DNA from: a virus
Lineage: Duplodnaviria > Heunggongvirae > Uroviricota > Caudoviricetes
IMG/VR virus record: IMGVR_UViG_2875722834_000003
Location: 1 to 39,463 of that record
DNA: 39,463 nucleotides
Direction: 5' to 3' (one strand)
Shown: one piece after another, positions 1 through 39,463 of the stretch
Position numbering within the stretch: position 1 is the stretch's first letter
Layout of the letters: each line of letters begins with the position of its first letter
Program-made: the position numbers and the translations under genes
The notes under the pieces: generated by a model
The model's input: only the letters and a program-made list of their open reading frames with translations
Databases searched by the model: none
What the model was told of the DNA's origin: nothing

Positions 1-1284
1 TTACTTCTTCGCCTCTGCAACCACTTTACTACCCACGCCGCGGTTATTGTATTCCCACATGCGGTTGTAGTTAGTGTCATTCAGATTGCGCTGTATTTCG
101 TCGTTATCATCTACGCTGCCGGTATTACCCGCAAACGGACGATTAGAGATCACCGCATCGGCCCACGGTTTAGCCGTGTTAAAACCTTCGTTGATGGCGC
201 TATCACGGATCACCACCTGACCGTTGGTATTGGCATCAACATCCAGCGAGCGGCCCAGTTGCGCCACACCATCACCGAAAGCATTGAAACGGCTGTTTAC
301 GGCGAGGAAACCGTAGTAAATGTTGGACAGCGTAGCCGGTGCAAACACATACGCTTCTTGCTGAGTACGTGAGTTCACCACGCGGAATTCGGTGTTATCG
401 AACACCACTGCGCCGCGACCAGAAACGATATCCACATCCCCTTCAATGTAGCTGTTGGTCACCAGCGTACGCGGCTGACGATTCGTTTCCAGACGGTTCT
501 GCACACCGCTGTTGGTGACAAAGAAGGTGTTCTGACGACCGAGAATGTTAACGTTGTTAATCTGTACCTGGTCACCATCAGTACGCAGTGCCACCGCCGG
601 ATGGTTACCTGCATCTACGCTATCGCCCAGCGTGTTTTCGATGGTCAGATTTTGCAGTTGCAGGCCATTGTTTTGTGACCAGAAGACCGCAGAGCAGAGA
701 ACACCGATACTGTCGCTGCGTTTGCTCTGGCAGCTATCGTACATATACCACGCTGGTTTACCTGGCATATATTTGCCGCGCGGGTTGACGTCGTGACGCC
801 AGTCGGCAGGGCTCATGCCACCATCAAGGGAAAGCCCAATCTTCACATCAATCGGTTTTTCACCTGTACCGTACAGAGTAATTCCACCCGGAGCGGCAGG
901 GACATATACCGTTCCCTGATACTCACCAGGCATCACGGCAATATACTGGCGCTTGTTGGTACGCTTGATAATTGCCGCATCTACCGCCGCCTGAATCGTG
1001 GTATGCGTTACACCTTGAGTGCCCGCCGGGCCGACAACAAAGTCAGGTTGCGCAGGCAGGGTAATCGGGGAAGGATTCCACGCTGCAGCACCTGGTGTCA
1101 GGGATGCAAAATAGTGTTGAGCATCGAAATTCTGCGCTTCTTTTGCCGACAGAATCGGGCGAGAAGAGGTACCAGGCGCGGTTTGATCAGAAGGACGTTG
1201 ATCGGGCGGGGTTGAGCTACAGGCGGTCAGCGTCACGCCAAAAGCCAATGCCAGCGCCAGACGGGAAACTGAAAATGTGTTCAC
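1..1284 (-). CDS. ybhC: Host outer-membrane lipoprotein YbhC (pectinesterase-family putative acyl-CoA thioesterase)
   Basis: ORF-track 427 aa with GTG start at 1282-1284 and stop at 1-3; N-terminal lipoprotein signal ending LTAC; recalled identity to E. coli YbhC, the gene next to attB-lambda. From memory, not searched. Confidence 0.8.
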   Translation of the reverse strand: MNTFSVSRLALALAFGVTLTACSSTPPDQRPSDQTAPGTSSRPILSAKEAQNFDAQHYFASLTPGAAAWNPSPITLPAQPDFVVGPAGTQGVTHTTIQAAVDAAIIKRTNKRQYIAVMPGEYQGTVYVPAAPGGITLYGTGEKPIDVKIGLSLDGGMSPADWRHDVNPRGKYMPGKPAWYMYDSCQSKRSDSIGVLCSAVFWSQNNGLQLQNLTIENTLGDSVDAGNHPAVALRTDGDQVQINNVNILGRQNTFFVTNSGVQNRLETNRQPRTLVTNSYIEGDVDIVSGRGAVVFDNTEFRVVNSRTQQEAYVFAPATLSNIYYGFLAVNSRFNAFGDGVAQLGRSLDVDANTNGQVVIRDSAINEGFNTAKPWADAVISNRPFAGNTGSVDDNDEIQRNLNDTNYNRMWEYNNRGVGSKVVAEAKK

Positions 1285-1320
1285 AGGTTGCTCCGGGCTA
1301 TGAAATAGAAAAATGAATCC

Positions 1321-1440
1321 GTTGAAGCCTGCTTTTTTATACTAAGTTGGCATTATAAAAAAGCATTGCTTATCAATTTGTTGCAACGAACAGGTCACTA
1401 TCAGTCAAAATAAAATCATTATTTGATTTCAATTTTGTCC
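1321..1440. other. attL of lambda type: host B arm, 15-bp core, phage P' arm
   Basis: Core GCTTTTTTATACTAA at 1331-1345 read directly; upstream GTTGAAGCCT matches the bacterial B arm; downstream sequence matches the lambda P' arm (IHF-like TATCAATTTGTTG about 1371-1383; arm-type repeats CAGGTCACTA, TCAGTCAAAA, TAAAATCATT at 1391-1420) and runs into int. Confidence 0.9.
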
Positions 1441-2489
1441 CACTCCCTGCCTCTGTCATCACGATACTGTGATGCCATGGTGTCCGACTTATGCCCGAGA
1501 AGATGTTGAGCAAACTTATCGCTTATCTGCTTCTCATAGAGTCTTGCAGACAAACTGCGCAACTCGTGAAAGGTAGGCGGATCCCCTTCGAAGGAAAGAC
1601 CTGATGCTTTTCGTGCGCGCATAAAATACCTTGATACTGTGCCGGATGAAAGCGGTTCGCGACGAGTAGATGCAATTATGGTTTCTCCGCCAAGAATCTC
1701 TTTGCATTTATCAAGTGTTTCCTTCATTGATATTCCGAGAGCATCAACATGCAATGCTGTTGGGATGGCAATTTTTACGCCTGTTTTGCTTTGCTCGACA
1801 TAAAGATATCCATCTACGATATCAGACCACTTCATTTCGCATAAATCACCAACTCGTTGCCCGGTAACAACAGCCAGTTCCATTGCAAGTCTGAGCCAAC
1901 ATGGTGATGATTCTGCTGCTTGATAAATTTTCAGGTATTCGTCAGCCGTAAGTCTTGATCTCCTTACCTCTGATTTTGCTGCGCGAGTGGCAGCGACAGG
2001 GTTTGTTGTTATATGGCCTTCAGCTATTGCCTCTCGGAATGCATCGCTCAGTGTTGATCTGATTAACTTGGCTGACGCCGCCTTGCCCTCGTCTATGTAT
2101 CCATTGAGCATTGCCGCAATTTCTTTTGTGGTGATGTCTTCAAGTGGAGCATCAGGCAGACCCCTCCTTATTGCTTTAATTTTGCTCATGTAATTTATGA
2201 GTGTCTTCTGCTTGATTCCTCTGCTGGCCAGGATTTTTTCGTAGCGATCAAGCCATGAATGTAACGTAACGGAATTATCACTGTTGATTCTCGCTGTCAG
2301 AGGCTTGTGTTTGTGTCCTGAAAATAACTCAATGTTGGCCTGTATAGCTTCAGTGATTGCGATTCGCCTGTCTCTGCCTAATCCAAACTCTTTACCCGTC
2401 CTTGGGTCCCTGTAGCAGTAATATCCATTGTTTCTTATATAAAGGTTAGGGGGTAAATCCCGGCGCTCATGACTTCGCCTTCTTCCCAT
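1419..2489 (-). CDS. int: Integrase, tyrosine recombinase (lambda Int)
   Basis: 356 aa, MGRRRSHERRDLPPNLYIRNNGYYCYRDPRTGKEF..., recalled as essentially identical to lambda Int; overlaps xis and abuts the P' arm as in lambda. Confidence 0.95.
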   Translation of the reverse strand: MGRRRSHERRDLPPNLYIRNNGYYCYRDPRTGKEFGLGRDRRIAITEAIQANIELFSGHKHKPLTARINSDNSVTLHSWLDRYEKILASRGIKQKTLINYMSKIKAIRRGLPDAPLEDITTKEIAAMLNGYIDEGKAASAKLIRSTLSDAFREAIAEGHITTNPVAATRAAKSEVRRSRLTADEYLKIYQAAESSPCWLRLAMELAVVTGQRVGDLCEMKWSDIVDGYLYVEQSKTGVKIAIPTALHVDALGISMKETLDKCKEILGGETIIASTRREPLSSGTVSRYFMRARKASGLSFEGDPPTFHELRSLSARLYEKQISDKFAQHLLGHKSDTMASQYRDDRGREWDKIEIK

Positions 2490-2685
2490 TTCTGATCCTC
2501 TTCAAAAGGCTACCTGTTACTGGTCGATTTAAGTCAACCTTTACCGCTGATTCGTGGAACAGATACTCTCTTCCATCCTTAACCGGAGGTGGGAATATCC
2601 TGCATTCCCGAACCCATCGACGAACTGTTTCAAGGCTTCTTGGACGTCGCTGGCGTGCGTTCCACTCCTGAAGTGTCAAGTACAT
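2467..2685 (-). CDS. xis: Excisionase (lambda Xis)
   Basis: 72 aa MYLTLQEWNARQRRPRSLETVRRWVRECRIFPPPVKDGREYLFHESAVKVDLNRP..., matches recalled lambda Xis; 23-nt overlap with int start. Confidence 0.9.
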   Translation of the reverse strand: MYLTLQEWNARQRRPRSLETVRRWVRECRIFPPPVKDGREYLFHESAVKVDLNRPVTGSLLKRIRNGKKAKS

Positions 2686-2710
2686 CGCAAAGTCTCCGCA
2701 ATTACACGCA

Positions 2711-2733
2711 AGAAAAAACCGCCATCAGGCGGC
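2711..2733 (-). terminator. Intrinsic terminator (leftward transcription) between orf55 and xis
   Basis: Minus-strand RNA forms CCGCC-UGAU-GGCGG followed by UUUUUUCUU (plus strand AGAAAAAACCGCCATCAGGCGG). Confidence 0.5.
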
Positions 2734-2892
2734 TTGGTGTTCTTTCAGTTCTTCAATTCGAATATTGGTTACGTCTGCATGTGCTATCTGCGCCCACAGC
2801 ATCCAGTGGTCATAGCAGTCGCTGATGTTCTCGGCTTCGATAACTCTGTTGAATGGTTCTCCATTCCATTCACCTGTGACTCGGAAGTGCAT
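2725..2892 (-). CDS. Hypothetical small protein (55 aa) upstream of xis
   Basis: Not in ORF track (under 60 aa). ATG at 2890-2892 preceded by GGAGATGATAA; translation MHFRVTGEWNGEPFNRVIEAENISDCYDHWMLWAQIAHADVTNIRIEELKEHQAA; stop lies inside the terminator loop. Confidence 0.45.
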   Translation of the reverse strand: MHFRVTGEWNGEPFNRVIEAENISDCYDHWMLWAQIAHADVTNIRIEELKEHQAA

Positions 2893-2930
2893 TTATCATC
2901 TCCATAAAACAAAACTCGCCGTAGCGAGTT

Positions 2931-2960
2931 CAGATAAAAGAAATCCCCGCGAGTGCGAGG
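2931..2960 (-). terminator. Intrinsic terminator (leftward) downstream of the 249-aa gene
   Basis: Minus-strand RNA CCUCGC-ACUC-GCGGGG followed by AUUUCUUUUAU; same hairpin motif recurs at 18364-18382. Confidence 0.45.
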
Positions 2961-2992
2961 ACTGTTATTCACCTTTGACGGCAAGTTGCAGG

Positions 2993-3742
2993 TTAGCCAC
3001 GGTTAACCTCCTGCCGCGGCGCTGCTGGCAGCGATTTAATCCAAGCGGCTGCCAGAAGACGACTCCACGCATCCTTAGAATCCTCAGCGCCGTAATCAAT
3101 AATCGAATCGAATTCGTCTAGAATGGCTATCGTAGGCTCAACCGGCACCATCACCCAACCATCTGGAATCACCGGAGAGTTGCCACCCTGAACAGTAGGC
3201 ATATCCGGACCTTTGCGAATCGCCCTGGCAAGATCGATTGGGTCGTCGTACAACCAGTCACCTGTTTGCGGATGATTGGCTTCTGCCAATTGTGCAGCCC
3301 ACTCCAGGCCGTCTTTGTGTCCTTGCAGATAGTCCAGCGGTAACTCATCACTATTACTTACAGGTTCGGCCTGAAGCATGGCGGCGCGATAGGCGTTCCA
3401 GCCGACAGCTTTTCCGTGTTCAAACGCGCTGTCAAAGTCATCATCAATTTCCATCGCAGCGGGCACAGATACCGGCGCTGGCGGGGCGGTGTAAAGCGGC
3501 GTTACTTCTCGCAGCGGGTCGGCATAAGCATTGCCACTATCGAAGCTGACGTTGTTTTTTGCGCCGCCGCCTGACAGCAGCCACGCCACCGGCTCCTGCT
3601 CCATGCCAGCCGTCAGCGCTTCCAGTGCGATTTTGAAGATTTGCGCATCGAGTTGCGCTTCTTCAAAATCAGGGTAATGGGTTGTTACCGCAAGACGGCG
3701 CTCAAGCTTCTCAATCAACTGCTCTTTCGTAAATTCAGCCAT
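2993..3742 (-). CDS. Hypothetical strongly acidic early-left protein (249 aa)
   Basis: ORF track; ATG start at 3740-3742. By my residue count about 42 Asp/Glu against 18 Lys/Arg. No family recognised. Confidence 0.6.
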   Translation of the reverse strand: MAEFTKEQLIEKLERRLAVTTHYPDFEEAQLDAQIFKIALEALTAGMEQEPVAWLLSGGGAKNNVSFDSGNAYADPLREVTPLYTAPPAPVSVPAAMEIDDDFDSAFEHGKAVGWNAYRAAMLQAEPVSNSDELPLDYLQGHKDGLEWAAQLAEANHPQTGDWLYDDPIDLARAIRKGPDMPTVQGGNSPVIPDGWVMVPVEPTIAILDEFDSIIDYGAEDSKDAWSRLLAAAWIKSLPAAPRQEVNRG

Positions 3743-3746
3743 ATCC

Positions 3747-4118
3747 CTACTCCCCCTTGATGCCAGCGGCGCTAAGCTTGGTATTCACATCACCTTCAAA
3801 AATAGGCAGTACACCAATTGCAGCGGCCCAGTTTTTAGCTAACTCAGGGTCAGATGTCTCGTCGGTGTAGTCTGATGCCCGCCACCCAATCAGTCGTTTC
3901 TGACCAGGAATGTCATAGTTTCGCTTCTCCGTTGCTTGCTCTAGAGCATTAAGAAGTGTACGTATTTCATGCTGCTGAGTAGAGATGCTTGAGTCTTTGG
4001 CTTCCAGCTCATCAAGCAGCGCCAGCACATCCCGAGTGGGGACCATAAAGTTCGGCATGAAGTTATCTTTTGCCTTTTCTGCTGTTAGGCGCAGCGCCTG
4101 TTTGTTGAGTGCTGTCAT
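3747..4118 (-). CDS. Hypothetical early-left protein (123 aa)
   Basis: ORF track; start ATG overlaps the stop of the upstream 70-aa ORF (ATGA). Confidence 0.55.
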   Translation of the reverse strand: MTALNKQALRLTAEKAKDNFMPNFMVPTRDVLALLDELEAKDSSISTQQHEIRTLLNALEQATEKRNYDIPGQKRLIGWRASDYTDETSDPELAKNWAAAIGVLPIFEGDVNTKLSAAGIKGE

Positions 4119-4327
4119 TGGGCTGCTCCTTGGCTCTCGACTGCGCCATCCAGCAGAAACACACAGTCATTTTTGTGTTCGGCACATGACCAGAAAACCT
4201 CATCATCGCCACGAAAAATATCTACCTGCACCGTGGTTTTATATTTAGCCACTGCACCGCAACGACATTTCGCGGAAGTGTTTTTCTTTTTAGACAAGAC
4301 ACCTTCAACTCTCGGATATTTTCTCAT
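4115..4327 (-). CDS. Hypothetical small Cys/His-containing protein (70 aa)
   Basis: ORF track; motif CRCG ... WSCAEHKNDC suggests possible metal binding; ATGA coupling with both neighbours. Confidence 0.5.
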   Translation of the reverse strand: MRKYPRVEGVLSKKKNTSAKCRCGAVAKYKTTVQVDIFRGDDEVFWSCAEHKNDCVFLLDGAVESQGAAQ

Positions 4328-4989
4328 AGCGAGGCTCCTTTGCGAAGCTGGGCGGCGATATCTTCGAGAACGCCATCAGAGAATGAGCGGTCAAAATCGC
4401 CTTCCGGCGCATTAGCCATAAACTCAGTAGAGGTAATAATCATCCTGGCAATATCCGCGGCGTTCTTTGCAGTATCATCAATAAAACCAGCTTCCCAGGC
4501 AGCCAGCATTCTGTTCGCCACAAAGTAAGCTCCCTCCTTGCGTGCTTCAGTCTTCACTTCAGCCAGGAAAGCGTCGGTGGCCGGGGTTTTGTTATCTGAC
4601 TCCAGCCACTGGTTGTAGTAATAATCGAACATGCCAGTAGGATAACCACATCCGCTGTGCACGTGGTCTTTCATAGCAGAACCACACATGCAGTAGTCAT
4701 TGTCAGTATTACTAATGATGTCGATAAGTTGCTGTGTCCGTTGCTTCAACATCGCATTCTCCGCCGCCAGCGCAGAAAACTTCTCGTGCGCCAACTTAAC
4801 GGCTGCATCTGCCTGCTTAATTGACTCAATCGCTTTCTGGTGGTCTTCGTACAGAGCCGAAATCTTGGCCTCCGCTTCAGCAAATTTACGCACCAGATAT
4901 TCAGCGTTTGTTTCGTTAACCTTTAAATCACATGGGATGCATTTACCTTTCAGAAAACCATCCATCTCAATTAGTGACATTTGTTTCAT
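4324..4989 (-). CDS. Ead/Ea22-like early protein (coiled-coil N-half, Cys/His-rich C-half)
   Basis: ORF track 4324..5007; I prefer the internal ATG at 4987-4989 (MKQMSLIEM..., 221 aa) because it has a GGAG-rich leader and overlaps the stop of an upstream small ORF. Family assignment is recalled, not searched. Confidence 0.5.
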
Positions 4990-5150
4990 TTCTTCCCACT
5001 CCACCACATAGCATTCAGATATTTGTTGTCATTAACAGAACCGAAACTCTTTCTCTTAAGCAACTCCTCTCTCGATGGCATTTGCTTTACGCGTTGGCGA
5101 ATAATCATTTCTGCCGGAAGAATGCCGGGATTGTATGCAAGTCCTCTCAT
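4986..5150 (-). CDS. Hypothetical small protein (54 aa), translationally coupled
   Basis: Not in ORF track. ATG 5148-5150 overlaps the stop of the upstream gene (ATGA); its own stop overlaps the ATG at 4989; translation [54 protein letters not shown]. Confidence 0.35.
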
Positions 5151-5437
5151 GATTTACTCTCAACGAACTGGTCAACGGCCATGCTAAGTGACACACCTAA
5201 AGTCTCGATATGCTGCTGAATATCCTGTAGCGTCCGCGCTTGAGATAACAGAATTTCACGGTTGCATAACTCTTTAACCAGATGCTCAAACTTGCTGTAA
5301 TAACCTATACGGCTTAGTGTTTCTTTCCCTGCATTCTCACCTTCTTTGATAATTCCTCTTTCGCTAAGAATCAGATCGTGTTTGGTTCCGGTGATAACGT
5401 ATTTGCCGAGGTCGATGTTTAGCTTCATTGTTTTCAT
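5147..5437 (-). CDS. Hypothetical early-left protein (96 aa from [11 protein letters not shown])
   Basis: ORF track 5147..5470; start moved to ATG at 5435-5437, which has GAGGAA 6 nt upstream and avoids the 23-nt overlap with the Abc2-like gene. Confidence 0.5.
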
Positions 5438-5447
5438 TGTTAATTCC

Positions 5448-5744
5448 TCAGTCATTACTGATAGCGCCATAACGTGAGCGGTAATTACGCAGGCGCGGGT
5501 CGATATATTCAGGGAGTTTGTCTATTGTCGCTTTTCGCAACGGTCTCATTGCTGTTTCGTTTGTTCGGTCCTTCTCATCTTTTAACGCGAGTTGTATATC
5601 GCGTCGGTACATCCGTTCTGCTTTTGTTTCTGGTGGCAGATCAATAAACGTGTCGAAAATGTTTTTGATATTTTCCAGCACCTCCGCCTTGGAGCTACCG
5701 GAGCAGTTGCGCGGGTCATCCGCACCATACAGAGGCGCTGGCAT
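5448..5744 (-). CDS. abc2: Abc2-like anti-RecBCD protein (P22 type)
   Basis: 98 aa MPAPLYGADDPRNCSGSSKAEVLENIKNIFDTFIDLPPETKAERMYRRD...; position downstream of erf as in P22; identity recalled, not searched. Confidence 0.45.
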   Translation of the reverse strand: MPAPLYGADDPRNCSGSSKAEVLENIKNIFDTFIDLPPETKAERMYRRDIQLALKDEKDRTNETAMRPLRKATIDKLPEYIDPRLRNYRSRYGAISND

Positions 5745-5767
5745 AATGGGAGCCTTATTTTGCTAAT

Positions 5768-6148
5768 CTAGAAGGGAATTGAATCGTCGTATTCAGGATG
5801 ATTTTGATGATTGCTACTTTGCTGCTGGCCATTTCCTGAAGCTGCAAATCCAATCTTTGCATTCAGTAATTCAAGAGTGATTGATTGACCATTTTGCCCC
5901 TGATAAACATCAACCCTGATGTTTTCTCCGGTAATTTCCACAATGCCTCCTTCAACCAGAACGCTACGGTAGTAATCCGCTTGCGCTCCCGGCTTGGCAA
6001 ATACAACGGCGCTGTAGTTTGTCCATTCTTTCTTTTTTGTCTGGCGATCGTAATACTGAACGCCAGCACGGATGTTGAATCCGATATTTTCCCCGGCCTG
6101 AAACTCTCTTGCGGGCTTGTTTAGTCTTACAGTAATCGAATGTGCCAT
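5768..6148 (-). CDS. Phage single-strand DNA-binding protein-like
   Basis: ORF track 5768..6238; start taken at ATG 6146-6148 (MAHSITVRL..., 126 aa) with AAGGAG upstream; C-terminal tail ...YDDSIPF resembles the SSB DDDIPF tip; overlaps erf stop by 1 nt. Confidence 0.5.
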   Translation of the reverse strand: MAHSITVRLNKPAREFQAGENIGFNIRAGVQYYDRQTKKKEWTNYSAVVFAKPGAQADYYRSVLVEGGIVEITGENIRVDVYQGQNGQSITLELLNAKIGFAASGNGQQQSSNHQNHPEYDDSIPF

Positions 6149-6753
6149 TAAGCAGCAGCTCCTTCTAATTCGTCTCGTCTGATGTTGTAAACGTCCTGCG
6201 CTTTGTGCTGCTCCGGTGTGCCTTCGAGCATCTTCCACGCTTTGGCGAACGCCTGTTTAAGCTCTTCCACGGTGTTTTTCTGCATTGCTGCGTCAGTGAA
6301 TGCTTTTAGAACCTGTTCAGGTGTAGGTGATGGTTTTGATTGCTTTGCTACTGCGTTCTGCTGATGTTTATGCTCGTCTGTATCTGCATCTTTCGCATCA
6401 TCAATGCCGAACAAACCATTGAGGCAATACTTGCGTGCATAAGAGCTTGTAGCTCCCGTAACTTGTGCAGAATCCATCCCTTTCTTGCTTTCTTCCTCTC
6501 GTGCAAGAGCGGTTGCCGTATGGCTGTTTTCGCCATCGGTAATAGTTGCCGTGGCTTTCACGTAATACCGATCACCAATCAGCACAACTTCATCGCTGAT
6601 TGATAAAAACAGGCCATTCAGTAGCGGCTTAACGCCTTCAAGAATGTCTTCGCAGCTTCTGTATTTATATTTACCGAATGAGTTGTACTGATTCTTTGGC
6701 GCGTTCAGATTCTCCTGAATAGCTGCCAGTCTTGCGTAAAATTCTTTGCTCAT
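6148..6753 (-). CDS. erf: Erf, essential recombination function single-strand annealing protein (P22 type)
   Basis: ORF track 6148..6783 begins at TTG; ATG at 6751-6753 gives MSKEFYARLAAIQENLNAPKNQYNSFGKYKYRSCEDILEGVKPLL..., matching recalled P22 Erf. Confidence 0.8.
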   Translation of the reverse strand: MSKEFYARLAAIQENLNAPKNQYNSFGKYKYRSCEDILEGVKPLLNGLFLSISDEVVLIGDRYYVKATATITDGENSHTATALAREEESKKGMDSAQVTGATSSYARKYCLNGLFGIDDAKDADTDEHKHQQNAVAKQSKPSPTPEQVLKAFTDAAMQKNTVEELKQAFAKAWKMLEGTPEQHKAQDVYNIRRDELEGAAA

Positions 6754-6854
6754 ATGTTTGTTCTCAGAATGGACATTCCCCAAGGAAATAACGCTGGTTT
6801 AATACTTCGACTCGGGACAAATTAAGGCATACCCGCATTCCTTCGCGGTCGCCA

Positions 6855-7013
6855 TTATGGCGATACCAGAGAGCTTTCTGCGTGTACATGCGTCTCTGTA
6901 ACTTGCTCTCCTTCACTGTGGTTGCAAGTGACATGAATATCTCCTTCGTTACCGATTAATTCTTTCATATGACGAATGAATTCCTCGTCTGACCAGTTAT
7001 CTGTAAAACTCAT
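6855..7013 (-). CDS. Hypothetical small protein (52 aa) in the kil/arf position
   Basis: ORF track 6855..7043 starts at TTG; ATG at 7011-7013 (MSFTDNWSDEEFIRHMKELIG...) overlaps the cIII-like stop (ATGA). Confidence 0.4.
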   Translation of the reverse strand: MSFTDNWSDEEFIRHMKELIGNEGDIHVTCNHSEGEQVTETHVHAESSLVSP

Positions 7014-7180
7014 GGACGGCCTTGTTGTTTCAAAATATCCCAAAGCTTTTCGAGCAAACTTTTCATTCTTGGTTGTTTAAAGTCTGCTCCGGTTAAAATA
7101 TTTTTTCGTGAATGCTGTACCGATAAAATCGGGTTGAAAGGGCGAACCGATGCCGCCCCTGCAATAGCGAACTGTTGCAT
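7010..7180 (-). CDS. cIII: CIII-like protein (FtsH inhibitor family)
   Basis: ORF track 7010..7285; ATG at 7178-7180 with AAGGAG 7 nt upstream; 56 aa MQQFAIAGAASVRPFNPILSVQHSRKNILTGADFKQPRMKSLLEKLWDILKQQGRP, same pattern as lambda CIII (MQYAIAG...LLERI...ILNQPG). Confidence 0.6.
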   Translation of the reverse strand: MQQFAIAGAASVRPFNPILSVQHSRKNILTGADFKQPRMKSLLEKLWDILKQQGRP

Positions 7181-7374
7181 AGGATGCTCCTTCTTTTTGA
7201 TTGCATAACGAAAACGCCTCGAGTGAAGCGTTATTGGTATGCATATAAAAAGGCCCTCACACTGGAGGGCAAAGAAGATTTCCAATAATCAGAACAAGTC
7301 GGCTCCTGTTTAGTTACGAGCGACATTGCTCCGTGTATTCACTCGTTGGAATGAATACACAGTGCTTATTCATA

Positions 7375-7845
7375 CTAATAAAACACCCAATTTTCTGTTT
7401 CTTGGTTGTGTCCAAAGTTATATTCAATATCTGGTGTTGATGTATCAATATTCTTCATCCCATCAACAAGAGTTGATACAACAGCCAAATCTTGTTTGAT
7501 TCTCATCAAATGGTATTTCTTCCGGCGCAATAAACTTTCAATGGCAAGTTTCTTCGTCGGGAACGCAAAAGATCTTTCTGCATTTTTTGCTACTTTCTTA
7601 ATTGCATATCTATTTCTCCTTTGTTTCCATTCCTGTAACCACTGATTTGGTGCTGGTTTAAAATTAACAATCCAATGCGCAGGAACCAACCATGCATAAT
7701 GCTCTGTCTGATGAAAAGCTATATATTGAAGTGCGAATATTTTGATTCCATCTTCTTCAACTGTCGCTTGGAATCTCCAGAAAACAGGCATTCCATCATG
7801 TTCAGTTTCTGATTCAGGAAAAGGTACGCTCCATGATTTTGTCAT
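7375..7845 (-). CDS. Hypothetical AT-rich accessory protein (156 aa), unknown function
   Basis: ORF track; ATG 7843-7845 with GAGGTGAGAT leader; sampled lines are about 33-37 % GC against about 48 % in N; no motif recognised. Confidence 0.65.
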   Translation of the reverse strand: MTKSWSVPFPESETEHDGMPVFWRFQATVEEDGIKIFALQYIAFHQTEHYAWLVPAHWIVNFKPAPNQWLQEWKQRRNRYAIKKVAKNAERSFAFPTKKLAIESLLRRKKYHLMRIKQDLAVVSTLVDGMKNIDTSTPDIEYNFGHNQETENWVFY

Positions 7846-7925
7846 ATCTCACCTCAAATAATTCAGTGCAGTGTTTATTCTGTTGTTTATGCCAAAAGAA
7901 GGCCGACTATGCGGCATAATTATTT

Positions 7926-8114
7926 TTAACTATCATCAATACATGGCACTTTATTCCAGTCGATATCGTTTTTATTGTCGTCCCACATGTCTTTGTTTTT
8001 GTATTTCTCGCTACATCCTAGGCAAATGTTGTATGGCCTACCGATAAGGTTTAACGAAATACGTTGCATTTCATTTGATTCAAACATGTATCCACAGAAC
8101 TGACATTTATGCAT
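7926..8114 (-). CDS. Hypothetical zinc-ribbon-like small protein (62 aa), immediately downstream of N
   Basis: ORF track; ATG 8112-8114 with GGGGTGAGAT leader, 3 nt after the N stop; CxxC (CQFCG) and CxxC (CLGCS) pairs; AT-rich. Confidence 0.6.
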   Translation of the reverse strand: MHKCQFCGYMFESNEMQRISLNLIGRPYNICLGCSEKYKNKDMWDDNKNDIDWNKVPCIDDS

Positions 8115-8117
8115 ATC

Positions 8118-8450
8118 TCACCCCTCATACAGTAGCTTACTGCCTGATTTCATTTTCTGGCGACCAACACAAGTCACCCCCATTTCACTGCGTGGCTTGC
8201 TGTACCATGTGCGCTGATTCTTGCGCTCAATACGTTGCAGGTTGCTTTCAATCTGTTCGTGGTATTCAGCCAGCACCGTAAGGTCTATCGGATTCAGTGC
8301 GCTTTCTACTCGTGATTTCGGTTTGCGATTCAGCGAGAGAATAGGGCGGTTAACTGGTTTTGCGCTTACCCCAACCAACAGGGGATTTGCTGCTTTCCAT
8401 TGAGCCTGTTTCTCTGCGCGACGTTCGCGGCGGCGTGTTTGTGCATCCAT
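8118..8450 (-). CDS. N: Antitermination protein N (lambda type)
   Basis: ORF track 8118..8540 starts at TTG; ATG at 8448-8450 gives MDAQTRRRERRAEKQAQWKAANPLLVGVSAKPVNRPILSLNRKPKSRVESALNPIDLTVLAEYH..., matching recalled lambda N; AGGAGA leader. Confidence 0.9.
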   Translation of the reverse strand: MDAQTRRRERRAEKQAQWKAANPLLVGVSAKPVNRPILSLNRKPKSRVESALNPIDLTVLAEYHEQIESNLQRIERKNQRTWYSKPRSEMGVTCVGRQKMKSGSKLLYEG

Positions 8451-8560
8451 CTGGATTCTCCTGTCAGTTAGCTTTGAGTAACGCGCCGTGATGCTTATCT
8501 CCACGGTTGCTGTCTTGCAGCTGCATTTCGCGCTACTCAAAGCTTTCTGCTTTGAATGCT

Positions 8561-8591
8561 GCCCTTCTTCAGGGCTTAATTTTTAAGAGCC
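8561..8591 (-). promoter_or_regulatory. nutL (boxA plus boxB) for N antitermination
   Basis: Minus-strand RNA reads GCUCUUAAAAAUUAAGCCCUGAAGAAGGGC; boxB GCCCTGAAGAAGGGC is the reverse complement of 8561-8575. Confidence 0.85.
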
Positions 8592-8630
8592 TCACCTTCA
8601 TGGTGGTCAGTGCGTCCTGCTGATGGCTAG

Positions 8631-8695
8631 ATAATCACAAATTGTGTTCGTGCTGTCAACACGAAATGTGATTGTTTTTATCACAACACGTGTTT
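8631..8695 (-). promoter_or_regulatory. pL promoter with three oL operators (non-lambda specificity)
   Basis: Minus-strand -35 TTGACA (8654-8659) and -10 GATTAT (8631-8636), 17-bp spacer; 17-bp pseudo-palindromes at 8633-8649, 8658-8674 and 8679-8695 with half-site AA(T/A)CACA. Confidence 0.6.
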
Positions 8696-8734
8696 TCATT
8701 GATTTTTAAGGTAATTTAATTTTCTTTGGGCAAC

Positions 8735-8766
8735 AAAAAACCCGCCGAAGCGGGTTTGATGTTTTT
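8735..8766. terminator. Bidirectional intrinsic terminator between cI and pL
   Basis: AAACCCGC-CGAA-GCGGGTTT perfect hairpin flanked by an A-run and a T-run; in the leftward sense it ends the cI transcript. Confidence 0.6.
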
Positions 8767-8780
8767 AAGTGGCGGGTATA

Positions 8781-9422
8781 TCAGGAGAATTTCATCATCA
8801 TCTGCACTGCTACGCCGATTATCTTGCAGTTGCCGTCGATTGGGATCAACGGATAGGCAGGGTTAAGCCCTTTCAGGTATTTGTTACCGCCATCAATGAT
8901 TAGCTTCTTGAACGTGGCTTCATTAGCATCTGTCAGCTTCGCAACTACCAGGCTTCCATTAACGGCTTCCTTTCCAGTGTCGAACAGAACCAGCATACCC
9001 TCAGGAACGCTAAGGCCGGTAGGAGCTGTCATTGAGTCGCCCTGAACCCTGAGCCAGAAGGCGTCACCGACAACGTGACAATCTGATTCATACCACTCAT
9101 CCACTGCCTGAGGGTTGTACGGCTCTACGGCCTCACTCCATGCACCTGCGCTAACCCAGCTAATCAACGGAAACTTTTCCCCTGGCTTGTATTGTCCCTG
9201 ATAGTTGTCGCCAAAAAGCAGTTCTGCCGGAGCGACGCCCAAAGCTTTAGCTATTACCTCTGCGTCATCAACACTAACGCTTCTGGTTCCTGATTCATAG
9301 TTGCCGATCCGAGATTGTGAAGCCCAGCCGCAAAGCTCCGCCAGAGCCTTCTGTGAAAGCCCTTTATCTTCCCGTAATCGCTTGATACGCGCGGCGATAG
9401 TTTCTGTTCTGTTCATGCGCAT
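8781..9422 (-). CDS. cI: CI-type prophage repressor (HTH plus S24 LexA-like autopeptidase)
   Basis: 213 aa; N-terminal HTH (LSQKALAELCGWASQSRIGNYESG); Ala-Gly cleavage site (VSAGAW); Ser in GDSM and Lys in VVAKL; divergent from cro across three operators. Confidence 0.85.
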   Translation of the reverse strand: MRMNRTETIAARIKRLREDKGLSQKALAELCGWASQSRIGNYESGTRSVSVDDAEVIAKALGVAPAELLFGDNYQGQYKPGEKFPLISWVSAGAWSEAVEPYNPQAVDEWYESDCHVVGDAFWLRVQGDSMTAPTGLSVPEGMLVLFDTGKEAVNGSLVVAKLTDANEATFKKLIIDGGNKYLKGLNPAYPLIPIDGNCKIIGVAVQMMMKFS

Positions 9423-9426
9423 TTTA

Positions 9427-9493
9427 TATCACATTCCGTGGTTTAAGGCTTTACACGATTTGTGTTGACTATCAATCACAATATGTGTTTAAT
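9427..9493. promoter_or_regulatory. oR operators (three) with divergent pRM/pR
   Basis: 17-bp sites at 9427-9443, 9451-9467 and 9474-9490, spaced 24 and 23 bp, same half-site family as oL; -35 TTGACT at 9465-9470, candidate -10 TTTAAT at 9488-9493 for pR. Confidence 0.6.
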
Positions 9494-9526
9494 AAAGACT
9501 GAGTGAACTAGCTCTTAAGGAAACCT

Positions 9527-9742
9527 ATGAACAACATTGCCAACGAACGGAAAAAACTTGGCATCACTCAATCTGCGTTAGCAGGCGCGTGTGGCTGGAA
9601 CCAGTCCCGCTTAGCTAACTACGAGTCAGGTATCCGGACTCCAGATTTAGAGTCGTGCCGTCGCCTGGTAAAGGCGCTGAATAAATTGGGGAGCAAGACA
9701 ACGCTAGATGGCTTGTTCCCGCCGGAACACAAAGCCGCTTAA
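9527..9742 (+). CDS. cro: Cro-like HTH repressor
   Basis: 71 aa MNNIANERKKLGITQSALAGACGWNQSRLANYESG...; AAGGAAA Shine-Dalgarno; first gene rightward of oR. Confidence 0.8.
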   Translation: MNNIANERKKLGITQSALAGACGWNQSRLANYESGIRTPDLESCRRLVKALNKLGSKTTLDGLFPPEHKAA

Positions 9743-9750
9743 GACATTCC

Positions 9751-9782
9751 CGCTCTTACACATCCCCGCCCTGAAAAAGGGC
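9751..9782 (+). promoter_or_regulatory. nutR (boxA CGCTCTTA, boxB GCCCTGAAAAAGGGC)
   Basis: boxA at 9751-9758 and boxB at 9768-9782, directly after the cro stop; matches recalled lambda nutR. Confidence 0.85.
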
Positions 9783-9861
9783 ATCAAATTAAACCACACC
9801 TATGGTGTATGCATTTATTTGCATACATTCAATCAATTGTTATCTAAGGAAATACTTACAT

Positions 9862-10140
9862 ATGCAACTTACAAGTACTCGCAAGAAAGCGAATGCAATT
9901 ACAAGCAACATCCTGAATCGAATTGCTGTACGTGGTCAGCGAAAGGTTGCCGACGCGTTAGGGATTAATGAATCGCAAATTTCGCGATGGAAAGACAGCT
10001 TCATCCCCAAAATGGGAATGCTTCTTGCTGTTCTTGAATGGGGTGTTGAAGACGAGGAGTTGGCGGAACTGGCTAAGAAAGTAGCCAGAATGCTGACAAA
10101 AGAAAAAGCCCCGAAGAACGGCGAATTCTTCGAGGCCTGA
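9862..10140 (+). CDS. cII: CII-type transcriptional activator (P22 C1-like)
   Basis: ORF track 9802..10140; ATG at 9862 behind the lambda-like leader TAAGGAAATACTTACAT; MQLTSTRKKANAITSNILNRIAVRGQRKVADALGINESQISRWK... aligns with lambda CII. Confidence 0.8.
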   Translation: MQLTSTRKKANAITSNILNRIAVRGQRKVADALGINESQISRWKDSFIPKMGMLLAVLEWGVEDEELAELAKKVARMLTKEKAPKNGEFFEA

Positions 10141-10174
10141 TGTAGAAAGACTGGATCAATCCACAGGAGTAATT

Positions 10175-10336
10175 ATGACAAAACGTCGTAAGAAATACCA
10201 GGAAAAAGAAGAGATTCGACACCCTGATTCACCTGAGGGATTAGTGGTAGCCGCAGCAAATAACAGGGCGTTCGCAGAGCGCCTTGTTGGTGTTTACAGA
10301 CTAGCCAAAGCAGGAGTGAAGCATGGGCGTCGTTAA
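10175..10336 (+). CDS. Hypothetical small basic protein (53 aa)
   Basis: Not in ORF track; ATG 10175 with AGGAG 5 nt upstream; MTKRRKKYQEKEEIRHPDSPEGLVVAAANNRAFAERLVGVYRLAKAGVKHGRR; overlaps the O-like start by 14 nt. Confidence 0.4.
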   Translation: MTKRRKKYQEKEEIRHPDSPEGLVVAAANNRAFAERLVGVYRLAKAGVKHGRR

Positions 10337-11213
10337 GTTAGCTGATTACAGGCATAACCCTGTACAACATCAGGAGGCATCCAGTATGGGGTATGTCTCT
10401 ATACACCGCCAGTTTATGGACAGCAGGCTCTATAAGGACTCTCAGGCAGTACATCTTTGGCTTCACTTAATCCTCAAGGCTAATCACGAATCTACTGTCG
10501 TCAATACGGATATCGGTCCGATAACTGTTGATCGCGGTCAGATGATAACTGGACGCCCGTCGCTGGTCAGAGAAACATTCATCCCCGACAACAAAGTTCG
10601 GAGCTTATTACGGACTTTTGAGTCGAAAGGGATGCTTAATATTTGCTCGATGGGGAAGAAATTTAGCCTGTTTACAATCGTTAAATATGACGATTTTCAG
10701 GCAAAAAATTGTCCAACGGTTGTCCAACGGTTGTCCAACGCAAACACCAGTAATGGTGCGGCTCTCAGCGGAGATTGTCCAACGGTTGTCCAACGGTTGT
10801 CCATAAACAATAATATAAATAATATCTCTAATACTGACGTATTAGAGAGTGCCACAGCAGACAAAAAGTCTGACAAGAAAAAACCTTCCGTCAGCTGTCA
10901 GGATGTTGTCGATGCTTACCACGAAATCCTTCCTGACGCGCCAAGAATCCGCGCACTGAATGACAAGCGTAAAAACCAGATCCGAACGTTCTGGCGCAAA
11001 GCCGGAGTGATAACCCGCCAGCTTGACGGGCATGGGTTCACGATGCAGGACTGGAGAAATTATTTGAGCTACGTAGGCGAAAATTGCCGATGGATGTTCG
11101 AAGAGCGTCCAAACCATCAACGCGGAACTGTCTGGCACAAAAAGGGATTTGATTTCCTGCTTAACGATAATACCTACCTGAAAGTTCGTGAGGGTGAACA
11201 CGATGACCGATAA
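10323..11213 (+). CDS. Replication initiator (O-like / P22 gene 18 analogue) carrying the origin
   Basis: 296 aa; AGGAG leader; tandem iterons and an AT-rich tract lie inside the coding region as in lambda O; sits directly upstream of the helicase. Confidence 0.65.
   Translation: MGVVKLADYRHNPVQHQEASSMGYVSIHRQFMDSRLYKDSQAVHLWLHLILKANHESTVVNTDIGPITVDRGQMITGRPSLVRETFIPDNKVRSLLRTFESKGMLNICSMGKKFSLFTIVKYDDFQAKNCPTVVQRLSNANTSNGAALSGDCPTVVQRLSINNNINNISNTDVLESATADKKSDKKKPSVSCQDVVDAYHEILPDAPRIRALNDKRKNQIRTFWRKAGVITRQLDGHGFTMQDWRNYLSYVGENCRWMFEERPNHQRGTVWHKKGFDFLLNDNTYLKVREGEHDDR
10709..10807 (+). repeat. Origin iterons: two clusters of three 11-bp TTGTCCAACGG repeats
   Basis: Copies at 10709, 10720, 10731 and at 10775, 10786, 10797 (last copy degenerate), read directly. 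Confidence 0.85.
10709..10848 (+). promoter_or_regulatory. Putative replication origin (iterons, AT-rich tract, 24-bp palindrome)
   Basis: Iterons, then AT-rich 10803-10824, then perfect inverted repeat TCTCTAATAC-tgac-GTATTAGAGA at 10825-10848; same architecture as lambda ori. Confidence 0.65.
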
Positions 11214-12639
11214 TTTTTATGCGCCGCCCCATAGCATCGAGGCAGAGCAGGCGGTGATTGGTGGATTGCTTCTGGATGATGACAGCAGTGAGCGCGTCCA
11301 GAAGGTTCTGGTGATGCTGAAGCCTGATTCATTTTACAGCCGGCCACACAAAATCATTTTCGAAGAAATAACCAGAATGCACCGTGAGCAAAAGCCAGTA
11401 GATGGCCTGACGCTTTTCGATGAACTGGAGCGTAAATCGTTAACGGCGTCTGTTGGCGGTTTTGCTTATATCGCTGAGATCGCAAAGAACACGCCAAGCG
11501 CAGCAAACATCGTTGCTTATGCAATGCAGGTTCGCGAAACCGCAATGGAACGCTACGCCATCAACCGCATGACTGAAGCGACGGAATTGCTCTATTCCCG
11601 CAATGGAATGACTGCAACGCAGAAGTACGAAGCTATTCAGGCGATTTTCACGCAACTGATAGACCATGCAAAAACCGGATCGCGTCGCGGCCTTCGTTCA
11701 TTTGGTGAGGTCATGGAAGACTGGGTTAGCGACCTTGAGAAGCGATTTGACCCGTCAGGCGAACAACGAGGAATGAGCACAGGGATCCCATCGCTGGACA
11801 GGATGCTGTCACCGAAAGGTCTGGTGAAAGGCTCTCTGTTTGTCATTGGCGCTCGCCCTAAGATGGGGAAAACGACGCTATACAGCCAGATGGCAATCAA
11901 CTGCGCAGTGCATGAGAAAAAGCCCGCTCTGATGTTCAGCCTTGAAATGCCAGGTGACCAGATACTGGAAAAACTGGTGGGACAGAAGTCAGGTGTTAAC
12001 CCGAATATTTTTTACCTTCCGGCGACAAATGACGCTGATGACGGCTATCAGGGTGATTACGATGGTGACTTCAATAGGGCGATCGAAACAGCCAATCGCT
12101 TGAGTGAAATCGACCTGCTTTACATCGACGACACGCCGGGGTTATCTCTGGCTCAAATCGTCAGCGAAAGCCGTCGAATCAAGCGAGAAAAAGGATGTGT
12201 TGGCATGATTTTGGTCGATTACCTGACACTAATGACCGCTGAAAAGGCCGATCGCAACGACCTTGCTTACGGCATGATCACCAAAGGACTGAAGAACCTT
12301 GCCAAAGAGCTTGATTGCGTTGTTGTGCTTCTGACACAGCTTAACCGCGCACTGGAAAGCCGAACCAATAAACGCCCATTACCAAGTGACTCACGAGATA
12401 CAGGGCAGATTGAACAGGATTGCGATTATTGGGTTGGGATCCATCGGGAAGGTGCTTTTGATGACAGCGTTCCTCCTGGTGAAACCGAACTAATCCTTCG
12501 TCTCAATCGTCATGGCAATACCGGCACGGTGTATTGCATACAGGCAAATGGCGCTATTTATGACACAGACCAACAGTCTGCTGAAATGCGCCGACGTGAA
12601 CGCGAGGAACCGCAGTCCAAGAAGAAAGGAGGATTCTGA
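11203..12639 (+). CDS. DnaB-family replicative helicase (P22 gene 12 type)
   Basis: ORF track 11188..12639 starts at GTG; ATG 11203 with GAGGGTGA upstream; MTDNFYAPPHSIEAEQAVIGGLLLDD... typical DnaB N-terminus; Walker A-like ARPKMGKT. Confidence 0.85.
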   Translation: MTDNFYAPPHSIEAEQAVIGGLLLDDDSSERVQKVLVMLKPDSFYSRPHKIIFEEITRMHREQKPVDGLTLFDELERKSLTASVGGFAYIAEIAKNTPSAANIVAYAMQVRETAMERYAINRMTEATELLYSRNGMTATQKYEAIQAIFTQLIDHAKTGSRRGLRSFGEVMEDWVSDLEKRFDPSGEQRGMSTGIPSLDRMLSPKGLVKGSLFVIGARPKMGKTTLYSQMAINCAVHEKKPALMFSLEMPGDQILEKLVGQKSGVNPNIFYLPATNDADDGYQGDYDGDFNRAIETANRLSEIDLLYIDDTPGLSLAQIVSESRRIKREKGCVGMILVDYLTLMTAEKADRNDLAYGMITKGLKNLAKELDCVVVLLTQLNRALESRTNKRPLPSDSRDTGQIEQDCDYWVGIHREGAFDDSVPPGETELILRLNRHGNTGTVYCIQANGAIYDTDQQSAEMRRREREEPQSKKKGGF

Positions 12640-12667
12640 TGACCATCTACATCACTGAGCTAATAAC

Positions 12668-12699
12668 AGGCCTGCTGGTAATCGCAGGCCTTTTTATTT
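12668..12699 (+). terminator. Intrinsic terminator (tR2-like) before the nin region
   Basis: AGGCCTGC-tggtaatc-GCAGGCCT followed by TTTTTATTT. Confidence 0.6.
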
Positions 12700-12715
12700 G
12701 GGGGAGAGGGAAGTC

Positions 12716-13156
12716 ATGAAAAAACTAACCTTTGAAATTCGATCTCCAGCACATCAGCAAAACGCTATTCACGCGGTACAGCAAATTCTTCCAGACCCAA
12801 CCAAACCAATCGTAGTAACCATTCAGGAACGCAACCGCAGCTTAGACCAGAATCGAAAGCTTTGGGCTTGCCTTGGTGACGTCTCTCGTCAGGTTGAATG
12901 GCATGGTCGCTGGCTGGATGCAGAAAGTTGGAAGTGTGTGTTTACCGCAGCATTAAAGCAGCAGGACGTTGTTCCTAACCTTGCCGGGAATGGCTTTGTG
13001 GTAATAGGCCAGTCAACCAGCAGGATGCGTGTAAGCGAATTTGCGGAGCTATTAGAGCTTATACAGGCATTCGGTACAGAGCGTGGCGTTAAGTGGTCAG
13101 ACGAAGCGCGACTGGCTCTGGAGTGGAAAGCGAGATGGGGAGACAGGGCTGCATGA
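12716..13156 (+). CDS. ninB: NinB (Orf-family recombination mediator)
   Basis: ORF track 12698..13156; ATG 12716 gives MKKLTFEIRSPAHQQNAIHAVQQILPDPTKPIVVTIQERNRSLDQNRKLWACLGDVSRQVEWHG..., matching recalled lambda NinB. Confidence 0.85.
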   Translation: MKKLTFEIRSPAHQQNAIHAVQQILPDPTKPIVVTIQERNRSLDQNRKLWACLGDVSRQVEWHGRWLDAESWKCVFTAALKQQDVVPNLAGNGFVVIGQSTSRMRVSEFAELLELIQAFGTERGVKWSDEARLALEWKARWGDRAA

Positions 13157-14025
13157 TAAATGTCGTTAGTTTCTCCGGTGGCAGGACGTCAGCATATTTG
13201 CTCTGGCTAATGGAGCAAAAGCGACAGGCAGGTGAAGACGTGCATTACGTTTTCATGGATACAGGTTGTGAACACCCGATGACATATCGGTTTATCCGCG
13301 AAGTTGTGAAGTTCTGGGATATACCGCTCACTGTATTGCAGGTTGATATCAACCCAGAGCTTGGACAGTCAAATGGTTATACGGTATGGGAACCAAAGGA
13401 TATTCAGACGAAAATGCCTGTTCTGAAGCCATTTATCGATATGGTAAAGAAATATGGCACTCCATACGTCGGCGGCGCGTTCTGCACTGACAGATTAAAA
13501 CTCGTTCCCTTCACCAAATACTGTGATGACCATTTCGGGCGAGGGAATTACACCACGTGGATTGGCATCAGAGCTGATGAACCGAAGCGGCTAAAGCCAA
13601 AGCCTGGAATCAGATATCTTGCTGAACTGTCAGACTTTGAGAAGGAAGATATCCTCGCATGGTGGAAGCAACAACCATTCGATTTGCAAATACCGGAACA
13701 TCTCGGTAACTGCATATTCTGCATTAAAAAATCAACGCAAAAAATCGGACTTGCCTGCAAAGATGAGGAGGGATTGCAGCGTGTTTTTAATGAGGTCATC
13801 ACGGGATCGCATGTGCGTGACGGACATCGGGAAACACCAAAGGAGATTATGTACCGAGGAAGAATGTCGCTGGATGGTATCGCGAAAATGTATTCAGAAA
13901 ATGATTATCAAGCCCTGTATCAGGACATGGTACGAGCTAAAAGATTCGATACCGGCTCTTGTTCTGAGTCATGCGAAATATTTGGAGGGCAGCTTTATTT
14001 CGACTTCAGGAGGGAAGCTGCATGA
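13153..14025 (+). CDS. ninC: NinC (PAPS-reductase-like)
   Basis: ORF track 13093..14025; ATG 13153 gives [42 protein letters not shown]..., matching recalled lambda NinC. Confidence 0.85.
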
Positions 14026-14195
14026 TGCGATGTTATCGGTGCGGTGAATGCAAAGAAGATAACCGCTTCCGACCAAATCAACCTTACTGGAATCGATGGT
14101 GTCTCCGGCGTGAAAGAACACCAACAGGGGTGTTACCACTACCGCAGGAAAAGGAGGACGAGTGGCGAGACAGCGACGAAGTATCACCGACATAA
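14022..14195 (+). CDS. ninD: NinD
   Basis: ORF track 13971..14195; ATG 14022 overlaps the ninC stop (ATGA); [57 protein letters not shown]. Confidence 0.75.
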
Positions 14196-14338
14196 TCTGC
14201 GAAAACTGCAAATACCTTCCAACGAAACGCACCAGAAATAAACCCAAGCCAATCCCAAAAGAATCTGACGTAAAAACCTTCAATTACACAGCTCACCTGT
14301 GGGATATCCGGTGGCTAAGAGAACGTGCGAGGAAATGA
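14162..14338 (+). CDS. ninE: NinE
   Basis: Not in ORF track; GTG 14162 with AAGGAGG 5 nt upstream; (M)[57 protein letters not shown] resembles recalled lambda NinE. Confidence 0.6.
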
Positions 14339-14703
14339 CCATGGATTATTCACAGTTAAGTGATTTTGAAATTAACTTAAAAGTCGCGCATATCGTGCTA
14401 GGAAAAAACAATTACGACTGGGATCCAGAAAAGAAAGAAGTTTACTTGGCTGGAATTGATGGTGGTGAGTTTTTGCCTTGCGGATATTTCGACCCATGTA
14501 ATATGGCCGCTGACGCATATCCGATCATCACTGAAAACAAAATTAGCACCATGTGGATGACAGCGGAAAAAGAATGGTGCGCATGGTCAGGAGGTGATTT
14601 AGAGGAAGGTTGTTGGGTTCCTGACTACTGCTTCTGCGGTGAATCGCCTCTCCGCGCAGCCATGATTGTATTTCTCATGATTCAGGACGCCAATAATGCT
14701 TAG
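14335..14703 (+). CDS. Hypothetical nin-region protein (122 aa)
   Basis: ORF track 14299..14703; ATG 14335 overlaps the ninE stop (ATGA); [46 protein letters not shown]... Confidence 0.55.
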
Positions 14704-14872
14704 CCCATCCCAATCCCTTCAATACCAGAAAGAAAGCGTCGAGCGAGCTTTAACGTGCGCTAACTGCGGTCAGAAGCTGCATGTGCTGGAAGTTCACGTG
14801 TGTGAGCACTGCTGCGCAGAACTGATGAGCGATCCGAATAGCTCAATGTACGAGGAAGAAGACGATGAGTGA
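14696..14872 (+). CDS. ninF: NinF
   Basis: Not in ORF track; [58 protein letters not shown] matches recalled lambda NinF. Confidence 0.7.
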   Translation: MLSPSQSLQYQKESVERALTCANCGQKLHVLEVHVCEHCCAELMSDPNSSMYEEEDDE

Positions 14873-15083
14873 TTCGTTTAGTAGCTCTGATTATTTGTAT
14901 TTGGTTTTAGTACCTGTGGCAGAAGTATTCCGCTCTCGATTTCCTGAAGGCTCAGCACCATTTAATGCCATTAGCACTTACTCAAAATGCAGAGTGAAAT
15001 TTACAGGTAAGCGGCTGGAAAGAGAGTGGCAGCAATTCTGCAAAAAACATGACCTAAAAAATGACCCTGAACTGGAGTATTAA
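14865..15083 (+). CDS. Hypothetical nin-region protein (72 aa)
   Basis: ORF track; ATG 14865 overlaps the ninF end; no family recognised. Confidence 0.45.
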   Translation: MSDSFSSSDYLYLVLVPVAEVFRSRFPEGSAPFNAISTYSKCRVKFTGKRLEREWQQFCKKHDLKNDPELEY

Positions 15084-15374
15084 ATGGCTAACCTACGCAA
15101 AGAAGCGCGCAACAGAGAATGCCAGGTACGTATTTACGGCGTATGCAATGGTAATCCTGAAACTACAGTTCTGGCACATTACCGGATGGCTGGAATTTGC
15201 GGAACGGGAATGAAACCTGACGACCTGATCGGAGCATGGGCTTGTAGCGCGTGTCACGATGAAATCGACCGACGCACCCATAATATCGACAACAAAGACG
15301 CCAGACTTTACCACCTCGAAGGCGTGATCAGGACGCAGTCGATACTGCTGAAGGAGGGGAAGATTAAGCCATGA
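15084..15374 (+). CDS. YbcO-like (DUF1364) Cys-rich protein
   Basis: 96 aa with CQVRIYGVC ... CSACH cysteine pattern; same size and position (just upstream of rusA) as DLP12 YbcO; recalled. Confidence 0.5.
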   Translation: MANLRKEARNRECQVRIYGVCNGNPETTVLAHYRMAGICGTGMKPDDLIGAWACSACHDEIDRRTHNIDNKDARLYHLEGVIRTQSILLKEGKIKP

Positions 15375-15733
15375 ACGAATATCAGTTTGTGCTTCCATAC
15401 CCGCCGTCGGTGAATACCTACTGGCGAAGACGGGGAAGCCAATACTACATCAGCGATAAAGGCCAGAAATACCGAAAAGACGTTCAGCAAATCATCCGCC
15501 AACTTAAGTTAGACATTTTCACCAAATCACGACTCCGTATCAAAGTCATCGCAGACGTTCCAGACTCCCGCCGCCGCGACCTTGACAACATCCTGAAAGG
15601 TTTACTCGACTCCCTTATCCACGCCGGATTTGCGGAAGACGACGAGCAATTCGATGACATTCGCGTAATTCGTGGTGTGAAAGTACCAGGCGGACGGCTT
15701 GGAATAAAAATCACCGAACTGGAGAACGCATGA
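15371..15733 (+). CDS. rusA: RusA Holliday-junction resolvase
   Basis: 120 aa; ...PDSRRRDLDNILKGLLDSLIHAGF... matches RusA active-site region (DRRRRDLDN in E. coli RusA). Confidence 0.85.
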   Translation: MNEYQFVLPYPPSVNTYWRRRGSQYYISDKGQKYRKDVQQIIRQLKLDIFTKSRLRIKVIADVPDSRRRDLDNILKGLLDSLIHAGFAEDDEQFDDIRVIRGVKVPGGRLGIKITELENA

Positions 15734-15918
15734 ACGCCACAATTCAAACGATACCAGAGCTTCTTATCCAGACACGAGGCAATCAGACCGAAGTGGCGAG
15801 GATGCTTTCCTGCGCAAGAGGAACAGTGCTCAAGTACAACCGAGACAGCAAAGGTGAGCGTCACGTAATAGTTAACGGCGTCCTGATGGTCACGCCAGGC
15901 AAAAAGGGAAGACGATGA
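15730..15918 (+). CDS. ninH: NinH-like protein
   Basis: 62 aa MNATIQTIPELLIQTRGNQTEVARMLSCARGTVLKYNRDSKGERHVIVNGVLMV, similar to recalled lambda NinH. Confidence 0.7.
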   Translation: MNATIQTIPELLIQTRGNQTEVARMLSCARGTVLKYNRDSKGERHVIVNGVLMVTPGKKGRR

Positions 15919-16538
15919 GACTCGAAAGCGTAGCTAAATTTCATTCGCCAAAAAGCCCGATGATGAGCGACTCACCACGGGCCACGGCTTCTGACTCTCT
16001 TTCCGGTACTGATGTGATGGCTGCTATGGGGATGGCGCAATCACAAGCCGGATTCGGTATGGCTGCATTCTGCGGTAAGCACGAACTCAGCCAGAACGAC
16101 AAACAAAAGGCTATCAACTATCTGATGCAATTTGCACACAAGGTATCGGGGAAATACCGTGGTGTGGCAAAGCTCGAAGGAAATACTAAGGCAAAGGTAC
16201 TGCAAGTGCTCGCAACATTCGCTTATGCGGATTATTGCCGTAGTGCCGCGACGCCGGGGGCAAGATGCAGAGATTGCCACGGTACAGGCCGCGCGGTTGA
16301 TATAGCAAAAACAGAGCAGTGGGGGAGAGTTGTTGAGAAAGAGTGCGGAAGATGCAAAGGTGTCGGCTATTCAAGGATGCCAGCAAGCGCCGCATATCGC
16401 GCTGTAACGATGCTAATTCCAAACCTTACTCAACCCACCTGGTCACGCACTGTTAAGCCGCTGTATGACGCTCTGGTGGTGCAATGCCACAAAGAAGAGT
16501 CAATCGCAGACAACATTTTGAATGCGGTCACACGTTAG
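15915..16538 (+). CDS. Q: Late antiterminator Q (lambda type)
   Basis: 207 aa MRLESVAKFHSPKSPMMSDSPRATASDSLSGTDVMAAMGMAQSQAGFG..., matches recalled lambda Q; followed by a lambda-like pR'. Confidence 0.9.
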   Translation: MRLESVAKFHSPKSPMMSDSPRATASDSLSGTDVMAAMGMAQSQAGFGMAAFCGKHELSQNDKQKAINYLMQFAHKVSGKYRGVAKLEGNTKAKVLQVLATFAYADYCRSAATPGARCRDCHGTGRAVDIAKTEQWGRVVEKECGRCKGVGYSRMPASAAYRAVTMLIPNLTQPTWSRTVKPLYDALVVQCHKEESIADNILNAVTR

Positions 16539-16580
16539 CAGCATGATTTCCACGGATGGCAACATATTAACGGCATGATA

Positions 16581-16609
16581 TTGACTTTTTGAATAAAGTT
16601 GGGTAAATT
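16581..16609 (+). promoter_or_regulatory. Late promoter pR' (-35 TTGACT, 17-bp spacer, -10 TAAATT) with qut region
   Basis: TTGACT at 16581-16586 and TAAATT at 16604-16609, same hexamers and spacing as lambda pR'. Confidence 0.75.
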
Positions 16610-16646
16610 TGACATCAACGATGGATAAATGCACTCGTTAAATAAA

Positions 16647-16675
16647 GCCCTGAGTTAATATCTCGGGGCTTTTTG
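16647..16675 (+). terminator. tR'-like intrinsic terminator
   Basis: GCCCTGAG-ttaatat-CTCGGGGC (8-bp stem with one G-U pair) followed by TTTTT. Confidence 0.6.
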
Positions 16676-16972
16676 CGTTTTAAGCACGGCCTTTCTGAAA
16701 GCACATCAAACCAAATACCAGACAGACAAAAATAATCACCTTATCCGCTGTGGCTACGGTGCGGTGTGCTTTGCATAAAAGAAAACCAGCGCAATGGCTG
16801 GCTTCGTGAAAGCGGGTGGCATGAGGTTGCCCTAACAACCTCCTGCCGTTTTGCCCGTGCATATCGGTCACGAACAAATCTGATTACTAAACACAGTAGC
16901 CTGGATTTGTTCTATCAGTAATCGACCTTATTCCTAATTAAATAGAGCAAATCCCCTTATTGGGGGTAAGAC

Positions 16973-17296
16973 ATGAAGATGACAGAAAAACATGACCTGT
17001 TAGCCGCCATTCTCGCGGCAAAGGAACAAGGCATCGGGGCAATCCTTGCGTTTGCAATGGCGTACCTTCGCGGCAGATATAATGGCGGTGCGTTTACAAA
17101 AACAGTAATCGACGCAACGATGTGCGCCATTATCGCCTGGTTCATTCGTGACCTTCTCGACTTCGCCGGACTAAGTAGCAATCTCGCTTATATAACGAGC
17201 GTGTTTATCGGCTACATCGGTACTGACTCGATTGGTTCGCTTATCAAACGCTTCGCTGCTAAAAAAGCCGGAGTAGAAGATGGTGGAAATCAATAA
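16973..17296 (+). CDS. S: Holin/antiholin S (lambda class I, dual-start Met1-Lys2-Met3)
   Basis: 107 aa [41 protein letters not shown]..., near-identical to recalled lambda S; second ATG at 16979 gives the S105 form. Confidence 0.9.
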
Positions 17297-17756
17297 TCAA
17301 CGTAAGGCGTTCCTCGATATGCTGGCGTGGTCAGAGGGGACAGATAACGGACGTCAGAAAACCAGAAATCATGGTTATGACGTCATTGTAGGCGGAGAGC
17401 TATTTACCGATTACTCCGATCACCCTCGCAAACTTGTCACGCTAAACCCAAAACTCAAATCAACAGCAGCCGGACGTTACCAGCTTCTTTCCCGTTGGTG
17501 GGATGCCTATCGTAAGCAGCTTGGCCTGAAAGACTTCTCTCCGAAAAGCCAGGACGCTGTGGCACTGCAACAGATTAAAGAACGTGGCGCTTTACCGATG
17601 ATTGATCGCGGTGATATTCGTCAGGCTCTCGACCGTTGCAGCAATATCTGGGCTTCACTGCCGGGGGCTGGTTATGGTCAGTTCGAGCATAAGGCTGACA
17701 ACCTGATTGCAAAATTCAAAGAGGCTGGCGGAACGGTCAGAGAGATTGAGGTATGA
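17280..17756 (+). CDS. R: Endolysin R (lytic transglycosylase, lambda type)
   Basis: 158 aa [42 protein letters not shown]... matches recalled lambda R. Confidence 0.9.
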
Positions 17757-18190
17757 GCAGAGTAACCGCGATTATCTCTGCTCTGGTTATCTGCATCATC
17801 GTCTGCCTGTCATGGGCTGTTAATCATTACCGTGATAACGCAATCGCCTACAAAGAGCAGCGCGATAAGGCCACATCCACAATCGCTGACATGCAGAAGC
17901 GTCAACGTGATGTAGCAGAACTCGACGCCAGATACACAAAGGAGCTTGCTGATGCTAACGCGACTATCGAAAGTCTCCGTGCTGATGTTTCTGCTGGTCG
18001 TAAGCGCCTGCAAGTCTCCGCCACCTGTGCAAAGTCAACGACCGGAGCCGGCAGCATGGGCGATGGAGAAAGCCCAAGACTTACAGCAGATGCTGAACTC
18101 AATTATTACCGTCTCCGAAGTGGAATCGACAGGATAACCGCGCAGGTTAACTACCTGCAGGAGTACATCAGGACACAATGCCTTCGATGA
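17753..18190 (+). CDS. Rz: Rz i-spanin
   Basis: 145 aa with N-terminal TM segment; [31 protein letters not shown]... like lambda Rz; ATGA overlap with R. Confidence 0.85.
17952..18137 (+). CDS. Rz1: Rz1 o-spanin lipoprotein, embedded in Rz in the +1 frame
   Basis: ORF track 17946..18137 begins at TTG; ATG 17952 with AAGGAG upstream; lipobox LVVSAC then Pro-rich segment. Confidence 0.7.
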
Positions 18191-18363
18191 TAGCGATAAT
18201 TTTACTCATCATCCTTCACATCTGGCTCTGTAGACAGGGTGGTGATCACTTCTGGAGTGAATCCAGATTAAACATCTCATTGCTGATGCTTGATATTGAG
18301 CATCTGGCGCGCGGTAAGGGGCTGCGTTGAGATAAGAGCCAGTCATTACAAATACCAGGGTTT

Positions 18364-18390
18364 AGCCTCGCATTCGCGGGGCTTTTTTAT
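18364..18390 (+). terminator. Intrinsic terminator downstream of the lysis cassette
   Basis: GCCTCGC-attc-GCGGGGC (7-bp stem with one G-U pair) followed by TTTTTT. Confidence 0.55.
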
Positions 18391-18535
18391 ATCTGCAACA
18401 AACGCGCTTCACACGCGCGACTTCTGAACACAGAACCTTTCAGGATGACCCTTGAGGATGCCGGTTTGGTGATCGGTGCCTTTCTGTGGGCCGGAATCCT
18501 GTGTGACAAGGTTCATCACTAAAAGGTAATCACTG

Positions 18536-19066
18536 ATGAAGTACCCAACAGTTATTGTCAATGGTGTGTCCGTTCGTGTTGATGAGGATGGACGCTACAA
18601 CTTAAACGATCTCCATGCAGCAGCAGTTGCAAATGGAGAGGCTACAGAGCAACAGCGCCCAAGCCAGTTTTTGCGTAGCGCGCAGATAAAACGCTTCATA
18701 AAAGCACTGGAGGCCAAAGTGCAAAAAAGCACTTTGGAACAAATTCAACCACTTAAAATAATCAAAGGTGGTGCAGAACCAGGTGTGTGGGGTGTTGAAC
18801 TTCTGGCAATCAGATATGCAGCATGGATTAAGCCGGAATTTGAAATCGAAGTTTATGAAGTTTTCAAAACGGTTGTCCGTCTCGGCGTTGGCGCAATGTC
18901 CCGTCTGAATAGAATCGATCACATCATCAATACTGAAACCAAAGCGATAAGCCAGTGCGCAAGCCAAATGGCTAAGTGGGGCGTTGGTGGGCGAAAAAGA
19001 TTGCTTCATGTTGCACGCGAGAGAGCGGCAAATGAAGTGCAAATGTATTTGCCCGGGATGGTGTGA
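18536..19066 (+). CDS. KilA-N domain protein (putative)
   Basis: 176 aa; N-terminus ...VRVDEDGRYNLNDLHAAAVANGEATEQQRPSQFLRS... resembles recalled KilA-N consensus; AAAGG leader. Confidence 0.5.
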   Translation: MKYPTVIVNGVSVRVDEDGRYNLNDLHAAAVANGEATEQQRPSQFLRSAQIKRFIKALEAKVQKSTLEQIQPLKIIKGGAEPGVWGVELLAIRYAAWIKPEFEIEVYEVFKTVVRLGVGAMSRLNRIDHIINTETKAISQCASQMAKWGVGGRKRLLHVARERAANEVQMYLPGMV

Positions 19067-19322
19067 TTTCGCAGGTTAATCCAGTTTTTGCATTACGGCA
19101 GCACCGCGAAACAACCCAAGCCAGTAAGTGGGGAAATAACACTGGCAGCCACTGAAAGATGAACCTCCAGCCTTATGGCAAAAAAGATTCTTTGTGGTGG
19201 CGGACTGATGGAAAGACATCGGTTATTGCAGAGACCATTCAATGGGTGGTCTCGACAATGGCTTATACCCTACACGGGATAACTTAACTGATATCCCTTT
19301 TAACGGATAAACGGAGCCAACA

Positions 19323-19565
19323 ATGGCAGAGATTATTCCCATGACTGAAGAACAGAAATTCCAGTTAGAGATTTACAAACTGGTCATGAACCAGAACGCA
19401 GCCGCAGAAGAAGCATTTCAGTTCATTGGCACTGACGAGCTGAAGCTTGAGCTATTCAAAATTCACTTCCAGTCAGGTGGCGCTAATTCAGATATCACGA
19501 CCCGCACAATCGAAGCGGTACGTAAATCGAAGGAAGCGTTAGACCTGTTCACCGCTGGAGTGTGA
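19323..19565 (+). CDS. Hypothetical protein (80 aa)
   Basis: ORF track; ACGGAG leader; no motif recognised. Confidence 0.5.
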   Translation: MAEIIPMTEEQKFQLEIYKLVMNQNAAAEEAFQFIGTDELKLELFKIHFQSGGANSDITTRTIEAVRKSKEALDLFTAGV

Positions 19566-19566
19566 T

Positions 19567-19956
19567 ATGGCTAAGGCCAAATGGCACAAACTCCCGGCGT
19601 TCACCATTCCGCTGTTTCAAAGTGCACACGTCTACCTCGCAACAACCAGAGAACAGTTTCAGCACGCTGATAAATTCCTTGGCGGCAGCGGGGATGAGAA
19701 GCCATTCAATCTTGGGCTTGCAAGCAACTATGAAAACACTGATACGGGTGAGCGATGCTATCTGATTGGAGTATTCGATCAGCAGATCGCTACGCTCGTT
19801 CATGAGTGCGCCCACGTCTGCTTTTACGTTTGCTCTGATGTCGGCGTGACGACAAGGCCTGAAGATGCCAACGAGACGTACTGTTACATGCTGGACAGGA
19901 TGGTTAATCACTTCCTGCCATTCATTCAGGAGAAACAAGATGTATCACTGGAATAA
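19567..19956 (+). CDS. Hypothetical protein with HExxH motif (129 aa), possible zincin-like metallopeptidase
   Basis: ORF track; ATG 1 nt after the previous stop; HECAH motif in ...IATLVHECAHVCFYV... Confidence 0.5.
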   Translation: MAKAKWHKLPAFTIPLFQSAHVYLATTREQFQHADKFLGGSGDEKPFNLGLASNYENTDTGERCYLIGVFDQQIATLVHECAHVCFYVCSDVGVTTRPEDANETYCYMLDRMVNHFLPFIQEKQDVSLE

Positions 19957-20134
19957 TCAATCCCCTTATTGCCAATGCCAACGCTGCCCGTGCTGCGGGA
20001 AGATTGTTAACCAATTTACTGGCAACAATTTCTTCAAGACTGGTTATGGATATGGTGTTGCGGGTAGCGTTAATTGCTCTGGGGCTGCTGCTGAAACGAC
20101 ATCAAACACAGGCAAGCAGGAAGGAGCTAAGTAA
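19940..20134 (+). CDS. Hypothetical Cys-rich small protein (64 aa)
   Basis: ORF track 19865..20134; internal ATG 19940 has AGGAGA 6 nt upstream; MYHWNNQSPYCQCQRCPCCGKIV...; stop overlaps the ATG of a 29-aa ORF (20134..20223) that has AGGAAGGAG upstream. Confidence 0.4.
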   Translation: MYHWNNQSPYCQCQRCPCCGKIVNQFTGNNFFKTGYGYGVAGSVNCSGAAAETTSNTGKQEGAK

Positions 20135-20228
20135 TGGTAATCAAAGTTTGTTCATGCTCTCAGGGCTTCGACAACCCATCCAAATTCCGCGAAGAGTGGG
20201 ATAAGCAAACAGAAGGGAAATAATCAAT

Positions 20229-20654
20229 ATGGCGACTGAGAAAAAGAATGTCGGTCGCCCTTCGGATTACCTGCCGGAGGTGGCTGATGATATCTGTGCG
20301 CTGCTTGCCTCCGGGGAAAGTCTGGTTAAGGTTTGCAAGCGCCCCGGCATGCCAGCAAAGGCTACTGTATTTCGCTGGCTGTCAGAGCATGACGAATTTA
20401 GAGACAAGTACGCGAAGGCAACTGAGGCGCGAGCTGATTCTATTTTCGAAGAGATATTCGAAATTGCTGACACTGCGATTCCAGATGCTGCTGAGGTGGC
20501 AAAGGCAAGACTTCGCGTTGATACCCGCAAATGGGCGCTGGCCCGAATGAATCCCCGTAAGTATGGCGACAAGGTAACTAACGAGCTTGTCGGCAAAGAC
20601 GGCGGCGCAATCCAGATTGAAACATCACCGATGAGCACTCTATTCGGAAAATGA
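20229..20654 (+). CDS. Terminase small subunit (Sf6 gp1 type)
   Basis: 141 aa MATEKKNVGRPSDYLPEVADDICALLASGESLVKVCKRPGMPAKATVFRWL... resembles recalled Sf6 small terminase; directly precedes TerL. Confidence 0.8.
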   Translation: MATEKKNVGRPSDYLPEVADDICALLASGESLVKVCKRPGMPAKATVFRWLSEHDEFRDKYAKATEARADSIFEEIFEIADTAIPDAAEVAKARLRVDTRKWALARMNPRKYGDKVTNELVGKDGGAIQIETSPMSTLFGK

Positions 20655-22066
20655 CTTCGATTAATCCTATCTTTGAACCGTTCATTGAGGCGCATCGCTA
20701 CAAAGTCGCCAAAGGCGGTCGAGGTAGCGGTAAATCATGGGCAATTGCGAGGCTGCTTGTTGAAGCGGCGCGCCGGCAGCCAGTGCGTATTCTCTGCGCT
20801 CGTGAACTGCAAAACAGTATCAGCGATTCGGTAATCCGGTTGCTTGAAGACACCATAGAGCGGGAAGGGTATTCGGCTGAGTTTGAAATTCAGCGTTCAA
20901 TGATTCGTCATCTCGGAACAAATGCTGAATTCATGTTCTACGGCATCAAAAACAATCCGACGAAGATTAAATCTCTCGAAGGCATTGATATCTGCTGGGT
21001 GGAAGAAGCGGAAGCGGTAACGAAGGAATCATGGGATATCCTGATACCAACCATCCGTAAGCCGTTCTCTGAAATATGGGTGAGCTTTAACCCGAAGAAC
21101 ATCCTCGACGATACCTATCAGCGATTCGTCGTAAATCCTCCCGATGATATTTGTTTGCTGACAGTGAACTACACCGACAACCCGCATTTTCCTGAAGTTC
21201 TCCGTCTGGAGATGGAAGAGTGTAAACGCAGAAATCCGACACTGTATCGTCACATCTGGCTTGGTGAGCCGGTAAGCGCAAGTGATATGGCAATCATCAA
21301 ACGTGAATGGCTTGAAGCTGCAACCGATGCGCACAAGAAACTCGGATGGAAAGCGAAAGGCGCTGTTGTTTCTGCACATGACCCATCAGATACAGGGCCG
21401 GATGCCAAAGGTTATGCATCGCGCCACGGTTCGGTAGTTAAGCGCATTGCCGAAGGTCTGCTGATGGACATCAACGAGGGTGCTGACTGGGCTACTTCGC
21501 TGGCGATTGAAGACGGCGCTGACCATTACCTGTGGGATGGTGATGGTGTTGGTGCCGGGCTACGCAGACAGACAACGGAAGCGTTCTCCGGCAAGAAAAT
21601 CACCGCCACGATGTTCAAGGGCAGCGAATCGCCATTCGATGAAGATGGGCCGTATCAGGCCGGAGCATGGGCTGATGAAGTCGTACAGGGTGACAACGTT
21701 CGCACTATTGGTGATGTGTTCCGCAATAAGCGAGCACAATTCTATTACGCGCTGGCTGACAGGCTGTATCTGACATATCGGGCGGTTGTTCACGGTGAGT
21801 ATGCAGACCCAGACGACATGCTGAGTTTCGACAAAGAAGCGATAGGCGAGAAGATGCTGGAGAAGCTGTTTGCAGAACTGACGCAGATTCAGCGCAAATT
21901 CAATAACAACGGGAAGCTGGAGCTTATGACTAAGGTCGAAATGAAGCAGAAGCTCGGTATTCCATCTCCTAACCTGGCTGATGCGCTGATGATGTGTATG
22001 CATTGCCCGGAGTCGGCTGCGCAACCCGACTATTCCAGTTACTCAATTCCTTGTGGTGTAGGTTGA
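20651..22066 (+). CDS. Terminase large subunit (ATPase/nuclease)
   Basis: 471 aa; Walker A KGGRGSGKS near the N-terminus; ATGA overlap with TerS; P22/Sf6 gene order. Confidence 0.9.
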   Translation: MTSINPIFEPFIEAHRYKVAKGGRGSGKSWAIARLLVEAARRQPVRILCARELQNSISDSVIRLLEDTIEREGYSAEFEIQRSMIRHLGTNAEFMFYGIKNNPTKIKSLEGIDICWVEEAEAVTKESWDILIPTIRKPFSEIWVSFNPKNILDDTYQRFVVNPPDDICLLTVNYTDNPHFPEVLRLEMEECKRRNPTLYRHIWLGEPVSASDMAIIKREWLEAATDAHKKLGWKAKGAVVSAHDPSDTGPDAKGYASRHGSVVKRIAEGLLMDINEGADWATSLAIEDGADHYLWDGDGVGAGLRRQTTEAFSGKKITATMFKGSESPFDEDGPYQAGAWADEVVQGDNVRTIGDVFRNKRAQFYYALADRLYLTYRAVVHGEYADPDDMLSFDKEAIGEKMLEKLFAELTQIQRKFNNNGKLELMTKVEMKQKLGIPSPNLADALMMCMHCPESAAQPDYSSYSIPCGVG

Positions 22067-22067
22067 T

Positions 22068-24266
22068 ATGGCAGAAAAAAAGATGACTGACTGGCATCGC
22101 AAGGTGCTGTGCAACTTTGATAATGCCTGGTCAGCAACGCAGGATATGCGTGAGCAGATTATTGAGGCTCAACGTTTCGTACGTGTGTCCGGCGCACAGT
22201 GGGAAGGCAGCACAAACGCTGGTTACTCATTTGATGAAGGCAGGTTTGAGCATTACCCGCGCTTTGAACTGAATAAGATTGCCCGTGAATGTGATCGCAT
22301 CATTGGCGAGTATCGACAGAATCGCATCAGCGTTAAGTTCAGGCCTAAGGATGACAAGGCATCGGAAGCGTTAGCCGAAAAAATGAACGGCAAATTCCGC
22401 GCTGACTATCAGGAAACATCCGGTGGCGAAGCGTGTGATAACGCATTTGATGATGCTGTAACGGGCGGATTCGGTTGTTTCCGCATGTGTGCCGATTACG
22501 AAGATGAAATGGATCCGAGTAACGAGCAACGCCGTATAAGCCTTCTTCCTGTTTACGACCCAGCGACATGCGTCTTCTTTGATCAGGACAGCAAGCAATA
22601 TGACCGCTCTGATGCTATGTGGGCTATGGAAATGTTCTCCATGACGCCTAAAGCGTTCGAGACTGAATACCCTGATTCCATCGCGGCAAGCCTTTCTCGT
22701 GATGACACTGGCACTCAATATGACTGGTCAACGCCAGATGCCATCTATGTTGGTCGCTACTACGAAGTTCGCATAGAGAAGGTGAAGCTCACGGCATGGC
22801 GCAACCCTGTTAGCGGAGAAACGGCAATCTATGATGAAGAGCAAATCAAAGATATTGTCGACGAGCTGACCGATGGCGCATTCGAACTGATTGGTGAGCG
22901 GACAGTGAAGAAACGCAGAGTTTATTGCGGTCTTCTGTCTGGCGCTGAATGGCTGGAAGAACCGAAGCGTATTCCGGGCGAACATATTCCTCTCATCCCG
23001 GTATATGGGCGTCGCTCATTTGTTGATAATCAGGAGCGAATCGAAGGCCACGCAGCAAAAGCGATGGATGCACAGCGTCTTGAGAACCTGATGGTTTCCA
23101 TGATTGCAGATAACGCTACTCAGGCTGGCGGTGATGGCATTCCTATCGTGGATGTTGATTTCATTCCCGGTCCATTAATGAATCACTGGGCAGAGAGAAA
23201 TAAGAAAAGGCCTGCAGTTCTTCCCATGACCAGCAAGAAGGACAAAAACGGAACGGTCATTTCAGAGGCTCAGGTTGCTGGCTGGACACCTCCGACACAA
23301 ATGCCTCCTGCTCTTGCCGGGCTATTGCAGTACACCGGAACGGCTATTCAGCAAATTACAGGTGCGTCGCAGCTTGAGAACATGCCGAGCAACGTCGCTA
23401 CCGATACCGTTGATAGCATCTTTAACCGGATGGACACGCAGTCCTATATCTACATGGACAACATGGCTAAATCCATGCGCCGTGCTGGCGTCGTGTGGCT
23501 TTCTATGGCTCGTGAAGTCTATGGCAGCGATACGCCAATGCGCATCGTTAATGAGGATGGCAGCGATGACGTGGCGCTGATGACTGGTGAAGTGGTTGAC
23601 CGTCAGACAGGGCAGGTTATCGCGCTTAACGACCTTTCGCAGGGTAACTATGAAGTGACTGTCGATGTCGGTCAGTCGTTCGCTACTCGCCGTGATGCAA
23701 CGGTTAAGTCGTTACTTTCCATGCTGGCACTTATCCCGCCAGGAACGCCGAAGCATGACCTTGTATCGTCGATGATTCTCGACAATATGGACGGCGAAGG
23801 GATGGACGACCTGAAAGAATACAACCGCAATCAGTTGCTTCTGTCTGGCGTTATCAAGCCGAGAACGCCTGAAGAACAGCAAATGGTTGAGCAGGCGAAA
23901 CAACAACAGGCCAGTCAGCCAGATCCGGCTATGGTTGCTGCGCAAGGTCAGCTTCTTGCTGGTCAGGCTGAATTGCAGAAAGCGCAGAACGAACAAGCAG
24001 CCATTCAGGTTAAAGCATTCCAGGCACAGACGGATGCTCAGGTTGCTGCGGCAAATGTTGTGAAAATCCTCGCATCTGCCGATAGCCAGCAAAAATCTGA
24101 TATCCGTGAGGCGCTGAAACTGCTCGGACAGTTCCAGCAACAGCAAGGAGATAATGCCCGTGCTGATGCAGAGCTTGTCCTGAAAAGTCAGGCACAGGGC
24201 CATGCGCTGCGCATGGACATCAGCAGCATCCTGCAAAAATCAACTCAGCAACAACCACAGCAGTAA
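22068..24266 (+). CDS. Portal protein (P22 gp1 type)
   Basis: 732 aa, size and position as P22 portal; Gln-rich C-terminal tail. Confidence 0.85.
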   Translation: MAEKKMTDWHRKVLCNFDNAWSATQDMREQIIEAQRFVRVSGAQWEGSTNAGYSFDEGRFEHYPRFELNKIARECDRIIGEYRQNRISVKFRPKDDKASEALAEKMNGKFRADYQETSGGEACDNAFDDAVTGGFGCFRMCADYEDEMDPSNEQRRISLLPVYDPATCVFFDQDSKQYDRSDAMWAMEMFSMTPKAFETEYPDSIAASLSRDDTGTQYDWSTPDAIYVGRYYEVRIEKVKLTAWRNPVSGETAIYDEEQIKDIVDELTDGAFELIGERTVKKRRVYCGLLSGAEWLEEPKRIPGEHIPLIPVYGRRSFVDNQERIEGHAAKAMDAQRLENLMVSMIADNATQAGGDGIPIVDVDFIPGPLMNHWAERNKKRPAVLPMTSKKDKNGTVISEAQVAGWTPPTQMPPALAGLLQYTGTAIQQITGASQLENMPSNVATDTVDSIFNRMDTQSYIYMDNMAKSMRRAGVVWLSMAREVYGSDTPMRIVNEDGSDDVALMTGEVVDRQTGQVIALNDLSQGNYEVTVDVGQSFATRRDATVKSLLSMLALIPPGTPKHDLVSSMILDNMDGEGMDDLKEYNRNQLLLSGVIKPRTPEEQQMVEQAKQQQASQPDPAMVAAQGQLLAGQAELQKAQNEQAAIQVKAFQAQTDAQVAAANVVKILASADSQQKSDIREALKLLGQFQQQQGDNARADAELVLKSQAQGHALRMDISSILQKSTQQQPQQ

Positions 24267-24356
24267 TTAACCCATAACGTGCAATGGCTGTCTTTATGAG
24301 GCCTGGCACCCTATTGCCTTCCGATGGGCTGAACATCGAGTAAACAGGGGTAACAA

Positions 24357-25250
24357 ATGGACCAGATGGCAGAAAACACACCAGAAGTTGAAATCGAAAC
24401 CGACGCGTCAGAGCAGATTCCTGATGATGTCGAACTGGCTGAAGAAGTCGAAACAGAAGATGGCAGTGAGTCCTCCGGCAATGCTGCAGAGGAAGCTACT
24501 GAAACTGATGACGACGAATCAGAACAGGAATTCTACTTTGGTGACGAAAAGCTGGATTCGCCAACCAGCGAAGATGGCGCAGAGCATGGACTGGTAAAAC
24601 ACCTGCGCAAGACGATTAAAGAGAAAGACCGCGAGCTGAAAGAGCTGATGCGTCAGTCTCAGAAACCCGTCGAGCAGCAGCCGGTAATTACTCAACCACC
24701 GCGAATGCCAAAACTGGACGATGAGGACATCGGTTTCGATGAAGAAATTTACCAGCAACGCATGGCTAAGTGGGCAGAGGATAACGGCAAGTACCAGCAA
24801 CAGGAGATGGCTCGCAAGCAGAAGGAGCAGGAGATTCAGGCTGCCTATCAAGAGCGATTATCCAAATATCAGCAACGTGTTAAGGCTCTCAAAGTTCCTG
24901 GCTATCAGGAAGCTGAGCAGGCCGTACTCGAGGAAATTCCCATCGAGACACAAAACGCGATCCTGTTTGAGTCAGAGAAGCCGGAAATCGTTGTTCTGGC
25001 GCTCGGTCGCAACGCTGAACTGCGCAAGCAACTGGCAGAAGCTACCAACCCCGTAGCAATTGGTCGTCTGCTGGAACGTATCGAATCGAAGGCCAGAATC
25101 ATGCCAAAAGCAAAAACCACGGCAGCCACAACCCCGACAGTTAAGGGGAGCAACGGCGCAGTAATCAACAACCTCGACAAACTGAAAGCCAAGGCGCTGG
25201 AAACTGGTGACTGGACGCCGTATTTCGCCGCTAAAAAGGCAAAAAAATAA
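24357..25250 (+). CDS. Scaffolding protein (P22 gp8 type)
   Basis: 297 aa, acidic N-terminus, predicted helical/coiled-coil, basic C-terminal coat-binding tail; between portal and coat. Confidence 0.8.
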   Translation: MDQMAENTPEVEIETDASEQIPDDVELAEEVETEDGSESSGNAAEEATETDDDESEQEFYFGDEKLDSPTSEDGAEHGLVKHLRKTIKEKDRELKELMRQSQKPVEQQPVITQPPRMPKLDDEDIGFDEEIYQQRMAKWAEDNGKYQQQEMARKQKEQEIQAAYQERLSKYQQRVKALKVPGYQEAEQAVLEEIPIETQNAILFESEKPEIVVLALGRNAELRKQLAEATNPVAIGRLLERIESKARIMPKAKTTAATTPTVKGSNGAVINNLDKLKAKALETGDWTPYFAAKKAKK

Positions 25251-25268
25251 CCTATCGGAGCATTAAGC

Positions 25269-26522
25269 ATGGCTAACCAATTAGCAAAAGACCTTGAAAT
25301 CATGTTCGAAAACTACGTTGAAGGCTTTGAGGCCGCCTGCGTAGTTTCCCGTAACGCTAAAAAATTCCGTCCCGGTGATACAGCAATGCAGCGAGCAGGT
25401 GATGTTCTGTATCGTCCGCAGCATTACCACATGAACATTGAGGAAGGCCTAGACCTCAGCGGCAAAACGCCAACAGCACTGGTTCAGCGCCTTGTTCCTT
25501 CTGTGTTCAAGGAGCCGAAAAACATTCTGTACACTCTGGATGCGCGTGAAATGCGTGACCCGGAACATAAAACTGAAGCTGGTCGCGCCGCAGGTATGCG
25601 CCTTGCTGCACAGATTGACTCTGACCTGATTTCCATGGTTACGCAGCGTGCTACTAACGTGATCACGATGGCTGACTCAACCACAGGTTCACAGGGCCGT
25701 GATTTGTGGAACTGTGCGGCAGGTATTGATGCCACCATGACGGCGATTGGTGTACCTCAGGGTATCAACCGTCGCTCTTTCTGGAACCCCTTCAACTACA
25801 AAGACCTTGCTGGCGAGCTTGGTCACCGTGCCTATGCTCAGGGCGCAACCCTGACAGCATACGAAAAAGCGCAAATCCCTCCGGTTGCGTCCTTCGATAG
25901 CTACAAGACCGATATTTCTGGTCGTGTTCCGAAGGGTACAGCAACTTCCATTACGCTGGCAGCAGCACCTGCGCACAAGGTTGAAGCGAAAGATGCTAAC
26001 GATATGCCAGTGGATAACCGGCAGGGGACCATTACGGTATCTGCTGAAGGTTTGCAGGTTGGCGATGCGTTTACCATCGCAGGGGTGAATTCTGTACACC
26101 AGATCACCAAAGATACCACCGGGCAGCCGCAGGTATTCCGCGTTCTGGCAGTAAGCGGAACGACAGTAACTATCTCCCCGAAAATTCTGCCGCCTGACAA
26201 CGCGGATGTCGCCAGCCGACCATATGCAAACGTTGATGCTAATGCGGCAAGTAGCGCAGCAATCACCATTCTCAACAAAAATGCCGCACCGGCTAACCTG
26301 TTCTGGGCTGATGGTTCTGTTGAACTGATGTACGGCAAGCTGGCGTTCCCAACTGGTCAGGGTCCACAGGTAATGACAGCAACCACCGAGCAGGGCGCTA
26401 CGCTGATCATGTCTTACGCCTTCGACCACATCAAAGGTGTAACCACTGCGCGTTTCACCACCCTGTACGGTTGCTCTGTACTTGTTCCTGAATATACGGG
26501 CATCGTTATTGCCGGGCAGTAA
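25269..26522 (+). CDS. Major coat protein (P22 gp5 type)
   Basis: 417 aa; position after scaffold; recalled resemblance to P22/Sf6 coat; followed by a strong terminator hairpin. Confidence 0.85.
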   Translation: MANQLAKDLEIMFENYVEGFEAACVVSRNAKKFRPGDTAMQRAGDVLYRPQHYHMNIEEGLDLSGKTPTALVQRLVPSVFKEPKNILYTLDAREMRDPEHKTEAGRAAGMRLAAQIDSDLISMVTQRATNVITMADSTTGSQGRDLWNCAAGIDATMTAIGVPQGINRRSFWNPFNYKDLAGELGHRAYAQGATLTAYEKAQIPPVASFDSYKTDISGRVPKGTATSITLAAAPAHKVEAKDANDMPVDNRQGTITVSAEGLQVGDAFTIAGVNSVHQITKDTTGQPQVFRVLAVSGTTVTISPKILPPDNADVASRPYANVDANAASSAAITILNKNAAPANLFWADGSVELMYGKLAFPTGQGPQVMTATTEQGATLIMSYAFDHIKGVTTARFTTLYGCSVLVPEYTGIVIAGQ

Positions 26523-26527
26523 TTTTG

Positions 26528-26550
26528 GTGGGGCTTCGGCCCCATTTTTA
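26528..26550 (+). terminator. Intrinsic terminator after the coat gene
   Basis: GTGGGGC-TTCG-GCCCCAT stem-loop (UUCG tetraloop) followed by TTTTTA. Confidence 0.6.
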
Positions 26551-26563
26551 TTGGGAGAAGACA

Positions 26564-26752
26564 ATGGCACGAACAATGCTCTATAAGCCTGGCAACATGA
26601 TCACCTGTGGTCAGTTTGCTGTCGATTACATCATTGTTGATGACGAAGAAGTTAAATCTCACCTGAAAAAAGGCTGGGTAAAAACTCCTGAAGAAACCGC
26701 AACGAAGCATAAAGTGGCTAAGGCGGAAGAAGATGGCGAAAACGAAGGGTGA
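26564..26752 (+). CDS. Hypothetical small protein (62 aa)
   Basis: ORF track 26525..26752; ATG 26564 with GGGAGAAG upstream; MARTMLYKPGNMITCGQFAVDYIIVDDEEV... Confidence 0.5.
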   Translation: MARTMLYKPGNMITCGQFAVDYIIVDDEEVKSHLKKGWVKTPEETATKHKVAKAEEDGENEG

Positions 26753-27194
26753 TCTCGTTCTTAAGGCTTTACGAAAAGCCGGGCTGTATTCCAATGCCAC
26801 GTTGACAGATGCTGACCCTCAGGCAATTGAAGATGCCATTAATGACCTCGAAGACATGATGGCAGCATGGCAGGCTAAAGGTATCGAGCTTGGATATCAG
26901 TTTGCTGATACAGAAAACGGCATCATGCCGTTACCTGACGATGATTCAGGTATCCCTGCATGGGCAAATGATGGCGTCGCTTTGAAACTCGCTGTGCAAG
27001 TGTGCATGGATAACGTCATTCAGCCGTCAGACGCTCTCCTTACCGCTGCTGACAGTGCATATCAGACAATCTGTATCGCTTTAACCAAAATACCACCACT
27101 TGAGCGGCGAAATGACATGCCTCGCGGTAGTGGTAACAAAAGCGCGTTTACGTGGAATCGGTTTTACATCGAGAAAGATGATCCGAGTACGTGA
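26733..27194 (+). CDS. Head completion / tail adaptor protein (P22 gp4 type)
   Basis: 153 aa MAKTKGDLVLKALRKAGLYSNATLTDADPQAIEDAINDLEDMMAAW... resembles recalled P22 gp4. Confidence 0.75.
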   Translation: MAKTKGDLVLKALRKAGLYSNATLTDADPQAIEDAINDLEDMMAAWQAKGIELGYQFADTENGIMPLPDDDSGIPAWANDGVALKLAVQVCMDNVIQPSDALLTAADSAYQTICIALTKIPPLERRNDMPRGSGNKSAFTWNRFYIEKDDPST

Positions 27195-27203
27195 GGTGAA
27201 TAA

Positions 27204-28622
27204 ATGCCGATTCAGCAACTTCCGCTTATGAAAGGTGTCGGCAAAGACTTTCGAAACGCCGACTATATCGACTATCTGCCAGTGAATATGCTGGCTACAC
27301 CAAAAGAAATCCTTAACAGCAGCGGATATCTTCGCTCATTCCCGGGCATTGCCAAACGTTCTGATGTGAACGGTATATCGCGCGGCGTCGAGTACAACAT
27401 GGCGCAGAGTGCTGTATATCGCGTGTGTGGGGGCAAGCTGTACAAAGGAGAAAGTGAAGTCGGTGATGTTGCCGGAAGTGGTCGTGTATCAATGGCGCAT
27501 GGTCGGACATCTCAGGCTGTAGGCGTTAATGGCCAACTGGTCGAGTATCGTTATGATGGCACGGTTAAAACAGTCTCAAACTGGCCTACAGACAGCGGAT
27601 TCACGCAGTATGAGTTAGGTTCTGTTCGTGACATTACGCGCTTACGCGGGCGTTATGCGTGGTCAAAAGACGGCACTGATTCATGGTTTATCACTGACCT
27701 TGAAGACGAATCGCATCCTGACCGCTACAGCGCACAATATCGCGCAGAATCGCAGCCGGACGGTATCCTCGGCATCGGCACATGGCGAGACTTCATCGTC
27801 TGCTTTGGTTCATCGACGATTGAATATTTCTCCCTGACTGGTGCAACCACCGTTGGTGCAGCTTTGTATGTCGCACAGCCATCACTGATGGTGCAAAAAG
27901 GCATCGCCGGGACTTACTGCAAAACGCCATTCGCTGATTCCTATGCGTTTATCAGCAATCCGGCAACAGGTGCGCCGTCTGTGTATATCATCGGCTCCGG
28001 TCAGGTATCACCAATCGCCAGCGCGAGCATTGAGAAAATACTACGCTCCTACACTGCTGATGAACTGGCTGATGGCGTGATGGAATCGTTGCGCTTTGAT
28101 GCTCATGAGTTGCTGATTATCCACCTGCCTCGCCACGTCCTAGTGTATGACGCATCTTCAAGCGCTAATGGTCCGCAATGGTGTGTGCTGAAAACAGGCC
28201 TGTATGACGATGTGTACCGCGCTATCGACTTCATTTACGAAGGCAATCAGATAACGTGCGGCGATAAGCTGGAATCTGTTACCGGGAAACTGCAATTCGA
28301 CATCAGCAGCCAGTACGACAAGCAACAAGAACACCTGCTGTTTACTCCGTTGTTCAAAGCAGATAACGCCAGAGTTTTCGACCTTGAAGTTGAGTCGTCA
28401 ACTGGCGTTGCGCAGTATGCTGACCGCCTGTTCCTCTCTGCAACCACTGACGGCATCAATTACGGACGTGAGCAGATGATTGAGCAGAATGAACCGTTCG
28501 TTTACGACAAACGCGTTTTGTGGAAGCGAGTCGGGCGCATCAGGAAAAATGTCGGCTTCAAATTGCGCGTTATCACGAAGTCACCTGTCACTCTGTCTGG
28601 TTGCCAGATAAGGATTGAGTAA
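27204..28622 (+). CDS. Packaged-DNA stabilisation / tail hub protein (P22 gp10 type)
   Basis: 472 aa, same length and position as P22 gp10. Confidence 0.75.
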
Positions 28623-29323
28623 TGGCGGATTCGAATCTCAATGTGCCGGTAATCATCCAAGCTACGCGGCTCGATACATCAATCCTTCCACGCAATATAT
28701 TCAGCCAGTCTTACCTGCTGTATGTCATAAATCAGGGTGCTGATGTTGGCGCAATTGCCGGGAAGGCAAATCAGGCTGGTCAGGGCGCTTACGATGCTCA
28801 GGTGAAAAACGATGAACAGGATGTCGAACTGGCTGACCACGATGCAAGAATCTCCGCAAACACAAAAGCGATAAATCTCCTTGAGGTCAGGTTAACAACT
28901 GCCGAAGGGAAGATAGTCGTACTGCGTAGCGATGTTGATTACTTGCTGGATGAGGTTATCGATATTCAGGCGCATCTGGTCACTGTTGACCAAAGACTGG
29001 ATGGCGTAGAAAGCGATGTATCTGACATTAAGAGTGATTACGTATCGAAAACTGTAACCGAATCGCAGTCTCTTGCGTCACCGCTGGATGTAAAAACATC
29101 ATATTCAGTTGATGGAATTCAGGTTGTTGGAGCAAGAAATACCGGATGGACTGCAGCCACAGGTACGCCACTTCTTGGCTCATTCAACGCTAACCAGTCA
29201 TACACTGTCGGCACTACGTACACACAATCCGAAGTCGCAGCTCTCGCTACAGGTTTGCAGCAGGCGCGGCAGCGTATTCTGGCGCTTGAAACGGCACTTA
29301 GATTACATGGGCTGATTGACTGA
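28622..29323 (+). CDS. Tail needle protein (P22 gp26 type)
   Basis: 233 aa [73 protein letters not shown]... matches recalled P22 gp26, including C-terminal ...LRLHGLID. Confidence 0.85.
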
Positions 29324-29778
29324 TGATTACATTCAAACCAACGCGAAACATCGACCTGATCGAAGCAGTCGGAAATCACCCTGACATTATTGCCGGAAGC
29401 AACAACGGTGATGGATACGACTACAAGCCTGAATGCCGTTACTTCGAGGTGAACGTGCACGGGCAGTTCGGCGGCATTGTTTACTATCAGGAGATTCAGC
29501 CGCTGACCTTTGATTGCCACGCCATGTACCTGCCAGAGATTCGCGGATTCAGCAAGGAAATCGGGCTGGCTTTCTGGCGATACATTCTGACTAACACCAC
29601 CGTTCAGTGCGTCACATCGTTCGCTGCACGCAAATTCCGCCACGGGCAGATGTACTGCGCAATGATTGGCCTTAAGCGTGTAGGAACCATCAAGAAATAC
29701 TTCAAAGGCGTGGATGACGTGACGTTTTACAGCGCCACACGCGAAGAACTAATCGACTTCCTGAATCACGGGAGATAG
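29323..29778 (+). CDS. gp14-position protein (P22-like head assembly/ejection accessory)
   Basis: 151 aa, between the needle and ejection-protein genes as in P22. Confidence 0.6.
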   Translation: MITFKPTRNIDLIEAVGNHPDIIAGSNNGDGYDYKPECRYFEVNVHGQFGGIVYYQEIQPLTFDCHAMYLPEIRGFSKEIGLAFWRYILTNTTVQCVTSFAARKFRHGQMYCAMIGLKRVGTIKKYFKGVDDVTFYSATREELIDFLNHGR

Positions 29779-29780
29779 CC

Positions 29781-30473
29781 ATGTTATATGCATTTAAGCT
29801 GGGCAGAAAACTGCGCGGCGAGGAACCTTATTGCCCTGAAAAAGGCGGGAAAGGTGGCAGCTCTGATAAAAGCGCAAAGTATGCAGCAGAAGCTCAGAAG
29901 TATGCCGCAGACCTGCAAAATCAGCAGTGGCAGACGATCATGAAAAACCTTGCTCCGTTCACGCCGCTTGCGGAGCAGTATGTTAACCAGCTTCAGAACC
30001 TTTCCAGTTTAGAAGGTCAGGGGCAGGCACTTAATCAGTATTACAACTCTCAGCAGTATAAAGACCTTGCAGGTCAGGCTCGTTACCAGAGTCTTGCTGC
30101 TGCGGAGGCGACGGGTGGACTTGGTTCGACAGCCACAAGCAATCAACTGGCTACGATCGCGCCGACACTCGGTCAGTCTTGGTTATCAAATCAGATGAGC
30201 AATTACAACAATCTGGCAAACGTTGGGCTTGGTGCGCTGCAAGGTCAGGCAAACGCTGGGCAGACATACGCCAACAACATGAGCAGCATTGCACAGCAAA
30301 GCGCAGCACTTGCCGCTGCTAATGCCAATAAACCATCAAGTCTTCAGACTGCAATTAGCGGTGGCACGTCTGGTGCGATTGCCGGTGCAGGTCTTGCCAG
30401 CCTTTTGGGAACATCAACGCCTTGGGGCGCTGGCATTGGTGCTGGTATCGGATTGCTTGGCTCGTTGTTTTAA
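29781..30473 (+). CDS. Ejection protein (P22 gp7 type)
   Basis: 230 aa, Gln/Ala/Gly-rich low-complexity protein at the gp7 position. Confidence 0.7.
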   Translation: MLYAFKLGRKLRGEEPYCPEKGGKGGSSDKSAKYAAEAQKYAADLQNQQWQTIMKNLAPFTPLAEQYVNQLQNLSSLEGQGQALNQYYNSQQYKDLAGQARYQSLAAAEATGGLGSTATSNQLATIAPTLGQSWLSNQMSNYNNLANVGLGALQGQANAGQTYANNMSSIAQQSAALAAANANKPSSLQTAISGGTSGAIAGAGLASLLGTSTPWGAGIGAGIGLLGSLF

Positions 30474-30482
30474 GGGGTAATC

Positions 30483-31871
30483 ATGGCTACTTGGCAAGGA
30501 ACAAACGGCGGATTGTTGGCTGGTATCGGCGGCGTCAACTCAAACGCTCCGAGCGTAAATGACATCGGCAATACGCTTCAGCTTATCAGGCAGAACAATG
30601 ATATTGAGCGTTCAGGCGCTAACAATGTTGGGCTGACTGCTTTGCAAGGCCTTTCAGGTATTGCGGGGGTGTTTCAGCAGGAAAAGCAGGCTCAGCGGCA
30701 GAAAGAATTTCAGCAGGCGTACGCTAATGCTTATGCGTCTGGTGATCGCAGTGCTTTGCGTCAGTTGGCTACTCAATATCCAGAACAGATTGAATCCGTT
30801 CGTAAAGGCATGGGATTCATTGATGAAGATCAGCGTAATTCTATCGGCACCTTAGCGGCTGGCGCACGCCTTGCGTCATCGTCTCCAGAAGCAATGCAAT
30901 CATGGCTGCAAAACAACGCCAAGGAACTGACTCGCGTCGGTGTTGACCCTAACAGCGTTGCTCAGATGTATCAGCAGAATCCTTCAGGATTTGGTGAGTT
31001 TGTTGATCACCTTGGGATGGCTGCTCTCGGTCCGATTGACTACTTCAATGTTCAGGACAAGATGGCTGGTCGTGAGATTGATCGCGGAAAACTTGCAGAG
31101 ACAATCCGCAGCAATCAGGCTGGCGAGGCGCTAACAGCACGAGGCCAGAACATCACGATGCGCGGTCAGGACTTATCTGCTTCTACTGCGCGACGCGGGC
31201 AGGATTTGGCAATGCAGCGAGCGTCAACAAGAGGAACCGCTGGGAATGATGAGCGTACAGTTCAGTTATCAGATGGCAGAACTGTAACGGTAGGCGGGAA
31301 ACTTCACGGCGCTGGGGCTAATGCGTTCTACGAAGGCATTGACAACGAGGGGAATATGGTTCGCGTTCCTGCCAGTTCAATCGCAGCGCCTGCAACATCG
31401 TCTGCATCAGCACAAAACTATGCCATGAAGAAGGATATCGACGCGATCGCAAATGCAGACGCTTCTGCTCTCGATTTCATGACAGGAATGACAGGCGGTG
31501 CAGGTAATCCAGCAATTGGTGCTGATGTTCGCAGCCGATTAACAGGAAAAGAGCAGCGCCAGTTATATAACTCAGCACAACGTATTCAGGGAAGAATGCA
31601 GAATCAGGGCGTGGCGGCAGCAAGGGACATGGGTGCCAGTGGTATTAACACCGTTGCAGAAGCGAAGATGTATTTTCAGGGGATGCCGCAGGTTGACTAT
31701 TCAAGCCCGGAGGCTATGCAGCAGTCGATTCGTGAGATTCAGGAATACACCAACAATTACAACCAACAATATAACGTTAATGTTGGTAAATCTCAGCGGC
31801 AGCAATCTCAACCTGCACAGGTATCACAGCCAGCAGCCAGCAGTAACTTTTCTTCACTATGGGGTGATTAA
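30483..31871 (+). CDS. Ejection protein (P22 gp20 type)
   Basis: 462 aa, at the gp20 position and of similar size (recalled 471 aa in P22). Confidence 0.7.
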
Positions 31872-33868
31872 TGGCTAAAGCATGGAAAGATGTTATCGCC
31901 TCTCCACAGTATCAGGCGTTAGCACCAGAACAAAAAGCGCAGGCTCAGGAGCAATACTTCAATGAAGTCGTGGCCCCGCAAGCCGGAGAAAATGCAGAGC
32001 AGGCCAAACAAGCTTTCTATGCTGCCTATCCATTGCCATCTGTGCAGCCAGTGGAGACACAGCAACCAGTATCACAGCAACAACCACAGCAAAGTGGATT
32101 TATGTCTGATCTTGGTGAAGCCGTGAAAGAAACTGGTCGCGGACTGGTGCAGGCTGGCGTGAACGTGGCAAACATACCTGCATCAGTTGCCGATGCTGTA
32201 ACAAGCGCGGCGGCTTGGGCCGGAGGTAAACTCGGTATTGGCGATGGAACATATCAACCAGCGCCACGAGTAACAACGCAGGGATTAGAGCATGACTTTG
32301 GCCTTCAGCAAGGCGCGCTGACTCCACAAACTACAGAGGGCAGGGTATTTGCTGAGGCATTGCCTTACCTCACTCCTGCTGGCATTGAGAGAGCGGCAAC
32401 ACAGGCACCAACACTTGCTGGTCGAATTGCTCAGGGGGCAACTCGACTTCTCTCAGAAAACGCAGTTGGATCACTTGCTGCAAACAGTATGAAAGATGAT
32501 GCGGAAGCACTCGCTACCGATTTAGGTGTTGGCGTTCTGGCAGGCGGCGCTATTAACGCTGCTGGACGTGGTTTAGGTGCTGCTTATCGTGGCGTTCGCG
32601 GTGCTATTGCGCCAGAAGCGCAGCAAGCTATCAGATTTGCAGAGCGTGAAGGAGTTCCTCTGCACACCACAGACCTGTTACAACCCACTTCCCGCGTCGG
32701 AAAAATGGCGCAGACTACAGCAGAAAATATCCCTCTGGCTGGCACAAGCGGAATGAGAGCAACGCAACAGGAAGCGAGAAGCCAGTTGGTGCAGAGATTT
32801 GCCGATAAATTCGGTGAGTATGATCCAGCGGTTGTTATTGACAGCCTTAAAGCGAAAACATCAGGAATTCGTCGTGCCGCCGGTAATCGACTGGAGCAGG
32901 TTCAGAATGCTATGGCTGGAGTAAACATTCAGCCTGCGCGAGCAATTCAGCAGATTGATACAGAAATATCTAACCTGCAGAAGCTTGGTAAGGTCGCCGA
33001 TAACGAGACTATTTCAAAACTTCAGTCCTATCGTGATGAGCTTGTTCGCAATGCTGGTCCTGATGGTCCGGTAAATCTGGATTTGAAGCAATTAAGCGAT
33101 CTGCGCAGCCAGTTCAGAATGGACGTGAAGGGTGAACGACCAGTGTTACCAAACCGTTCCGATGCTGCCATTCAGCGCGTTTACAAGGCGATGACAGACG
33201 ATATCAATGGTGCCATTGGTCAGAATCTTGGCAACGATACTCTCCGTAAATATCAGCAGGCCAATGCCGTATACGCTGACGAAGCGGCGAAACTAAAGAA
33301 TACCAGGCTGAAGAATGTTCTCATGAAAGGCGACCTGACGCCGGAAGTTGTCAACAACATGCTATTCAGCAAGAACAAATCGGAAATTAAGACGCTGTAT
33401 AACTCAGTTGGTCGTGTTGGCAGGGCGCAAATGCGCAATGGCATCATTGGAAAGGCGATGGAGAAATCTGGCGGATCCCCTGACCAGTTCCTTCGGCAGC
33501 TTAACATCCTGCAAAACCAGACTGGCATCACATTTAAAGGTCAGGAAGCCGCTTATCTGAAAGGATTGAAAAACTACCTGCAATCCACGCAGCAGGCTGC
33601 AAAAGCGGCAGTAACAACACCAACAGGGCAGCAAACCATCCCGTTCATTATCGGGTATGGGACGGCAATGAACCCGGCGACAACTGGCGCAGCGGTAAGC
33701 TACGGACTTCTTACTCGCGCCTATGAGAGCGAGCCATTCAGAAATGCAATGCTCCGAATGGCAAACACACCACGCGGATCAACAGCGTTTGAGAAAGCCA
33801 TGCAGCAGGCGCAAAAGGCCATTAACGCCCTGACTCAGGGTGCCAAGTCTGATGCGTTGTCAGAATAG
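31871..33868 (+). CDS. Ejection protein (P22 gp16 type)
   Basis: 665 aa, at the gp16 position; last gene of the rightward morphogenesis operon. Confidence 0.7.
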   Translation: MAKAWKDVIASPQYQALAPEQKAQAQEQYFNEVVAPQAGENAEQAKQAFYAAYPLPSVQPVETQQPVSQQQPQQSGFMSDLGEAVKETGRGLVQAGVNVANIPASVADAVTSAAAWAGGKLGIGDGTYQPAPRVTTQGLEHDFGLQQGALTPQTTEGRVFAEALPYLTPAGIERAATQAPTLAGRIAQGATRLLSENAVGSLAANSMKDDAEALATDLGVGVLAGGAINAAGRGLGAAYRGVRGAIAPEAQQAIRFAEREGVPLHTTDLLQPTSRVGKMAQTTAENIPLAGTSGMRATQQEARSQLVQRFADKFGEYDPAVVIDSLKAKTSGIRRAAGNRLEQVQNAMAGVNIQPARAIQQIDTEISNLQKLGKVADNETISKLQSYRDELVRNAGPDGPVNLDLKQLSDLRSQFRMDVKGERPVLPNRSDAAIQRVYKAMTDDINGAIGQNLGNDTLRKYQQANAVYADEAAKLKNTRLKNVLMKGDLTPEVVNNMLFSKNKSEIKTLYNSVGRVGRAQMRNGIIGKAMEKSGGSPDQFLRQLNILQNQTGITFKGQEAAYLKGLKNYLQSTQQAAKAAVTTPTGQQTIPFIIGYGTAMNPATTGAAVSYGLLTRAYESEPFRNAMLRMANTPRGSTAFEKAMQQAQKAINALTQGAKSDALSE

Positions 33869-33957
33869 CTTCGCAAACACCAGGAACGTGCAAAAACCAA
33901 ATATGTAGAACGCAATATTCATCATATCTCTTTGCATAAATCCTCCGTAATGGATGG

Positions 33958-34218
33958 TTAGTTGCTGTCTTTTTTATATAGCTCCTTTAGCGTGTCAAAG
34001 ACAATTTTCTTAACCATATCAGATTGTTGTTCTGCCATACGCTCTGCATCGTCAATGTAAACTGGTGCAGAGCTTTGTTTAGCCAATGATTCTTCAATCG
34101 CTGCAATTATCTCTGAGTTCAGCGACCTGTTATTCATCTTCGCGCGCTGTTTAATTTTCGCGTGGAGTTCATGCGGAAGTCTCAAGTGAAACTGCGCCTC
34201 GTCGTATTTGCTGTACAT
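33958..34218 (-). CDS. mnt: Mnt-like ribbon-helix-helix repressor
   Basis: ORF track 33958..34251; ATG 34216-34218 gives 86 aa MYSKYDEAQFHLRLPHELHAKIKQRAKMNNRSLNSEI...DDAERMAEQQSDMVKKIVFDTLKELYKK, aligning with recalled P22 Mnt (HFNFRMPMEV...NDAERLADEQSELVKKMVFDTLKDLYKK). Confidence 0.8.
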   Translation of the reverse strand: MYSKYDEAQFHLRLPHELHAKIKQRAKMNNRSLNSEIIAAIEESLAKQSSAPVYIDDAERMAEQQSDMVKKIVFDTLKELYKKDSN

Positions 34219-34291
34219 CCTTGATGCCTCACCAGTTGGGTGGAATGGCATCGTAACCTACTGGATAAATACTCAATAGTACCATTTCGGT

Positions 34292-34314
34292 ATGCAATCA
34301 CATCATGATTGCAT
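34292..34314. promoter_or_regulatory. Perfect 9-bp inverted repeat (ATGCAATCA-catca-TGATTGCAT), candidate RHH operator
   Basis: Read directly; lies in the 131-bp gap between mnt and the HNH gene. Confidence 0.5.
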
Positions 34315-34349
34315 CATATCATTCGTCTGGAGCAATGAAATGTCAGATA

Positions 34350-34850
34350 TCACCTACTCAACAGATGGTCAGCAACCATGTTTGCTGCCTTATAAGCTAT
34401 AGCAGCTTCATCAATGGTGTTGAATCTCCCAAGGGTTATGTTTTTACCTGAGACATTTATCTGAGCTTGCCATTGATTTCTGGCTTGACAGAAAGTTACC
34501 CCCTTGATTCCAGCATTGCTATTTCGAGGTCCGACATTTAATGCATTTACGACTCTGCTGACATCCCTAAGGTTTGAGATTGCGTTATTTCTTCTGTTTC
34601 TATCAATGTGGTCAATCTCTTGTTTTGGCCATTCGCCATATACATACAGCCAGGCAAGTCTATGTGCAAAATATCTTACGCCATCAATATTAATTGCGTT
34701 ATATCCATAAGAAATTGTGCCAGCAACTTTCCCAACAGCACCTCTGGCGCTTAATTTCTTTTTCCAAGTGAAAATTCCTGTTTCTTTATTGTAATCGAGA
34801 ACCTCCATAAGGCGCTCCCGAGTTACTACCTCGTGACGTCTCTTACTCAT
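34350..34850 (-). CDS. HNH endonuclease with AP2-type DNA-binding domain (homing-endonuclease-like)
   Basis: ORF track 34350..34892 begins at TTG; ATG 34848-34850 with GGAG 7 nt upstream gives 166 aa; motifs [13 protein letters not shown]...[18 protein letters not shown] (HNH) and C-terminal [15 protein letters not shown]...[17 protein letters not shown] (AP2-like); about 37 % GC. Confidence 0.75.
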
Positions 34851-34872
34851 TATTTTCTCCGGAATGTTTATT

Positions 34873-37020
34873 ATGCCAGAACAATTATACAACGTTGTTG
34901 TTTCACAACCAAGTCAGTTATTTACTTTAGCTCGCTCGTTTAAAGCAAATGCCAATGGCAAAATTTATATCGGTAAAATTGACACTGACCCTGTAAATCC
35001 TGAAAACCAGATTCAGGTTTATGTGGAGAACGAAGACGGCTCTCACGTTCCTGTATCCCAGCCAATCATCATTAACGCCGCTGGTTATCCGGTATATAAC
35101 GGACAGATTGCCAAATTCGTTACCGTGCAAGGCCATTCTATGGCTGTTTATGATGCATATGGTGCTCAACAGTTCTATTTTCCTAATGTGCTTAAGTATG
35201 ACCCTGACCAGTTCAGGGCAATTATAGAGTCACCAGAAGGTGCTGGACACGTAGGATATCAGTATCGCAGGAATACAGGTGCGACCATGAGAATGGTAAG
35301 CGATGTGCTGGATGAGCGTGTCAGCCTTTGGGATTTTCACTGCGATTCATCAGGTAACGTAATTCAGCCCGGGCCAACTGTGGATAGTCGGCAGTACATT
35401 CAAAAGGCTATTGACGCGATATACGAAGCTGGCGGTGGAACACTAATTATCCCAACGGGAACATGGTATCTAAACTCGTATGGTGTTCCAGATAAAATTT
35501 CTAACTATGGTGGAGTAATCCACTGGCGCTCTCGTGTCAATATTCACTTTGAAGCCGGTTCTACGCTAAAGCTGACAAACTACTTCAATGAACGCGGCTA
35601 TTGCGTTATCTGTGGTTTTGACGGTAATGACCCCGCAACGTCTGGCGATTTGCGCGATGCAATGATTACGGGTAATGGAACCATTCACTGCGGGGACAAT
35701 ATACAGGCGGTGGGAGGCTCGCTAGCATATGCGATAGGCACTGGGAGATCATACAACGTAAGCGTAAGGGATATACACATTACTGGTGGGGACCTGACTT
35801 GGGCCGTGACACTTGGATGGAATGGTTATGGCAATAATACTGTTGTAGATGGGGTCACTGTTACTGAGGTTAAGAAGACTGAGGTTGCCCGTAACGTTGA
35901 CCAGTCCCTCTTCTATGTGGGGTGTCAGTTCTCTGGTATACAGAACTGCTATATGAAACCTTCTGAATCAGGGTTGGCCGCAAAAATATCAGCAGCAGTG
36001 GAACTTCACCAGTCTGGCACTTTTTGCCTGAACAACCAGATGTATGGATTCATGCGTGGTGTTTATGTTGTTTTGCACGGACGTGAAACGGCAGGCAGCG
36101 GTCTATTCATGAACAATATTCGTGTATCTGGTAACACTGCGTACATTAATGGTCAGTTTGTGACTGTAGGTGCGGATAGTATAGATTTTGATACTCATGT
36201 TTCTGATGTAATTATATCCGATAACATTTGTACCATTATGAACCCTGTAGACTCTGCTCCATTGGTTAGATGCTTTATATCATCTGACTTGTTTGTAGAG
36301 GCCCCGCCGGATAATGAAACTGCGCGCGTACTGGTTGATGGGAATATCTTCTTAGCGCCAACAACTACCCCAGACAGTTTATTTTTCTTTTACAGAGTAA
36401 GCAGCCGTGGGTTTTACTTTAGCAACAACATGTGTGATTGCCGTCGTATAATTTCTGGGGATGGGGCCGGCACTGGTATTGTAGAACTACGCGATATAAT
36501 CTGGGACGCATCCAATAAGATTGGGCCTACTTGGATAGGTCAACGTGGCGGTAATGCGAACATGTTTGAGTTTTACGTCGCCAATATTTTACGCTGTAAA
36601 TTTGAAATATCTATGCCATATGTGGACACTAGCATGGCTAGTATTTTCTACGCGCCAGATACGGCCAATATAACGTTTACAGTAGTCAAAGTTGATCCAG
36701 AAAATATACCATCTTCTGTAACTGCAGTTAGCATCTCAGAGGCTAACAAAAACCGGGGAACAAATTACTTTGAGTTCCCGGAAACTATATCCTTCTCATC
36801 TTTCAACACCGCGGGAGCAGTATTTTGCTACAGCACATCAACTAACTATGCCTGGTGTGGAAGTGCAACGGCATTGTCAAAGTCAGGAGTTTCTGGGCTG
36901 GTAACTCCTGGTGAATATGGTGTCAAAGATAACGGTCAGCTTGGTGGGGTAGGATATAATGATACAGGCGCAGCCAGGAACTGGAGCCAGCGTGTTTTAT
37001 TAAAAAGCGCAATAGAATAA
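34873..37020 (+). CDS. Tailspike protein (P22-type head-binding domain plus beta-helix receptor-binding/depolymerase domain)
   Basis: ORF track 34864..37020; ATG 34873 chosen by alignment to the P22 tailspike N-terminus (NVVVS..., [33 protein letters not shown]); the remaining about 600 aa differ from P22. Confidence 0.85.
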
Positions 37021-37027
37021 ATGAAAT

Positions 37028-37046
37028 AGCCCGCTTACTGCGGGCT
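37028..37046. terminator. Bidirectional terminator between convergent tailspike and gtrC
   Basis: AGCCCGC-ttact-GCGGGCT perfect 7-bp stem with U-rich flanks on both strands. Confidence 0.6.
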
Positions 37047-37055
37047 ACTTTACCA

Positions 37056-38543
37056 TTATTTTTTGTATACCAGTATTGTCATATCTCCCTTATTTAAAAC
37101 TTTTTCAGGCTTCCCATTTTTAGATGAAATGGCGTTGATACACGACTGTATGTCTCCGCACTTTTCATGCCCATCAATAGCGATAAAGTATTTTCCATTT
37201 GATGGCATTGCTTCTTTACTGTACCAACTTCTCATGGTTTGATATCGAGGTGAGTTAAAATCAATAGACCCATTTTCAGAAATATCTACAGGTGCGATAA
37301 CTACCTCCCCATTGGAAGCCCAGAATGTAGTTAGGCTTTTATTCCAGTAGTCACCATAACCATAACTCAAATTATTATCTAGTAAAAACGCAGAATAATC
37401 CTTTATCTCCCGTTCAGAATCTTCGTAAGTTTTATTTCCAAAGTTAAAGGTTATAGCGCTCGACAGTACAAATAAAATGCAAATGGCATATGCTAGCCAT
37501 TTTGTCATTCTGCTATGAGCAACTGAATATACTATGAACACAAAAGGTGCAATATTCACAAAAAAGCGAGGTATAGGCTGGCTTGGGTCTGGATTGCTTA
37601 CTGTATAAGCTGAGATAATTCCAGCGGCGGAAAGTAGGGATAGCATAAAAAAATAACTAGAACTATCTTTCCTCAGAATCCCTGTTATGCATACATAACA
37701 AAATAACCCCCCCACAAGAATAAATGAGGCTATATATAGGGAGTGCTGCCTGAGGAAGAAAATGTTAAACATTTCACCAACCGTGAGAATCAGTTGATGT
37801 GCGTTCCCCTGCATTGTAACAAAATCAACAATATTAAAAGGTTGAGAGTCGATTCCCATTAATTTTGGTATTGTATGATTCAGAGCAATACCATAAAAAA
37901 TAGCAAGGAGAATGAAATTTACTAATTTTGTTTCTTTTCTGATGACAAAAATGAGTTCAGTAATCAGAATTGGAAGGAGATAAGTAGGCGCAGCCCACAT
38001 ATCTGAGGAACAAACTAATAACCCAAAAATGCCAACTATGGCATATGATAAAAGCCCTTGATCTCTATGTGCTTTCATTGCCATAAGGCATGTTAGCATT
38101 CCAAAAGCAACAGTAGAGTAGTGAGCAAATGGATGCTGAACAAATCCATCTGTCCAATATATGTGCGGCAAAGCAGCAAGAGGCACTGCGCAAACTAGTA
38201 ATGAACTTCGCTTGTTTAATTTCTTTGATATTGTAGATGCGATAATTATGACGCTGAATGCAAAAAAAGCAGATCCAAATATCAGCATTGGAGCGCCATA
38301 ACTTCCTAATATCAAATAAAACAGAAAGTATACAGGGTACAATGTAAAGTACCAGTTATCCGGTGTCGGGTTCCAATCAGTAAGAGACTTGAAACCGTGT
38401 TCCTTAAACTCAAGCCATACAACAGGACCATTTACTCCATCAGCATCTATTCTGAAGTATATATAAGAAAGATAAGAGATAGATATTGCGCATAAGAGCA
38501 ATATTACAATCTCTATTGATTTTTTATTTATTAGGTGTTTCAT
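37056..38543 (-). CDS. gtrC: GtrC-like serotype-specific O-antigen glucosyltransferase (polytopic membrane protein)
   Basis: 495 aa, multiple hydrophobic segments plus a C-terminal soluble domain; directly downstream of gtrB with ATGA overlap; about 27-33 % GC in sampled lines. Confidence 0.6.
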
Positions 38544-39463
38544 TTTTTATCCTTGTTACTTAAAATATATCTAGGCCTGTTCTTGGATTCGGTGTAAATC
38601 CTCCCGATGTACTCACCAAGCACCCCAATGCCAATAAGTTGTACGCCACCAAGAAACAGAATAGAAACCAGCAATGAGGGGTAGCCTCGCACCGGATTGC
38701 CAAAGGCGATAGTGTCTATAATCATCCATGCACCATAAATGAACGACAGGCCTGCTACCAACAATCCAATATAAGTCCACATGCGCAGAGGGAAGGTAGA
38801 GAAACTGGTTATCCCCTCAAGGGCAAGGTTCCATAACTTCCAGCCATTGAATTTTGAATCACCGGCAATCCTTTCAGCCCTGGTGTATTCAACGATATCA
38901 GTGTTCCCGCCAACCCAGCTAAGAATGCCTTTCATAAAGAGGTTGCGCTCAGGAAGAAGCTTGATGTTTTCCACCACCGCTCGGGACATCAGGCGGAAAT
39001 CACCTACATTCTCCTCAATTTTAGGGTTGCTGATTTTGTTGTGCAGCTTGTAGAACCACTCAGCGGTCTTCCGCTTAAGTCTTCCATCAGTTGATCTGTC
39101 TGTTCGTTTCGCCAGTACCATTTCAGCGCCAGCCTGCCACTTATCGATCAGATGAGGAATGACGTTAATAGGATCCTGCAGGTCTACATCGATAGGGATT
39201 ACGGCTTCGCCTGTCGCATGGTCTAGCCCTGCAAATAAAGCAGGCTCCTTGCCGAAGTTGCGGGTGAATGACAACGCAACAACTAGAGGGTCTGCAATTG
39301 CCAGAGATCTGATTATTGACTCTGTAGCATCCTTGCTGCCGTCGTTGATGAAGACTATTTCAACCTCATATTGCTGAAGATCTTCAAACTCGCGCACTGT
39401 TTTATAGAAAATTGGAATCGCGTCTTCTTCATTGAAGACAGGAACGACCAGAGATATCTTCAT
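38540..39463 (-). CDS. gtrB: GtrB bactoprenol glucosyltransferase (GT2 family)
   Basis: 307 aa [26 protein letters not shown]...; GT2 motifs (INDGSKD, DVDLQDP) and two C-terminal TM helices; start codon is the last three bases of the window. Confidence 0.85.

Follow-up and report, generated by a model that had tools for sequence, protein, structure and literature searches.

P22-like phages of Escherichia coli resembling the prophage analysed here have been described before. Huey is a Lederbergvirus podovirus that was isolated on E. coli K-12 and has an O16-specific tailspike (PMC12243541). A relative of Huey, the P22-like phiHS3 of E. coli HS, was shown by experiment to integrate upstream of ybhC; it excises spontaneously as well as after mitomycin C treatment and performs lateral transduction (bioRxiv 10.64898/2026.05.19.726188). 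The chromosomal site of lambda was listed earlier as an unusually often occupied intergenic hot spot (Bobay et al., PMC3603311). Another P22-like prophage, Gally, sits between torT and torS, indicating that P22-like phages use other lambdoid integration sites too, and a promoter at its left boundary was compared by the authors with one in prophage HK022, which regulates torS in MG1655.

The DNA considered here is a stretch of 39,463 nucleotides (IMG/VR record IMGVR_UViG_2875722834_000003), in the following called the window. It reads as one lambdoid genome in prophage gene order. Its left end very probably contains the attL, int and xis of a complete module of lambda specificity, carried by a P22-like prophage of the Lederbergvirus/'Hueyvirus' type of 38.8 kb that occupies attB-lambda in E. 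coli CP025739.1, with ybhC on one side and ybhB-bioA on the other. Beyond correct annotation this matters little: it is now settled where the prophage begins and ends, at which host locus it sits and from which genome it comes.

The left prophage junction

By local blastn, window 1331-2968 corresponds to lambda J02459 27724-29361 with 99.2% identity. Over 1331-2760 (lambda 27724-29153; megablast with window 1285-2760 as query) identity is 99.8%, and in the pairwise alignment of this part three nucleotides differ from lambda, at positions 1748, 1999 and 2511. The homology begins with the first base of the att core, and to the left of 1331 the pairwise alignment revealed no homology to lambda. 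The 15-bp core itself is found as an exact match once in the window and has the same sequence as lambda 27724-27738, a segment annotated as misc_recomb; when up to two mismatches are allowed, 2 matches are found in the window as compared to 0.09 expected. Within the core, TTTATAC at 1336-1342 is taken here to be the 7-bp overlap, as established for lambda, and the names of the sites in the P' arm (C', H' and P'1-P'3) were likewise assigned on the assumption that established lambda knowledge applies. Judged by its sequence, the segment 1321-1422 has the B-O-P' structure of an attL. The coordinates of this and the other features are collected in Table 1.

Scans of the whole window for Rfam families and for tRNA genes were both negative, which means that integration did not occur into a tRNA gene and that a curated RNA family is absent. 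In a scan of 1200-3100 with promoter and terminator consensus sequences, promoter-like sites were not in excess over shuffled sequence. The same scan picked up a small number of hairpins resembling terminators, some upstream of xis and some close to the orf55 homologue, all of them inside the lambda-homologous segment.

Table 1. Features of the prophage and its flanks (positions refer to the window; the last four features were read in CP025739.1)
Feature	Position	Strand	Basis
Host gene ybhC, gal-side flank of attB-lambda	1..1284	-	427-aa ORF; annotated ybhC in every E. coli genome that matched
Intergenic DNA of the host, with the B arm of attL at its end (...GTTGAAGCCT)	1285..1330	+	Contiguous with B'-ybhB in 3,487 genomes with empty attB
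att core of attL, 15 bp, GCTTTTTTATACTAA	1331..1345	+	Exact match; same 15-mer at attR
P' arm of attL: C' half-site, H', P'1-P'3	1346..1422	+	100% identical to lambda 27739-27815
H', match to IHF consensus, TATCAATTTGTTG	1371-1383	+	Within P' arm
Three tandem arm-type Int sites P'1-P'3	1391-1422	+	Within P' arm
int, lambda-type tyrosine integrase, 356 aa	1419..2489	-	354/356 residues identical to lambda Int
xis, lambda excisionase, 72 aa	2467..2685	-	71/72 residues identical to lambda Xis
Putative CII-type activator site TTGCGTGTAATTGC (TTGC-N6-TTGC), at lambda pI position	2698..2711	-	Pattern match; surroundings identical to lambda
Homologue of lambda orf55	2725-2892	-	blastn against lambda; phrog_676 match (5e-40), family of unknown function
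End of lambda-derived segment	2968 (lambda 29361)		blastn against lambda
CI repressor	8781-9422	-	HTH_3 and Peptidase_S24 domains; 34% identical to lambda CI
Cro	9527-9742	+	No significant match to lambda Cro
Second TTGC-N6-TTGC, at pRE position	9895-9908	-	Inside 5' part of resident cII
P22-like packaging, head, ejection and tailspike genes	20229..37020	+	Pfam, PHROG, blastn
gtrC-like O-antigen modification gene	37056-38543	-	Gene calls
gtrB	38540-39463	-	Gene calls
Segment homologous to lambda tI/sib region	attR side		94.6% identity to lambda
P1-H1-P2-X1-X2 block	P arm		93.1% identity to lambda
C site and core	P arm		100% identity to lambda
F/H2 segment, 49 bp	P arm		61% identity to lambda; flanks 93-100%

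Integrase and excisionase

Are the two recombination proteins likely to be functional? Int matches the Pfam families Arm-DNA-bind_1 (7e-33) and Phage_integrase (3e-40) and has the build of a heterobivalent tyrosine integrase, with an arm-binding domain at the N-terminus and a catalytic domain of the R-K-H-R-H-Y type, in which all six catalytic residues (R212, K235, H308, R311, H333 and Y342) are intact. Xis matches the Pfam family Exc (4e-41). As in lambda, xis lies upstream of int and the two reading frames overlap by 23 nt (2467-2489). The amino acid replacements relative to lambda are H164P and I248V in Int and G59S in Xis. Since P164 and V248 are both also present in Int of the isolated phage Huey, H164P and I248V represent natural polymorphisms and not lesions. 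By the same analogy, occurrence in an isolated phage, Int with H164P and I248V and Xis with G59S would be expected to be active. The original prediction, that Int and Xis are lambda proteins and that the core and the P' arm have lambda sequence, is therefore borne out: int-xis is near-identical to that of lambda.

The right junction and the host site

The window ends at the start codon of gtrB, so that gtrA and attR are located just outside. The right junction was therefore read beyond the window, in E. coli CP025739.1 (locus L009), which was reached via an exact match to the gp16 protein and which is identical to window 21871-39463 at 17,593 of 17,593 compared positions. Among the 5,426 complete RefSeq E. 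coli genomes, by comparison, none covered as much as 80% of window 15000-39463. The gtr genes of this contig match the Pfam families Glycos_transf_2 and GtrA_DPMS_TM. About 90 bp after gtrA a homologue of lambda 27472-27738 follows that ends in the identical core, giving the order gtrA, lambda-type P arm, identical 15-bp core, B' (CTTGAGCGAAACG...), ybhB and bioA. The attR core occupies positions 18301-18315 of L009, equivalent to 40171-40185 in window numbering and about 708 bp past the window end, and the distance from core to core amounts to 38,840 bp. The same attR is also present in three relatives reached through a match to GtrC (L002, L003 and L005), none of which is the source of the window. 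Both junctions thus contain the same core, flanked by B and B' of the attB in the ybhC/ybhB intergenic region, and the attB that is reconstructed when the B and B' flanks are joined is found uninterrupted in 3,487 of the 5,426 complete RefSeq E. coli genomes surveyed. The original prediction hinged on an attR, made up of P arm, core and B', downstream of gtrA, and expected ybhC on the left and a right junction facing the ybhB-bioA side; the attR found in CP025739.1 has precisely this position and this orientation.

The far end of the prophage is also informative with regard to the question whether a single element was integrated. Lambdoid prophages pile up at hot spots and it could be imagined that the remnant of a lambda-like siphovirus, reduced to int-xis, lies beside an independent P22-like prophage with an integrase and att sites of its own. 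P22-like prophages with identical GtrC are indeed found at three different chromosomal sites, which attests to the variety of integration sites within the P22-like group, and for one of those at another site (L006) a different integrase, of the Arm-DNA-bind_3 type, was called. However, in the prophage described here the lambda-type P arm and core come directly after gtrA. Moreover, a second integrase was not found among the early ORFs scanned, the window contains no second core beyond the chance-level match with two mismatches, and the genes are arranged as in one lambdoid genome. In addition, the free phage Huey contains the same int-xis-attP within a circular P22-like genome of 38.6 kb. A composite origin is in consequence extremely improbable and, given that the P arm adjoins gtrA and that the scanned early ORFs include no second integrase, effectively excluded. 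The lambda-type attachment sites and the P22-like genes are best read as parts of one prophage.

Unlike the P' arm, the P arm of CP025739.1 differs visibly from that of lambda, with 88.9% identity overall. P arms of other phages are more similar to it, namely those of HK106 (93.5%, the closest phage), Huey (92.7%), JEP4 (92.5%), HK97 (91.9%) and 434 (91.8%). As the P arms of HK106, HK97 and 434 are closer than the one of lambda, the P arm does not go beyond the variation that occurs naturally among lambda-type attP sites. Motifs P1 and P2 are located in fully conserved columns of a three-way P-arm alignment, and the matches to the IHF consensus at H1 and H2 keep the orientation and the 78-nt spacing that they have in lambda. 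The F/H2 segment is diverged (Table 1), and Huey contains the same variant of it as the CP025739.1 prophage. It seems unlikely that this segment is a natural attP allele of its own, in which the Fis/IHF architecture is altered. If it were true, timing or efficiency of excision would change, and in a pac-packaging P22-like phage with late genes pointing toward attR this would set the extent to which ybhB-bio-uvrB is subject to lateral transduction.

Immunity and control of the integration genes

The immunity region is not of lambda origin. No blastn match to lambda was found between 8626 and 9748, and phage mEp213 matches the cI-cro region (8620-9760) at 99.8% of the nucleotides; the prophage accordingly does not belong to the lambda immunity group as defined by lambda CI, Cro and operators. 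The low similarity of its repressor to lambda CI (Table 1) together with the match to mEp213 supports the prediction that the prophage would be heteroimmune to lambda, as originally proposed.

Competition with lambda for attB had been proposed as well, and an occupied site combined with a different immunity makes interference with normal integration plausible. According to classical lambda genetics, an incoming heteroimmune lambda can still recombine with a resident prophage at its attL or attR, and secondary sites are available to it as well. Because recombination at the resident attL and attR is possible, occupation of the site would reduce or alter normal integration of lambda but not abolish it. 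Among the papers available, a search on heteroimmune double lysogens found none that is directly relevant. From a practical point of view, lysogens of such prophages have no free attB for integration tools based on lambda.

The remaining early region is a mixture of genes of different descent. N is 92% identical to lambda N and is flanked by stretches that match lambda 35496-35583 and 38247-38362, where NutL and NutR are annotated. The cII gene product is 98.9% identical to HK620 cII as compared to 53% to lambda CII. An ORF of 296 aa in the position of O has no Pfam hit, and its nucleotide sequence is 98.5% identical to a stretch of Huey annotated as an O-like initiator. The early region also encodes an Erf recombinase, a DnaB-type helicase and ORFs of unknown function, and lambda-like nin genes, Q, S, R and Rz are present.

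How could int and xis be regulated in such an environment? Lambda CII and P22 C1 bind the same TTGC repeat. The pattern TTGC-N6-TTGC occurs 6 times in the whole window against 3.8 expected and is thus not enriched. Only two of the matches, those where pI and pRE are expected, are considered meaningful, and these only by their position. In the HK620 record cII-binding sites are annotated at both corresponding positions. The conservation of the motif and of the sequence around it suggests that regulation of int-xis is probably lambda-like in spite of the foreign regulators.

Late genes and integrity of the prophage

The late genes comprise, in conserved order, the gene set of a P22-type virion: small and large terminase, portal, scaffold, coat, gp4, gp10, needle, gp14, gp7, gp20, gp16 and tailspike. 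Two genes of the opposite (minus) strand, mnt and an HNH gene, lie among them. Pfam matches are P22_portal, P22_CoatProtein, P22_Tail-4, Phage_stabilise, P22_gp7, Inj_translocase and Phage_P22_gp16, and for the tailspike Head_binding/HK620_9_C; small terminase and tail needle were matched by PHROG. At the nucleotide level the late genes match phiv205-1, vB_EcoP-720R6, CUS-3, Kapi1, Huey, Sf101, HK620 and Sf6 in pieces with 93-96% identity, being closest to Huey, Sf101 and CUS-3. For the head genes the closest match is Huey, with window 20229-31019 being 95.8% identical to Huey 1-10791 over 10.8 kb. The assignment of the morphogenesis genes as P22/Sf6-like in the original prediction agrees with both the P22 Pfam families and the similarity to Huey. 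This gene content points to a short-tailed virion and to headful (pac) packaging.

These genes also bear on the question whether the prophage is still mobile. The lambda-type int-xis-attL could be a non-excising fossil in a defective, domesticated prophage. Such an origin would be in line with the high frequency of the lambda-type attL at ybhC: the junction ybhC-B-O-P'-int is found in 1,920 of the 5,426 complete E. coli genomes (35%), and genomes of the E. coli B/BL21 lineage are among those matching ybhC-int-xis. Furthermore, a decayed example is found at the same site in strain MB19, where int-xis, an IS1, an ORF of the tailspike region and gtrCBA are present without head genes. In the prophage described here, however, the two att sites are intact and have the same core, int and xis encode full-length proteins, and neither an IS element nor a truncation was seen. 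Terminase, portal, scaffold and coat have the ORF lengths of their counterparts in Huey (471, 732, 297 and 417 aa), and the size of 38,840 bp from core to core is typical of the group, the genomes of Huey and HK620 measuring 38,575 bp and 38,297 bp, respectively. We therefore regard decay to a fossil as unlikely and a complete prophage as the preferred reading. The right junction, gtrA-P arm-core-ybhB, is found in 94 of the same 5,426 genomes.

Proposed mechanism of integration and excision

The recombination reaction would follow the scheme of lambda. The N-terminal domain of Int is expected to bind arm-type sites and its C-terminal domains core-type sites. By bending the H sites IHF would allow formation of an intasome, in which Int bridges arm-type and core-type sites, and strand exchange would then proceed across the 7-bp overlap. 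Integration would be the reaction of attP with attB, excision the reaction of attL with attR, the latter needing Xis, and in addition Fis, on the P arm. By analogy with phiHS3, integration and excision at attB-lambda may be expected also for this prophage.

Synthesis of the two proteins could be controlled at several levels. The resident CII of the HK620 type may activate pI at the TTGC-N6-TTGC site. Since N and the matches to the nut regions are of the lambda type, transcripts from pL should read into xis-int after induction, and N-antiterminated transcription from pL would thus supply both Int and Xis. In the prophage, the segment homologous to tI/sib beside attR would be separated from int, and the excised circle would bring the two together again, as in lambda. 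If the phage were to package in situ, as the related phiHS3 does, the bio-uvrB side of the chromosome would be mobilised.

The module was presumably acquired through the ordinary modular recombination of lambdoid phages. Such a history would be consistent with the other parts of the mosaic that are found in the same genome, namely lambda-like N/nut, nin, Q and lysis genes, the immunity region of mEp213, cII of the HK620 type and head genes of the Huey type.

Comparison with known lambdoid phages

How does the locus compare with the known systems? With lambda (sib-attP-int-xis, J02459 27472-29361) the prophage shares the core, the P' arm, Int, Xis, the orf55 homologue, the CII site at pI and tI/sib, and it is inserted at the same site in the same orientation, ybhC-BOP'-int...POB'-ybhB-bioA. 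It differs from lambda by its P22-like virion genes, mEp213 immunity, HK620-type cII, Erf and DnaB-type helicase. Phage phiHS3 is similar according to its published description, but has a capsule-specific tailspike and, in place of gtrABC, a single gene resembling an O-antigen ligase (bioRxiv 10.64898/2026.05.19.726188). Huey (PQ850609; Lederbergvirus, proposed 'Hueyvirus') shares int-xis-attP with 98.9% nucleotide identity, including an Int that is 99.7% identical and the variant of the P arm. In contrast, its tailspike, repressor and Q region differ from those of the prophage, and between tailspike and attP a UmuD-like gene is found where the prophage has gtrABC. The same lambda-type int-xis-attP is also present in JEP4 and vB_EcoP-720R6, both of which are isolated P22-like podoviruses.

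HK620, Sf6 and P22 share with the prophage the organisation of the virion genes and the lambdoid genome plan, HK620 with 84-97% nucleotide identity in pieces, but not the integration module. HK620 had originally been named next to lambda for a comparison of int-xis; it is not a relative of the integration module, having an Int of the CPS-53 type with 23% identity in a partial alignment. The opposite combination is seen in HK97, HK106 and 434, which have a lambda-type int-xis-attP with 98-99% nucleotide identity, and in mEp213, which shares the immunity region. These four phages are siphoviruses, also by their GenBank classification, and their head and tail genes are unrelated to the P22-like set. 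The prophage is hence one more case in which integration modules are freely exchanged between siphoviral and podoviral lambdoid phages, and a lambda int-xis-att on a P22-like prophage is, as Huey and its relatives illustrate, an already known and ordinary lambdoid mosaic.

The gtr cassette and the right end of the prophage

The window begins at the stop codon of ybhC (position 1) and ends at the start codon of gtrB (position 39463), both of which are gene boundaries. Because of this right-hand limit gtrA (363 bp) and attR, which are found on the source contig (E. coli CP025739.1), are left out, although they are missed by only about 0.7 kb. P22-like prophages that occupy three different chromosomal sites (loci L001-L006, see table) carry terminally an identical GtrC of 495 residues together with gtrA and gtrB; the seroconversion cassette thus assorts independently of the integration module. 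In one of these prophages (L006) an integrase of the Arm-DNA-bind_3 type lies beside an exonuclease I gene.

Features and their locations
Feature	Location	Context or domains
gtr cassette, site 1	L002, L003, L005	ybhB side of attB-lambda
gtr cassette, site 2	L001, L006	adjoins PBP5-type carboxypeptidase gene
gtr cassette, site 3	L004	third chromosomal site
HNH-AP2 homing-endonuclease-like gene	window 34350-34920	between mnt and tailspike gene; Pfam HNH_3, AP2
F/H2 segment of attR P arm	source contig 18248-18296	just past right end of window
PAPS-reductase-domain ORF, 310 aa	window 13093-14025	nin region
Lambda-type N and NutL/NutR-matching stretches	window 8118-8625 and 9749-9864	flank immunity region

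How common is such an occupant of attB-lambda? Among 5,426 complete E. coli genomes the site is empty in 3,487, a lambda-type attL at ybhC is present in 1,920, and the gtrA-attR-ybhB junction is found in 94. Strain MB19 (NZ_CP073981.1) carries at this site a decayed version with int-xis, IS1, an ORF of the tailspike region and gtrCBA.

Variable and mosaic segments

The HNH-AP2 gene overlaps the 5' end of the tailspike gene and is assigned by a Pfam match to HNH_3 (2.5e-16), the match to AP2 being below Pfam's cut-off. Since a sibling prophage that likewise occupies this site (GCA_024386245.1), 99.8% identical to the one studied here, has 33 bp where the latter has 566 bp (34355-34920), the gene is a recent presence/absence polymorphism.

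N is 92% identical to lambda N in amino acid sequence, the stretches matching the annotated NutL and NutR regions of lambda are 97–98% identical in nucleotides, and the immunity region enclosed by them is non-lambda, with cI/cro of the lambdoid siphovirus mEp213 (99.8%). The recombination break-points lie near the edges of the immunity cassette. Further downstream, window 12638-14335 corresponds to lambda nin region 40566-42263 (97.7%), and as the PAPS-reductase-domain ORF falls inside this segment, it is likely the homologue of nin290 (ninC).

Attachment sequences

The window contains two matches to the 15-bp att core with at most two mismatches, as compared to 0.09 expected from shuffles. 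With two mismatches GCTTATTCATACTAA (7364-7378) is core-like, but no other evidence speaks for a secondary att site here, and it is taken as a chance match despite this excess.

Within the P arm of attR the 49-bp F/H2 segment is only 61% identical to lambda, as compared to 93–100% for its flanks. The match to the IHF consensus of H2 is kept in the diverged segment, and the same variant is present in the isolated P22-like phage Huey. The P arms of HK106, HK97 and 434 are nearer to that of this prophage than is the P arm of lambda.

Follow-up and report, generated by a model that had tools for sequence, protein, structure and literature searches.

The gene string downstream of abc2

The DNA analyzed here (referred to as the window; 39,463 nucleotides) corresponds to CP025739.1 sequence and comes from a P22-like prophage of this E. 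coli genome integrated beside ybhC. Pfam, PHROGs, and public gene calls place abc2, ssb, erf, xis, and int around the region, which is the early-left lambdoid accessory ("ea") segment downstream of abc2; the initial annotation of this DNA had likewise described early-left ORFs of unknown function. Direct reading and the ORF list reproduced in full the lengths and coordinates given there for five minus-strand ORFs joined by ATGA stop/start overlaps at 5150-5147, 4989-4986, 4327-4324, and 4118-4115. The chain extends one gene further, to a 249-aa ORF that begins 4 nt past the 123-aa ORF. The features are as follows, with the genes of the string numbered g1 to g6.

5448..5744, minus strand: abc2, anti-RecBCD protein 2 (Pfam PF11043 at 118 bits, phrog_656)
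5147..5437, minus strand: g1, 96 aa, DUF5405 family (PF17399, phrog_154)
4986..5150, minus strand: g2, 54 aa, DUF2737 family (PF10930, phrog_1117)
4324..4989, minus strand: g3, 221 aa, modular EaE/HkaH-type protein, by homology to P22 EaE and HK620 HkaH
4639..4695, minus strand: Cys/His cluster in g3 (residues 99-117), an optional insert module
4115..4327, minus strand: g4, 70 aa, small protein of an unnamed family with a conserved Cys/His pattern
3747..4118, minus strand: g5, 123 aa, Ead/Ea22-type head, helical middle, C-terminal KGE (phrog_19867)
2993..3742, minus strand: g6, 249 aa, next gene of the packed string after a 4-nt gap (ORF list, public gene calls)
2912..2963, minus strand: two terminator-like hairpins just 3' of g6 (consensus scan)

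Immediately upstream of the chain, abc2 is a conserved anchor, present in 62 of 68 DUF2737-anchored loci. The two start sites that had been revised against the longest-ORF track (5470 to 5437, and GTG 5007 to ATG 4989) hold: both match the public gene calls of CP025739.1, pair with the anti-SD at -6.1 and -6.0 kcal/mol, respectively (the longer starts score +0.6 and +0.4), and agree with homology breakpoints against relatives and with N-terminal conservation. All six genes appear at identical lengths in the public record. This includes the 54-aa ORF, previously taken to be unannotated, which is a member of Pfam DUF2737.

A consensus scan returned 10 terminator-like sites in the region (3.9 expected) but no convincing terminator inside the chain on the coding strand, and the hairpins at 2912..2963 are where this tightly packed part of the leftward operon likely ends. 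Promoter-like sites between 2400 and 6300 showed no excess (3 versus 3.9 in shuffles), and Rfam identified no RNA family over positions 1 to 10000 of the window. Scans of the six proteins with PADLOC and NCBIfam brought no meaningful match, and the PHROG matches of g6 are all of unknown function.

Families and modules in the chain

The g1 protein passes the Pfam DUF5405 cut-off marginally (25.0 bits against 21.6) and matches phrog_154 at E 4e-32. The label of that PHROG, "replication initiation protein", is a name only and putative. Homology to relatives lacking g1 ends at 5434 and restarts at 5151, so CATGA flanks the g1 cassette at either end; g1 is an optional, exact one-ORF cassette inserted between abc2 and DUF2737. 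The g2 protein scores 93.2 bits against DUF2737 (cut-off 25; 48 of 53 profile positions covered) and matches phrog_1117 at E 1e-35; its family was found in 249 phage records, and our literature search on DUF2737 yielded one incidental mention only. Purifying selection acts on g1, g2, and g4 (pN/pS 0.06, 0.36 over 98 distinct relatives, and 0.25, respectively); for g5, the comparison offered a single ungapped full-length relative, too few for an estimate.

The modules of g3 comprise a head (residues 1-36), a long helix (~26-94), the Cys/His insert, a linker (135-145), and a helical C-terminal domain. Its C-terminal 149 residues match P22 EaE (E 2e-56), and HK620 HkaH aligns with the head included (E 7e-33). 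By homology and by its position directly after DUF2737, common to P22, HK620, and ES18, g3 is assigned as the EaE/HkaH homologue. An identical 221-aa protein, P0020, is present in E. coli. Searches with g3 gave no Pfam match, no Ead_Ea22 (PF13935) hit at E<=0.1, and no alignment to lambda Ea22; in relatives that do contain PF13935, this body is joined to another N-terminal module. The initial annotation had described a coiled-coil Ead/Ea22-like protein with a Cys/His cluster. The cluster indeed lies in the 221-aa protein, but by its N-terminus of the Ea22/EaD type, it is the 123-aa protein that is Ead/Ea22-like. Residues C100, C102, H109, H111, and C114 of g3 are kept wherever the Cys/His module occurs, whereas P22 EaE and other relatives have something else in place of the entire module; metal binding is a putative property of this optional insert. 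The N-terminal CxxC (CIPC) was rejected as part of a metal site, its second Cys being R or S in most relatives.

The small protein g4 was already noted to contain Cys. Across 46 diverse family members, the pattern C-x(1,2)-C ... C-x2-[H/C] accompanies an FRGDDE motif; C21, C23, and C48 never vary and position 51 holds either H or C, giving four conserved putative metal ligands in two knuckles. On this pattern, we classify g4 as a zinc-type small protein. Its family comprises 175 clusters at 50% identity (E<=1e-3), with no match in Pfam, PHROGs, NCBIfam, or PADLOC. Similarity to lambda Ea8.5, a known zinc-finger exo-xis protein, was looked for and not found. Sequence searches of the PDB with g1, g3, and the g4 family profile returned chance-level matches only (e.g., glyoxylate reductase and antibody heavy chains), leaving g4 without a Pfam or PDB relative; single family members gave weak zinc-ribbon matches only. 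In the AF2 model of g3 (mean pLDDT 60.6), the 26-94 helix reaches 68-87 per 10-residue block and the Cys/His insert is of low confidence; this model (pLDDT 61) and that of g4 (mean pLDDT 52) are too uncertain for a fold search.

The g5 protein, which begins MTALNKQALR, matches phrog_19867 at E 6e-52. It is Ead/Ea22-like by its N-terminus, which can be aligned with lambda Ea22 (E 1e-4) and with P22 EaD (E 1e-3); its PF13935 score is under the Pfam threshold (15.5 bits, cut-off 27).

Region type, gene families, and 4-nt overlap chains have been known for years in P22, HK620, and ES18. The P22 ea region (orf56, eaE, orf-45, eaF, eaD, eaI, eaA; GenBank L06296), HK620 hkaI-hkaE, and ES18 gp45-gp40 lie at the same place of the leftward early operon, downstream of abc2, with the same order as here: [DUF5405]-DUF2737-EaE-like-small ORF-Ead-like-larger protein. 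Chains of 4-nt overlaps are annotated in all three (eaE/orf45/eaF/eaD, hkaI/H/G, and gp45-41), and P22 orf56, HK620 HkaI, and ES18 gp44 are the counterparts of g2. P22 EaE lacks the additional Cys/His insert of g3, and g4 is missing from the corresponding position in all three phages. The lambda exo-xis region is likewise a pL-transcribed, early, nonessential accessory stretch, running from the recombination genes to xis, in which Ea22 has a pro-lysogenic effect (PMC10834534, PMC7093339). Both g3 and g5 follow the plan of lambda Ea22, in which a coiled coil connects a short N-terminal part to a C-terminal domain that varies (PMC10834534, PMC7093339). However, no similarity between g3 and lambda Ea22 was detectable, g5 stays under the Ead_Ea22 threshold although it shares the N-terminal motif and the terminal KGE, and lambda exo-xis genes overlap less tightly than the genes here.

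Translation signals and partners at the joints

Of ~50 junctions between same-strand genes in the window, 11 are ATGA overlaps of 4 nt. Around relatives, NTGA joints of 4 nt account for 66-100% of contexts at 7 of 10 junction positions; at the others, the share is 51% (DUF2737 start), 34% (after g5), and none (g1 start). The ATGA run is not due to chance, yet it is not unusual for such a region. The joint has a recurrent anatomy: the ribosome-binding site (SD) of each gene is written in the final codons of the one before it, e.g., CGC AAA GGA G (R-K-G) or AAG GGG GAG (K-G-E), and the stop TGA is shared with the ATG or GTG of the next gene. An SD core is embedded in 71% of 780 distinct NTGA joints, and CGCAAAGGAG is nearly invariant, third codon positions included.

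The SDs of g1 (GAGGA at 5445-5449), g3, g4 (AAGGAG at 4335-4340, -7.9 kcal/mol), g5 (AAGGAG at 4126-4131, -7.7 kcal/mol), and g6 range from -6.0 kcal/mol for g3 to -10.5 kcal/mol for g6, against a window median of -4.1. The K-G-E codons that end g5 make up that of g6, AAGGGGGAG (3750-3758). For g3 and g5, the start region is predicted to be accessible, and for g4 it is about average. Since all but one of the five genes come with a strong SD themselves, coupling need not be obligate. The exception is g2, with a weak SD (-3.1 kcal/mol) and a start region predicted to be mostly paired (P(unpaired) 0.23); thus, true dependence on upstream translation is likely at the g1-g2 joint alone. The g2 family begins with ATGA (Met-Arg) in 106 of 107 relatives, regardless of any gene ending there.

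Neighbors were charted in IMG/VR from the best 80 matches per anchor, with counts that ignore phylogeny. None of 261 loci with at least 2 kb of flank holds all five genes, and a search of 50,697 phage records and 5,426 complete E. coli genomes found none that covers >=80% of positions 3700-5500; the combination is unique to one E. coli genome among the collections searched. The 68 g2-anchored and 66 g1-anchored loci include g4 once and g5 not at all, and the 55 g3-anchored loci include each of them once. Through 4-nt overlaps, 25 gene families follow g3 relatives (101 contexts); 7 families precede g4 relatives (26 contexts) and 23 precede g5 relatives (32 contexts). The RKGxxx tail ends 11 unrelated C-terminal domain families ahead of 38 downstream families. 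The 4-nt NTGA joint is therefore independent of the identity of the neighbor. Other prophages have an identical g4 protein in their nin region, where the joints are again the same. The only stable adjacencies are DUF5405 to DUF2737 and DUF2737 to the first ~36 residues of the EaE-like protein. The former is one-directional, as g2 follows g1 in all 66 g1-anchored loci and g1 is present in only 8 of the 68 g2-anchored ones. Both adjacencies could reflect a real functional pair instead of linkage. Homology breakpoints fall at joints (~4320-4336, 5151-5153, and 5432 in the window) or at linkers within g3.

Probable exchangeable cassettes and competing readings

We read the stretch, with a probability of about 0.7, as a string of exchangeable cassettes in the ea segment of the pL operon of a P22-like prophage and not as one complex. 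DUF5405, DUF2737, the modular EaE-like coiled-coil protein, the small zinc-type protein, the Ead/Ea22-like protein, and the 249-aa protein would each be independently exchangeable. At every joint, a terminating ribosome would reinitiate, and free ribosomes would also initiate, on whichever cassette comes next, so that any combination of cassettes could be expressed from pL. Termination-reinitiation is a plausible mode of coupling at -4 overlaps in general, and 13 of 14 tested pairs were strictly coupled (PMC6728339). We infer reinitiation at the joints of this string, with g1-g2 probably the only one truly dependent on coupling. Short conserved tail-plus-head sequences would then be the sites of cassette exchange between phages. 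By analogy with lambda exo-xis proteins, the products may act separately as early, nonessential modulators of host interaction or of the lysis-lysogeny decision.

The initial annotation had instead seen in the five ORFs an obligately co-translated unit whose products perhaps form a complex. Four consecutive -4 overlaps speak for this, as do the usual strict coupling of such pairs (PMC6728339) and their enrichment for complex subunits: among E. coli gene pairs spaced -8 to +10 nt, 30.4% encode subunits of heteromeric complexes, so a pairwise complex is not dismissible a priori (PMC10666635). Complex-encoding coupled operons also share with this locus the -4 ATGA overlap and an SD inside the upstream gene (PMC6728339, PMC10666635). 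However, such operons keep their partners together, whereas here the partners change freely and the joint stays constant. In the collections searched, the quintet was never found together outside the source genome, every joint is common to many unrelated partners, and g3, g4, and g5 each come with a strong SD, the g3 and g5 starts being predicted to be accessible. Moreover, nonsense codons shorten g2 in several relatives, and the intact downstream gene persists behind them. As the genes occur independently in relatives, the five-gene unit or complex is unsupported, and we regard it as highly improbable.

A smaller unit is unlikely too, albeit clearly less so. DUF2737 and the N-terminal head of g3 would form a coupled two-protein module beside abc2, and g4 would possibly pair with the Ead-type head at the start of g5; swappable effector or targeting parts would be supplied by the variable C-terminal domains. 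In its favor, 88 of 107 contexts keep the g2-g3 joint AGAAATGAAACAAATG, g2 leads through ATGA/GTGA into a head of the EaE or Ead type in 155 of 168 contexts, and residues 1-36 of g3 stay 94-97% identical in relatives in which the remainder is exchanged. Likewise, an Ead-type head, mostly MTALNKQALR, comes next in 13 of 13 contexts of close g4 copies (>=89% identity). Yet DUF2737 precedes two unrelated heads (MKQMSLIE and MSKIDYQALR), its own tail changing to match, as co-inherited linker DNA would; distant g4 homologues (<=81% identity) have wholly different neighbors; and the truncated g2 copies with intact downstream genes count against this module as well. The embedded SD plus a recombination linker account for the conservation of tail and head. 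The overlaps might also be passive by-products of genome compaction, with no role in translation or cassette exchange, a reading that we hold for improbable, though less so than the five-gene complex. Overlaps are indeed common, both in the window and among co-directional pairs of most prokaryotic groups (~15%; PMC6728339), and g2 and g4 start with ATGA merely because their second codon begins with A. Nevertheless, the NTGA share at most examined junction positions is far above the genome-wide rate, the tail SD is conserved at synonymous sites, and homology breakpoints coincide with the joints.

Returning to the cassette reading, we tentatively propose, as a possibility that we ourselves rather doubt, that the tail (last ~8 codons, with the SD), the overlap, and the head (first ~10 codons) are shared recombination linkers, making the ea region a recombinase-free cassette array. 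In a weaker variant, DUF2737 and the EaE-type head would be a genuine two-protein module. Lambdoid phages evolve modularly, as mosaics with joints at gene boundaries. The linker idea is reportedly that of Susskind and Botstein, and comparative studies of HK97, HK022, and HK620 are said to have addressed mosaicism. Our literature search on linkers and gene-boundary joints found nothing directly relevant in the collection it covered; in-frame fusions of the EaE N-terminus have been described in phage epsilon34 (PMC2629481). Breakpoints at gene starts and intragenic linkers, and one head fused in frame to various bodies, are features of mosaic lambdoid phages of which the window is a further example, with no essential difference.

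With all five genes already called in the source genome, these findings have little consequence beyond correct annotation. In mosaic phage accessory regions, an ATGA run is the default joint between exchangeable cassettes and should be taken as a sign of a protein complex only where the partners are jointly conserved. Of residual value are g4, representing a small zinc-type family without a name or model, and the C-terminal R/K-G-x tails, which also serve the following gene as its ribosome-binding site. If the linker proposal is true, the K/RGE end of Ea22 proteins and similar termini would be nucleotide-level signals and not protein features.

A packed gene string in the leftward early operon

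The window is a mosaic P22-like/lambdoid prophage, with Huey, CUS-3, Kapi1 and HK106 as its best phage matches, and the g1-g6 stretch is the "ea" segment of its leftward early operon. A strand reading of 3500-5700 and a mechanical ORF list place minus-strand ATGA stop/start overlaps at 5150-5147, 4989-4986, 4327-4324 and 4118-4115, as the initial annotation had described together with the five ORF lengths. Since g6 begins 4 nt after g5, the packed string is longer than then supposed.

Genes of the string
5448-5744, minus, abc2, ending 10 nt ahead of g1
5147-5437, minus, g1, 96 aa
4986-5150, minus, g2, 54 aa
4324-4989, minus, g3, 221 aa
4115-4327, minus, g4, 70 aa
3747-4118, minus, g5, 123 aa
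2993-3742, minus, g6, 249 aa, starting 4 nt past g5

The two start sites that had been moved relative to the ORF track, g1 at 5437 and g3 at 4989, are right. Their Shine-Dalgarno (SD) pairing amounts to -6.1 and -6.0 kcal/mol, whereas the longer alternatives have none (ATG 5470, +0.6; ATG 5455, -1.5; GTG 5007, +0.4 kcal/mol). Homology of relatives stops precisely at the g1 start, the g3 N-terminus MKQMSLIE is kept among relatives, and public gene calls of the source genome use identical starts for both. The E. coli protein P0020, identical to g3, has its sole recorded locus in E. coli CP025739.1 (GCA_002879735.1), where genes of 98 (abc2), 96, 54 (DUF2737), 221, 70, 123 and 249 aa are called in this order, preceded by erf, an ssb-like gene, an N-like gene (Pfam N36) and the repressor and followed by a 55-aa ORF, excisionase, integrase and the host gene ybhC. 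These calls cover all chain genes; hence, no member is unannotated, including the 54-aa ORF once described so.

Upstream of abc2, the recombination module consists of Erf and a 126-aa SSB-like protein (5771-6148, 6148-6783) joined by a 1-nt TAATG overlap, instead of the erf-abc1 of P22. Three terminator-like hairpins on the minus strand (2942-2963, 2912-2931, 2716-2735) flank a 55-aa ORF (2725-2892) between g6 and xis; at the position matching 2716-2963, P22 has the t'I terminator and eaG. Past the tailspike region, two long minus-strand ORFs (37056-39463) share an ATGA overlap at 38540-38543.

Partners, joints and tails

The overlaps had been taken to imply an obligate five-gene unit and perhaps a complex. 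Co-occurrence was assessed in IMG/VR loci anchored on each of the five genes, 261 of them flanked on either side by 2 kb or more. All five genes occur together in 0/261. The best match to 3700-5500 in 50,697 phage records and 5,426 complete E. coli genomes covers 56% of that stretch, so that none reaches 80%. g2 is present in all 66 g1-anchored loci; among 68 anchored on g2, g1 is found in 8 and a g3-like gene in 51. Across both sets, g4 appears once and g5 is absent; the 55 g3-anchored loci hold g4 once and g5 once, and the exact g5 protein comes from 1 genome only. Neighbours vary too: 25 families follow g3 relatives (101 contexts), 7 precede g4 relatives (26 contexts), 23 precede g5 relatives (32 contexts), and g4 homologues at ≤81% identity have unrelated neighbours. 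Independent occurrence in relatives, named beforehand as what would speak against the unit, was thus looked for and found. Together with promiscuous partners and individual SDs, it makes a single, obligately cotranslated complex of the five proteins highly improbable. Even in E. coli, no more than 30.4% of gene pairs at a spacing of -8 to +10 nt code for subunits of complexes (PMC10666635). The initial interpretation finds partial support: its starts stand and translational coupling at -4 overlaps stays plausible, but its obligate unit or complex does not hold.

The 4-nt NTGA joint (ATGA or GTGA) predominates at most boundaries of the chain genes, regardless of neighbour: it follows the stop of g3 relatives in 98/119 contexts and marks the start of g4 and g5 relatives in 26/26 and 32/35. 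The fetched loci have 780 distinct NTGA joints on the operon strand, 71% of which are preceded by an SD core at 3-13 nt. In the window, SD pairing of g1, g3, g4, g5 and g6 ranges from -6.0 to -10.5 kcal/mol (window gene median, -4.1); start regions are predicted to be accessible in g1, g3 and g5 and about average in g4, with the g6 AUG paired. g2 (4986-5170 with its start region) is the only chain gene combining a weak SD (-3.1 kcal/mol; TGAGAG versus GGAGAG in relatives) with a start region predicted to be mostly paired (P unpaired 0.23 versus a background of 0.42). Where relatives lack g1, g2 follows the abc2 stop immediately and has a GAGGA of its own. Its initial ATGA, read as Met-Arg, is present in 106/107 relatives regardless of any gene ending there. 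Only g2 behind g1 is likely to depend truly on translation of the gene upstream.

Ahead of each joint, a single sequence encodes the C-terminal end of the upstream protein and the SD of the next gene.

Tails doubling as SD of the next gene
3750-3758, minus, K-G-E
4335-4340, minus, R-K-G-A-S-L
4126-4131, minus, Q-G-A-A-Q

The R-K-G-x-x-x tail, CGCAAAGGAG, is almost invariant, third codon positions included, on 11 unrelated C-terminal domain families and ahead of 38 downstream families. The Ead-type head M[ST]x[IL][ND]x[QKR]AL comes after 28 different upstream families, and the g2 tail (MWWSGKK versus MWRKGGNQ) changes together with the following head. g1 is an exact one-ORF cassette: relatives without it are homologous up to 5434 and again from 5151, with CATGA common to both blocks. 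Homology breakpoints fall at joints (~4320-4336, 5151-5153, 5432) and at in-gene linkers (g3 residues ~40, 80 and 144; g5 residue ~15).

Chain proteins and their modules

g1 matches DUF5405 (25.0 bits; cut-off, 21.6) and phrog_154, and g2 matches DUF2737 (93 bits) and phrog_1117. pN/pS values of 0.06 (g1), 0.36 (g2) and 0.25 (g4) denote purifying selection, which makes the 54-aa g2 ORF a real gene. Premature stops leave 18-28 codons of g2 in seven related loci (L047, L067, L068, L124, L128, L134, L137), with an intact downstream gene persisting 74-164 nt further on; some prophages can therefore do without g2.

The Ead/Ea22-like label given initially fits the N-terminus of g5 (E 1e-4 versus lambda Ea22, 1e-3 versus P22 EaD; Ead_Ea22 score under the Pfam threshold), not g3, an EaE/HkaH homologue. 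g3 has no Pfam match; its similarity to P22 EaE covers the C-terminal 149 residues (E 2e-56), and that to HK620 HkaH the first ~48. Its modules, i.e., head 1-36, a variable-length helix, an optional Cys/His insert (the annotated cluster, found at residues 99-117), a conserved 11-residue linker and the C-terminal domain, are each exchanged independently among relatives, and in some of these a true Ead_Ea22 head sits on the shared body. The AF2 model is poor overall (pLDDT 61). A single long helix spans 26-94 (68-87 across 10-residue blocks); the Cys/His loop is of low confidence and predicted to lack secondary structure, and the C-terminal domain is helical.

g4 matched no model in Pfam, PHROGs, NCBIfam or PADLOC. 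Its 19 close clusters and 175 clusters at 50% identity nevertheless argue for a real family, in which C21, C23 and C48 never vary and position 51 holds H or C, a zinc-type ligand pattern; the family also has an FRGDDE motif. Its AF2 model reached pLDDT 52, and no Pfam or PDB relatives were found for its fold. Other E. coli prophages carry an identical protein in their nin region (loci L344 and L346, 2087-3560); there it comes after lambda-P/DnaT-type replication genes and DUF1064 and before an Ead-type protein, joined by 4-nt overlaps as in the window; the cassette thus moves between left and right early operons.

Exchangeable cassettes and known ea regions

The region strings together closely packed cassettes, each exchangeable independently, with NTGA joints and embedded SDs, under protein-coding constraint. 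We give its reading as a cassette array a probability of about 70%. A ribosome terminating at each TGA could reinitiate at the overlapping start, and the SD within the tail would also permit de novo initiation, so that short tail-plus-head linkers may serve at once as translation initiation region and preferred exchange site. The main competing explanation, a genuine two-protein module of g2 and the g3 head, perhaps also of g4 and the g5 head, draws on g2 travelling with the g3 head and close g4 copies with the MTALNKQALR head. Linker exchange alone would account for both linkages, no protein-protein interaction being needed, and such a module seems unlikely. Under the cassette-array reading, each protein would work on its own as an early accessory factor, g3 and g5 as coiled-coil oligomers presenting variable C-terminal domains, like Ea22, and g4 and the g3 Cys/His insert as small metal-binding modules.

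Chains of overlapping ea genes are already known. The same 4-nt overlaps link orf56 (unannotated in L06296), eaE, orf-45, eaF, eaD, eaI and eaA in P22 (L06296), hkaJ(abc2)-hkaI-hkaH-hkaG in HK620 and gp46(abc2)-gp45(DUF5405)-gp44(DUF2737)-gp43(eaE-like)-gp42-gp41(eaD-like) in ES18, and in-frame fusions to the EaE N-terminus were noted in epsilon34 (PMC2629481). The lambda exo-xis region is the putative functional analogue; the proteins it encodes are early and non-essential and influence the choice between lysis and lysogeny, and Ea22, a tetramer, favours lysogeny (PMC10834534, PMC7093339). Its plan of head, coiled coil and variable C-terminal domain is the one seen here. The end of lambda ea22 (locus L332, 2340-2365) reads ATC AAA GGA GAG TGA, an SD-like tail with GTGA followed by ~190 nt without any gene, and looks like a leftover linker.

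Two residual points stand out. One is the unnamed g4 family with its predicted zinc-type ligands. The other is the dual coding/SD role of C-terminal tails. g5 ends in KGE, the terminal motif reported for Ea22 proteins (PMC7093339); as such tails are SD sites, nearly invariant synonymously and borne by unrelated families, the K/RGE end of Ea22 proteins may be a nucleotide-level signal.

Follow-up and report, generated by a model that had tools for sequence, protein, structure and literature searches.

The window (that is, the whole stretch of 39,463 nucleotides that was analysed) is a P22-like phage mosaic, the nearest relatives of which are Huey, CUS-3 and Kapi1. The locus described here belongs to its pL operon; from the early promoter to the cIII-like gene, all the features of this locus are read from the minus strand. 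A pL-like sigma-70 promoter (8631–8659; TTGACA, 17 nt, GATTAT) is the sole promoter-like site found between 6800 and 8900 by a simple consensus scan, a type of scan that a weak or non-canonical promoter in AT-rich DNA could escape. It is followed by the N antiterminator gene (8118–8450), present as the mEp213/Louie allele and ending with a TGA stop at 8120–8118; by orf62 (7926–8114), coding for a 62-aa zinc-finger protein with a CxxC-23-CxxC arrangement; by a conserved intergenic element of 62 nt, spacer C (7864–7925); by a short leader (7846–7863) forming the left edge of the next cassette; by orf156 (7375–7845), coding for a protein of 156 aa; by element E (7245–7365), homologous to bsq4, a boundary sequence of Sf6, together with the terminator tL2A, and with a hairpin at 7270–7253; and finally by a cIII-like gene (7010–7180), the next conserved gene of the operon, which closes the variable slot. 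No terminator was found by the scan downstream of pL before 7270, and no Rfam match was obtained within 6500–9000.

The first of the two cargo genes begins almost within N: the leader TATGAGGGGTGAGAT (8115–8129) is the true 3' end of N, carrying the Shine-Dalgarno sequence GAGG and the TGA stop, the Shine-Dalgarno sequence of orf62 sitting in the last codons and the stop of N, and only 3 nt separate that TGA from the ATG of orf62. The second gene follows after an intergenic stretch of 80 nt. The 3-nt gap and the position of the pair between N and cIII, both reported in the initial annotation made from the letters alone, are borne out by this map, the cIII-like ORF starting at 7180. The same holds for the near-identical leaders, since both ATGs stand directly behind the 11-nt sequence GGTGAGAT; a repeat finder extends this likeness to a direct repeat of 25 nt (7836–7860 and 8105–8129, 76% identical, 269 nt apart). 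The low GC content of the insert was also found as described: 36.2% over 7375–8114 (35.4% in orf62 and 36.5% in orf156), compared to 51.1% in N and 47.8% in the window, a value as low as this being reached in just 0.67% of 740-nt windows.

The protein encoded by orf62 carries the two CxxC pairs previously read from its translation, as C4-x2-C7 and C31-x2-C34; the four cysteines are invariant in eight aligned homologues and are also kept in further homologues from viral contigs. The homologues share 66–84% protein identity and, in the comparison with the divergent ones, pN is 0.11–0.21 with a saturated pS of 0.78–0.90; on these figures orf62 is a real gene under strong purifying selection. It is the same as mEp213_050 and Louie_CDS0039, and it falls into phrog_19863, a family with no assigned function (E 5.6e-47 over residues 1–62 of 62). 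The gene is missing from the RefSeq annotation of all six complete E. coli genomes in which it occurs. The structure model (pLDDT 84) shows a pair of zinc knuckles, then a helix at 32–40 and an acidic tail containing Trp, and the fold predicted with this good model confidence is treble-clef-like; the best fold matches in the PDB are RING, FYVE or L24e fingers, at TM 0.42–0.51 and E 0.35–0.66, none of them significant. DUF7167, also of 62 aa and found in the same slot, was considered as a possible homologue and rejected, being unrelated and having no Cys.

The orf156 product has, as had been noted from its translation, an N-half with six Trp and many acidic residues and a basic C-half, in which the stretch RRNRYAIKKVAK...RRKKYH is found. 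Over its 156 aa it is 99.4% identical to HK97 gp45 and 100% identical to 933W L0079, and it is 99–100% identical to ORFs of H-19B, phi24B, BP-4795 and many Stx1/Stx2 phages; by these identities it is already known, being catalogued as HK97 gp45 / 933W L0079, even if an annotation of function is absent from every record of the protein that was examined, and no functional study of L0079/933W, of WP_000167595 or of HK97 gp45 was found in the literature. It belongs to phrog_1636, again a family with no function assigned (E 2.7e-112 over residues 1–156 of 156), and its close homologues form 33 clusters in Enterobacterales. In an alignment of 20 homologues of 55–85% identity, 40 columns are invariant, a degree of conservation that marks orf156 as a real and conserved gene. 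When 1.84 billion representative proteins were searched with a profile, 87 relatives were found, and the distant ones also match phrog_13631 and phrog_25384; judged by these profiles, orf156 belongs to a wider family of phage proteins of 130–160 aa covering three PHROGs and present in phages of Enterobacterales, of Vibrio and of marine gammaproteobacteria. Two further proteins, HK225_039 and Sf6 gp34, were examined as relatives and rejected, both being unrelated.

The model of orf156 is poor (pLDDT 60), with a beta-rich N-half; a long helix is predicted at 98–130, with a local pLDDT of 72–82, where RRKKYH is followed by an a/d heptad pattern (L113/I116/L120/V123/V127/M130). A profile search of the PDB with the family returned coiled-coil and bZIP chains at only E 0.2–1.4. 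The combination of a basic segment and a heptad helix suggests a dimer that could interact with nucleic acid or with a protein partner; since the model as a whole is poor, this reading is drawn from the sequence pattern.

That neither protein could be matched to a family, as the initial annotation had stated, was confirmed by searches of Pfam, NCBIfam, PADLOC and the PDB sequences, in which nothing rose above noise; a profile built from 50 distant relatives of orf156 gave no significant match in Pfam or in the PDB either. In PADLOC-DB v2, orf62 has no match and orf156 matches only Cas1_II (E 0.018, 12 bits), which is at the level of noise. The Ral profile PF11058, to which Sf6 gp35 scores 3.8e-47, does not match orf62 or orf156 at Pfam E <= 1; no match to Ogr_Delta (PF04606) or to DksA/TraR was found for orf62 at the same threshold; and no match to characterised anti-defence inhibitors (Acr, Ocr, Ard, Tad, Gad and others) was obtained in the Pfam, PDB and BFVD searches. 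No membrane segment and no known effector domain is predicted in either protein. The structure modelling recommended at the outset yielded a treble-clef-like model for orf62 and a poor one for orf156, and the fold searches gave no significant match.

The likeness of the two leaders had been taken as a sign that the genes arrived together; the junctions found in related phages give it another origin. In Dewey, a lambda-type N gene ends with ...AAACCACTTATTTGA, and the GGTGAGAT-ATG of orf156 comes directly after; in Dewey and in 933W the 3' end of N runs into orf156 as ...CCACTTATTTGAGGTGAGATATG followed by orf156, to be compared with GCACTGAATTATTTGAGGTGAGATATG, the leader found in the window. 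The 18-nt sequence preceding orf156 in the window, AATTATTTGAGGTGAGAT, matches the 3' end of N at 15 nt and is the relic of the end of a lambda-type N gene; the true end of N in the window (...CTGTATGAGGGGTGAGAT) runs into orf62. The shared leader is, on this comparison, an N tail serving as a portable ribosome-binding site: each cassette keeps the last 15–20 nt of an N gene, with the Shine-Dalgarno and ATG context, as its left edge, orf62 standing behind the real end of N and orf156 behind a relic of 15–18 nt from an older N–orf156 junction. This origin accounts for the match between the leaders; a carried N tail is no signature of joint acquisition, and the claim drawn from it is not supported. 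In 933W (2506–2563 of locus L001), in phages of the HK97 type and in others, a different N allele is followed by a lambda-type N 3' relic of 59 nt (ending in ...VTCVGRQKMKLGSKPLI and a stop) and then by orf156; this relic reads as the fossil of an earlier exchange of N alleles in phages of the 933W/HK97 type.

The borders of the cassettes can be followed in a BLAST map, which divides the minus strand of the locus into segment A, the 3' end of N (8200–8112), segment B, orf62 (8114–7926), segment C, the conserved 62-nt spacer (7925–7864), segment D, the leader with orf156 (7861–7375), and segment E, the conserved structured element (7365–7247). In Louie, VREC0864, PSJ-12 and Sf6 the site is empty, and C abuts E with a single GCACTG; in the window, this hexamer is present at both ends of segment D, at 7869–7864 and, as its direct repeat, at 7365–7360, the two copies bracketing the orf156 cassette (7366–7863). 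A single copy at the empty sites and two copies here indicate that orf156, together with its leader, is an exact indel of 498 nt.

Spacer C is found beside different genes: the gene upstream of it is gene 34 in Sf6, DUF7167 in 14EC047 and orf156 in Dewey, and the spacer is also present in Louie and, twice, in mEp213 (the pL operon of the latter contains two different N genes). Its predicted RNA fold is no better than that of shuffled sequences (z -0.4), giving no sign of a terminator or a structured RNA, and it is a probable crossover site. Indeed, mEp213 matches the window at 99% over 8200–7879 and 14EC047 matches it at 99% over 7915–7200, the two matches overlapping inside C. The simplest history that these matches allow would be a single crossover in spacer C, in which a phage with the order N–orf62–C (mEp213/Louie type) and a phage with the order C–orf156–E (14EC047 type) would have given the arrangement seen in the window.

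Such a history fits the model in which the mosaicism of lambdoid phages comes from exchange at conserved intergenic boundary sequences (summarised in PMC3233612), and spacer C and the 3' end of N act, like bsq4 of Sf6, as conserved joints beside variable genes. The present locus differs from that model where C meets the relic of N, with microhomology only (CACTG..TATT), so that at least one step looks like illegitimate rather than homologous recombination. As for element E, which Sf6 annotates as bsq4 plus tL2A, the window is 98% identical to Sf6 over 7365–7247. The RNA of 7245–7372 (minus strand) folds at -43.6 kcal/mol (z -4.5 compared to shuffled sequences), with two hairpins, the first of 12 bp, ahead of the terminator. 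Identity of the element reaches 96–100% in Sf6, Louie, 933W, Dewey and mEp213. Besides being a joint for recombination it may have a further role, such as a site of RNA processing or of regulation.

The proposal that the two genes came as a module can be examined directly from their distribution. Among 5426 complete E. coli genomes, orf156 is present in 598 (about 11%) at 834 places, only one of which, in ECONIH4, has orf62 adjacent, and orf62 is present in six; among 50,697 phage records, orf156 is found in 83, orf62 in six (three of mEp213, Louie and two of HK225) and both in none. At the 77 usable orf156 loci from viral contigs, orf62 is adjacent upstream in two and further upstream in one; N, of two families, is directly upstream in about 70%, and assorted small genes in the others. 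Conversely, orf156 is near none of the 13 divergent orf62 homologues found in the viral-contig scan, and orf62 occurs without orf156 in mEp213, Louie, HK225, ECONIH5 and VREC0864. Its downstream neighbours are of at least six different kinds, including a 92-aa ORF in mEp213, an ORF similar to Sf6 gp33 in Louie and VREC0864, a 95-aa ORF in ECONIH5, an IS element in PSJ-12 and other ORFs in the divergent relatives. The two genes are clearly separable and form no obligate module; the conservation of the pair as a unit in related prophages, which had been put forward as a check, is largely absent, with orf156 lacking orf62 at 833 of the 834 places and orf62 homologues lacking orf156 in 13 of 13 cases, and their arrival together as a module is not sustained.

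The picture is complicated by the allele of orf62 found here, which in its identical form is widespread in draft assemblies (1015 blocks): orf156 is adjacent to it in nine of 21 distinct loci and one gene away in two more, and these orf62–orf156 loci lie behind three different N alleles. A description of the pair as almost unique, drawn from the single adjacency among the 5426 genomes, was therefore dropped, the genes being adjacent in about 40–50% of the distinct contexts of the identical orf62. The pair is a frequent haplotype within a young orf62 lineage, and a functional link between its members retains a small residual probability. In one E. coli assembly (GCA_000351345.1, scaffold KB732598.1; 1207–3740 of locus L016), N–orf62–orf156 is present twice in tandem with a period of 1351 nt, either through a genuine duplication or through an artefact of the assembly.

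Other occupants of the slot between N and cIII are Ral in Sf6 and, in other prophages, Nmad5, DUF5484, DUF7167 and several uncharacterised genes. The N–orf156 junction itself is a hotspot of insertion (for instance in locus L011 at 2064–2252, and in L054, L063, L071, L082 and L086), where different prophages carry DUF7167 (62 aa), DUF5484 (45 aa, the same as Sf6 gp36), Nmad5 (207 aa) or uncharacterised ORFs of 114, 109 and 75 aa. Ral (PF11058) is present in none of the 118 orf62/orf156 loci that were fetched, an absence compatible with an alternative occupancy of the slot, which is no proof of an equivalent function. The Ral of lambda and Sf6 occupies the same operon slot as orf62 and orf156, with no sequence similarity to either; its gene is small, early and dispensable, and the defences of the host decide what it is worth (PMC10695390). 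The two genes have the features of lambdoid pL accessory genes, namely the position between N and cIII, no promoter of their own found by the scan, and presence or absence among relatives; by position and distribution, their initial description as uncharacterised accessory genes in the variable N–cIII slot of the pL operon is upheld.

As to expression, no promoter was found by the consensus scan on either strand between pL and tL2A, and no terminator was found there; orf62 and orf156 should accordingly be transcribed with N and be repressed in the lysogen, and they would be made together with N right after infection or induction. Given the gap of 3 nt, the translation of orf62 is probably coupled to that of N. 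The two genes are probably independent accessory genes stacked in an N-antiterminated pL operon, each of them a "first gene after N" cassette. In terms of function, a host-directed or anti-defence role is plausible for both; our best guess, of low confidence, is that they would be dispensable host-directed early effectors, possibly of counter-defence, acting independently of each other, the likeliest target being a host defence or some other process of the host, as for Ral in this slot; orf62 would act as a small zinc finger that binds nucleic acid or a protein of the host or the phage, and orf156 as a dimer through its basic-plus-heptad helix. A bolder version is speculative and on the whole rather unlikely: the orf156 superfamily (phrog_1636, 13631 and 25384) would be a new class of very early effectors, dimeric and with a basic helix, disarming host defence or redirecting host transcription, and most Stx-converting phages would carry it first behind N; separately, orf62 would be a new small zinc-finger cofactor or modulator of N-type antitermination.

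Among the competing explanations, the one that survives best, although it is itself unlikely, takes orf62 as a zinc-finger regulator tied to N and to early transcription, through RNA polymerase, the Nus factors or the nut RNA. All the members of the orf62 family that were seen stand at the end of a pL operon nearest the promoter and, where an N-type gene is recognisable, adjoin it or lie one gene apart from it, on either side; the N families concerned are several and unrelated (N36, N_peptide, Phage_N_antitermin and a 101-aa N with no Pfam match); the short gap that suggests translational coupling to N points in the same direction. RNA polymerase is bound by some small zinc-finger proteins of phages, such as P2 Ogr, and orf62 shares with the proteins of the P2 Ogr / P4 Delta type the four-Cys motif with a spacing of about 23 residues, a size of about 60–70 aa and its nature of early gene; orf62 differs from them, however, in having no Pfam match at E <= 1 to Ogr_Delta, nor to DksA/TraR, its fold matches being generic RING, FYVE and L24e only. 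Moreover, most phages carrying N lack orf62 (present in six of the 5426 genomes, with N-region matches in 2213), and the proximity to N may merely reflect selection for the earliest expression.

Somewhat less probable still is that one or both genes are expressed from the prophage and act in defence or in superinfection exclusion, as lambda sieB or rexAB do. The sieB gene of lambda and P22 lies in the same region of the pL operon, and lambda keeps it in this very slot; an Sf6 gp34-like membrane protein is sometimes found there too, and the AT-rich DNA of the insert is moron-like. SieB, however, is located in the membrane and is expressed in lysogens from a promoter of its own, and it differs in this from orf62 and orf156, the models of which show no membrane helix and which have no promoter-like site in the scan of both strands from pL to tL2A. 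Both genes are co-oriented with N and downstream of it, and should be repressed with pL in the lysogen; PADLOC gives no match and, as stated above, membrane segments and known effector domains are not predicted in the two proteins. With no internal promoter found by the scan, an exclusion function in the prophage appears improbable. That orf62 and orf156 constitute one co-acquired functional module, such as an anti-defence pair or an effector with its partner, is the least probable of these explanations, for the similar low GC, the common 11-nt leader, the association in about half of the identical-orf62 loci behind three N alleles and the tandem scaffold are set against the occurrence of orf156 without orf62 in 83 of 83 phage records and nearly everywhere in complete genomes, that of orf62 without orf156 in five named phages or strains and in all 13 divergent homologues, the account of the leader as an N 3' relic, and the borders of orf156 as an indel of its own flanked by repeats.

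Under the preferred reading of two independent accessory genes, the locus is ordinary lambdoid mosaicism with two orphan genes, and the pair itself, a recombinant arrangement seldom met, is for that reason of little weight; the locus provides, nonetheless, a clean worked example of the way in which lambdoid cargo is shuffled, with conserved spacers, a leader that is a relic of N and a 6-bp repeat at the indel. The more relevant of the two genes is orf156. In HK97, H-19B, 933W, phi24B, BP-4795 and many Stx1/Stx2 phages the same protein is found in the same post-N position, as the first gene after N; phages of the HK97/933W type differ from the window in having it directly behind N, with orf62 and spacer C interposed here. 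This position and its presence in about 11% of the complete E. coli genomes, combined with the lack of a Pfam family, of a confident fold and of any published function, make orf156 a well-placed candidate for host takeover or counter-defence, and one that concerns medically relevant phages.

Two further features of the window may be mentioned. At 8738–8757, in the interval that separates pL from the end of cI, a GC-rich hairpin with a T-run was called on both strands and resembles a bidirectional terminator. A second spot of low GC is found at 37056–38543 (minus strand), where a gene convergent with a 718-aa tailspike-like gene (34864–37020) codes for a protein of 495 aa whose sequence looks like that of a multi-pass membrane protein; this gene is probably an O-antigen-modification moron.

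Follow-up and report, generated by a model that had tools for sequence, protein, structure and literature searches.

The mEp collection of Kameyama (1999) comprises 46 lambdoid phages that fall into 19 immunity groups (PMC11893012). One phage of this collection, mEp213 (JQ182733, NC_019720 and PV340538), represents an immunity group separate from those of lambda, HK022, mEpX1 and others, and double and triple lysogens that involve lambda and mEp213 have been constructed (PMC3442831). The tail proteins of mEp213 are reported to be quite similar to those of lambda, and its head proteins to be Gifsy-2-like (PMC12315714). In lambdoid phages, cI and cro are often co-transferred (PMC9836094). In the literature that mentions mEp213, we found neither binding or expression data nor any apparent description of its operators.

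In lambda imm434 and imm21 hybrids, an early region of lambda type contains a heterologous cassette of cI, operators and cro. Lambda imm434 keeps the N gene and nut sites of lambda type, whereas imm21 brings its own N. The locus described here lies in a stretch of viral DNA of 39,463 nucleotides (the window). Its N and both its nut sites are of lambda type, as in lambda imm434 and unlike imm21. Taken as a whole, the window is a mosaic of P22-like (Lederbergvirus) type, with Huey, 720R6, phiv205-1, CUS-3 and Kapi1 as the best phage matches at a coverage of no more than 53%. Its virion genes are P22-like, unlike the lambda-like tail and Gifsy-2-like head genes of mEp213.

Extent and relatives of the immunity cassette

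Positions 8626-9748 of the window very probably represent the immunity cassette (oL-terminator-cI-oR-cro) of mEp213, set between N and nutL on one side and nutR, tR1 and the start of cII on the other, all of lambda type. The ORF listing and a reading of the region 7600-10900 gave the order N (leftward, 8118-8450), repressor (leftward, 8781-9422), cro (rightward, 9527-9742) and cII (rightward, 9862-10140), followed by replication genes. Alignment with lambda (J02459) divides this region into blocks. N and the proximal leader (window 8149-8476, lambda 35062-35386) are 94% identical at the DNA level. Next comes a minus-strand segment of 61 nt in the N leader (8477-8537) that has no homology to the 109 nt in the corresponding gap of lambda (35387-35495), and then a block that holds nutL and the beginning of the pL transcript (window 8538-8625, lambda 35496-35583; 97.7% identity). 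No lambda homology was detectable in 8626-9748, which holds oL, the terminator, cI, oR and cro. The block that follows, with rutA, nutR, rutB, the stretch up to cII and the cII start codon (window 9749-9864, lambda 38247-38362), is again 98.3% identical. Lambda homology thus ends at 8625, at the start of pL, and restarts at 9749, 6 nt past the cro stop codon.

When positions 8400-9800 were compared by megablast with 50,697 phage records, mEp213 (three records) and CurroJimenez_Bas106 were found at 99.6% identity. The same search found phage ECP1 at 98.5% identity, over window positions 8612-9743 only; its left arm differs from that of the window. As lambda homology is interrupted between 8625 and 9749, and as ECP1 shares no more than 8612-9743, the cassette begins at the pL start and ends with the stop codon of cro. 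This places the exchange junctions in 8612-8626, at the start of pL, and in 9743-9749, immediately past cro. The suspicion that ECP1 is a virulent derivative, with operator mutations and a broken cI, did not hold up, since its alignment with the window has no gaps and its intact cI carries a single change (S23T). The ECP1 cI gene is simply unannotated, and its operator changes affect weakly conserved positions.

The likeness to mEp213 extends to every element of the cassette. The cI and Cro proteins are 100% identical, and there is no nucleotide difference in any of the six operators, in the terminator, in pL and pR or in nutR. The N gene of mEp213 is of the same lambda type (98.9% DNA identity to the window), its nutL differs only in the first boxA base (C, as in lambda, versus G in the window), and its cII block is 95% identical, compared with 99.5% for Bas106. 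The latter phage (PQ850599, from the BASEL collection) is 99.5% identical to window positions 8538-10180, without gaps. It shares the cI protein (100%), the six operators, the promoters, the terminator, the G variant of the nutL boxA, cII and a lambda-type N, but differs in its N leader of 219 nt and in its replication genes. The complete cassette is present in 14 of 5,426 complete E. coli genomes.

The first-pass annotation, made from the sequence without database searches, had described the region as a hybrid that joins lambda N and nut sites to a foreign immunity, and had recommended that operators and cI be compared with known immunity groups. This comparison leads to mEp213, with cI and all six operators identical, so that by cI and operator set the cassette belongs to the mEp213 immunity group. 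It is not lambda immunity, from which cI, Cro and operator positions 7-9 differ; the claim of a non-lambda immunity thus stands after proper alignment, with cI only 33.6% identical to the lambda repressor. The combination itself is not new, since mEp213 and Bas106, both described phages, carry the same lambda-type N and nutL together with this cassette. The cassette is an ordinary lambda-like lysis-lysogeny switch of a prophage, a mosaic produced by the usual modular exchange of lambdoid phages, and not a new system. The features described in the first-pass annotation are all present, but N and nutR lie outside the range given there for the hybrid region (8561-9493).

The locus carries little weight as a discovery, because cassette and combination occur in sequenced, cultured phages and heteroimmunity to lambda has been published. 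The value of the analysis lies rather in annotation, in that the prophage can be assigned to the mEp213 immunity group and its exchange junctions located to a few bases, next to the pL start on the left and the cro stop codon on the right, and in an explicit operator and promoter map for this group.

Operators, repressor and Cro

Six predicted operators, all 17-bp pseudo-palindromes, flank the cI gene in the arrangement reported in the first-pass annotation, with one triplet at pL (8633-8695) and the other at pR/pRM (9427-9490). They are oL1 AATCACAAATTGTGTTC (8633-8649), oL2 CAACACGAAATGTGATT (8657-8673) and oL3 TATCACAACACGTGTTT (8679-8695) on the left, and oR3 TATCACATTCCGTGGTT (9427-9443), oR2 TTACACGATTTGTGTTG (9451-9467) and oR1 AATCACAATATGTGTTT (9474-9490) on the right. 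Spacing from centre to centre is 24 and 22 bp at oL, and 24 and 23 bp at oR. The half-sites follow the consensus nAWCACR(W)(W), with C4, A5 and C6 invariant in 12 of 12 half-sites and A2 present in 11. If one mismatch is allowed, the pattern AWCACRNNNYGTGWT matches exactly these six sites in the whole window, where 1.3 would be expected by chance, and six sites were not reached in any of 100 shuffles. Moreover, the triplets overlap the -35 and -10 hexamers of pL and pR. Sequence logic and analogy to lambda suggest that the six sites serve as operators. The assignment gains support from Chris1, S107, mEpX1/VT1-Sakai and GF-2, phages with a related cI N-terminal domain, in which triplets of such sites lie between cI and cro.

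The original statement that these are not lambda operators needs to be qualified. The divergence from lambda is mainly at positions 7-9, which read R-W-W in all 12 half-sites of the window and Y-G-S in those of lambda, and the lambda consensus half-site TATCACCGC fits the window operators at positions 2 and 4-6 but not at 7-9. However, A2, C4, A5 and C6 are common to the two sets of 12 half-sites, each window operator shares 10-12 of its 17 bases with the best-matching lambda operator, and the lambda frame nAnCAC-N5-GTGnTn is retained, as is the lambda register relative to pL, pR and pRM. When the two sequences are aligned on the pL start that they share, oL1, the -35 hexamer and oL2 are in lambda register. 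A more generic frame (NANCACNNNNNGTGNTN, at most one mismatch) matches all six operators of lambda and all six of the window. It also matches at least two of the three sites between cI and cro in Chris1, and likewise in S107, mEpX1 and GF-2. With 17-bp frame, spacing and promoter overlap all preserved, operators of the mEp213 type are diverged operators of lambda type. Lambda and the window further have in common three 17-bp operators per side, the outer half-site, the overlap of oR2 with a -35 hexamer, and homologous C-terminal domains of cI. The distance between the centres of oL1 and oR1 differs, 0.84 kb in the window versus 2.4 kb in lambda.

The repressor is encoded on the minus strand and has 213 amino acids, or 211 if translation starts at the second ATG (9416), the start to which that annotated for Bas106 cI is equivalent. 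It combines an HTH_3 domain (residues 13-68, E 3e-14) with a Peptidase_S24 domain (residues 85-206, E 3e-25; both Pfam) and is identical to mEp213 cI over 213 of 213 residues. Its best relative of solved structure is the full-length lambda repressor 3bdn (residues 11-206, E 4.9e-27). VSAG (Ala92-Gly93), GDSM (Ser130) and TFKKL (Lys172) align with VQAG (A111-G112), GNSM (S149) and TFKKL (K192) of lambda, which bears out the proposal of an S24 autopeptidase; with cleavage site and Ser/Lys dyad so aligned, RecA-stimulated self-cleavage is expected.

Searches with the whole protein and with the N-terminal domain showed that the two domains of cI differ in their closest relatives. For the N-terminal domain these are Citrobacter Chris1 (67% identity), Salmonella S107 (64%), mEpX1/VT1-Sakai (59%) and Edwardsiella GF-2 (57%). 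Searched alone, this domain gave E values of 0.03-0.9 against lambda repressor chains and had no significant similarity to 434 repressor or P22 C2 chains (E 0.5). Whole-protein identity to P22 C2 is 47.6%, but the N-terminal domain on its own does not match. The best relatives over the whole protein, from OS31 (Serratia, 55%), HF4s (51%), mEp235 and P22 (both about 48%), were considered as possible sharers of the specificity of the repressor, and were ruled out: they have only the C-terminal domain in common with it, and resemble lambda or P22 in the N-terminal domain and in Cro. In the case of OS31 and HF4s, the similarity is assigned to the C-terminal domain because N-terminal domains and Cros are lambda-like.

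Cro (71 amino acids, plus strand) is an HTH_3 protein (Pfam E 1.3e-12), identical to mEp213 Cro. It is unlike lambda Cro, which has 66 amino acids, and belongs to a 434-like fold class; its best relative of solved structure is PDB 28tn, a "lambda repressor-like protein" (E 2.9e-12). The Cro helix-turn-helix, CGW-NQSRLANYESG, nearly repeats CGWASQSRIGNYESG of cI, with QSR[IL]xNYESG as the common motif. Such near-identity is as expected, because both proteins would read the same sites. In structures of lambda cI and Cro, the Gln that opens helix 3 reads A2, and the Ser that follows it reads the C4:G pair. Both proteins of the window also begin helix 3 with Gln-Ser, which fits the outer half-site shared with lambda and provides a lead. 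The argument is weakened by the finding that the cI proteins of some relatives replace the Gln of helix 3.

Promoters, terminator and antitermination

The leftward promoter pL (8624-8659, minus strand) has a -35 hexamer TTGACA (8654-8659), a spacer of 17 nt and a -10 hexamer GATTAT (8631-8636). In the sigma-70 scan it scored 10 of 12 promoter matches with a TG upstream of the -10, and it overlaps oL1 and oL2. Its start site is placed at 8624 on the evidence of the transcript start ATCAGCAGG, which is identical in lambda, and should be taken as a prediction. The rightward promoter pR (9465-9493, plus strand) was read from the sequence, with -35 TTGACT (9465-9470), a 17-nt spacer and -10 TTTAAT (9488-9493); it was not listed by the scan because its -10 lacks the A at position 2. 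The 11-mer GTGTTGACTAT, which joins the end of oR2 to the -35 of pR, is identical in lambda, and the equivalent of pR is annotated as a promoter in mEpX1.

For pRM we can offer a prediction only (9416-9451, minus strand), with -10 TATAAA (9423-9428), a very poor -35 (AAGCCT, 9446-9451; 2 of 6 matches) and a start at 9416. As this is the A of the second ATG, the mRNA would be leaderless and would encode the 211-residue form of cI. The geometry is that of lambda pRM, in that the predicted -10 shares 2 nt with oR3 and is 6 nt away from an ATG. The very poor -35, and an oR2 centre that is 43 nt from the predicted start rather than 42 nt as in lambda, make activation of pRM by cI uncertain.

Downstream of cI lies an intrinsic terminator (8732-8757, minus strand), a GC-rich hairpin with an 8-bp stem (8738-8757) followed by a U-run (8732-8737). 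In lambda, rexA, rexB and timm are found in this place. The 85 bp that separate oL3 from the end of cI contain no ORF. The rexAB genes are thus absent, in agreement with the earlier description of a region between cI and pL that holds only a bidirectional terminator. The hairpin does have a terminator score on both strands, but it is clearly better on the strand of cI (-16.8 kcal/mol, z -2.9, with a clean U-run) than on the plus strand, where it is weaker (z -1.7) and the tail is poorer.

The antitermination protein N (minus strand, 110 amino acids, Pfam N36 E 1.7e-26) is lambda-like, as had been noted at first pass, and agrees with lambda N at 96 of 110 aligned positions. There is no difference in residues 1-64, a stretch that includes the arginine-rich motif, and the last 25 or so residues diverge. 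The 61-nt version of the leader segment upstream of N is shared with HK542, HK244 and SfI; mEp213, like Bas106, has 219 nt here.

The match of both nut sites to lambda, likewise claimed from the beginning, holds with one substitution. In nutL (8561-8591, minus strand), boxB (GCCCTGAAGAAGGGC, 8561-8575) is identical to that of lambda, and boxA (GGCTCTTA, 8584-8591) matches the lambda boxA CGCTCTTA in seven of eight bases; the first base is G instead of C, a variant that also occurs in the viable phage Bas106. The block that contains nutL (8538-8625) aligns with the lambda block that holds the annotated Nutl. In nutR (9751-9782, plus strand), both boxA (CGCTCTTA, 9751-9758) and boxB (GCCCTGAAAAAGGGC, 9768-9782) are identical to lambda. 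The boxB hairpin of nutL folds at -9.4 kcal/mol, and the nutR hairpin at the same energy with z -2.4. As in lambda, one pair of boxes lies downstream of pL and the other downstream of pR, beyond cro. The tR1/rut stretch is 98.3% identical to lambda, and N- and Nus-dependent readthrough of tR1 and tL1 is predicted. An Rfam scan of 7000-11500 (E up to 1) returned only a chance snoRNA-like match and no curated nut or other RNA family.

The cII protein (92 amino acids, plus strand) is recognized by Pfam (Phage_CII, E 1.8e-42). On the opposite strand, in the position of pRE, is a candidate cII box of the form TTGCN6TTGC (TTGCTTGTAATTGC, 9895-9908). Such sites are not more frequent in the window than expected by chance (6 versus 3.8), and their positions alone are suggestive.

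Working of the switch and alternative readings

Together, these elements suggest that the locus most likely works as a bistable switch in the style of lambda, with mEp213 specificity. In the lysogenic state, cI dimers would bind oR1 and oR2, as well as oL1 and oL2, and would do so cooperatively, which would repress pR and pL. At oR2, cI probably activates the weak and leaderless pRM and thereby its own synthesis, and the terminator after cI would end the immunity transcript. In the lytic state, Cro, with its near-identical recognition helix, would bind the same six sites and switch pRM off. Repression would be established by cII from the box at the pRE position. SOS-dependent, RecA-stimulated self-cleavage of cI between Ala92 and Gly93, carried out by the Ser130/Lys172 dyad, would induce the prophage. 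N made from pL would bind boxB in nutL and nutR and cause readthrough of tL and tR1, so that the delayed-early genes are expressed as in lambda.

Heteroimmunity to lambda with a common antitermination logic had been predicted in the first-pass annotation. It is already documented experimentally for mEp213 (PMC3442831), whose cI, Cro and operators are identical to those described here. By analogy with mEp213, a lysogen of the prophage would be expected to exclude phages of the mEp213 type and to remain sensitive to lambda, because operator positions 7-9 and the N-terminal domain of the repressor differ from those of lambda.

The similarity of the operator frames raises the question of whether the two immunities might nevertheless be functionally the same or cross-reactive, with the cI of lambda and that of the window each repressing the promoters of the other. 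The common frame, matched by all 12 operators with at most one mismatch, the 10-12 of 17 bases shared with the best lambda counterpart and the conserved Gln-Ser at the start of helix 3 would be compatible with such an idea, as would the weak in vitro binding (micromolar KD) of lambda cI to 17-bp operators of other lambdoid phages (PMC10742460). It is nonetheless extremely improbable, since mEp213 is in an immunity group of its own and forms stable double lysogens with lambda (PMC3442831), the repressors are only 33.6% identical, with low identity in the DNA-binding domain, and positions 7-9 of the operators differ systematically. Decay of the region within a cryptic prophage, to a remnant whose switch no longer works, appears only slightly less improbable. 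In its favor, the mosaic is novel, without a full-length match in the phage collection. However, cI, cro, N, cII, the six operators, both nut sites and the promoters are all intact, and identical or 94-99% identical to their counterparts in mEp213, Bas106 and lambda, which form plaques.

That operator specificity is at least partly shared with the immunity of mEpX1/VT1-Sakai (an Stx1 phage), with cross-talk for example by way of the Cro of one group at the operators of the other, also appears unlikely. The phages mEpX1, VT1-Sakai, S107, Chris1 and GF-2 have cI N-terminal domains 57-67% and Cros 54-64% identical to those of the window, and operators of the same 17-bp nAWCACR type, in triplets between cI and cro at a spacing of 23-24 bp. 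The oR1 of mEpX1, AATCACAAATTGTGTGT, differs from oL1 of the window at only 2 of 17 positions, the recognition helices of the Cros are nearly the same (QSRIANYE versus QSRLANYE), and the N-terminal domains of cI are 59% identical, all of which would favor shared recognition. On the other hand, mEpX1 and mEp213 are listed as separate immunity groups (PMC3442831), and the cI residues ahead of helix 3 differ (AAPSR versus ASQSR).

A wider interpretation, which we also consider doubtful, is that the operators of the mEp213 group have diverged minimally from those of lambda, with specificity residing almost wholly in the central 5 bp and in the short N-terminal arm and helix 3 of the repressor, and with half-site core and Cro helix shared with the mEpX1/VT1-Sakai (Stx1 prophage) group as well. 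If so, nominally separate immunity groups could show partial cross-recognition in polylysogens, such as trans-derepression mediated by Cro, and the phages would form a natural series in which to study how new immunity specificities arise in small steps. Because its operators are so close to the lambda frame, the mEp213 group lends itself to comparative work on repressor specificity. The repressors of Chris1 and of Aeromonas phage pAEv1818 are short proteins of 126 amino acids that lack the S24 domain.

Leader of N and nutL

Between nutL and the start of N, the window carries a 61-nt segment (8477-8537) that, on alignment, is unrelated to the 109 nt found at this place in lambda. HK542, HK244 and SfI have the 61-nt version in common with the window, whereas the lambdoid phage mEp213 and the BASEL phage Bas106, which carry the same repressor and operators as the window, have 219 nt at this site, within which a small ORF is annotated in Bas106. 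Translation of N in lambda is controlled through an RNase III site in this leader, so the regulation of N in the window phage may differ from that in lambda. The boxA of nutL begins with a G (8591) and reads GGCTCTTA; Bas106 has the same variant, but lambda and mEp213 have a C.

The lambda-type N region is also matched by a 48.4-kb record labelled as Campylobacter phage CJLB-4 (MW057783.1, about 35230-35516), with identity and coverage equal to those of lambda itself and at lambda-like coordinates. Judging by this match, the record looks like lambda DNA, present through contamination or mislabelling.

Candidate cII boxes and possible origin repeats

Minus-strand TTGCN6TTGC motifs lie in lambda-equivalent positions upstream of int (2698-2711, pI-like), at the 5' end of cII (9895-9908, pRE) and, paQ-like, antisense inside the ORF 15915-16538, a putative Q (16202-16215). 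Across the whole window the motif is no commoner than chance predicts (6 sites, with 3.8 expected), and it is only the positions of the motifs, not their number, that are suggestive of cII boxes. Direct repeats of TTGTCCAACGG are found at 10700-10810, within the replication-initiator ORF (10323-11213), as three tandem copies, a gap and three further copies; they have the look of iterons of a replication origin, like those in lambda O.

Recognition elements of cI and Cro

In cI, the turn of the helix-turn-helix (approximately residues 27-40, window 9302-9343) is longer by one residue, reading GW-AS-QSR, as opposed to GW-N-QSR in the window's own Cro and GW-A-QSR in the cI of Citrobacter phage Chris1. 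The longer turn is common to most cI proteins of the same N-terminal-domain family. The nearest solved relative of the window Cro is a 'lambda repressor-like protein' (PDB 28tn, chain 28tn_A; E 2.9e-12, residues 1-69), which differs from it in the recognition helix.

The same immunity in other records

Phage ECP1 (KY979108, 2670-3311) has an intact cI gene of the window's immunity type with a single change, S23T. In the deposited record just a 387-nt ORF of this gene is annotated, and its N-terminal part is left out. In the assemblies of E. coli 0H24 and 0H26, a P22-like phage genome bearing the window's immunity cassette appears as a circular 'plasmid' record of 39,448 bp (NZ_CP081786.1 and related), alongside a copy in the chromosome; for E. 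coli 0H25 there is a similar record of 29,741 bp. These records suggest that the prophage was excised or replicating in the cultures of 0H24, 0H26 and 0H25.

Follow-up and report, generated by a model that had tools for sequence, protein, structure and literature searches.

The 39,463-nt stretch of viral DNA analysed here (hereafter the window) carries, inside the ORF at 10323-11213 (codons 129-162 of 296), an array of short direct repeats followed by an AT-rich tract and an inverted repeat. The question raised by this locus is whether phage replication starts there or whether the repeats reflect nothing more than duplicated coding sequence. An earlier note on this DNA had proposed a replication origin lying inside an O-like initiator gene. 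In our analysis, the stretch 10709-10848 is probably (about 0.85) the theta-type replication origin of a P22/Sf6-like lambdoid temperate phage, situated within the linker-coding segment of the initiator gene. This reading is well supported, the support being entirely comparative; the same stretch is annotated in bacteriophages Sf6, HK620 and L. The literature searched yielded no experiment on this origin type.

Iteron arrays, AT-rich tract and inverted repeat

The two clusters of three direct repeats that had been placed at 10709-10741 and 10775-10807 were recovered at those positions (Table 1). In cluster 1 the units at 10709-10719 and 10720-10730 read directly as TTGTCCAACGG and that at 10731-10741 as TTGTCCAACGC; in cluster 2 the units at 10775-10785 and 10786-10796 are again TTGTCCAACGG and that at 10797-10807 is TTGTCCATAAA. 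Compared with TTGTCCAACGG, four of the six units are perfect, one has a single mismatch and the sixth (TTGTCCATAAA), which merges into the AT tract, is degenerate, with 7 of 11 positions matching. All six share a single 11-bp register, the offset between the clusters being 66 bp (6 x 11).

Table 1. Features of the putative origin and of the genes around it, in window coordinates
Feature	Position	Strand	Description
Initiator gene	10323..11213	+	ORF, 296 aa; PHROG 345 "replication initiation O-like"
N-terminal winged helix-turn-helix domain	10401..10697	+	aa 27-125; AlphaFold pLDDT 70-87, winged-helix order of helices and strands
Iteron cluster 1	10709..10741	+	Three tandem 11-bp units; 92% mean pairwise nucleotide identity (7 diverged same-class relatives)
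Spacer between clusters	10742..10774	+	33 bp, three helical-repeat lengths; poorly conserved
Iteron cluster 2	10775..10807	+	Three 11-bp units; 94% pairwise identity in class A
AT-rich tract	10808..10824		CAATAATATAAATAATA, 17 nt, 6% GC; directly downstream of the repeats
Inverted repeat	10825..10848		TCTCTAATAC tgac GTATTAGAGA; perfect 10-nt arms, 4-nt centre
C-terminal helical domain	10887..11210	+	aa 189-296; pLDDT about 80-88
DnaB-type replicative helicase, P22 gene 12 analogue	11203..12639	+	Pfam DnaB 1.8e-31, DnaB_C 3.3e-60

Five iteron matches with at most one mismatch were found in the whole window, all at 10709-10807, against 0.62 expected, and none of 100 shuffles of the window reached this number. 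The 8-bp core TGTCCAAC occurs six times (1.2 expected), five of them in the iteron clusters. No second repeat array was detected in the window, the lone extra core match, at 322, being at chance level. The iterons are plain 11-bp direct repeats, in which the internal dyad symmetry of the lambda type was not observed. An internal dyad GTTG..CAAC was considered as a general feature of the iterons and rejected, being weak in the class of the window and missing from the others. Promoter-like matches over the iterons (4 versus 2.8 expected) were at chance level and were also dropped.

The AT-rich stretch that had been noted after the repeats is present and abuts the last of them. The GC content of the 45 nt at 10804-10848 is 20%, among the 37 lowest of the 39418 stretches of this size (lowest 0.1%), that of the whole window being 48%. 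The AT tract, combined with the AT-rich inverted repeat, is presumed to be a DNA unwinding element. The inverted repeat had been described as a 24-bp perfect palindrome; its arms are perfect (10-4-10), but it is not such a palindrome because the 4-nt centre is not self-complementary. No other perfect inverted repeat of the window has arms of 10 nt or more around a loop of 3-8 nt, simulated windows averaging 0.1, and the DNA hairpin predicted on either strand has a folding energy of -7.8 or -8.4 kcal/mol (z -4.5 and -4.8, respectively).

The initiator and neighbouring genes

The initiator matched phrog_345 over its full length (residues 1-296, E 2.2e-84). Its gene shares 99% nucleotide identity with Sf6 gene 43 and with the O genes of HK75, HK106, mEp234 and IME10, and at protein level the identity is 99% with Sf6, HK75 and mEp234, 82% with the SE1/ST64T type and 66% with HK022. 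Sequence comparison groups it with Sf6 gene 43, HK022 gene 54 and phage L gene 18 in one family, and by analogy it would be the functional counterpart of lambda O and P22 gene 18. The search against Pfam and NCBIfam returned no family above threshold, and a sequence-profile search of the PDB gave nothing meaningful. The earlier designation of the gene as O-like stands as a functional analogy and fails as a statement of similarity to lambda O. BLASTP detected no similarity between the two proteins, and Pfam PF04492 (Phage_rep_O), which recognizes lambda O (5.7e-36) and the N-domain of P22 gp18 (6.9e-38), did not match the window protein, HK022 O or the CobraSix protein even at E up to 10. As judged from these searches, the initiator lies outside the lambda O family.

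The N-terminal winged-helix domain is presumed to be the iteron-binding module. Foldseek comparison of this domain with the PDB revealed no specific structural relative, since only generic winged-helix proteins and regulators were obtained (E of at least 0.03). Fold matches in BFVD corresponded to "replisome organizer" or DnaD-domain phage proteins (E 1e-10 to 1e-6). In addition, the domain matched the PHROG "DnaD-like helicase loader" families phrog_2514 (1.2e-23) and phrog_186 (7e-16), tblastn retrieved proteins of Staphylococcus, Lactobacillus and Bacillus phages at 1e-8, and Pfam Phage_rep_org_N gave a weak match (E 0.2) in relatives only. The initiator is predicted to be a winged-helix protein of the replisome-organizer type.

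Residues 133-188, flanked by the two confident domains, have an AlphaFold pLDDT below 50. The origin DNA encodes residues 129-176, mostly inside this low-confidence segment, and is predicted to code for a disordered interdomain linker. The claim that the repeats are translated as a repetitive linker holds as far as the linker is concerned, but PTVVQRLSN does not occur exactly twice: the peptide that recurs is CPTVVQRLS, with N after its first copy and I after its second. The C-terminal helical domain, presumed to be the helicase-recruiting module, is distantly related to the C-terminal part of P22 gp18 (26% identity, E 4e-5).

The helicase and initiator genes share 11 nt at the initiator stop; the helicase start was taken from the annotation of Sf6 gene 44, the longest ORF starting with GTG at 11188. 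As the two genes overlap, there is no separate helicase-loader gene between them. The gene order, cI, cro, cII, a small ORF, the initiator and the DnaB-type helicase, is that of P22, Sf6 and HK620. The divergent cI/cro switch is only about 1.3 kb away from the putative origin. In lambdoid phages, GC skew is expected to follow mainly the direction of transcription.

Conservation and variation among relatives

The comparative set comprised 21 loci, the window and 20 others, with the divergent ones drawn from genome contigs, a phage collection and contigs encoding database proteins. A scan of viral contigs with the family alignment returned only loci of 99-100% identity, which were uninformative about divergence. 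Two groups of three units at constant offset were present in 19 of the 21 loci (the window and 18 of the 20 others); the two class E loci have another repeat arrangement, but their AT tract and inverted repeat are as elsewhere. The layout is fixed and its units fall into five iteron classes, with cores TGTCCAAC, T(G/T)TACCAGCA, TGCCAACA, TGTCCAGCC and ATTACCAA. The AT tract lies at the matching place in all 21 relatives, is 17-20 nt long except in class E, whose layout differs, and is conserved at 84-92%.

Between relatives, cluster identity amounts to 92-98% at all codon positions in three independent iteron classes, compared with 50-70% for the third codon positions of the folded N-domain; the spacer, which belongs to the same linker, has a pairwise identity of 64-74% in three iteron classes. 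Because 11 is not a multiple of 3, translation passes through the units of each cluster in all three frames. The conservation of the clusters points to selection at the DNA level. The inverted repeat was found in ten sequence variants, with arms of 9-10 nt, a 4-nt T[GA]A[CA] centre and a constant offset. In its alignment 97.3% of the cells are paired, a value equalled by none of 500 shuffles, both sides have changed in 8 of the 10 pairs, and the paired ones of the 110 cells examined include no G-T pair. The symmetry of the inverted repeat appears from this pattern to be maintained through compensatory changes. The search of Rfam gave no family match.

Natural recombination joints between types of the N-terminal and C-terminal halves are located at the AT tract. 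With respect to HK022, the window has an N-domain of 48% identity, a C-domain and a helicase of 99%, different iterons and an identical inverted repeat. The comparison with locus L010 is the reverse (N-domain 83%, C-domain 56%), the iteron class being shared and the inverted repeat different. In the mosaics examined, the iteron class appears to track the N-terminal half of the initiator, which supports the earlier suggestion of a distinct initiator-origin specificity pair. N-domain identity is an imperfect predictor of the iteron class: L012 has only 55-58% identity to the L006 group and yet shares TGCCAACA, and L016, with an N-domain 71% identical, has a different iteron, which counts against the origin reading. 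The co-inheritance of the inverted repeat and the C-domain could be explained by physical adjacency alone.

Natural alleles with one, two or three clusters differ by exact 66-bp cassettes, each made of one cluster and the 33-bp spacer, which have been lost or duplicated. Single-cluster alleles occur frequently in bacterial assemblies, so that three units must be enough unless the prophages concerned are replication-defective. In one allele 28 linker codons are in another frame and the ORF is still open.

Proposed mechanism and alternative explanations

According to the origin reading, the N-terminal winged-helix domain would bind the 8-bp core of every 11-bp unit, and initiator monomers may line up head to tail along a single face of the helix, with three to each cluster, because the units are direct, lack a conserved dyad and are about one helical turn apart. 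The two clusters could then join in one wrapped or looped nucleoprotein complex, which is possible because cluster 2 is exactly six repeat lengths away and in phase. The resulting stress would melt the AT tract of 17 nt along with the AT-rich inverted repeat, 45 bp at 20% GC in all, and the inverted repeat could fold into a hairpin on each strand, which may keep the bubble from closing or mark where the helicase enters. The C-terminal domain would recruit the phage DnaB-type helicase encoded immediately downstream, after which the host replisome would take over. The N-domain and the iterons would form one exchangeable unit, and the AT tract, inverted repeat, C-domain and helicase the other.

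A more tentative proposal, to which we give clearly less than even odds, is that the inverted repeat acts by its shape, as a hairpin or cruciform at origin opening that holds the bubble or admits the helicase, and that the copy number of the 66-bp cassette (1, 2 or 3) could tune initiation. The part of this proposal that concerns shape draws on the ten symmetric variants, the strict Watson-Crick pairing and the counterpart with a 4-nt centre in lambda and P22.

The case that the earlier note had named as refuting an origin, repeats that merely duplicate coding sequence for a repetitive protein linker devoid of DNA function, is extremely improbable. The 66-bp cassette is in frame, it duplicates the peptide CPTVVQRLS and alleles with one to three cassettes exist, all of which such a duplication would produce. 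However, no peptide repeat underlies the 11-bp unit, since it is read in three frames, and the clusters are far better conserved than the spacer at every codon position. The linker is moreover predicted to be disordered, one allele tolerates a changed frame over 28 of its codons, and the layout recurs with different iteron sequences across the 21 relatives. It is also unlikely, although to a lesser degree, that the iterons are true initiator sites serving control (titration or handcuffing, an autoregulatory roadblock or a fork barrier like SPP1 oriR), with replication starting elsewhere. SPP1 gp38 does bind a second repeat set, oriR, where it has been proposed to stall forks (PMC6316719), and the number of clusters varies between alleles, as expected of a dosage element. 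Nevertheless, the window has a single repeat array, its other core match (322) being at chance level, and the elements that adjoin this array, an AT tract and then an inverted repeat, are ordered as in the lambda and P22 origins. Such a control function is compatible with a dual role.

A role of the inverted repeat as RNA, either as a hairpin of the initiator mRNA or as a weak intrinsic terminator of leftward transcription, likewise has a low probability. A simple scan flagged the minus strand at 10848-10825, followed by TATTATTTAT, as terminator-like, and selection on RNA can also produce compensatory maintenance of a stem. But the paired ones of the 110 cells include no G-U pair, which A-to-G transitions in an AT-rich stem would readily generate; Rfam offers no match, and an inverted repeat with a 4-nt centre occupies the corresponding position in the origins of lambda and P22. 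As for termination, only 3 of the 10 pairs of the stem are G-C, the tail TATTATTTAT is interrupted by A, and in L106 the tail is TATTAAAAGAC and not a T run. As an intrinsic terminator the inverted repeat is a poor candidate, having neither a G+C-rich stem nor an uninterrupted T run directly after it.

The origin reading, which we prefer, concerns an element that is real but ordinary and already known, because it is annotated in phages Sf6, HK620 and L; it has been annotated since 2001-2004, and current understanding is unchanged. The analysis adds the five iteron classes on a fixed layout, their apparent linkage to the N-terminal half in the mosaics examined, the codon-independent conservation, the compensatory inverted repeat, the alleles of the 66-bp cassette, the coding of a linker predicted to be disordered and the setting apart of the initiator from the lambda O family. 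It confirms where replication of the phage most probably starts and which protein module most probably reads which DNA. This can be used in annotation, in phage-derived replicons and in predicting replication compatibility among the numerous P22-, HK022- and Stx-type prophages with this module. The five iteron classes with their N-domain variants are a natural series on how a winged helix reads an 8-bp core, and the ten variants of the inverted repeat provide material on the role of the long-noticed inverted repeat of lambdoid origins.

Comparison with known replication origins

The location of the putative origin inside the initiator gene agrees with the annotated phages. The GenBank record of Sf6 has a putative rep_origin at 28385-28480, corresponding to 10708-10803 of the window, in a gene that is 99% identical and whose iterons differ at two junction bases only. 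HK620 has an equivalent rep_origin annotation in gene O, a feature without a note, and shares with the window both the layout and the inverted repeat. HK620, HK022 and VT2-Sakai differ from the window in the iteron (TGTACCAGCAG / ATTACCAGCAA) and in an N-domain of 48% identity. For phage L, the likely origin has been described as a set of six imperfect copies of TGTCCAACGGA within gene 18 (PMC8022706); the phage L type (ST160/SE1) has the core TGTCCAACG in six units, with AT tract and inverted repeat also as in the window. The annotations of Sf6, HK620 and phage L cover the repeat clusters only, without the AT tract and the inverted repeat. The origin is worded as putative in the Sf6 record and as likely in the phage L paper. 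According to Hilliker 1981, as cited in that paper, P22 and L can exchange the whole region but not single replication genes (PMC8022706). The comparison of iterons that the earlier note had recommended gave a near-identical iteron in Sf6 and different ones in HK620, P22 and lambda.

A more distant parallel among Gram-positive phages is SPP1, whose replisome organizer gp38 binds oriL within its own coding gene, gene 38 (PMC6316719). Like the putative origin of the window, oriL combines direct repeats with an AT-rich element, in SPP1 an unwinding element, and the SPP1 helicase also belongs to the DnaB type (PMC6316719). Unlike the window phage, SPP1 has a separate helicase loader, gp39, and its second repeat set, oriR, has no equivalent in the window.

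The P22 origin is annotated within gene 18 and also consists of repeats, an AT tract and a short inverted repeat (CCCCC-taaa-GGGGG), and the P22 initiator is directly followed by a DnaB-type helicase, as in the window. However, the four iterons of P22, of about 20 bp (ATTTACCAGATCGGTAAAAC), are unrelated to those of the window, and the N-domain of gp18 belongs to the lambda O family.

Finally, the architecture had been likened to that of lambda ori with a different iteron, and this likeness is borne out. The lambda origin and the putative one here are both placed centrally in the initiator gene, where the half that binds DNA gives way to the half that binds the partner, and both occupy an equal operon position, after cII. 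Lambda has four iterons of about 19 bp, 20-24 bp apart, with the internal dyad ATCCCTC..GAGGGAT, whereas the window has six direct 11-bp units in two tandem triplets that lack such a dyad. The AT tract, about 40 bp long in lambda, is much shorter in the window at 17 bp, a point against the origin reading, and the lambda inverted repeat is 12-4-12 with one mismatch, compared with 10-4-10 and perfect arms here. The partners of lambda O are the P protein and the host DnaB (PMC3349717); the window phage, unlike lambda, encodes its own DnaB-type helicase. Both origins nevertheless have the same order of iterons, A-rich AT tract and inverted repeat with a 4-nt centre.

Repeats, AT tract and inverted repeat inside the initiator gene

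The two clusters of three direct 11-bp repeats and the AT-rich stretch after them, both described in the earlier note, were confirmed as stated, with an inverted repeat following the AT tract, and the reading of this element as a putative replication origin is supported. Because the clusters are offset by 66 bp (6 x 11 bp), all six units fall into a single 11-bp register, the sixth retaining its first seven bases alone.

Features of the putative origin and of the gene that contains it
Feature	Window positions	Sequence or length	Remark
Initiator ORF	10323-11213	296 codons	contains the origin stretch
Iteron cluster 1	10709-10741	TTGTCCAACGG, TTGTCCAACGG, TTGTCCAACGC	sequence read directly
Iteron cluster 2	10775-10807	TTGTCCAACGG, TTGTCCAACGG, TTGTCCATAAA	sequence read directly
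AT tract	10808-10824	CAATAATATAAATAATA	6% GC
Inverted repeat	10825-10848	TCTCTAATAC-tgac-GTATTAGAGA	arms perfect

The iterons are far more frequent than chance predicts: allowing one mismatch at most, five copies of the motif are present in the window, every one at the putative origin (0.62 expected), a number reached by 0 of 100 shuffled windows, and of six copies of the 8-bp core TGTCCAAC (1.2 expected) five lie there. The remaining core copy (322-329, minus strand) is at chance level. The degenerate sixth iteron, which adjoins the AT tract edge, reads TTGTCCATA at 10797-10805, and the sixth unit of five related loci (L007 and L018-L021, TGTCCAGCC class) reads GTGTCCACA; each matches the DnaA box TTATCCACA at 7 of 9 positions, possibly by chance. 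The G+C content is 20% at 10804-10848 and 48% in the whole window, of which the lowest-GC 45-nt windows (GC 0.18) lie at ~38500-38565, far from the replication module.

Conservation of the iterons as DNA

It had also been considered that the repeats might be merely a coding-sequence duplication. A graded series of 21 loci was compiled, with protein identities running from 99% to 41%. Between relatives within three independent iteron classes, both clusters were 92-98% identical, with 82-94% of columns invariant, whereas the 33-bp spacer of the same linker reached 64-74% identity; in the folded N-domain, third codon positions were 50-70% identical. Each cluster of 11-bp units is translated across all three frames, which rules out the unit as a peptide repeat. 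These data show conservation of the iterons at the DNA level and argue strongly against a mere duplication. The linker peptide PTVVQRLSN, supposed to occur twice, is in fact a repeated CPTVVQRLS followed once by N and once by I. In one related locus (L113:664-845, equivalent to window 10670-10860) cluster 2 is one 11-bp unit short and the A6 run at window 10703-10708 is one A short; jointly these changes keep the initiator ORF open, with 28 linker codons in another frame (P0039, 292 aa). Since this is one single short-read contig, it gives only a hint of DNA-level function.

Iterons at this position fall into five classes, TGTCCAAC, T(G/T)TACCAGCA, TGCCAACA, TGTCCAGCC and ATTACCAA, the last with an arrangement unlike the other four. 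The window and HK022 share 99% identity in the C-domain and in the helicase and an identical inverted repeat, with 48% identity in the N-domain and different iterons. The window and the related locus L010 share the iteron class and 83% of the N-domain, with 56% identity in the C-domain, 62% in the helicase and a different inverted repeat. Both mosaics, whose joint between initiator halves is the AT tract, indicate that iterons track the N-terminal half, and they show modular inheritance of the two halves. On these comparisons, the distinct initiator-iteron pair proposed previously is supported. The correlation of iteron class with overall N-domain identity is imperfect, and one locus (L012) carries the iteron of a group only 55-58% identical to it; this mismatch suggests that specificity may be set by few recognition residues.

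The same initiator protein is known with 274, 296 and 318 residues, in alleles (L110, the window and L109) having one, two and three clusters in exact 66-bp cassette steps; forms 22 residues shorter are also found in the phage L and CobraSix types. Two clusters were present in all 25 isolated-phage records listed (25 of 43 matching) and in 80/80 viral contigs.

The inverted repeat

The supposed 24-bp perfect palindrome has perfect arms around a 4-nt centre without self-complementarity. In 39.5 kb it is the sole perfect inverted repeat with a short loop and arms of 10 nt or more; simulated windows contain 0.1 on average. Ten sequence variants were found among relatives, all with arms of 9-10 nt and a T[GA]A[CA] centre, starting 142-145 nt past the conserved KYDD codon, or 169 nt past it in the two class E loci because their repeat region is longer. 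When 11 distinct sequences were aligned, 97.3% of cells were paired, both-sided changes occurred at 8 of 10 pairs and G-T pairs were not found; 0 of 500 shuffles equalled this pairing, and a slid partner paired just 30-51%. A DNA hairpin is predicted on either strand (~-8 kcal/mol, z ~-4.5 to -5). A simple scan scored the repeat as terminator-like on the minus strand, but its stem is AT-rich, its tail is interrupted and in at least one relative the tail is not T-rich. A role at the DNA level is favoured by the strictly Watson-Crick pairing and by the existence of lambda and P22 counterparts.

The initiator and its gene neighbourhood

Upstream of the initiator ORF lie, in order, a cI-type repressor (minus strand), cro, a cII homologue and a small ORF, and downstream a DnaB-type helicase gene overlaps its stop codon. 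The small ORF (53 aa, 10175-10336) overlaps the initiator gene start, and its position is conserved (Sf6 gene 42, HK022 gp53, HK620 hkaW, P22 orf48). At the end of cII (10106-10138, minus strand) a strong terminator-like hairpin of 14 pairs plus a T run occupies the position of P22's annotated oop terminator, with a weak sub-threshold match to Rfam ctRNA_p42d overlapping it. The whole window is a mosaic P22-like phage genome. At the DNA level the initiator gene shares 99% identity with gene 43 of Shigella phage Sf6 and with O genes from coliphages HK75, HK106, mEp234, IME10 and others, and 85% with 'gene 18' of Salmonella phages ST160/SE1. In phage ECP1 (KY979108 16-907) the O gene aligns over 892 nt versus 891 nt, gives two tblastn pieces and is annotated as 'hypothetical protein' plus 'O protein', all indicating a frameshift in that record. 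A 501-bp contig from a Catenulispora yoronensis (actinobacterial) assembly (L022) encoding a 56%-identical C-domain is most likely an enterobacterial prophage contaminant.

The initiator matched PHROG 345 'replication initiation O-like' (2e-84) and no family of Pfam or NCBIfam. The AlphaFold model shows a predicted layout of a winged-helix N-domain (27-125) and a helical C-domain (189-296), separated by residues 133-188 with pLDDT <50; most of the origin-encoded residues (129-176) fall in this segment, in agreement with the claim that the repeats are translated as a linker. The N-domain matched PHROG families named 'DnaD-like helicase loader' (1e-23 and 7e-16) and Staphylococcus, Lactobacillus and Bacillus phage proteins annotated as DnaD-like or replisome organizer. 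The predicted two-domain structure matched 'replisome organizer' proteins in BFVD (1e-10 to 1e-6), and a PDB structure search gave generic winged-helix regulators only. No test applied here showed homology to lambda O: BLASTP gave no match to it, and neither the initiator nor its relatives matched Pfam Phage_rep_O, a family that lambda O and P22 gp18 match at ~1e-36. Only the C-domain resembles that of P22 gp18 (26% identity).

Proposed mechanism

Three winged-helix monomers per cluster would sit head to tail on the 8-bp cores, one turn apart, and the two in-phase clusters could join into one complex. By analogy only, PhoB winged-helix monomers bind 11-bp direct repeats in tandem at pho boxes. 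Melting of the AT tract and of the AT-rich inverted repeat would follow, hairpins might steady the open region or mark where the helicase enters, and the C-domain would bring in the phage DnaB-type helicase.

Comparison with known origins

Records of near-identical phages have carried annotations of this element since 2001-2004, and the phage L study of 2020 (PMC8022706) takes six imprecise copies of the 11-bp repeat in gene 18 as the likely origin. What the present comparison adds is incremental: the classes of iteron, the compensatory changes that preserve the inverted repeat, the varying number of cassettes and an initiator outside the lambda O family. The Sf6 GenBank rep_origin ('putative; repeat region reminiscent of the phage lambda origin; similar to phage HK620') maps onto window 10708-10803, and in the HK620 record the rep_origin comes in two pieces that cover both clusters of a different 11-bp repeat. 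The literature searched contained no experiment on an origin of this kind; as cited in PMC8022706, the whole P22/L replication region is exchangeable and single replication genes are not (Hilliker, 1981).

Comparison with lambda, P22, Sf6 and HK620 indicates that the order of parts does mirror lambda ori, as had been proposed, but the iterons are short, direct and contiguous and, as also proposed, differ in sequence. Lambda has four ~19-bp iterons (ATCCCTCAAAACGAGGGA), internally dyad-symmetric and set at a spacing of 20-24 bp, then a ~40-bp A-rich tract and a 12-4-12 inverted repeat, and P22 has four ~20-bp units (ATTTACCAGATCGGTAAAAC), an AT tract and CCCCC-taaa-GGGGG. Sf6 iterons are those of the window save two bases at unit junctions, with the same downstream parts, whereas HK620 and HK022 carry TGTACCAGCAG, ATTACCAGCAA and ATTACCAC in the same 2 x 3 layout, with the window's inverted repeat. 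SPP1 has a separate loader gene, which is not present here. Its gp38, which binds oriL direct repeats within its own gene adjoining an AT-rich unwinding element and has a DnaB-family helicase as partner (PMC6316719), is the best-studied analogue of this initiator.

Follow-up and report, generated by a model that had tools for sequence, protein, structure and literature searches.

Mnt and Arc are textbook models of ribbon-helix-helix (RHH) DNA recognition, and in phage P22 the operator overlaps the divergent promoter Pant, which drives arc and ant, and Mnt represses synthesis of the antirepressor. In the P22 record the mnt operator is annotated directly 5′ of the Pmnt -35 hexamer, with the core AGGTCCACGGTGGACCT. 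Published genomes also include 'ant morons' with mnt only, those of ST64T, ST104, Para1 and L (PMC2629481, PMC8022706), and the orphan gene was noted earlier, without explanation, in ST64T and L. In ST64T, ST104 and L (Villafane et al. 2008, PMC2629481; Zaworski et al. 2021, PMC8022706) the lone mnt faces away from the tailspike gene and a dyad is fused to the tailspike leader; these phages carry the recognition strand QFNLRLP, the dyad AAGACCAC-N-GTGGTCTT, a canonical leader hairpin and an extra small gene, orf62.

The window described here, the whole stretch of 39,463 nucleotides that was analysed, is a P22-like (Lederbergvirus) prophage, in which a left-end integrase is followed by the early region, the virion genes, the injection-protein genes (to 33868) and the tailspike gene at 34873–37020. 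The slot between the injection-protein gene and the tailspike gene, which is the slot of immI in P22 and is likewise used on the opposite strand, holds one gene only, encoding a Mnt-family repressor of the QFHLRLP class. The layout is thus that of ST64T, ST104 and L in both the outward-facing lone mnt and the dyad fused to the tailspike leader, but the window differs from them in its QFHLRLP strand, a leader of the type found in phage Sf101, the lack of an extra ORF, and an HNH insertion. Sf101 and IME10 are 97–98% identical to the window in DNA sequence over 33850–34354, a segment that spans mnt, the dyad, an inverted repeat and the start of the tailspike gene; neither has the HNH cassette, their mnt is directly divergent from the tailspike gene, and the Sf101 repeat, unlike that of the window, is the majority G allele described below. 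Kapi1 carries this HNH cassette too, likewise just behind tailspike codon 5, with 98.6% identity over 34326–34900, but there it lies downstream of a complete mnt-arc-ant set with a canonical leader, whereas in the window it sits beside an orphan mnt and an Sf101-type leader. We found no literature statements on mnt or HNH genes in Sf101 or Kapi1.

No homologue of arc or ant was detected anywhere in the window by tblastn with P22 and Kapi1 Ant and Arc queries, in agreement with the initial annotation of this DNA, and tblastn with JEP4 KilA and Rha, the VSe13 antirepressor fragment, SieA and orf59a returned only mnt itself. Downstream of the tailspike gene, at 37056–38543 on the minus strand, is a gene for a 495-aa multi-pass membrane protein with no Pfam match, in the slot that O-antigen modification genes (gtrC, acyltransferases) occupy in relatives.

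The mnt-like gene (33958–34218, minus strand) encodes 86 amino acids with an N-terminal RHH domain and a C-terminal Mnt tetramerisation domain, and by its sequence the product is a Mnt-family repressor homologue. The initial annotation had described a Mnt-like RHH repressor with an altered recognition strand, and the domain matches bear this out: the product matches Pfam Arc (PF03869, E=1.1e-14) and the Mnt NMR structure PDB 1MNT (residues 6–79, E=6.5e-19), while the tetramerisation domain is represented by Repressor_Mnt (PF11423, E=3.3e-14) and the PDB 1QEY peptide (E=1.7e-8). The position of the gene, between an injection-protein gene and the tailspike gene and on the strand opposite to the late operon, is that of the Mnt family. 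With P22 Mnt it shares the Arc-type RHH, the C-terminal tetramerisation helix and 49% identity, but the recognition β-strand reads QFHLRLP rather than HFNFRMP, and at the P22 recognition residues Arg2 is replaced by Tyr or Lys, His6 by Gln and Asn8 by His. The reading frame is open as far as an upstream ATG, at 34251 (33958–34251, minus strand), whereas the alignment with P22 Mnt starts at the internal ATG at 34218, and the 86-aa form is that given by PGAP annotation in relatives; ATG 34251 falls within what is predicted to be the -10 of Pmnt, which makes 34218 the likely start. The homologue in Sf101 (locus L001, 2507–2800), several RefSeq phage records and PHROG 795 are labelled 'partition protein ATPase' or 'chromosome segregation ATPase'; an RHH protein of 86–97 aa cannot be an ATPase, and the label looks like a propagated annotation error.

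The module with the window allele is common: of 5426 complete E. coli genomes, 287 (~5%) have it, nearly always beside a tailspike gene. The emphasis of the initial annotation on there being no antirepressor to regulate was overstated as a novelty, given the mnt-only ant morons of ST64T, ST104, Para1 and L cited above; an orphan mnt is an already recognised and ordinary configuration, and it is the QFHLRLP specificity allele that was previously uncharacterised. The gene is intact at 87 of 88 homologous loci, with residues 1–32 nearly invariant, and pairwise dN/dS (NG86) is 0.14 overall and 0.04 over codons 1–45, the DNA-binding half; these low ratios and the near-universal integrity of the gene show that mnt is maintained by purifying selection. 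They also weigh against the view that mnt is a decaying remnant of immI without present function, which we regard as very unlikely. A lack of function has been raised in the phage L paper for its own mnt-like gene (PMC8022706), and decay would fit a window that is without ant, arc and a Pant-like promoter and in which the spacer of Pmnt is suboptimal. Yet the operator dyad is kept across genera, and the allele is carried by the sizeable share of E. coli genomes just given. Moreover, the sole clear pseudogene, in Citrobacter sp. (locus L097, 1114–1452), has a stop at codon 5 together with a degraded dyad (AGTAC for GGTAC), so that gene and site decay together, and it is this locus that gives the picture of real decay.

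The predicted promoter of the gene, Pmnt, lies at 34250–34276 on the minus strand, with a -35 of TTGAGT (34276–34271), a 15-bp spacer and a -10 of TACGAT (34255–34250). In an alignment anchored on the P22 annotation it is the homologue of P22 Pmnt (TTGAGA-N17-TATCAT); it scores under the threshold of our consensus scan. P22, L, Gally and JEP4 all have a 17-bp spacer and the other aligned relatives one of 16–17 bp; the 15 bp of the window, shared with Sf101 and E1V33, amount to a 2-bp deletion relative to JEP4. With a spacer of this length the predicted promoter may be weak. A second minus-strand promoter-like site, CTGACA-N17-AATGAT (34346–34318), whose -35 overlaps the start codon of the relic tailspike start described below in the same leader type, might be used in its place.

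Directly 5′ of the predicted -35 is the dyad AGTACCATTTCGGTATG (34278–34294), a candidate Mnt operator with the core TACC-N5-GGTA at 34280–34292, which in the window reads TACCATTTCGGTA. It is the positional homologue of the P22 operator: it adjoins the -35 of Pmnt just as Omnt does, the two sites aligning in register, and its half-site centres are 9 bp apart (TACC/GGTA), as they are in Omnt (GTCC/GGAC) and in Oarc (TAGA/TCTA). The cores themselves are distinct, TACC-N5-GGTA in the window and GGTCCAC-N-GTGGACC in P22, and the N5 centre of the window dyad is asymmetric, unlike that of P22 Omnt.

When mnt upstream regions are aligned on ATTG(A/T)(G/T), a conserved motif at the -35, the operator slot is seen to change in step with the recognition strand. 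Repressors with HFNFRMP (P22 and a Pluralibacter prophage) have AGGTCCAC-N-GTGGACCT in this slot, the Pluralibacter prophage thus combining the P22 strand with the P22 operator; those with QFNLRLP (L and Gally) have AAGACCAC-N-GTGGTCTT; and those with QFHLRL followed by P, T or S (the window, Sf101, 81EVA, JEP4, VSe13, Escherichia sp. E1V33, Buttiauxella and Serratia) have [AG]TACC-N5-GGTAC. The dyad is kept in all of the QFHLRL-type loci examined, which represent five genera and include loci without the inverted repeat, with conservation seen in Escherichia, Salmonella phage VSe13, Buttiauxella and Serratia. Of 80 further IMG/VR loci, 74 have it at the same fixed offset, and the other six include loci with the L/Gally-type operator. 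TACC-N5-GGTA has a single match in the 39-kb window, and a search for a second copy of the dyad, in the window and within 2.5 kb in 80 relatives, gave chance-level extras only. On the basis of positional homology and co-variation, the TACC-N5-GGTA dyad is likely to be the Mnt site, and by analogy with P22 Mnt at Pmnt, a Mnt tetramer would bind at 34280–34292 and act on its own promoter.

The initial annotation had instead drawn attention to a 'perfect 23-bp palindrome' 74 bp upstream of the repressor gene. This inverted repeat (34292–34314, plus strand) overlaps the outer edge of the candidate operator with its first bases, and its 9-bp arms, ATGCAATCA at 34292–34300 and TGATTGCAT at 34306–34314, are indeed 100% complementary, but the 5-nt spacer CATCA is not self-complementary; similarly, the distance holds (73 nt) for ATG 34218 but is 40 nt to the start of the longest ORF at 34251. 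Inverted repeats with perfect arms of 9 bp or more and a spacer of up to 10 nt occur at four loci of the window (as five overlapping matches), where shuffled sequences give 1.4 on average, so the repeat alone is not statistically exceptional, and the arm TGATTGCAT has 26 matches in the window against 20 expected, which is chance level. The perfect repeat is moreover a minority allele: most relatives carry TGGTTGCAT, with eight of nine positions matching as DNA, and about 85–90% of Sf101-type leaders have a G at the position of 34308, which breaks the symmetry of the DNA while keeping a U·G pair in the plus-strand RNA.

The repeat is confined to the Sf101/IME10-type tailspike leader and is absent from loci with the same recognition strand and a canonical leader (JEP4, VSe13, 81EVA and Buttiauxella), as well as from Serratia. 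An association with the HNH gene, which the initial annotation had entertained, does not hold, as the repeat is present in Sf101 and IME10, which have no HNH gene, and absent from Kapi1, which has one; it tracks the Sf101/IME10 junction rather than HNH and thus belongs to the mnt-tailspike junction. Nor does it resemble an intrinsic terminator, there being no terminator-like site in 33800–35000 and an AU-rich stem with no T-run after it on either strand. Rfam yielded nothing credible, either over the whole window at the gathering threshold or over 33800–35000 at E values up to 10.

The repeat at 34292–34314 is probably not the Mnt operator, to judge from these comparisons, and is probably the wrong target for Mnt binding. 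The operator role implied by the initial annotation, with Mnt acting through the 9-bp repeat on mnt, on the HNH gene or on rightward transcription, would make sense of the most conspicuous symmetric element upstream of mnt; the repeat also abuts the conserved dyad, so that a Mnt footprint would touch it, and E1V33 retains an inverted repeat at the same position with both arms changed. We nevertheless consider this role unlikely. The equivalent of the P22 operator, by position, is the neighbouring dyad at 34280–34292; JEP4, VSe13, 81EVA, Buttiauxella and Serratia share the recognition strand and manage without the repeat; and the great majority of repeat-bearing loci have the asymmetric allele (~85–90%). 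The arm centres are 14 bp apart, as against 9 bp in P22 Omnt and Oarc, and the E1V33 change alters both half-sites while the recognition residues of its Mnt are unchanged.

The variation within the repeat fits, modestly, a hairpin in RNA. Across 21 distinct sequences, 98% identical, 98.9% of cells form standard pairs when read on the plus strand and 87.8% when read on the minus strand; all five types of stem transition preserve plus-strand pairing, and one position shows U·G, U-A and C-G pairs. Two transversions break a stem pair, and one stem change, in two loci, is uncompensated. The E1V33 leader has ATTCAAT-N9-ATTGAAT in the same place, a compensated change from G-C to U-A that affects both arms. 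We estimate the directional plus-strand signal at about p=0.05 from the five transition types; because the hairpin sequences are 98% identical, shuffle-based covariation controls are flat and uninformative. The predicted hairpin folds with -9.0 to -11.6 kcal/mol (-9.0 to -9.6 for the hairpin here, with -9.6 for 34292–34314), the E1V33 version being weak at -2.6 kcal/mol.

About 30 nt before the tailspike start, canonical leaders carry a stem-loop of their own, CCGUAGC-CAU-GCUGCGG, with a folding energy of -10.4 kcal/mol. It is conserved in P22 (locus L005, 3040–3205), L, Kapi1, JEP4 and many prophages (loci L003 and L006–L011), and upstream of P22 gene 9 a portion of it occurs in duplicate. 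Most of its variation consists of wobble or compensated changes, as in Buttiauxella, LAM_HS and Gally; in some variants a pair is lost. This canonical stem-loop has no Rfam entry, and we found no published function for it.

The most likely identity of the repeat, as far as comparison of leaders can tell, is an RNA hairpin of the Sf101-type tailspike leader, formed in the plus-strand late transcript; on the rightward late mRNA the stem-loop would precede the tailspike ribosome-binding site (RBS) by about 15 nt. Alternatively, the repeat could be a functionless junction scar, left when a deletion joined the operator flank GGTATGCAAT to the leader motif GATT..TTGCAT, and persisting by recent ancestry. 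Its arms do resemble the flanks of the interval that would have been deleted from canonical leaders, GGTATGCAAT (in 81EVA) and GATTCCTTGCAT (upstream of the tailspike Shine-Dalgarno sequence), repeats of similar size are found at four window loci where 1.4 are expected, and conservation says little among Sf101-type leaders that are 98% identical. A scar does not, however, account well for stem transitions that in every observed case keep plus-strand pairing, with U-A, U·G and C-G all represented at one position, for the retention of the repeat by a two-sided change in the divergent E1V33 leader, or for the presence in canonical leaders of a different hairpin of similar stability in the same place. 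We regard the scar as a possible but doubtful explanation.

The leader hairpin is no longer next to a working gene start in the window. At 34329–34354 (plus strand) is a relic of the tailspike start, with a GGAG Shine-Dalgarno sequence at 34329–34332 and the first five codons, ATGTCAGATATCACC, at 34340–34354; it is identical to the tailspike starts of Sf101 and IME10, and homology to both phages ends at 34354. An HNH cassette of approximately 34355–34872 is inserted exactly after tailspike codon 5. Its gene (34350–34850, minus strand) encodes 166 aa with an HNH_3 motif (PF13392, E=2.1e-16) and an AP2-like domain, and from the motif and the pattern of the junction we interpret it as a free-standing HNH homing endonuclease gene of putative activity. 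The tailspike gene itself (34873–37020, plus strand) encodes a P22-type head-binding domain (PF09008, E=1.2e-64) and has a new start, MPEQLY, derived from the cassette side. As a consequence of the insertion after codon 5, the hairpin, the old RBS and the five codons are a stranded relic, 0.5 kb from the working start. The same junction is occupied in Kapi1 and at several IMG/VR loci and is empty in Sf101 and IME10; the best explanation is that the cassette arrived later than the hairpin and leader in the lineage of the window.

A different HNH gene (179 aa, 35% identical) is found at the same junction in E. coli (locus L094, 530–1114) and at four IMG/VR loci, and in JEP4 (locus L006, ~2207–2531) about 300 bp of AT-rich DNA are inserted at almost this point, after codon 4. 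The tailspike codon 5 junction (34340–34872 in the window; 2501–3076 in the Kapi1 locus, L003) is thus a recurrent point of insertion or exchange, and each of these inserts leaves a relic RBS and start codons, with the new tailspike start beyond it.

What an orphan Mnt controls is not obvious from its surroundings, as the initial annotation had also noted: there is no second operator, and no Pant-like promoter was found at or near the dyad, either in a plus-strand consensus scan or in an alignment to P22 Pant, where the -35 and -10 are not conserved. The P22 arrangement of an operator overlapping a divergent Pant that drives arc and ant is therefore not present in the window; without a Pant-like promoter, arc, ant or sar, the classical target of Mnt is gone and repression of ant in cis is impossible. 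Many relatives do carry antirepressor-like genes in this region. A QFHLRL-type mnt that still faces away from the tailspike gene is convergent with Rha, KilA or ORF6N antirepressor-like genes in Serratia and in 58 of 80 relatives, these 58 being of the JEP4 type; in the JEP4-type loci (L173–L219) and in Serratia (locus L096, 1072–1872) the antirepressor-like genes are preceded by Arc-like genes of their own. The JEP4-type layout is immI-like but unlike P22 in that mnt lies at the 3′ end of the antirepressor operon and not at its promoter. Among the relatives examined we found no locus in which a QFHLRL-type dyad overlaps an ant or arc promoter, and mnt points away from the tailspike leader in all examined relatives with an identifiable divergent flank.

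One role that needs no target in cis is that of a trans-acting immunity factor, with the orphan Mnt repressing ant promoters of incoming or co-resident P22-like phages that have the same operator, and so shielding the prophage against induction by antirepressor. Purifying selection on the protein and on its specificity would then be accounted for without a cis target, and there is a supply of Rha, KilA and ORF6N antirepressor-like genes beside QFHLRL-type mnt in many relatives. But those genes are convergent with mnt, no second TACC-N5-GGTA lies within 2.5 kb, none of the loci examined has the dyad over an ant or arc promoter, and the conservation of a cis operator beside the tailspike gene would be left unexplained; we consider immunity in trans improbable.

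The location of mnt suggests a different hypothesis, as in the examined relatives with an identifiable divergent flank mnt and its one operator lie right against the tailspike leader, and antirepressor-like genes are absent or convergent, which would fit a role at the tailspike boundary. Specifically, the QFHLRL Mnt clade could be a dedicated boundary regulator at the junction of moron and tailspike, not an antirepressor regulator, although we propose this only tentatively and rate its chances as low. A bound tetramer, leftward transcription from Pmnt, or both, would then set the transcription entering the tailspike gene; alternatively, a convergent upstream operon would be silenced by antisense or collision effects, and the adjacent leader RNA hairpin would belong to the same control point. 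Our preferred guess is that in a lysogen the bound tetramer and leftward Pmnt transcription may limit transcription into the tailspike gene or into convergent upstream genes. The boundary idea agrees with an earlier speculation that the moron affects read-through into the tailspike gene (PMC2629481).

Taking the locus as a whole, we think it fairly probable that it comprises an orphan Mnt, the dyad as its putative operator, the repeat as a leader hairpin, and a later HNH insertion. Orphan mnt genes are common, under purifying selection and consistently found beside the tailspike leader, which argues for a function that has gone unrecognised. Three natural pairings of recognition strand and operator can now be set side by side, HFNFRMP with GGTCCAC, QFNLRLP with AGACCAC, and QFHLRLP with TACC, and they may represent a natural specificity code. 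The interest of this prophage for the Mnt family is in this natural strand/operator pairing and in the unexplained conservation of an orphan Mnt.

Follow-up and report, generated by a model that had tools for sequence, protein, structure and literature searches.

The window, by which we mean the whole stretch of P22-like phage DNA analysed here (39,463 nt), carries an HNH-AP2 endonuclease gene inserted at the very beginning of the tailspike gene, on the opposite strand. It lies beside what appears to be the disused translation start of the ancestral tailspike. We propose that it is a free-standing, intron-less HNH-AP2 homing endonuclease, a member of a clade confined to the tailspike 5′ end of P22-like phages, and on the sequence data we consider this reading probable. 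The features concerned are listed in Table 1.

Table 1. Features of the mnt–tailspike interval (window coordinates)
Feature	Position	Strand	Remarks
mnt-like repressor gene	33958..34251	-	Arc and Repressor_Mnt domains (Pfam); neighbour of the cassette, outside it
Perfect palindrome	34292..34314		ATGCAATCA-N5-TGATTGCAT; between mnt and the ghost; found in a repeat search
Ghost tailspike translation start	34326..34354	+	TCTGGAGCAATGAA-ATG-TCA-GAT-ATC-ACC; Shine-Dalgarno (SD) GGAG 34329-34332, ATG 34340-34342, four further codons to 34354
HNH_3 + AP2 endonuclease gene	34350..34850	-	166 aa; ATG 34850-34848; stop TGA, the reverse complement of 34350-34352
Mobile cassette	34355..34957 (right end approximate)		HNH gene, spacer and first ~85 nt of the tailspike gene; near-identity island among otherwise different prophages
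Spacer, 22 nt	34851..34872		CTCCGGA (34857-34863), a Shine-Dalgarno sequence on both strands
Tailspike gene	34873..37020	+	Head_binding domain (Pfam, 1e-64) and HK620-type receptor-binding part (HK620_9_C, 6.5e-18)
Variant ("recoded") tailspike 5′ block	34873..34932	+	Travels with the HNH gene; encodes 27 aa vs MSDITANVVVSMPSQLFTMARSFKAVA in HNH-less alleles
Candidate sigma-70 promoter of the HNH gene	34884..34912	-	-35 TTGGTT (34912-34907), 17-nt spacer, -10 TATAAT (34889-34884)

Anatomy of the insertion

Comparison with HNH-free relatives, the route to the insertion boundaries suggested in the first-pass annotation, identifies the HNH gene as an insertion whose ends can be placed. The match of IME10 and Sf101 to the window breaks off after 34354 and resumes at about 34919; the 564 bp that the window has in between correspond to 31–33 bp in these phages. 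Empty sites are also found in 873.10 and in many E. coli prophages, and an occupied site always shows the same junction. The sequence to the left of this junction, which we call the ghost, agrees at 29/29 positions with the tailspike start that functions in IME10 and Sf101 and, by its sequence, is the non-functional remnant of the ancestral tailspike SD, ATG and five codons. Its ATG now opens an ORF of only 20 codons, and its bases 34350-34352 provide the stop codon of the HNH gene, which is TGA or TAA depending on the type of ghost present. The ghost start-codon region also makes up a Pmnt-like -35 box, CTGACA (34346-34341, minus strand), picked up in promoter scans. Neither the ghost nor the imported tailspike start with its first ~60 nt had been noticed in the first-pass annotation.

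At the other end of the insert, the HNH and tailspike genes begin back to back, as had been described. The ATG at 34850 is separated by 22 nt from the tailspike ATG at 34873, and these 22 nt indeed leave no room for a promoter of either gene. Counted from its first TTG, the minus-strand ORF covers 34350..34892; we take the ATG at 34850 as the real start, giving 166 aa, because GGAG (the reverse complement of 34857-34860) is located 6 nt 5′ to it and the N-terminal motif M-x-x-R-x-H-E-V-L-T-R is kept in homologues of 77–84% identity. The tailspike has two in-frame ATGs, at 34864 and 34873. Read from 34873, its N-terminus aligns with MSDITANVVV / MTDIITNVVI, and the same start is given in the Kapi1 record and by PGAP; by alignment, 34873 is the homologous start. 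The spacer motif that supplies GGAG to the HNH gene supplies, on the plus strand, GGA 9 nt before the tailspike ATG, and is conserved as CTCCGGA or CTCCGGG in the spacers of the Salmonella, Citrobacter, Mixta and L019 lineages.

From about nt 225 onwards the tailspike gene is ~100% identical, by sliding identity, to that of HK620 and to the HNH-less E. coli 873.10 allele. HNH+ and HNH-less alleles in general are 40–70% identical over the first ~75 alignment columns and 90–100% beyond. The first ~60 nt of the gene, again 40–70% identical between the two groups, nevertheless encode nearly the same protein, and over this variant block the HNH+ alleles are 97.6–100% identical to one another. We presume that the block is a cleavage-resistant form of the target. 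Salmonella phage SEN22 has the block with neither HNH gene nor ghost; the block is therefore a natural allele able to exist on its own, and in SEN22 it may be the survivor of a lost homing endonuclease gene or that gene's original home.

In a strict scan for promoters and terminators, the minus strand showed no promoter close to the HNH gene, and no terminator separated HNH from mnt. The candidate promoter of Table 1, a consensus match only, comes from a relaxed scan and falls within tailspike codons 4–14. A -10-like hexamer (TATAAT, TATGAT, TATTAT or GATAAT) is present 32–41 nt from the HNH ATG in the window and in 10/11 other HNH+ lineages and is missing from most HNH-less alleles, Sf6 being an exception. 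There is thus weak evidence that the candidate promoter inside the variant block drives the HNH gene.

Distribution, genomic context and apparent mobility

Phage Kapi1 and 15 complete E. coli genomes carry the HNH gene at the same position, at 98.8–99.6% nucleotide identity, so that its placement is not a matter of chance. Among IMG/VR and GTDB loci with an HNH gene at least 76% identical, 21/21 have a divergent Head_binding ORF and a ghost SD and ATG beside the HNH stop, and for 16 of these 21 the tblastn match reaches tailspike residue 1, starting 22–25 nt from the HNH gene; where identity did not exceed 47%, the tailspike-start arrangement was found in 0/60 loci. IMG/VR yielded more close loci than the GTDB species representatives, whose scan gave a single one (Escherichia sp. 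ESNIH1), the other eight matches being distant HNH-AP2 genes in unrelated contexts. Eight other contigs inspected (67–84% aa identity), with homologues from Salmonella, Citrobacter, Mixta and Serratia, have the same arrangement, one of them without a ghost. The ghost is present in lineages of all four of these genera, with a terminator taking its place in the Serratia lineage L022. According to gene calls on the contigs, spacing is 14–33 nt in every close homologue, across five genera. The first-pass annotation was to be abandoned if the gene proved to be a common feature with ordinary intergenic spacing in relatives; across the clade the tight spacing is the norm, and the gene is nonetheless rare and sporadic (15/5,426 E. 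coli complete genomes and 1/50,697 phage records). Our literature searches turned up no account of P22-like phages with an HNH gene where the tailspike begins: the endonuclease is not mentioned in the Kapi1 paper, and the epsilon34 paper describes a variable "ant moron" with no HNH gene in it.

The cassette stands out as an island of identity. Over its 603 nt there are 2–6 mismatches between the window and Kapi1, AR_0058, GF66.2 and VE-T9, against 49–62 in the next 315 nt to the right, ~55 nt of which lie in the unrelated receptor-binding part. On the left the last mismatch is at 34351, which fixes the boundary between 34351 and 34355, to within 3 nt. Seven full-length E. coli copies (30COLEC, which is 3′-truncated, is not among them) are 98.5–100% identical over the cassette. 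The flank formed by head-binding nt 86–345 is 88–93% identical in all pairs except Kapi1/Combat2C1 (96.9%), the receptor-binding parts of cassette-bearing tailspikes are unrelated, and the DNA to the left is unrelated among the E. coli prophages compared. Between VE-T9 and Kapi1 the 518 nt of HNH gene and spacer are 100% identical, yet the ghosts differ at 6/30 positions. The cassette is joined to at least 10 tailspike types (449–829 aa) and at least five left contexts, and the same HNH gene (98.8–100% nt) is found beside mnt, several alleles of ant, gene 16 or an ASCH/integrase remnant. From these comparisons the cassette appears to move as a 0.6-kb unit between related prophages. GF66.2 and PSS-11 each contain two matching places.

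The first-pass annotation had placed the HNH gene where P22 has arc and ant, and this was not borne out. Both arc/ant and HNH are missing, and mnt directly abuts the tailspike, in IME10, in Sf101 and in the majority of the 60 listed rows for E. coli prophages; mnt-arc-ant and the same HNH occur together in Kapi1, Combat2C1 and others; the window and VE-T9 have HNH without arc/ant; and in GF66.2, where the immI genes are absent altogether, gene 16, HNH and tailspike follow in that order. Found with any version of immI or with none, the HNH gene is therefore independent of immI, and we rejected the possibility that it is an immI component or a replacement of arc-ant. A profile search revealed no sequence relation between HNH and the immI genes. 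The HNH gene physically belongs to the tailspike 5′ end. The palindrome that separates mnt from the ghost is probably an Mnt operator.

The endonuclease and comparable systems

The existence of a 166-aa HNH-AP2 gene on the mnt strand was confirmed, and its assignment to the homing-endonuclease type is supported by its domains. The HNH_3 profile matches residues 60–103 well above its curated threshold (59.7 bits vs a cutoff of 24.8, E=2.1e-16), and the protein matches PHROG 99 at 7e-63; the AP2 profile, over residues 114–156, remains below its gathering threshold (27.6 bits vs 33.3, E=3.6e-6), and a precomputed PF00847 match is present in many homologues. D80, H81, D83, N85, N88, N89, N93 and N102 are invariant in 15 sequences, and H81, N89, N93 and N102 are at least 90% conserved in 86; the conserved HNH residues align with the DH…N…N motif of I-HmuI. 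Since sequence matches in the PDB were marginal (WRI1 AP2, E=0.011; I-HmuI, E=0.07), structure prediction was required for both domains. The predicted structure has an I-HmuI-like fold followed by a plant-type AP2 domain, which superposes on plant AP2/ERF domains at 1.3–1.4 Å. With dN/dS of ~0.07 (synonymous sites are saturated between genera), the gene appears to be under strong purifying selection. The type-1 gene is intact in 20/22 copies, and decaying copies include EC06 (Y60*) and the truncated 30COLEC. The gene had also been called AT-rich: its GC content (0.38–0.41) is lower than that of mnt (0.42–0.44), the tailspike body (0.45–0.49) and gene 16 (~0.50), although only mildly so.

Several other identities were considered and rejected. 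An Rfam search over 33800-35300 at E≤10 gave chance-level matches only, none of them to an intron family, and we therefore discarded the idea that the insert is surrounded by a group I intron or another structured RNA. An intron-encoded HNH is also at odds with an ORF antisense to the tailspike and with a tailspike having its own SD and ATG; the gene is free-standing, with its own GGAG-N6-ATG. Terminase-associated HNH genes adjoin the terminase/cos region of cos-packaging phages, and P22-like phages package DNA by a headful mechanism. Here the gene sits between mnt and the tailspike, and a packaging factor like HK97 gp74 was set aside. As for an anti-phage defence system, PADLOC returns only the generic "HEase, homing endonuclease" (2.2e-7) and no match for the neighbours.

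Free-standing phage endonucleases of the HNH and GIY-YIG types are known to spread by intronless homing, during which flanking sequence is co-converted, and to have promoters that lie within adjacent genes (PMC2988022). Those of T-even phages (SegF, SegG, MobE; PMC2988022) resemble the gene described here: they are small nuclease genes with their own ribosome site and no intron or intein, are sporadic in close relatives at one fixed locus with flanks that travel along in a co-conversion-like island, and have promoters inside neighbouring coding sequence. In contrast to the window gene, they are intergenic and, in all T4 examples but segD, co-oriented with their neighbours. The window gene interrupts the opening codons of the gene that it presumably targets, in antisense orientation, and replaces the ribosome site, ATG and N-terminal codons of that target, whose ghost start remains; its host is a temperate P22-like phage, and homing is predicted from sequence. 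Another comparable case is mobE of Aeromonas phage Aeh1, where the host gene nrdA reportedly exists as two expressed pieces that reassemble. There too a free-standing HNH gene resides within the coding sequence of an essential phage gene which stays functional; in the window only five codons are severed, and these are replaced by cassette-borne codons. The splitting of nrdA by mobE is mentioned as a case of "genes in pieces" (PMC2988022).

I-HmuI, the HNH nickase of Bacillus phage SPO1 (PDB 1U3E), shares the D-H…N…N spacing and an N-terminal beta-sheet before the HNH core. It is intron-encoded and has another C-terminal DNA-binding module, whereas the window protein has AP2 and no intron, and sequence similarity between the two is weak (E=0.07). 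The same two-domain architecture is seen in phage and cyanobacterial HNH-AP2 endonucleases, which Magnani et al. are said to have proposed in 2004 as ancestors of plant AP2/ERF domains. That literature is concerned with domain evolution, and we know of no specific target or genomic niche, such as the tailspike start, described for these enzymes. The "ant moron" region occupies the same map interval, also with mnt as neighbour. Unlike a component of that region, the HNH gene occurs with any of its versions or none, has its boundaries in the tailspike gene rather than the moron, and has no similarity to arc, ant or sieA.

Proposed homing, its alternatives and their significance

Our proposal starts from the anatomy of the locus, the insertion polymorphism, the identity island, the arrangement kept across the clade, the purifying selection and the predicted fold described above. 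The targets would be HNH-less tailspike 5′ ends in a co-resident or superinfecting relative. The enzyme, I-HmuI-like and perhaps a nickase, would recognise the conserved …ATGTCAGATATCACC^GCAAATGTTGTGGTAAGCATGCC… of HNH-less tailspike genes and cut at or near the codon 5/6 boundary; we infer this site and cut position because the identity island and the ghost end there. Repair would copy the cassette from the HNH+ genome into the recipient, whose own sequence would be retained up to the break, as the ghost, and would resume on the right in an invariant stretch of the head-binding domain, at nt 60–100 or so. The cassette comprises the antisense HNH gene, the dual-SD spacer (CTCCGGA), a replacement tailspike ATG and ~60 nt of diverged tailspike codons, the last probably holding both the promoter of HNH and a form of the target that resists cleavage. 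It is placed after codon 5 of the ancestral tailspike ORF, and the HNH ORF runs into the ghost for its stop. Late-operon transcription reading through mnt and the antisense HNH gene would still serve the tailspike. The timing of HNH expression, like the promoter, the target position and cleavage itself, is something that we infer.

P22-like phages are highly mosaic in this region, with "ten types in sixteen genomes" (PMC2629481), and ordinary recombination plus linkage could therefore yield part of the pattern. Taken to its limit, this would make the gene a passive passenger, derived from a single old insertion, inert as a mobile element and placed in its various contexts by general recombination shuffling the "ant moron" and receptor-binding modules. 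No part of the late operon is more fluid than the stretch from gene 16 to the tailspike (PMC2629481), HNH-less phages also swap receptor-binding domains at the end of the head-binding domain, and SEN22 carries the variant block without the gene. We nevertheless regard this explanation as unlikely, given that the cassette has diverged by 0–1.5% against 7–12% and more in the DNA touching it on either side, that the left boundary, sharp to 3 nt or less, ends a 29-nt segment with 6 differences where homologous crossing-over is unexpected, and that such strong purification of the nuclease residues and of the whole protein is not expected of an inert passenger.

Long-term purifying selection would also suit an exclusion nuclease expressed by the prophage, with which a lysogen would cut the tailspike gene of superinfecting HNH-less P22-like phages to the benefit of host and prophage rather than of the gene's own spread. 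The HNH gene points the same way as mnt and the conversion gene, in every case on the "lysogenic" strand and against late transcription, it has a candidate sigma-70 promoter of its own with no predicted terminator before mnt, and marker exclusion is known for T4 homing endonucleases (PMC2988022). PADLOC, however, sees only its generic homing-endonuclease model, and rarity (15/5,426 genomes) together with decaying copies fits a selfish element rather than a beneficial defence, which leaves a dedicated exclusion function a slim prospect. Homing and exclusion are not mutually exclusive, and an exclusion role would be the marker-exclusion side of homing. Very improbable, in our view, is a domesticated regulator with a dispensable nuclease, whose AP2 domain and I-HmuI-like N-terminal sheet would adjust the expression of tailspike or mnt by binding to the tailspike/HNH control region. 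Its attraction is that the gene sits directly on the tailspike translation start, that the variant block, presumed to resemble an operator, shares homology with the presumed target, and that I-TevI, a homing endonuclease, autorepresses at a site like its homing site (PMC2988022); the catalytic D-H…N…N is nevertheless invariant in 15 homologues (H81, N93 and N102 at least 90% in 86), and the gene is absent from most P22-like phages. Homing itself has counting against it the block standing alone in SEN22, a promoter recognised by consensus only, lineage L022 without a ghost and an AP2 match below threshold.

If the gene encodes a homing endonuclease, the enzyme is predicted to act on the first ~60 nt of tailspike genes that lack HNH, cutting near codon 5/6. 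One near-identical cassette is joined to at least 10 different tailspikes, and for this reason the endonuclease might even be thought to drive host-range evolution, in that encounters between an HNH+ prophage and an HNH-less relative would lead to breaks at the 5′ edge of the head-binding domain and so to recombination that re-assorts receptor-binding modules and immI versions, with exclusion of the HNH-less competitor; we consider this rather doubtful.

For annotation, the consequences are that an apparently selfish element has supplied the opening codons of the tailspike in the window phage, Kapi1 and their relatives, that an orphan start site remains 0.5 kb upstream of the one now in use, and that the HNH gene does not belong to the immunity region. 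Most of what is known about free-standing endonucleases was learned from virulent T-even phages; the locus adds a probable instance of intron-less homing in temperate P22-like phages that is compact and amenable to genetics. The presumed target gene sets host range and, if breaks stimulate recombination, the element could influence the pace at which tailspike modules are exchanged, which is of relevance to phage typing, serotype-converting prophages and engineered tailspikes.

The HNH gene and the divided tailspike start

The window is the genome of a P22-like (Lederbergvirus-type) phage or prophage, whose nearest relatives are the E. coli phages Huey, CUS-3, Kapi1 and HK620. The HNH-AP2 gene reported by the first-pass annotation is borne out by a minus-strand ORF (34350..34892 counted from the first TTG) whose product matches HNH_3 (E=2e-16) and AP2 (E=3.6e-6, under the gathering score) in Pfam. 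We assign its start to the ATG at 34850 (166 aa) because a GGAG lies 6 nt before it and the resulting N-terminus, M-x-x-R-x-H-E-V-L-T-R, is kept in homologues of 77–84% identity. The AlphaFold model (86 homologues) has a pLDDT of 89 and, using Foldseek, the C-terminal 45 residues superpose on AP2/ERF domains at 1.3–1.4 Å. The gene had also been described as AT-rich: the direction is correct (GC ~0.40 vs 0.42–0.50 for its neighbours) but the difference is slight.

The tailspike is composed of a Head_binding domain and an HK620-type body. Two in-frame ATGs are present, 34864 and 34873; the latter is favoured by homology to other tailspike N-termini and was chosen in the records for Kapi1 and in RefSeq. 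This leaves 22 nt between the two genes, whose starts are indeed back to back, as had been noted. The spacer includes a palindrome-like CTCCGGA that can be read from both strands, as GGAG ahead of the HNH gene and as GGA ahead of the tailspike.

Comparison with HNH-free relatives, proposed earlier as a check, delimits the insert precisely. In IME10, Sf101 and 873.10 (an E. coli O18ac prophage) the tailspike follows mnt directly. They match the window at 96–98% up to base 34354 and resume at ~34919–34921, with 31–33 bp (IME10/Sf101) or ~33 bp (873.10) between the matching flanks. The last part of the left-hand homology serves these relatives as the functional start of the tailspike gene (ribosome site, start codon and the next four codons); in the window it is therefore a stranded, "ghost" start. 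The HNH ORF reads into the ghost for its stop codon (TGA, complement of 34350–34352). Since the ghost Shine-Dalgarno sequence is intact, the short ORF which it precedes would probably be translated from late transcripts.

On its right side the HNH gene is bordered by a second, diverged copy of the tailspike start signals, …CTCCGGAATGTTTATT ATG CCA GAA CAA TTA TAC AAC GTT…. The first ~60 nt of the window tailspike gene, the variant block, are only 40–70% identical to HNH-less alleles, whereas the encoded peptide is almost unchanged: many of the changes are synonymous, among them the switch of both Ser codons between the TCN and AGY families. HNH+ and HNH-less alleles are 90–100% identical from ~nt 90, and from ~nt 225 the window gene hardly differs from HK620 and 873.10. 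The variant block can exist alone, since the tailspike gene of Salmonella phage SEN22 opens with a block of the type typical of the HNH gene and is preceded by just ~170 bp of AT-rich, unassigned sequence, with neither HNH gene nor ghost. This block may be left over from an endonuclease gene since lost, or may be the original home allele of the element.

Coordinates of features at the mnt–tailspike junction, in the window unless a contig is named
Feature	Position	Strand	Remarks
Perfect palindrome	34292-34314		ATGCAATCA-N5-TGATTGCAT; between mnt and ghost start
Ghost start	34326-34354	+	TCTGGAGCAATGAA ATG TCA GAT ATC ACC; last 29 nt of left-hand homology to IME10/Sf101/873.10
Ghost ORF	34340-34402	+	20 codons; opened by ghost ATG; antisense to HNH 3′ end
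Pmnt-like −35 box	34346-34341	-	CTGACA; formed from ghost start-codon region
HNH gene	34350-34850	-	166 aa
Cassette	34355-~34957		HNH gene, spacer and first ~85 nt of tailspike gene
Variant block	34873-34932	+	Diverged tailspike 5′ codons
Tailspike gene	34873-37020	+
Candidate HNH promoter	34912-34884	-	−35 TTGGTT, 17 nt, −10 TATAAT; inside variant block
Membrane protein gene	37056-38543	-	495 aa, multi-pass; convergent with tailspike; GC 0.36–0.39
Second HNH gene, E. coli 23CRST042	L005 3151-3660
Second HNH gene, E. coli M160133	L026 3151-3660
SEN22 variant block	L027 2979-3060
Terminator, Serratia sp. IR-2025 contig	L022 4505-4560		GC-rich hairpin and T-run after HNH stop

Distribution and conservation of the cassette

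The annotation had placed the HNH gene where P22 carries arc/ant. This proves to be a coincidence of map position, and the gene itself is unrelated to arc/ant. Copies with 98.8–100% nt identity are arranged as mnt/HNH/tailspike (window, VE-T9, EC06), mnt-arc-ant/HNH/tailspike (Kapi1/MP1, Combat2C1), arc-ant…mnt/HNH/tailspike (AR_0058) or gene 16/HNH/tailspike (GF66.2), or adjoin an ASCH/integrase remnant (30COLEC). In IMG/VR the tailspikes to which the gene is joined range from 449 to 829 aa, and it occurs with at least two mnt and at least three ant alleles. The gene 16–tailspike interval is the hyper-variable "ant moron" (PMC2629481); the HNH gene lies at its right-hand edge, within the tailspike gene.

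Eight E. coli loci were compared. Identity is 98.5–100% over the HNH gene, spacer and first 85 nt of the tailspike gene, 88–93% over the 260 nt of head-binding domain that follow (except Kapi1/Combat2C1, 96.9%) and 63–100% over the ghost; sequences further out are unrelated. Between the window and Kapi1, AR_0058, GF66.2 or VE-T9 there are 2–6 mismatches within the cassette and 49–62 in the 315 nt which follow it, a flank whose final ~55 nt already belong to the unrelated receptor-binding part; position 34351 is the last mismatch on the left-hand side. VE-T9 and Kapi1 are identical over the 518 nt of HNH gene and spacer while their ghosts differ at 6/30 positions, and the HNH stop codon follows the ghost type (TGA with one, TAA with the other). 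Such a sharp left breakpoint, at the end of a short mismatched segment, does not resemble the product of homologous crossing-over; it would be expected if the recipient genome had been broken there and had retained its own sequence as far as that point.

The gene is rare and patchily distributed: it was found, always in single copy, in 15 of 5,426 complete E. coli genomes, and Kapi1 is the sole carrier among 50,697 phage records. Twenty of the 22 copies examined are intact. E. coli EC06 carries a decaying cassette with a nonsense codon at Y60 and the E. coli 30COLEC copy is 3′-truncated and lies against an ASCH-domain gene and an integrase, in what appears to be a prophage remnant that has undergone rearrangement.

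All 21 IMG/VR and GTDB loci with at least 76% HNH identity include a divergent Head_binding ORF and, next to the HNH stop, a ghost Shine-Dalgarno sequence and ATG; for 16 of these loci the tblastn match extends to tailspike residue 1 and begins 22–25 nt from the HNH gene. For homologues of 35–47% identity, no head-binding gene lies nearby in any of 60 loci. The inspected Salmonella, Citrobacter, Mixta and Serratia contigs (67–84%) share the window arrangement, with spacers of 14–33 nt by gene calls. Their ghosts end after codon 2 to codon 7 and the HNH C-terminal tails vary in accord. The Serratia sp. IR-2025 contig, which has a terminator after the HNH stop, is the only inspected close-homologue lineage lacking a ghost. 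Between genera synonymous sites are saturated and dN is ~0.12–0.14; the single comparison free of saturation gives dN/dS ~0.07, and the D-H…N…N motif is invariant across 15 close homologues. These sequence comparisons indicate a long-lived, selected nuclease rather than debris, in a clade wholly dedicated to the P22-like tailspike.

Another HNH_3/AP2-like gene (169–170 aa, 42% identity over the core) occupies exactly the same ghost junction, …ATGTCAGATATCACC|TAC…, in at least two of the E. coli prophages inspected, so that two endonuclease lineages exploit one site. Its spacer measures 87 bp, and the tailspike start beside it is of the HK620 type and lacks the variant block.

Homing, expression and alternative explanations

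Taken with the observed anatomy, polymorphism, identity island, conserved arrangement, selection and fold, the comparison gives good support to a proposed homing mechanism, and the HNH gene would in kind be a free-standing homing endonuclease. By analogy with those of T-even phages (reviewed in PMC2988022), the enzyme would recognize the 5′ region of HNH-less tailspike genes, which is highly conserved among these alleles from ~nt 15 to 100, and nick or cut close to the codon 5/6 boundary. The cassette would be copied from an HNH+ genome during repair, with the right-hand join falling within the invariant stretch AATGGCAAAATTTATATCGGTAAAATTGACACTGACCC, and the variant block would be a resistant form of the target.

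It seems unlikely that the gene is a passive passenger, passed on vertically and shuffled by ordinary mosaicism: the identity island, the sharp boundary and purifying selection weaken this reading. A role as a prophage exclusion nuclease, compatible with the strand orientation and not exclusive of homing, we consider quite unlikely, while the invariant catalytic residues make a domesticated regulator highly improbable. We also tested whether the enzyme is intron-encoded, a terminase-associated HNH or part of a known defence system, and found no support for any of these.

The earlier proposal that each promoter lies inside the other gene or that read-through is used is reasonable on both counts. 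The variant block holds what may be the only plausible HNH promoter; like the window, 10 of 11 other HNH+ lineages have a −10-like hexamer 32–41 nt from the HNH ATG, which most HNH-less alleles lack. The tailspike has no need of a spacer promoter, since P22 PLate transcripts read through the region into this gene (PMC2629481). No terminator was predicted between the HNH gene and mnt. The insertion point spares the mnt control region, whose Pmnt-like −35 box is made of the ghost start-codon region, and the nearby palindrome is probably an operator for Mnt. In many E. coli P22-like prophages mnt is retained without arc/ant; there Mnt may repress a rightward promoter that feeds the tailspike gene. 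The membrane protein gene downstream has no Pfam or PADLOC match and just two PHROGs of unknown function. Its position beside the tailspike, like that of oac, gtr and O-antigen polymerase genes in relatives, suggests that it is probably an O-antigen-modifying lysogenic-conversion gene.

The HNH gene is labelled "HNH endonuclease" in Kapi1 and RefSeq, and our literature search found no paper that treats the gene or how it relates to the start of the tailspike. Four of its features are unusual: it lies within the opening codons of the gene that it presumably targets, in antisense; it provides the tailspike with a new ribosome site, ATG and N-terminal codons, leaving a ghost start behind; its clade is wholly tied to the tailspike of P22-like phages; and a second, unrelated-looking HNH gene is present at the same junction. 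In GF66.2 (NZ_CP172145.1) and PSS-11 (NZ_AP027694.1) two places each match 34200–35000, one of them HNH+; should the second prove to be a tailspike start without HNH in the same chromosome, these genomes would provide a natural test of enzyme activity in lysogens.

Follow-up and report, generated by a model that had tools for sequence, protein, structure and literature searches.

The gene found at 34873..37020 raises the question of what is recognised by a tailspike which starts as that of phage P22 and continues as something else, and of where this second part comes from. The gene lies in a window of 39,463 nucleotides (the whole stretch of DNA analysed), within a P22-like prophage integrated in an E. 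coli chromosome at a site between ybhC and ybhB-bioA. The window opens with the host gene ybhC, followed by integrase-side genes and by replication, lysis, terminase, portal and coat genes. Past the coat gene are found gp4, gp10, the gp26 region, gp7, gp20, gp16 and an Mnt-like repressor, then an HNH endonuclease gene, the tailspike gene and, convergent to it, gtrC and gtrB. The genes gtrA, ybhB and bioA fall just past the window end. Pfam matches to P22 coat, Tail-4, gp10, gp7, gp20 and gp16 were obtained upstream of the tailspike, and the virion genes share 94-96% nucleotide identity with Lederbergvirus phages. The tailspike ends a P22-type virion gene set that is complete up to this gene, and is located, as in Lederbergvirus, after the ejection-protein genes and the immunity I region, beside conversion genes and the attachment site. 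The two genes at the left of the region of interest are the following.

34350..34850, minus strand: HNH endonuclease gene, 166 aa (Pfam HNH_3, E 2e-16, and a weak AP2 match)
34873..37020, plus strand: tailspike gene, 715 aa plus stop (open reading frame list; 715-aa homologues at 97-99% identity)

The HNH gene is divergent from the tailspike gene, at a distance of 22 bp, and both the gene and its position are as in phage Kapi1. The open reading frame of the tailspike runs without interruption over 34864..37020 on the plus strand, and the ATG at 34873 yields a protein of 715 aa. Initiation at the in-frame ATG at 34864 was considered and rejected: the sole upstream GGA directly abuts that ATG, the homologues are 715 aa long, and the N-terminus read from 34873 matches P22 gp9 residue for residue. 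The six closest database proteins are all from E. coli, are 715 aa long and 97-99% identical, and are all labelled 'hypothetical protein'; for the identical protein there is one recorded source, an E. coli chromosome of 4.83 Mb (CP025739.1). No tailspike model was returned by the NCBIfam search, whose one beta-helix match, to an alpha-D-galacturonidase, scored 26.9 bits, far below the threshold of 800. Promoters and terminators were also scanned for, and counts were not above shuffled expectation, the sole notable item being a hairpin at 37024-37050.

The N-terminal part of the protein is a P22-type anchor.

34873..35211, plus strand: head-binding (particle-attachment) domain, aa 1-113 (Pfam PF09008, identity to P22 gp9)

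The Pfam model Head_binding (PF09008) fits residues 1-113 over its whole length of 113 positions (E 1.2e-64, score 216 bits, threshold 24), as expected of the Lederbergvirus anchor, a PF09008 N-terminal domain of about 110-115 aa. BLASTP comparison to P22 gp9 found 81 identities in 114 positions (71%, E 3e-48) over residues 1-114. Past residue 114, no BLASTP alignment to P22 gp9 with E <1 was obtained, the next best having E 1.2, and identity measured in 25-residue bins falls from 72-84% before the junction to 8-36% after it. Homology to the P22 endorhamnosidase receptor domain was thus not found past residue about 115. The earlier note had assigned roughly the first 110 residues to the P22 head-binding domain. 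Because PF09008 is matched in full, identity to P22 gp9 is 71% and collapses after residue 114, the assignment holds, the motifs and coordinates quoted for it are correct, and the similarity is far above chance. The anchor is also shared with the Sf6 gp14 spike, which is 92-96% identical over aa 26-100.

The border between anchor and receptor-binding module was placed at residues 113-118 by several comparisons. A DNA block 97% identical to phage Kapi1 (MT813197) spans 34326-35211. It comprises, in one piece, the HNH gene, the 22-bp spacer and the initial 339 nt of the tailspike gene, so that its end coincides with that of codon 113; from residue 114 on, an unrelated receptor domain is found in the Kapi1 spike (791 aa). 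Homologues of the receptor domain mounted on other N-terminal anchors start to align at residues 110-118. The same receptor domain is carried by at least four unrelated anchors, which are either Pfam Tail_spike_N, or the T7 tail-fibre N-terminus, or unassigned. The phages hosting them differ widely. Among them, L022 has a T7-like genome, L017 a SU10-type portal and L021 a DNA polymerase A; L014 and L015 are prophages, the former siphovirus-like, the latter podovirus-like and equipped with ejection genes of the T7_gp14 type. The domain-swap junction that had been predicted near residue 110-120 is borne out by the arrest of P22 similarity at 114, of the Kapi1 block at 113, and by the start of the other-anchor homologues at 110-118.

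What follows the anchor can be subdivided as shown below.

35212..35397, plus strand: neck/linker, aa 114-175, first part of the receptor-binding module (identity to HK620)
35398..36282, plus strand: predicted catalytic part of the right-handed beta-helix, aa 176-470 (identities to HK620 and isolate 602, pLDDT mostly >90, TM-score)
35899..35901, plus strand: Asp343 codon, equivalent to the catalytic Asp339 of HK620 (alignment to 2vji)
36001..36003, plus strand: Glu377 codon, equivalent to the catalytic Glu372 of HK620 (alignment to 2vji; VELHQ motif conserved)
36283..37017, plus strand: distal beta-helix and C-terminal domains, aa 471-715 (Phage_spike_2, HK620_9_C)

When PDB chains were searched with phmmer, 24 HK620 tailspike sequences came on top, residues 110-711 being collinear to residues 1-597 of the chain (2vji) with E 1.6e-146; in the same search P22 and Sf6 align to the N-terminal part only. 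Pfam domains were recognised at aa 635-711 (HK620_9_C, E 6e-18) and 511-578 (Phage_spike_2). An AlphaFold2 monomer model was built from a 41-sequence family alignment. Mean pLDDT is 84.7, and exceeds 90 in most blocks from residue 160, where repeated short strands give the pattern of a beta-helix; head-binding domain and neck are poorly modelled in the monomer, pLDDT being low in the neck. Foldseek comparison of the model to the PDB ranked 26 HK620 entries first (E about 5e-51, TM 0.92-0.94 by target, 42% identity). Far behind come an Acinetobacter depolymerase, Sf6 and P22, TM-scores for the last two ranging from 0.24 to 0.57 (0.24-0.31 for P22). On alignment and model, the receptor-binding part is a member of the HK620 tailspike family, predicted to fold as a right-handed parallel beta-helix. 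The earlier note had described the remaining 600 residues or so as a beta-helix unrelated to the P22 endorhamnosidase, possibly HK620-like; both the description, as far as sequence is concerned, and the guess were right, as seen in the match to HK620 chains, the HK620_9_C domain and the wide distance between HK620 and P22/Sf6 in TM-score.

These data bear on the alternative that the protein is a diverged, full-length endorhamnosidase of the P22 or Sf6 type, in which no domain swap has occurred. The folds are distantly related, so that Foldseek still matches P22 and Sf6 at E 1e-9 to 1e-15, and weak similarity to Sf6 extends as far as residue 194. However, at residue 114 the 71% identity to P22 gives way to background, the TM-scores separate P22 and Sf6 from HK620, and the receptor domain is found on at least four unrelated anchors. 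Homology to P22 or Sf6 over the full length is refuted by the identity drop and the TM-scores, and a spike diverged without domain exchange has practically no chance of being the correct reading. P22 gp9 and Sf6 gp14 share with the tailspike the head-binding domain, the genome position and the general plan of a beta-helix spike, but no sequence resemblance can be recognised in their receptor domains, whose enzymatic specificity is a different one.

D339 and E372 are the catalytic residues of the HK620 tailspike (PMC8217332; also PDB entry titles). Numbering is shifted to D343 and E377 in the protein analysed here because crystal numbering drops the initiator Met, and because of small indels in the query. 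Asp and Glu are found at the two positions in 40 of the 41 aligned family members, i.e. in all 40 natural sequences, the lone exception at both positions being the engineered D339A/E372Q PDB construct. Neighbouring N341, L378, H379, R395 and E405 are invariant in the family alignment. Collinearity of the receptor part, beta-helix and C-terminal domains in the predicted model, and the Asp/Glu pair, all features of the HK620 family, were thus all found, and we infer that the spike is an active enzyme. It could be objected that the gene is a decaying prophage remnant, or encodes a spike which binds without enzymatic function, as it sits in a prophage, and a related tailspike is interrupted by an IS3 element in strain 873.10. 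Yet the reading frame is full length and collinear end to end with its homologues, the catalytic residues and surrounding motifs are intact, and no P22-type virion gene is missing up to the tailspike. Decay or loss of activity is therefore regarded as very improbable.

The closest characterised relative of the protein is HK620 gp9 (PDB 2vji), the endo-N-acetylglucosaminidase for O18A/O18A1. The two have the same domain order and are collinear over the whole length, at 52% overall identity. Similarity, however, is unevenly distributed. In the neck (aa 114-175), 95-100% of residues are shared with HK620 (95%) and with each of the other E. coli tailspikes of the family that were examined. The beta-helix (aa 176-470) is only about 40-42% identical to HK620, a value which falls to 29% over aa 471-620; differences are also seen in the first 6 residues and in the sequence upstream. 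At the nucleotide level, identity to HK620 is 92-100% up to about 35330, and falls from >90% to about 50% near 35330-35390. A much better match for the beta-helix, 91-99% identical, is provided by the uncharacterised prophage tailspike of the O18 E. coli isolate 602 (WP_230133868.1, NZ_OW968111.1), which lies in the same P22-like context. Here DNA identity is 100% over 35093-35750, >90% to about 36110, and then 60-70%; protein identity is 95% over aa 176-470, 71% over 471-620 and 52% over 621-715. High identity to isolate 602 thus ends near 36110-36290, and in the C-terminal third is only 52-71%. The isolate 602 prophage also differs in being located at argW with intS, and not at ybhC/ybhB, and in having no downstream gtr genes. 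The distal part (aa 471-715) is in turn 80-90% identical to homologues from Enterobacter and metagenomes (P0010-P0016). In another set of homologues (P0001-P0006), the receptor sub-regions are 94-100% identical (nearly all 98-100%), and the head-binding domain only 90-92%; one and the same receptor module thus occurs with different anchor alleles. Altogether, these alignments break the gene into at least four pieces, each with a closest relative of its own, and in addition to the anchor junction at least two further junctions lie within the receptor-binding part.

The receptor itself has been sought in the hosts of the family. HK620 tailspike cleaves O18A1 and O18A LPS, and not O18B or O18B1 (PMC6024685), and the Kuttervirus EP75 TSP1, 45% identical to HK620, cleaves O18A only (PMC8217332). 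Of 5426 complete E. coli genomes surveyed, 1110 encode a P22-type head-binding domain, and in nine of these the match continues through the HK620-type neck (H45-H53). The O18 wzx/wzy cluster is present in all nine genomes hosting HK620-family tailspikes, which may not be independent lineages, being possibly clonally related, and in 69 of the 5426 overall. The nine genomes hold at least two mutually very diverged receptor subtypes, typified by E9/LR-31/20AR0354 and by isolate 602, respectively. One of the subtypes found is only 24-28% identical to HK620 in the C-terminal third, and its host is still O18. Isolate 602 is the sole complete genome featuring the beta-helix subtype of the window, and is an O18 host. 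Because all nine hosts are O18, isolate 602 included, the substrate of the tailspike is plausibly, with moderate confidence, an O18-type O-antigen.

The O18 subtype recognised may differ from that of HK620, given a beta-helix identity of only about 40% and a different pocket loop. Among the HK620 contacts, the comparison covered the two catalytic residues and loop 470-472, which is designated in PDB entry titles. The loop lining the pocket for the glucose branch (D470-N471-S472 in HK620), which is the target of HK620 deletion mutants deposited in the PDB, is not conserved; it reads GPDNSGASNV in HK620, is replaced here by a different stretch ([10 protein letters not shown]), and in a six-sequence alignment is 3 residues shorter. 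The glucose branch, or O18B linkages, may therefore be tolerated to a different extent. The loop bears on the specificity of the subtype and not on membership of the family. The gene clusters of O18ab and O18ac, compared for isolate 602, differ by 0.2-0.5% or less.

The competing view is that fold and architecture are the same but the receptor is not O18, the beta-helix having switched to another O-antigen, possibly one shared by some E. coli and Enterobacter roggenkampii. It draws on the modest identity of the beta-helix to HK620 (40-42%), on the loop equivalent to D470-S472, different in both sequence and length, and on the finding that gtrC and the tailspike 3' end have no near match in the 5426 complete E. 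coli genomes. Enterobacter prophages and metagenomic lytic phages moreover encode receptor domains 84-86% identical, and the glycan recognised need not therefore be restricted to E. coli O18. On the other hand, the only complete genome with the same beta-helix subtype is O18, as are the hosts of all nine family tailspikes, the subtype at 24-28% identity among them, and EP75 TSP1 still targets O18A in spite of its 45% identity to HK620. A non-O18 receptor is, on balance, unlikely, though the possibility deserves to be kept in mind, and an O18-type substrate is preferred. The claim of another O-antigen specificity, made in the earlier note, may be too strong, since the family is tied to O18, the very target of HK620, and the difference may be at the subtype level.

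EP75 TSP1 (gp167) is informative in another respect. Over aa 170-715, the tailspike analysed here shares about 33% identity with it. Its activity has been shown experimentally, and its HK620-family receptor domain, endowed with the same catalytic pair, is mounted on an anchor of the Ackermannviridae TSP1 type and not of the P22 type (PMC8217332). The receptor module therefore moves between phage types. In the window, collinearity with other prophages extends beyond the receptor module.

37024..37050, strand not assigned: GC-rich hairpin, likely a terminator, separating the tailspike gene from the convergent gtrC (11-bp stem, 6 GC pairs, minus-strand T-run)
37056..38543, minus strand: GtrC-type candidate serotype-specific O-antigen glucosyltransferase, 495 aa (GtrI similarity; directly downstream of gtrB and gtrA)
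38540..39463, minus strand: gtrB, putative bactoprenol glucosyltransferase, 307 aa (Pfam Glycos_transf_2, in L006)

The gene next to gtrB was identified as gtrA in L006 (Pfam GtrA_DPMS_TM). For GtrC of the window, no Pfam or NCBIfam match was obtained; an alignment covering 96% of the protein gives 34% identity with GtrI of Shigella phage SfI. From about 35290-35307 through gtrA, the DNA is collinear with two unrelated prophages of Enterobacter roggenkampii, L014 and L015. The shared block, which includes the tailspike 3' end, the hairpin, gtrC, gtrB and gtrA, is 88% identical to L014 over 3272 nt, up to the end of the L014 contig, and 80.6% identical to L015 over 4550 nt. Among the encoded proteins, GtrC is 94% and 80% identical to the Enterobacter counterparts, GtrB 98.7% (L015) and GtrA 78%. 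On this collinearity, the 3' two-thirds of the tailspike gene is part of a larger DNA block with gtrC-gtrB-gtrA. The same tailspike-gtr arrangement is found, at the same chromosomal site, in E. coli prophages encoding P0006. Gtr genes are lacking in the lytic phages which have the same receptor domain, and in the relatives with a C-terminal third of a different type (isolate 602, P0007). The more distant receptor subtype of P0023 (67% identical) is paired with a different GtrC, of the Glucos_trans_II type and 486 aa long. In HK620, the downstream conversion gene encodes a Wzy-like 'O-antigen modification protein' instead of GtrCBA.

The tailspike is thus very probably that of a P22-like temperate phage, made of exchangeable modules and endowed with a receptor enzyme of the HK620 family likely directed to O18. 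Residues 1-113 would dock the spike on the tail. The neck, the parallel beta-helix and the C-terminal domains, from about residue 114, would constitute an enzyme that both binds and destroys the receptor. O-antigen chains of the lipopolysaccharide would be bound along the helix and, by homology, cut by the Asp/Glu pair D343/E377. The activity of HK620, an endo-N-acetylglucosaminidase, would let the virion work down to the outer membrane. In the lysogen, the products of gtrC-gtrB-gtrA would glucosylate the same O-antigen, and superinfection would, as proposed here, therefore be blocked.

The architecture of the tailspike is ordinary and well understood. P22-like phages are known to carry a conserved head-binding domain of about 115 residues on unrelated receptor domains (PMC2629481, 2008), and cross-genus exchange of E. 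coli O-antigen-specific receptor domains has been catalogued, HK620 serving as the O18 reference (PMC10408124). As this modular design has already been described, the architecture adds nothing conceptually. What is new is limited, and consists of a so far uncharacterised subtype, in an enzyme family whose structure is well studied, and of its physical link to a specific gtrC across phage backbones. The subtype is absent from sequenced phage isolates, the best phage match being HK620 (38% over aa 170-715), and a non-exhaustive literature search found no description of the linkage.

It is tempting to speculate, although the idea is a tentative one, that the unit of exchange is a 'recognise, then mask' cassette of about 4.5 kb, formed by the receptor domain, the terminator hairpin and the cognate gtrC-gtrB-gtrA genes, which has been transferred as a whole among temperate backbones, the P22-like one and two others, and between Escherichia and Enterobacter, and that the receptor subtype recognises an O18 variant (for example O18B/B1, or a glucosylated form) which neither HK620 nor EP75 TSP1 can cleave. 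The subtype could extend O18 subtype typing or the set of depolymerase tools, the practical value being modest. The linkage to a particular GtrC couples recognition of the receptor to its modification, in a way that can be put to the test. If both the cassette and the O18-variant specificity were true, the family would offer a natural series in which one fold has been retuned across the subtypes of a single serogroup.

The prophage is flanked by the host genes ybhC on one side (window 1-2489) and ybhB-bioA on the other (positions 15310-22148 of L006, the E. coli CP025739.1 locus that carries the exact tailspike and extends past the window end); the first ORF of the window is ybhC itself (NCBIfam PRK10531). 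The ybhC/ybhB-bioA interval is the classical lambda attachment region. A related prophage occupies the same site in strain E9; those of isolate 602 and 20AR0354 are found at argW, with intS.

Two genes on the minus strand precede the tailspike gene:

33958-34218, minus strand: Mnt-type repressor gene (Arc and Repressor_Mnt Pfam domains)
34350-34850, minus strand: HNH endonuclease gene (HNH_3 domain and a weak AP2 domain)

Neither arc nor ant was found alongside the Mnt-type repressor gene, and the position held by the HNH gene is occupied in P22 by ant. HNH and tailspike genes are divergent, arranged head to head around a 22-bp spacer (34851-34872). The HNH gene and the head-binding domain make up a single block, 97% identical to phage Kapi1, which ends exactly at residue 113 of the tailspike. 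That a homing-type nuclease gene adjoins a recombination hotspot may be no coincidence.

HK620-family tailspikes were found in nine complete E. coli genomes, all nine of which host an O18 O-antigen cluster; of the 5426 complete E. coli genomes, just 69 possess that cluster. All nine share it even though the beta-helices of their tailspikes represent two or more very divergent subtypes. In E. coli O18ac:H14 strain 873.10 (NZ_CP061754.1, positions 4453-7934 of locus L011) the HK620-family tailspike gene is cut off after the head-binding domain and neck, and is immediately followed 3' by an IS3-family transposase and then by an ORF separately annotated as 'hypothetical protein'. In the 798-aa E. 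coli database protein P0009, DnaB_C/KaiC-type ATPase Pfam domains are fused to the receptor domain, identity to the window tailspike being 99% from residue 127 onward; the fusion is probably an artefact of assembly or gene calling.

Downstream of the tailspike gene are located:

37024-37050: GC-rich 11-bp hairpin, separating the stop codons of the convergent tailspike and gtrC genes
37056-38543, minus strand: gene for a 495-aa membrane protein, at the GtrC position

The hairpin, a likely terminator, takes up most of the 35-bp tailspike-gtrC intergenic gap. GC content drops to 34-39% over the GtrC-position gene. Its product has no match in Pfam or NCBIfam and no near match among the 5426 complete E. 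coli genomes, and is 34% identical to GtrI of Shigella phage SfI.

Two Enterobacter roggenkampii prophages (L014 and L015), whose virion gene sets differ, match the receptor domain, the hairpin and gtrC-gtrB-gtrA collinearly at 80-88% nucleotide identity. The shared block spans window positions ~35290-39463 and continues to gtrA (L006 14591-14953), the hairpin lying within a stretch that aligns without break. This collinearity suggests that O-antigen glucosylation genes and the tailspike receptor domain travel jointly.
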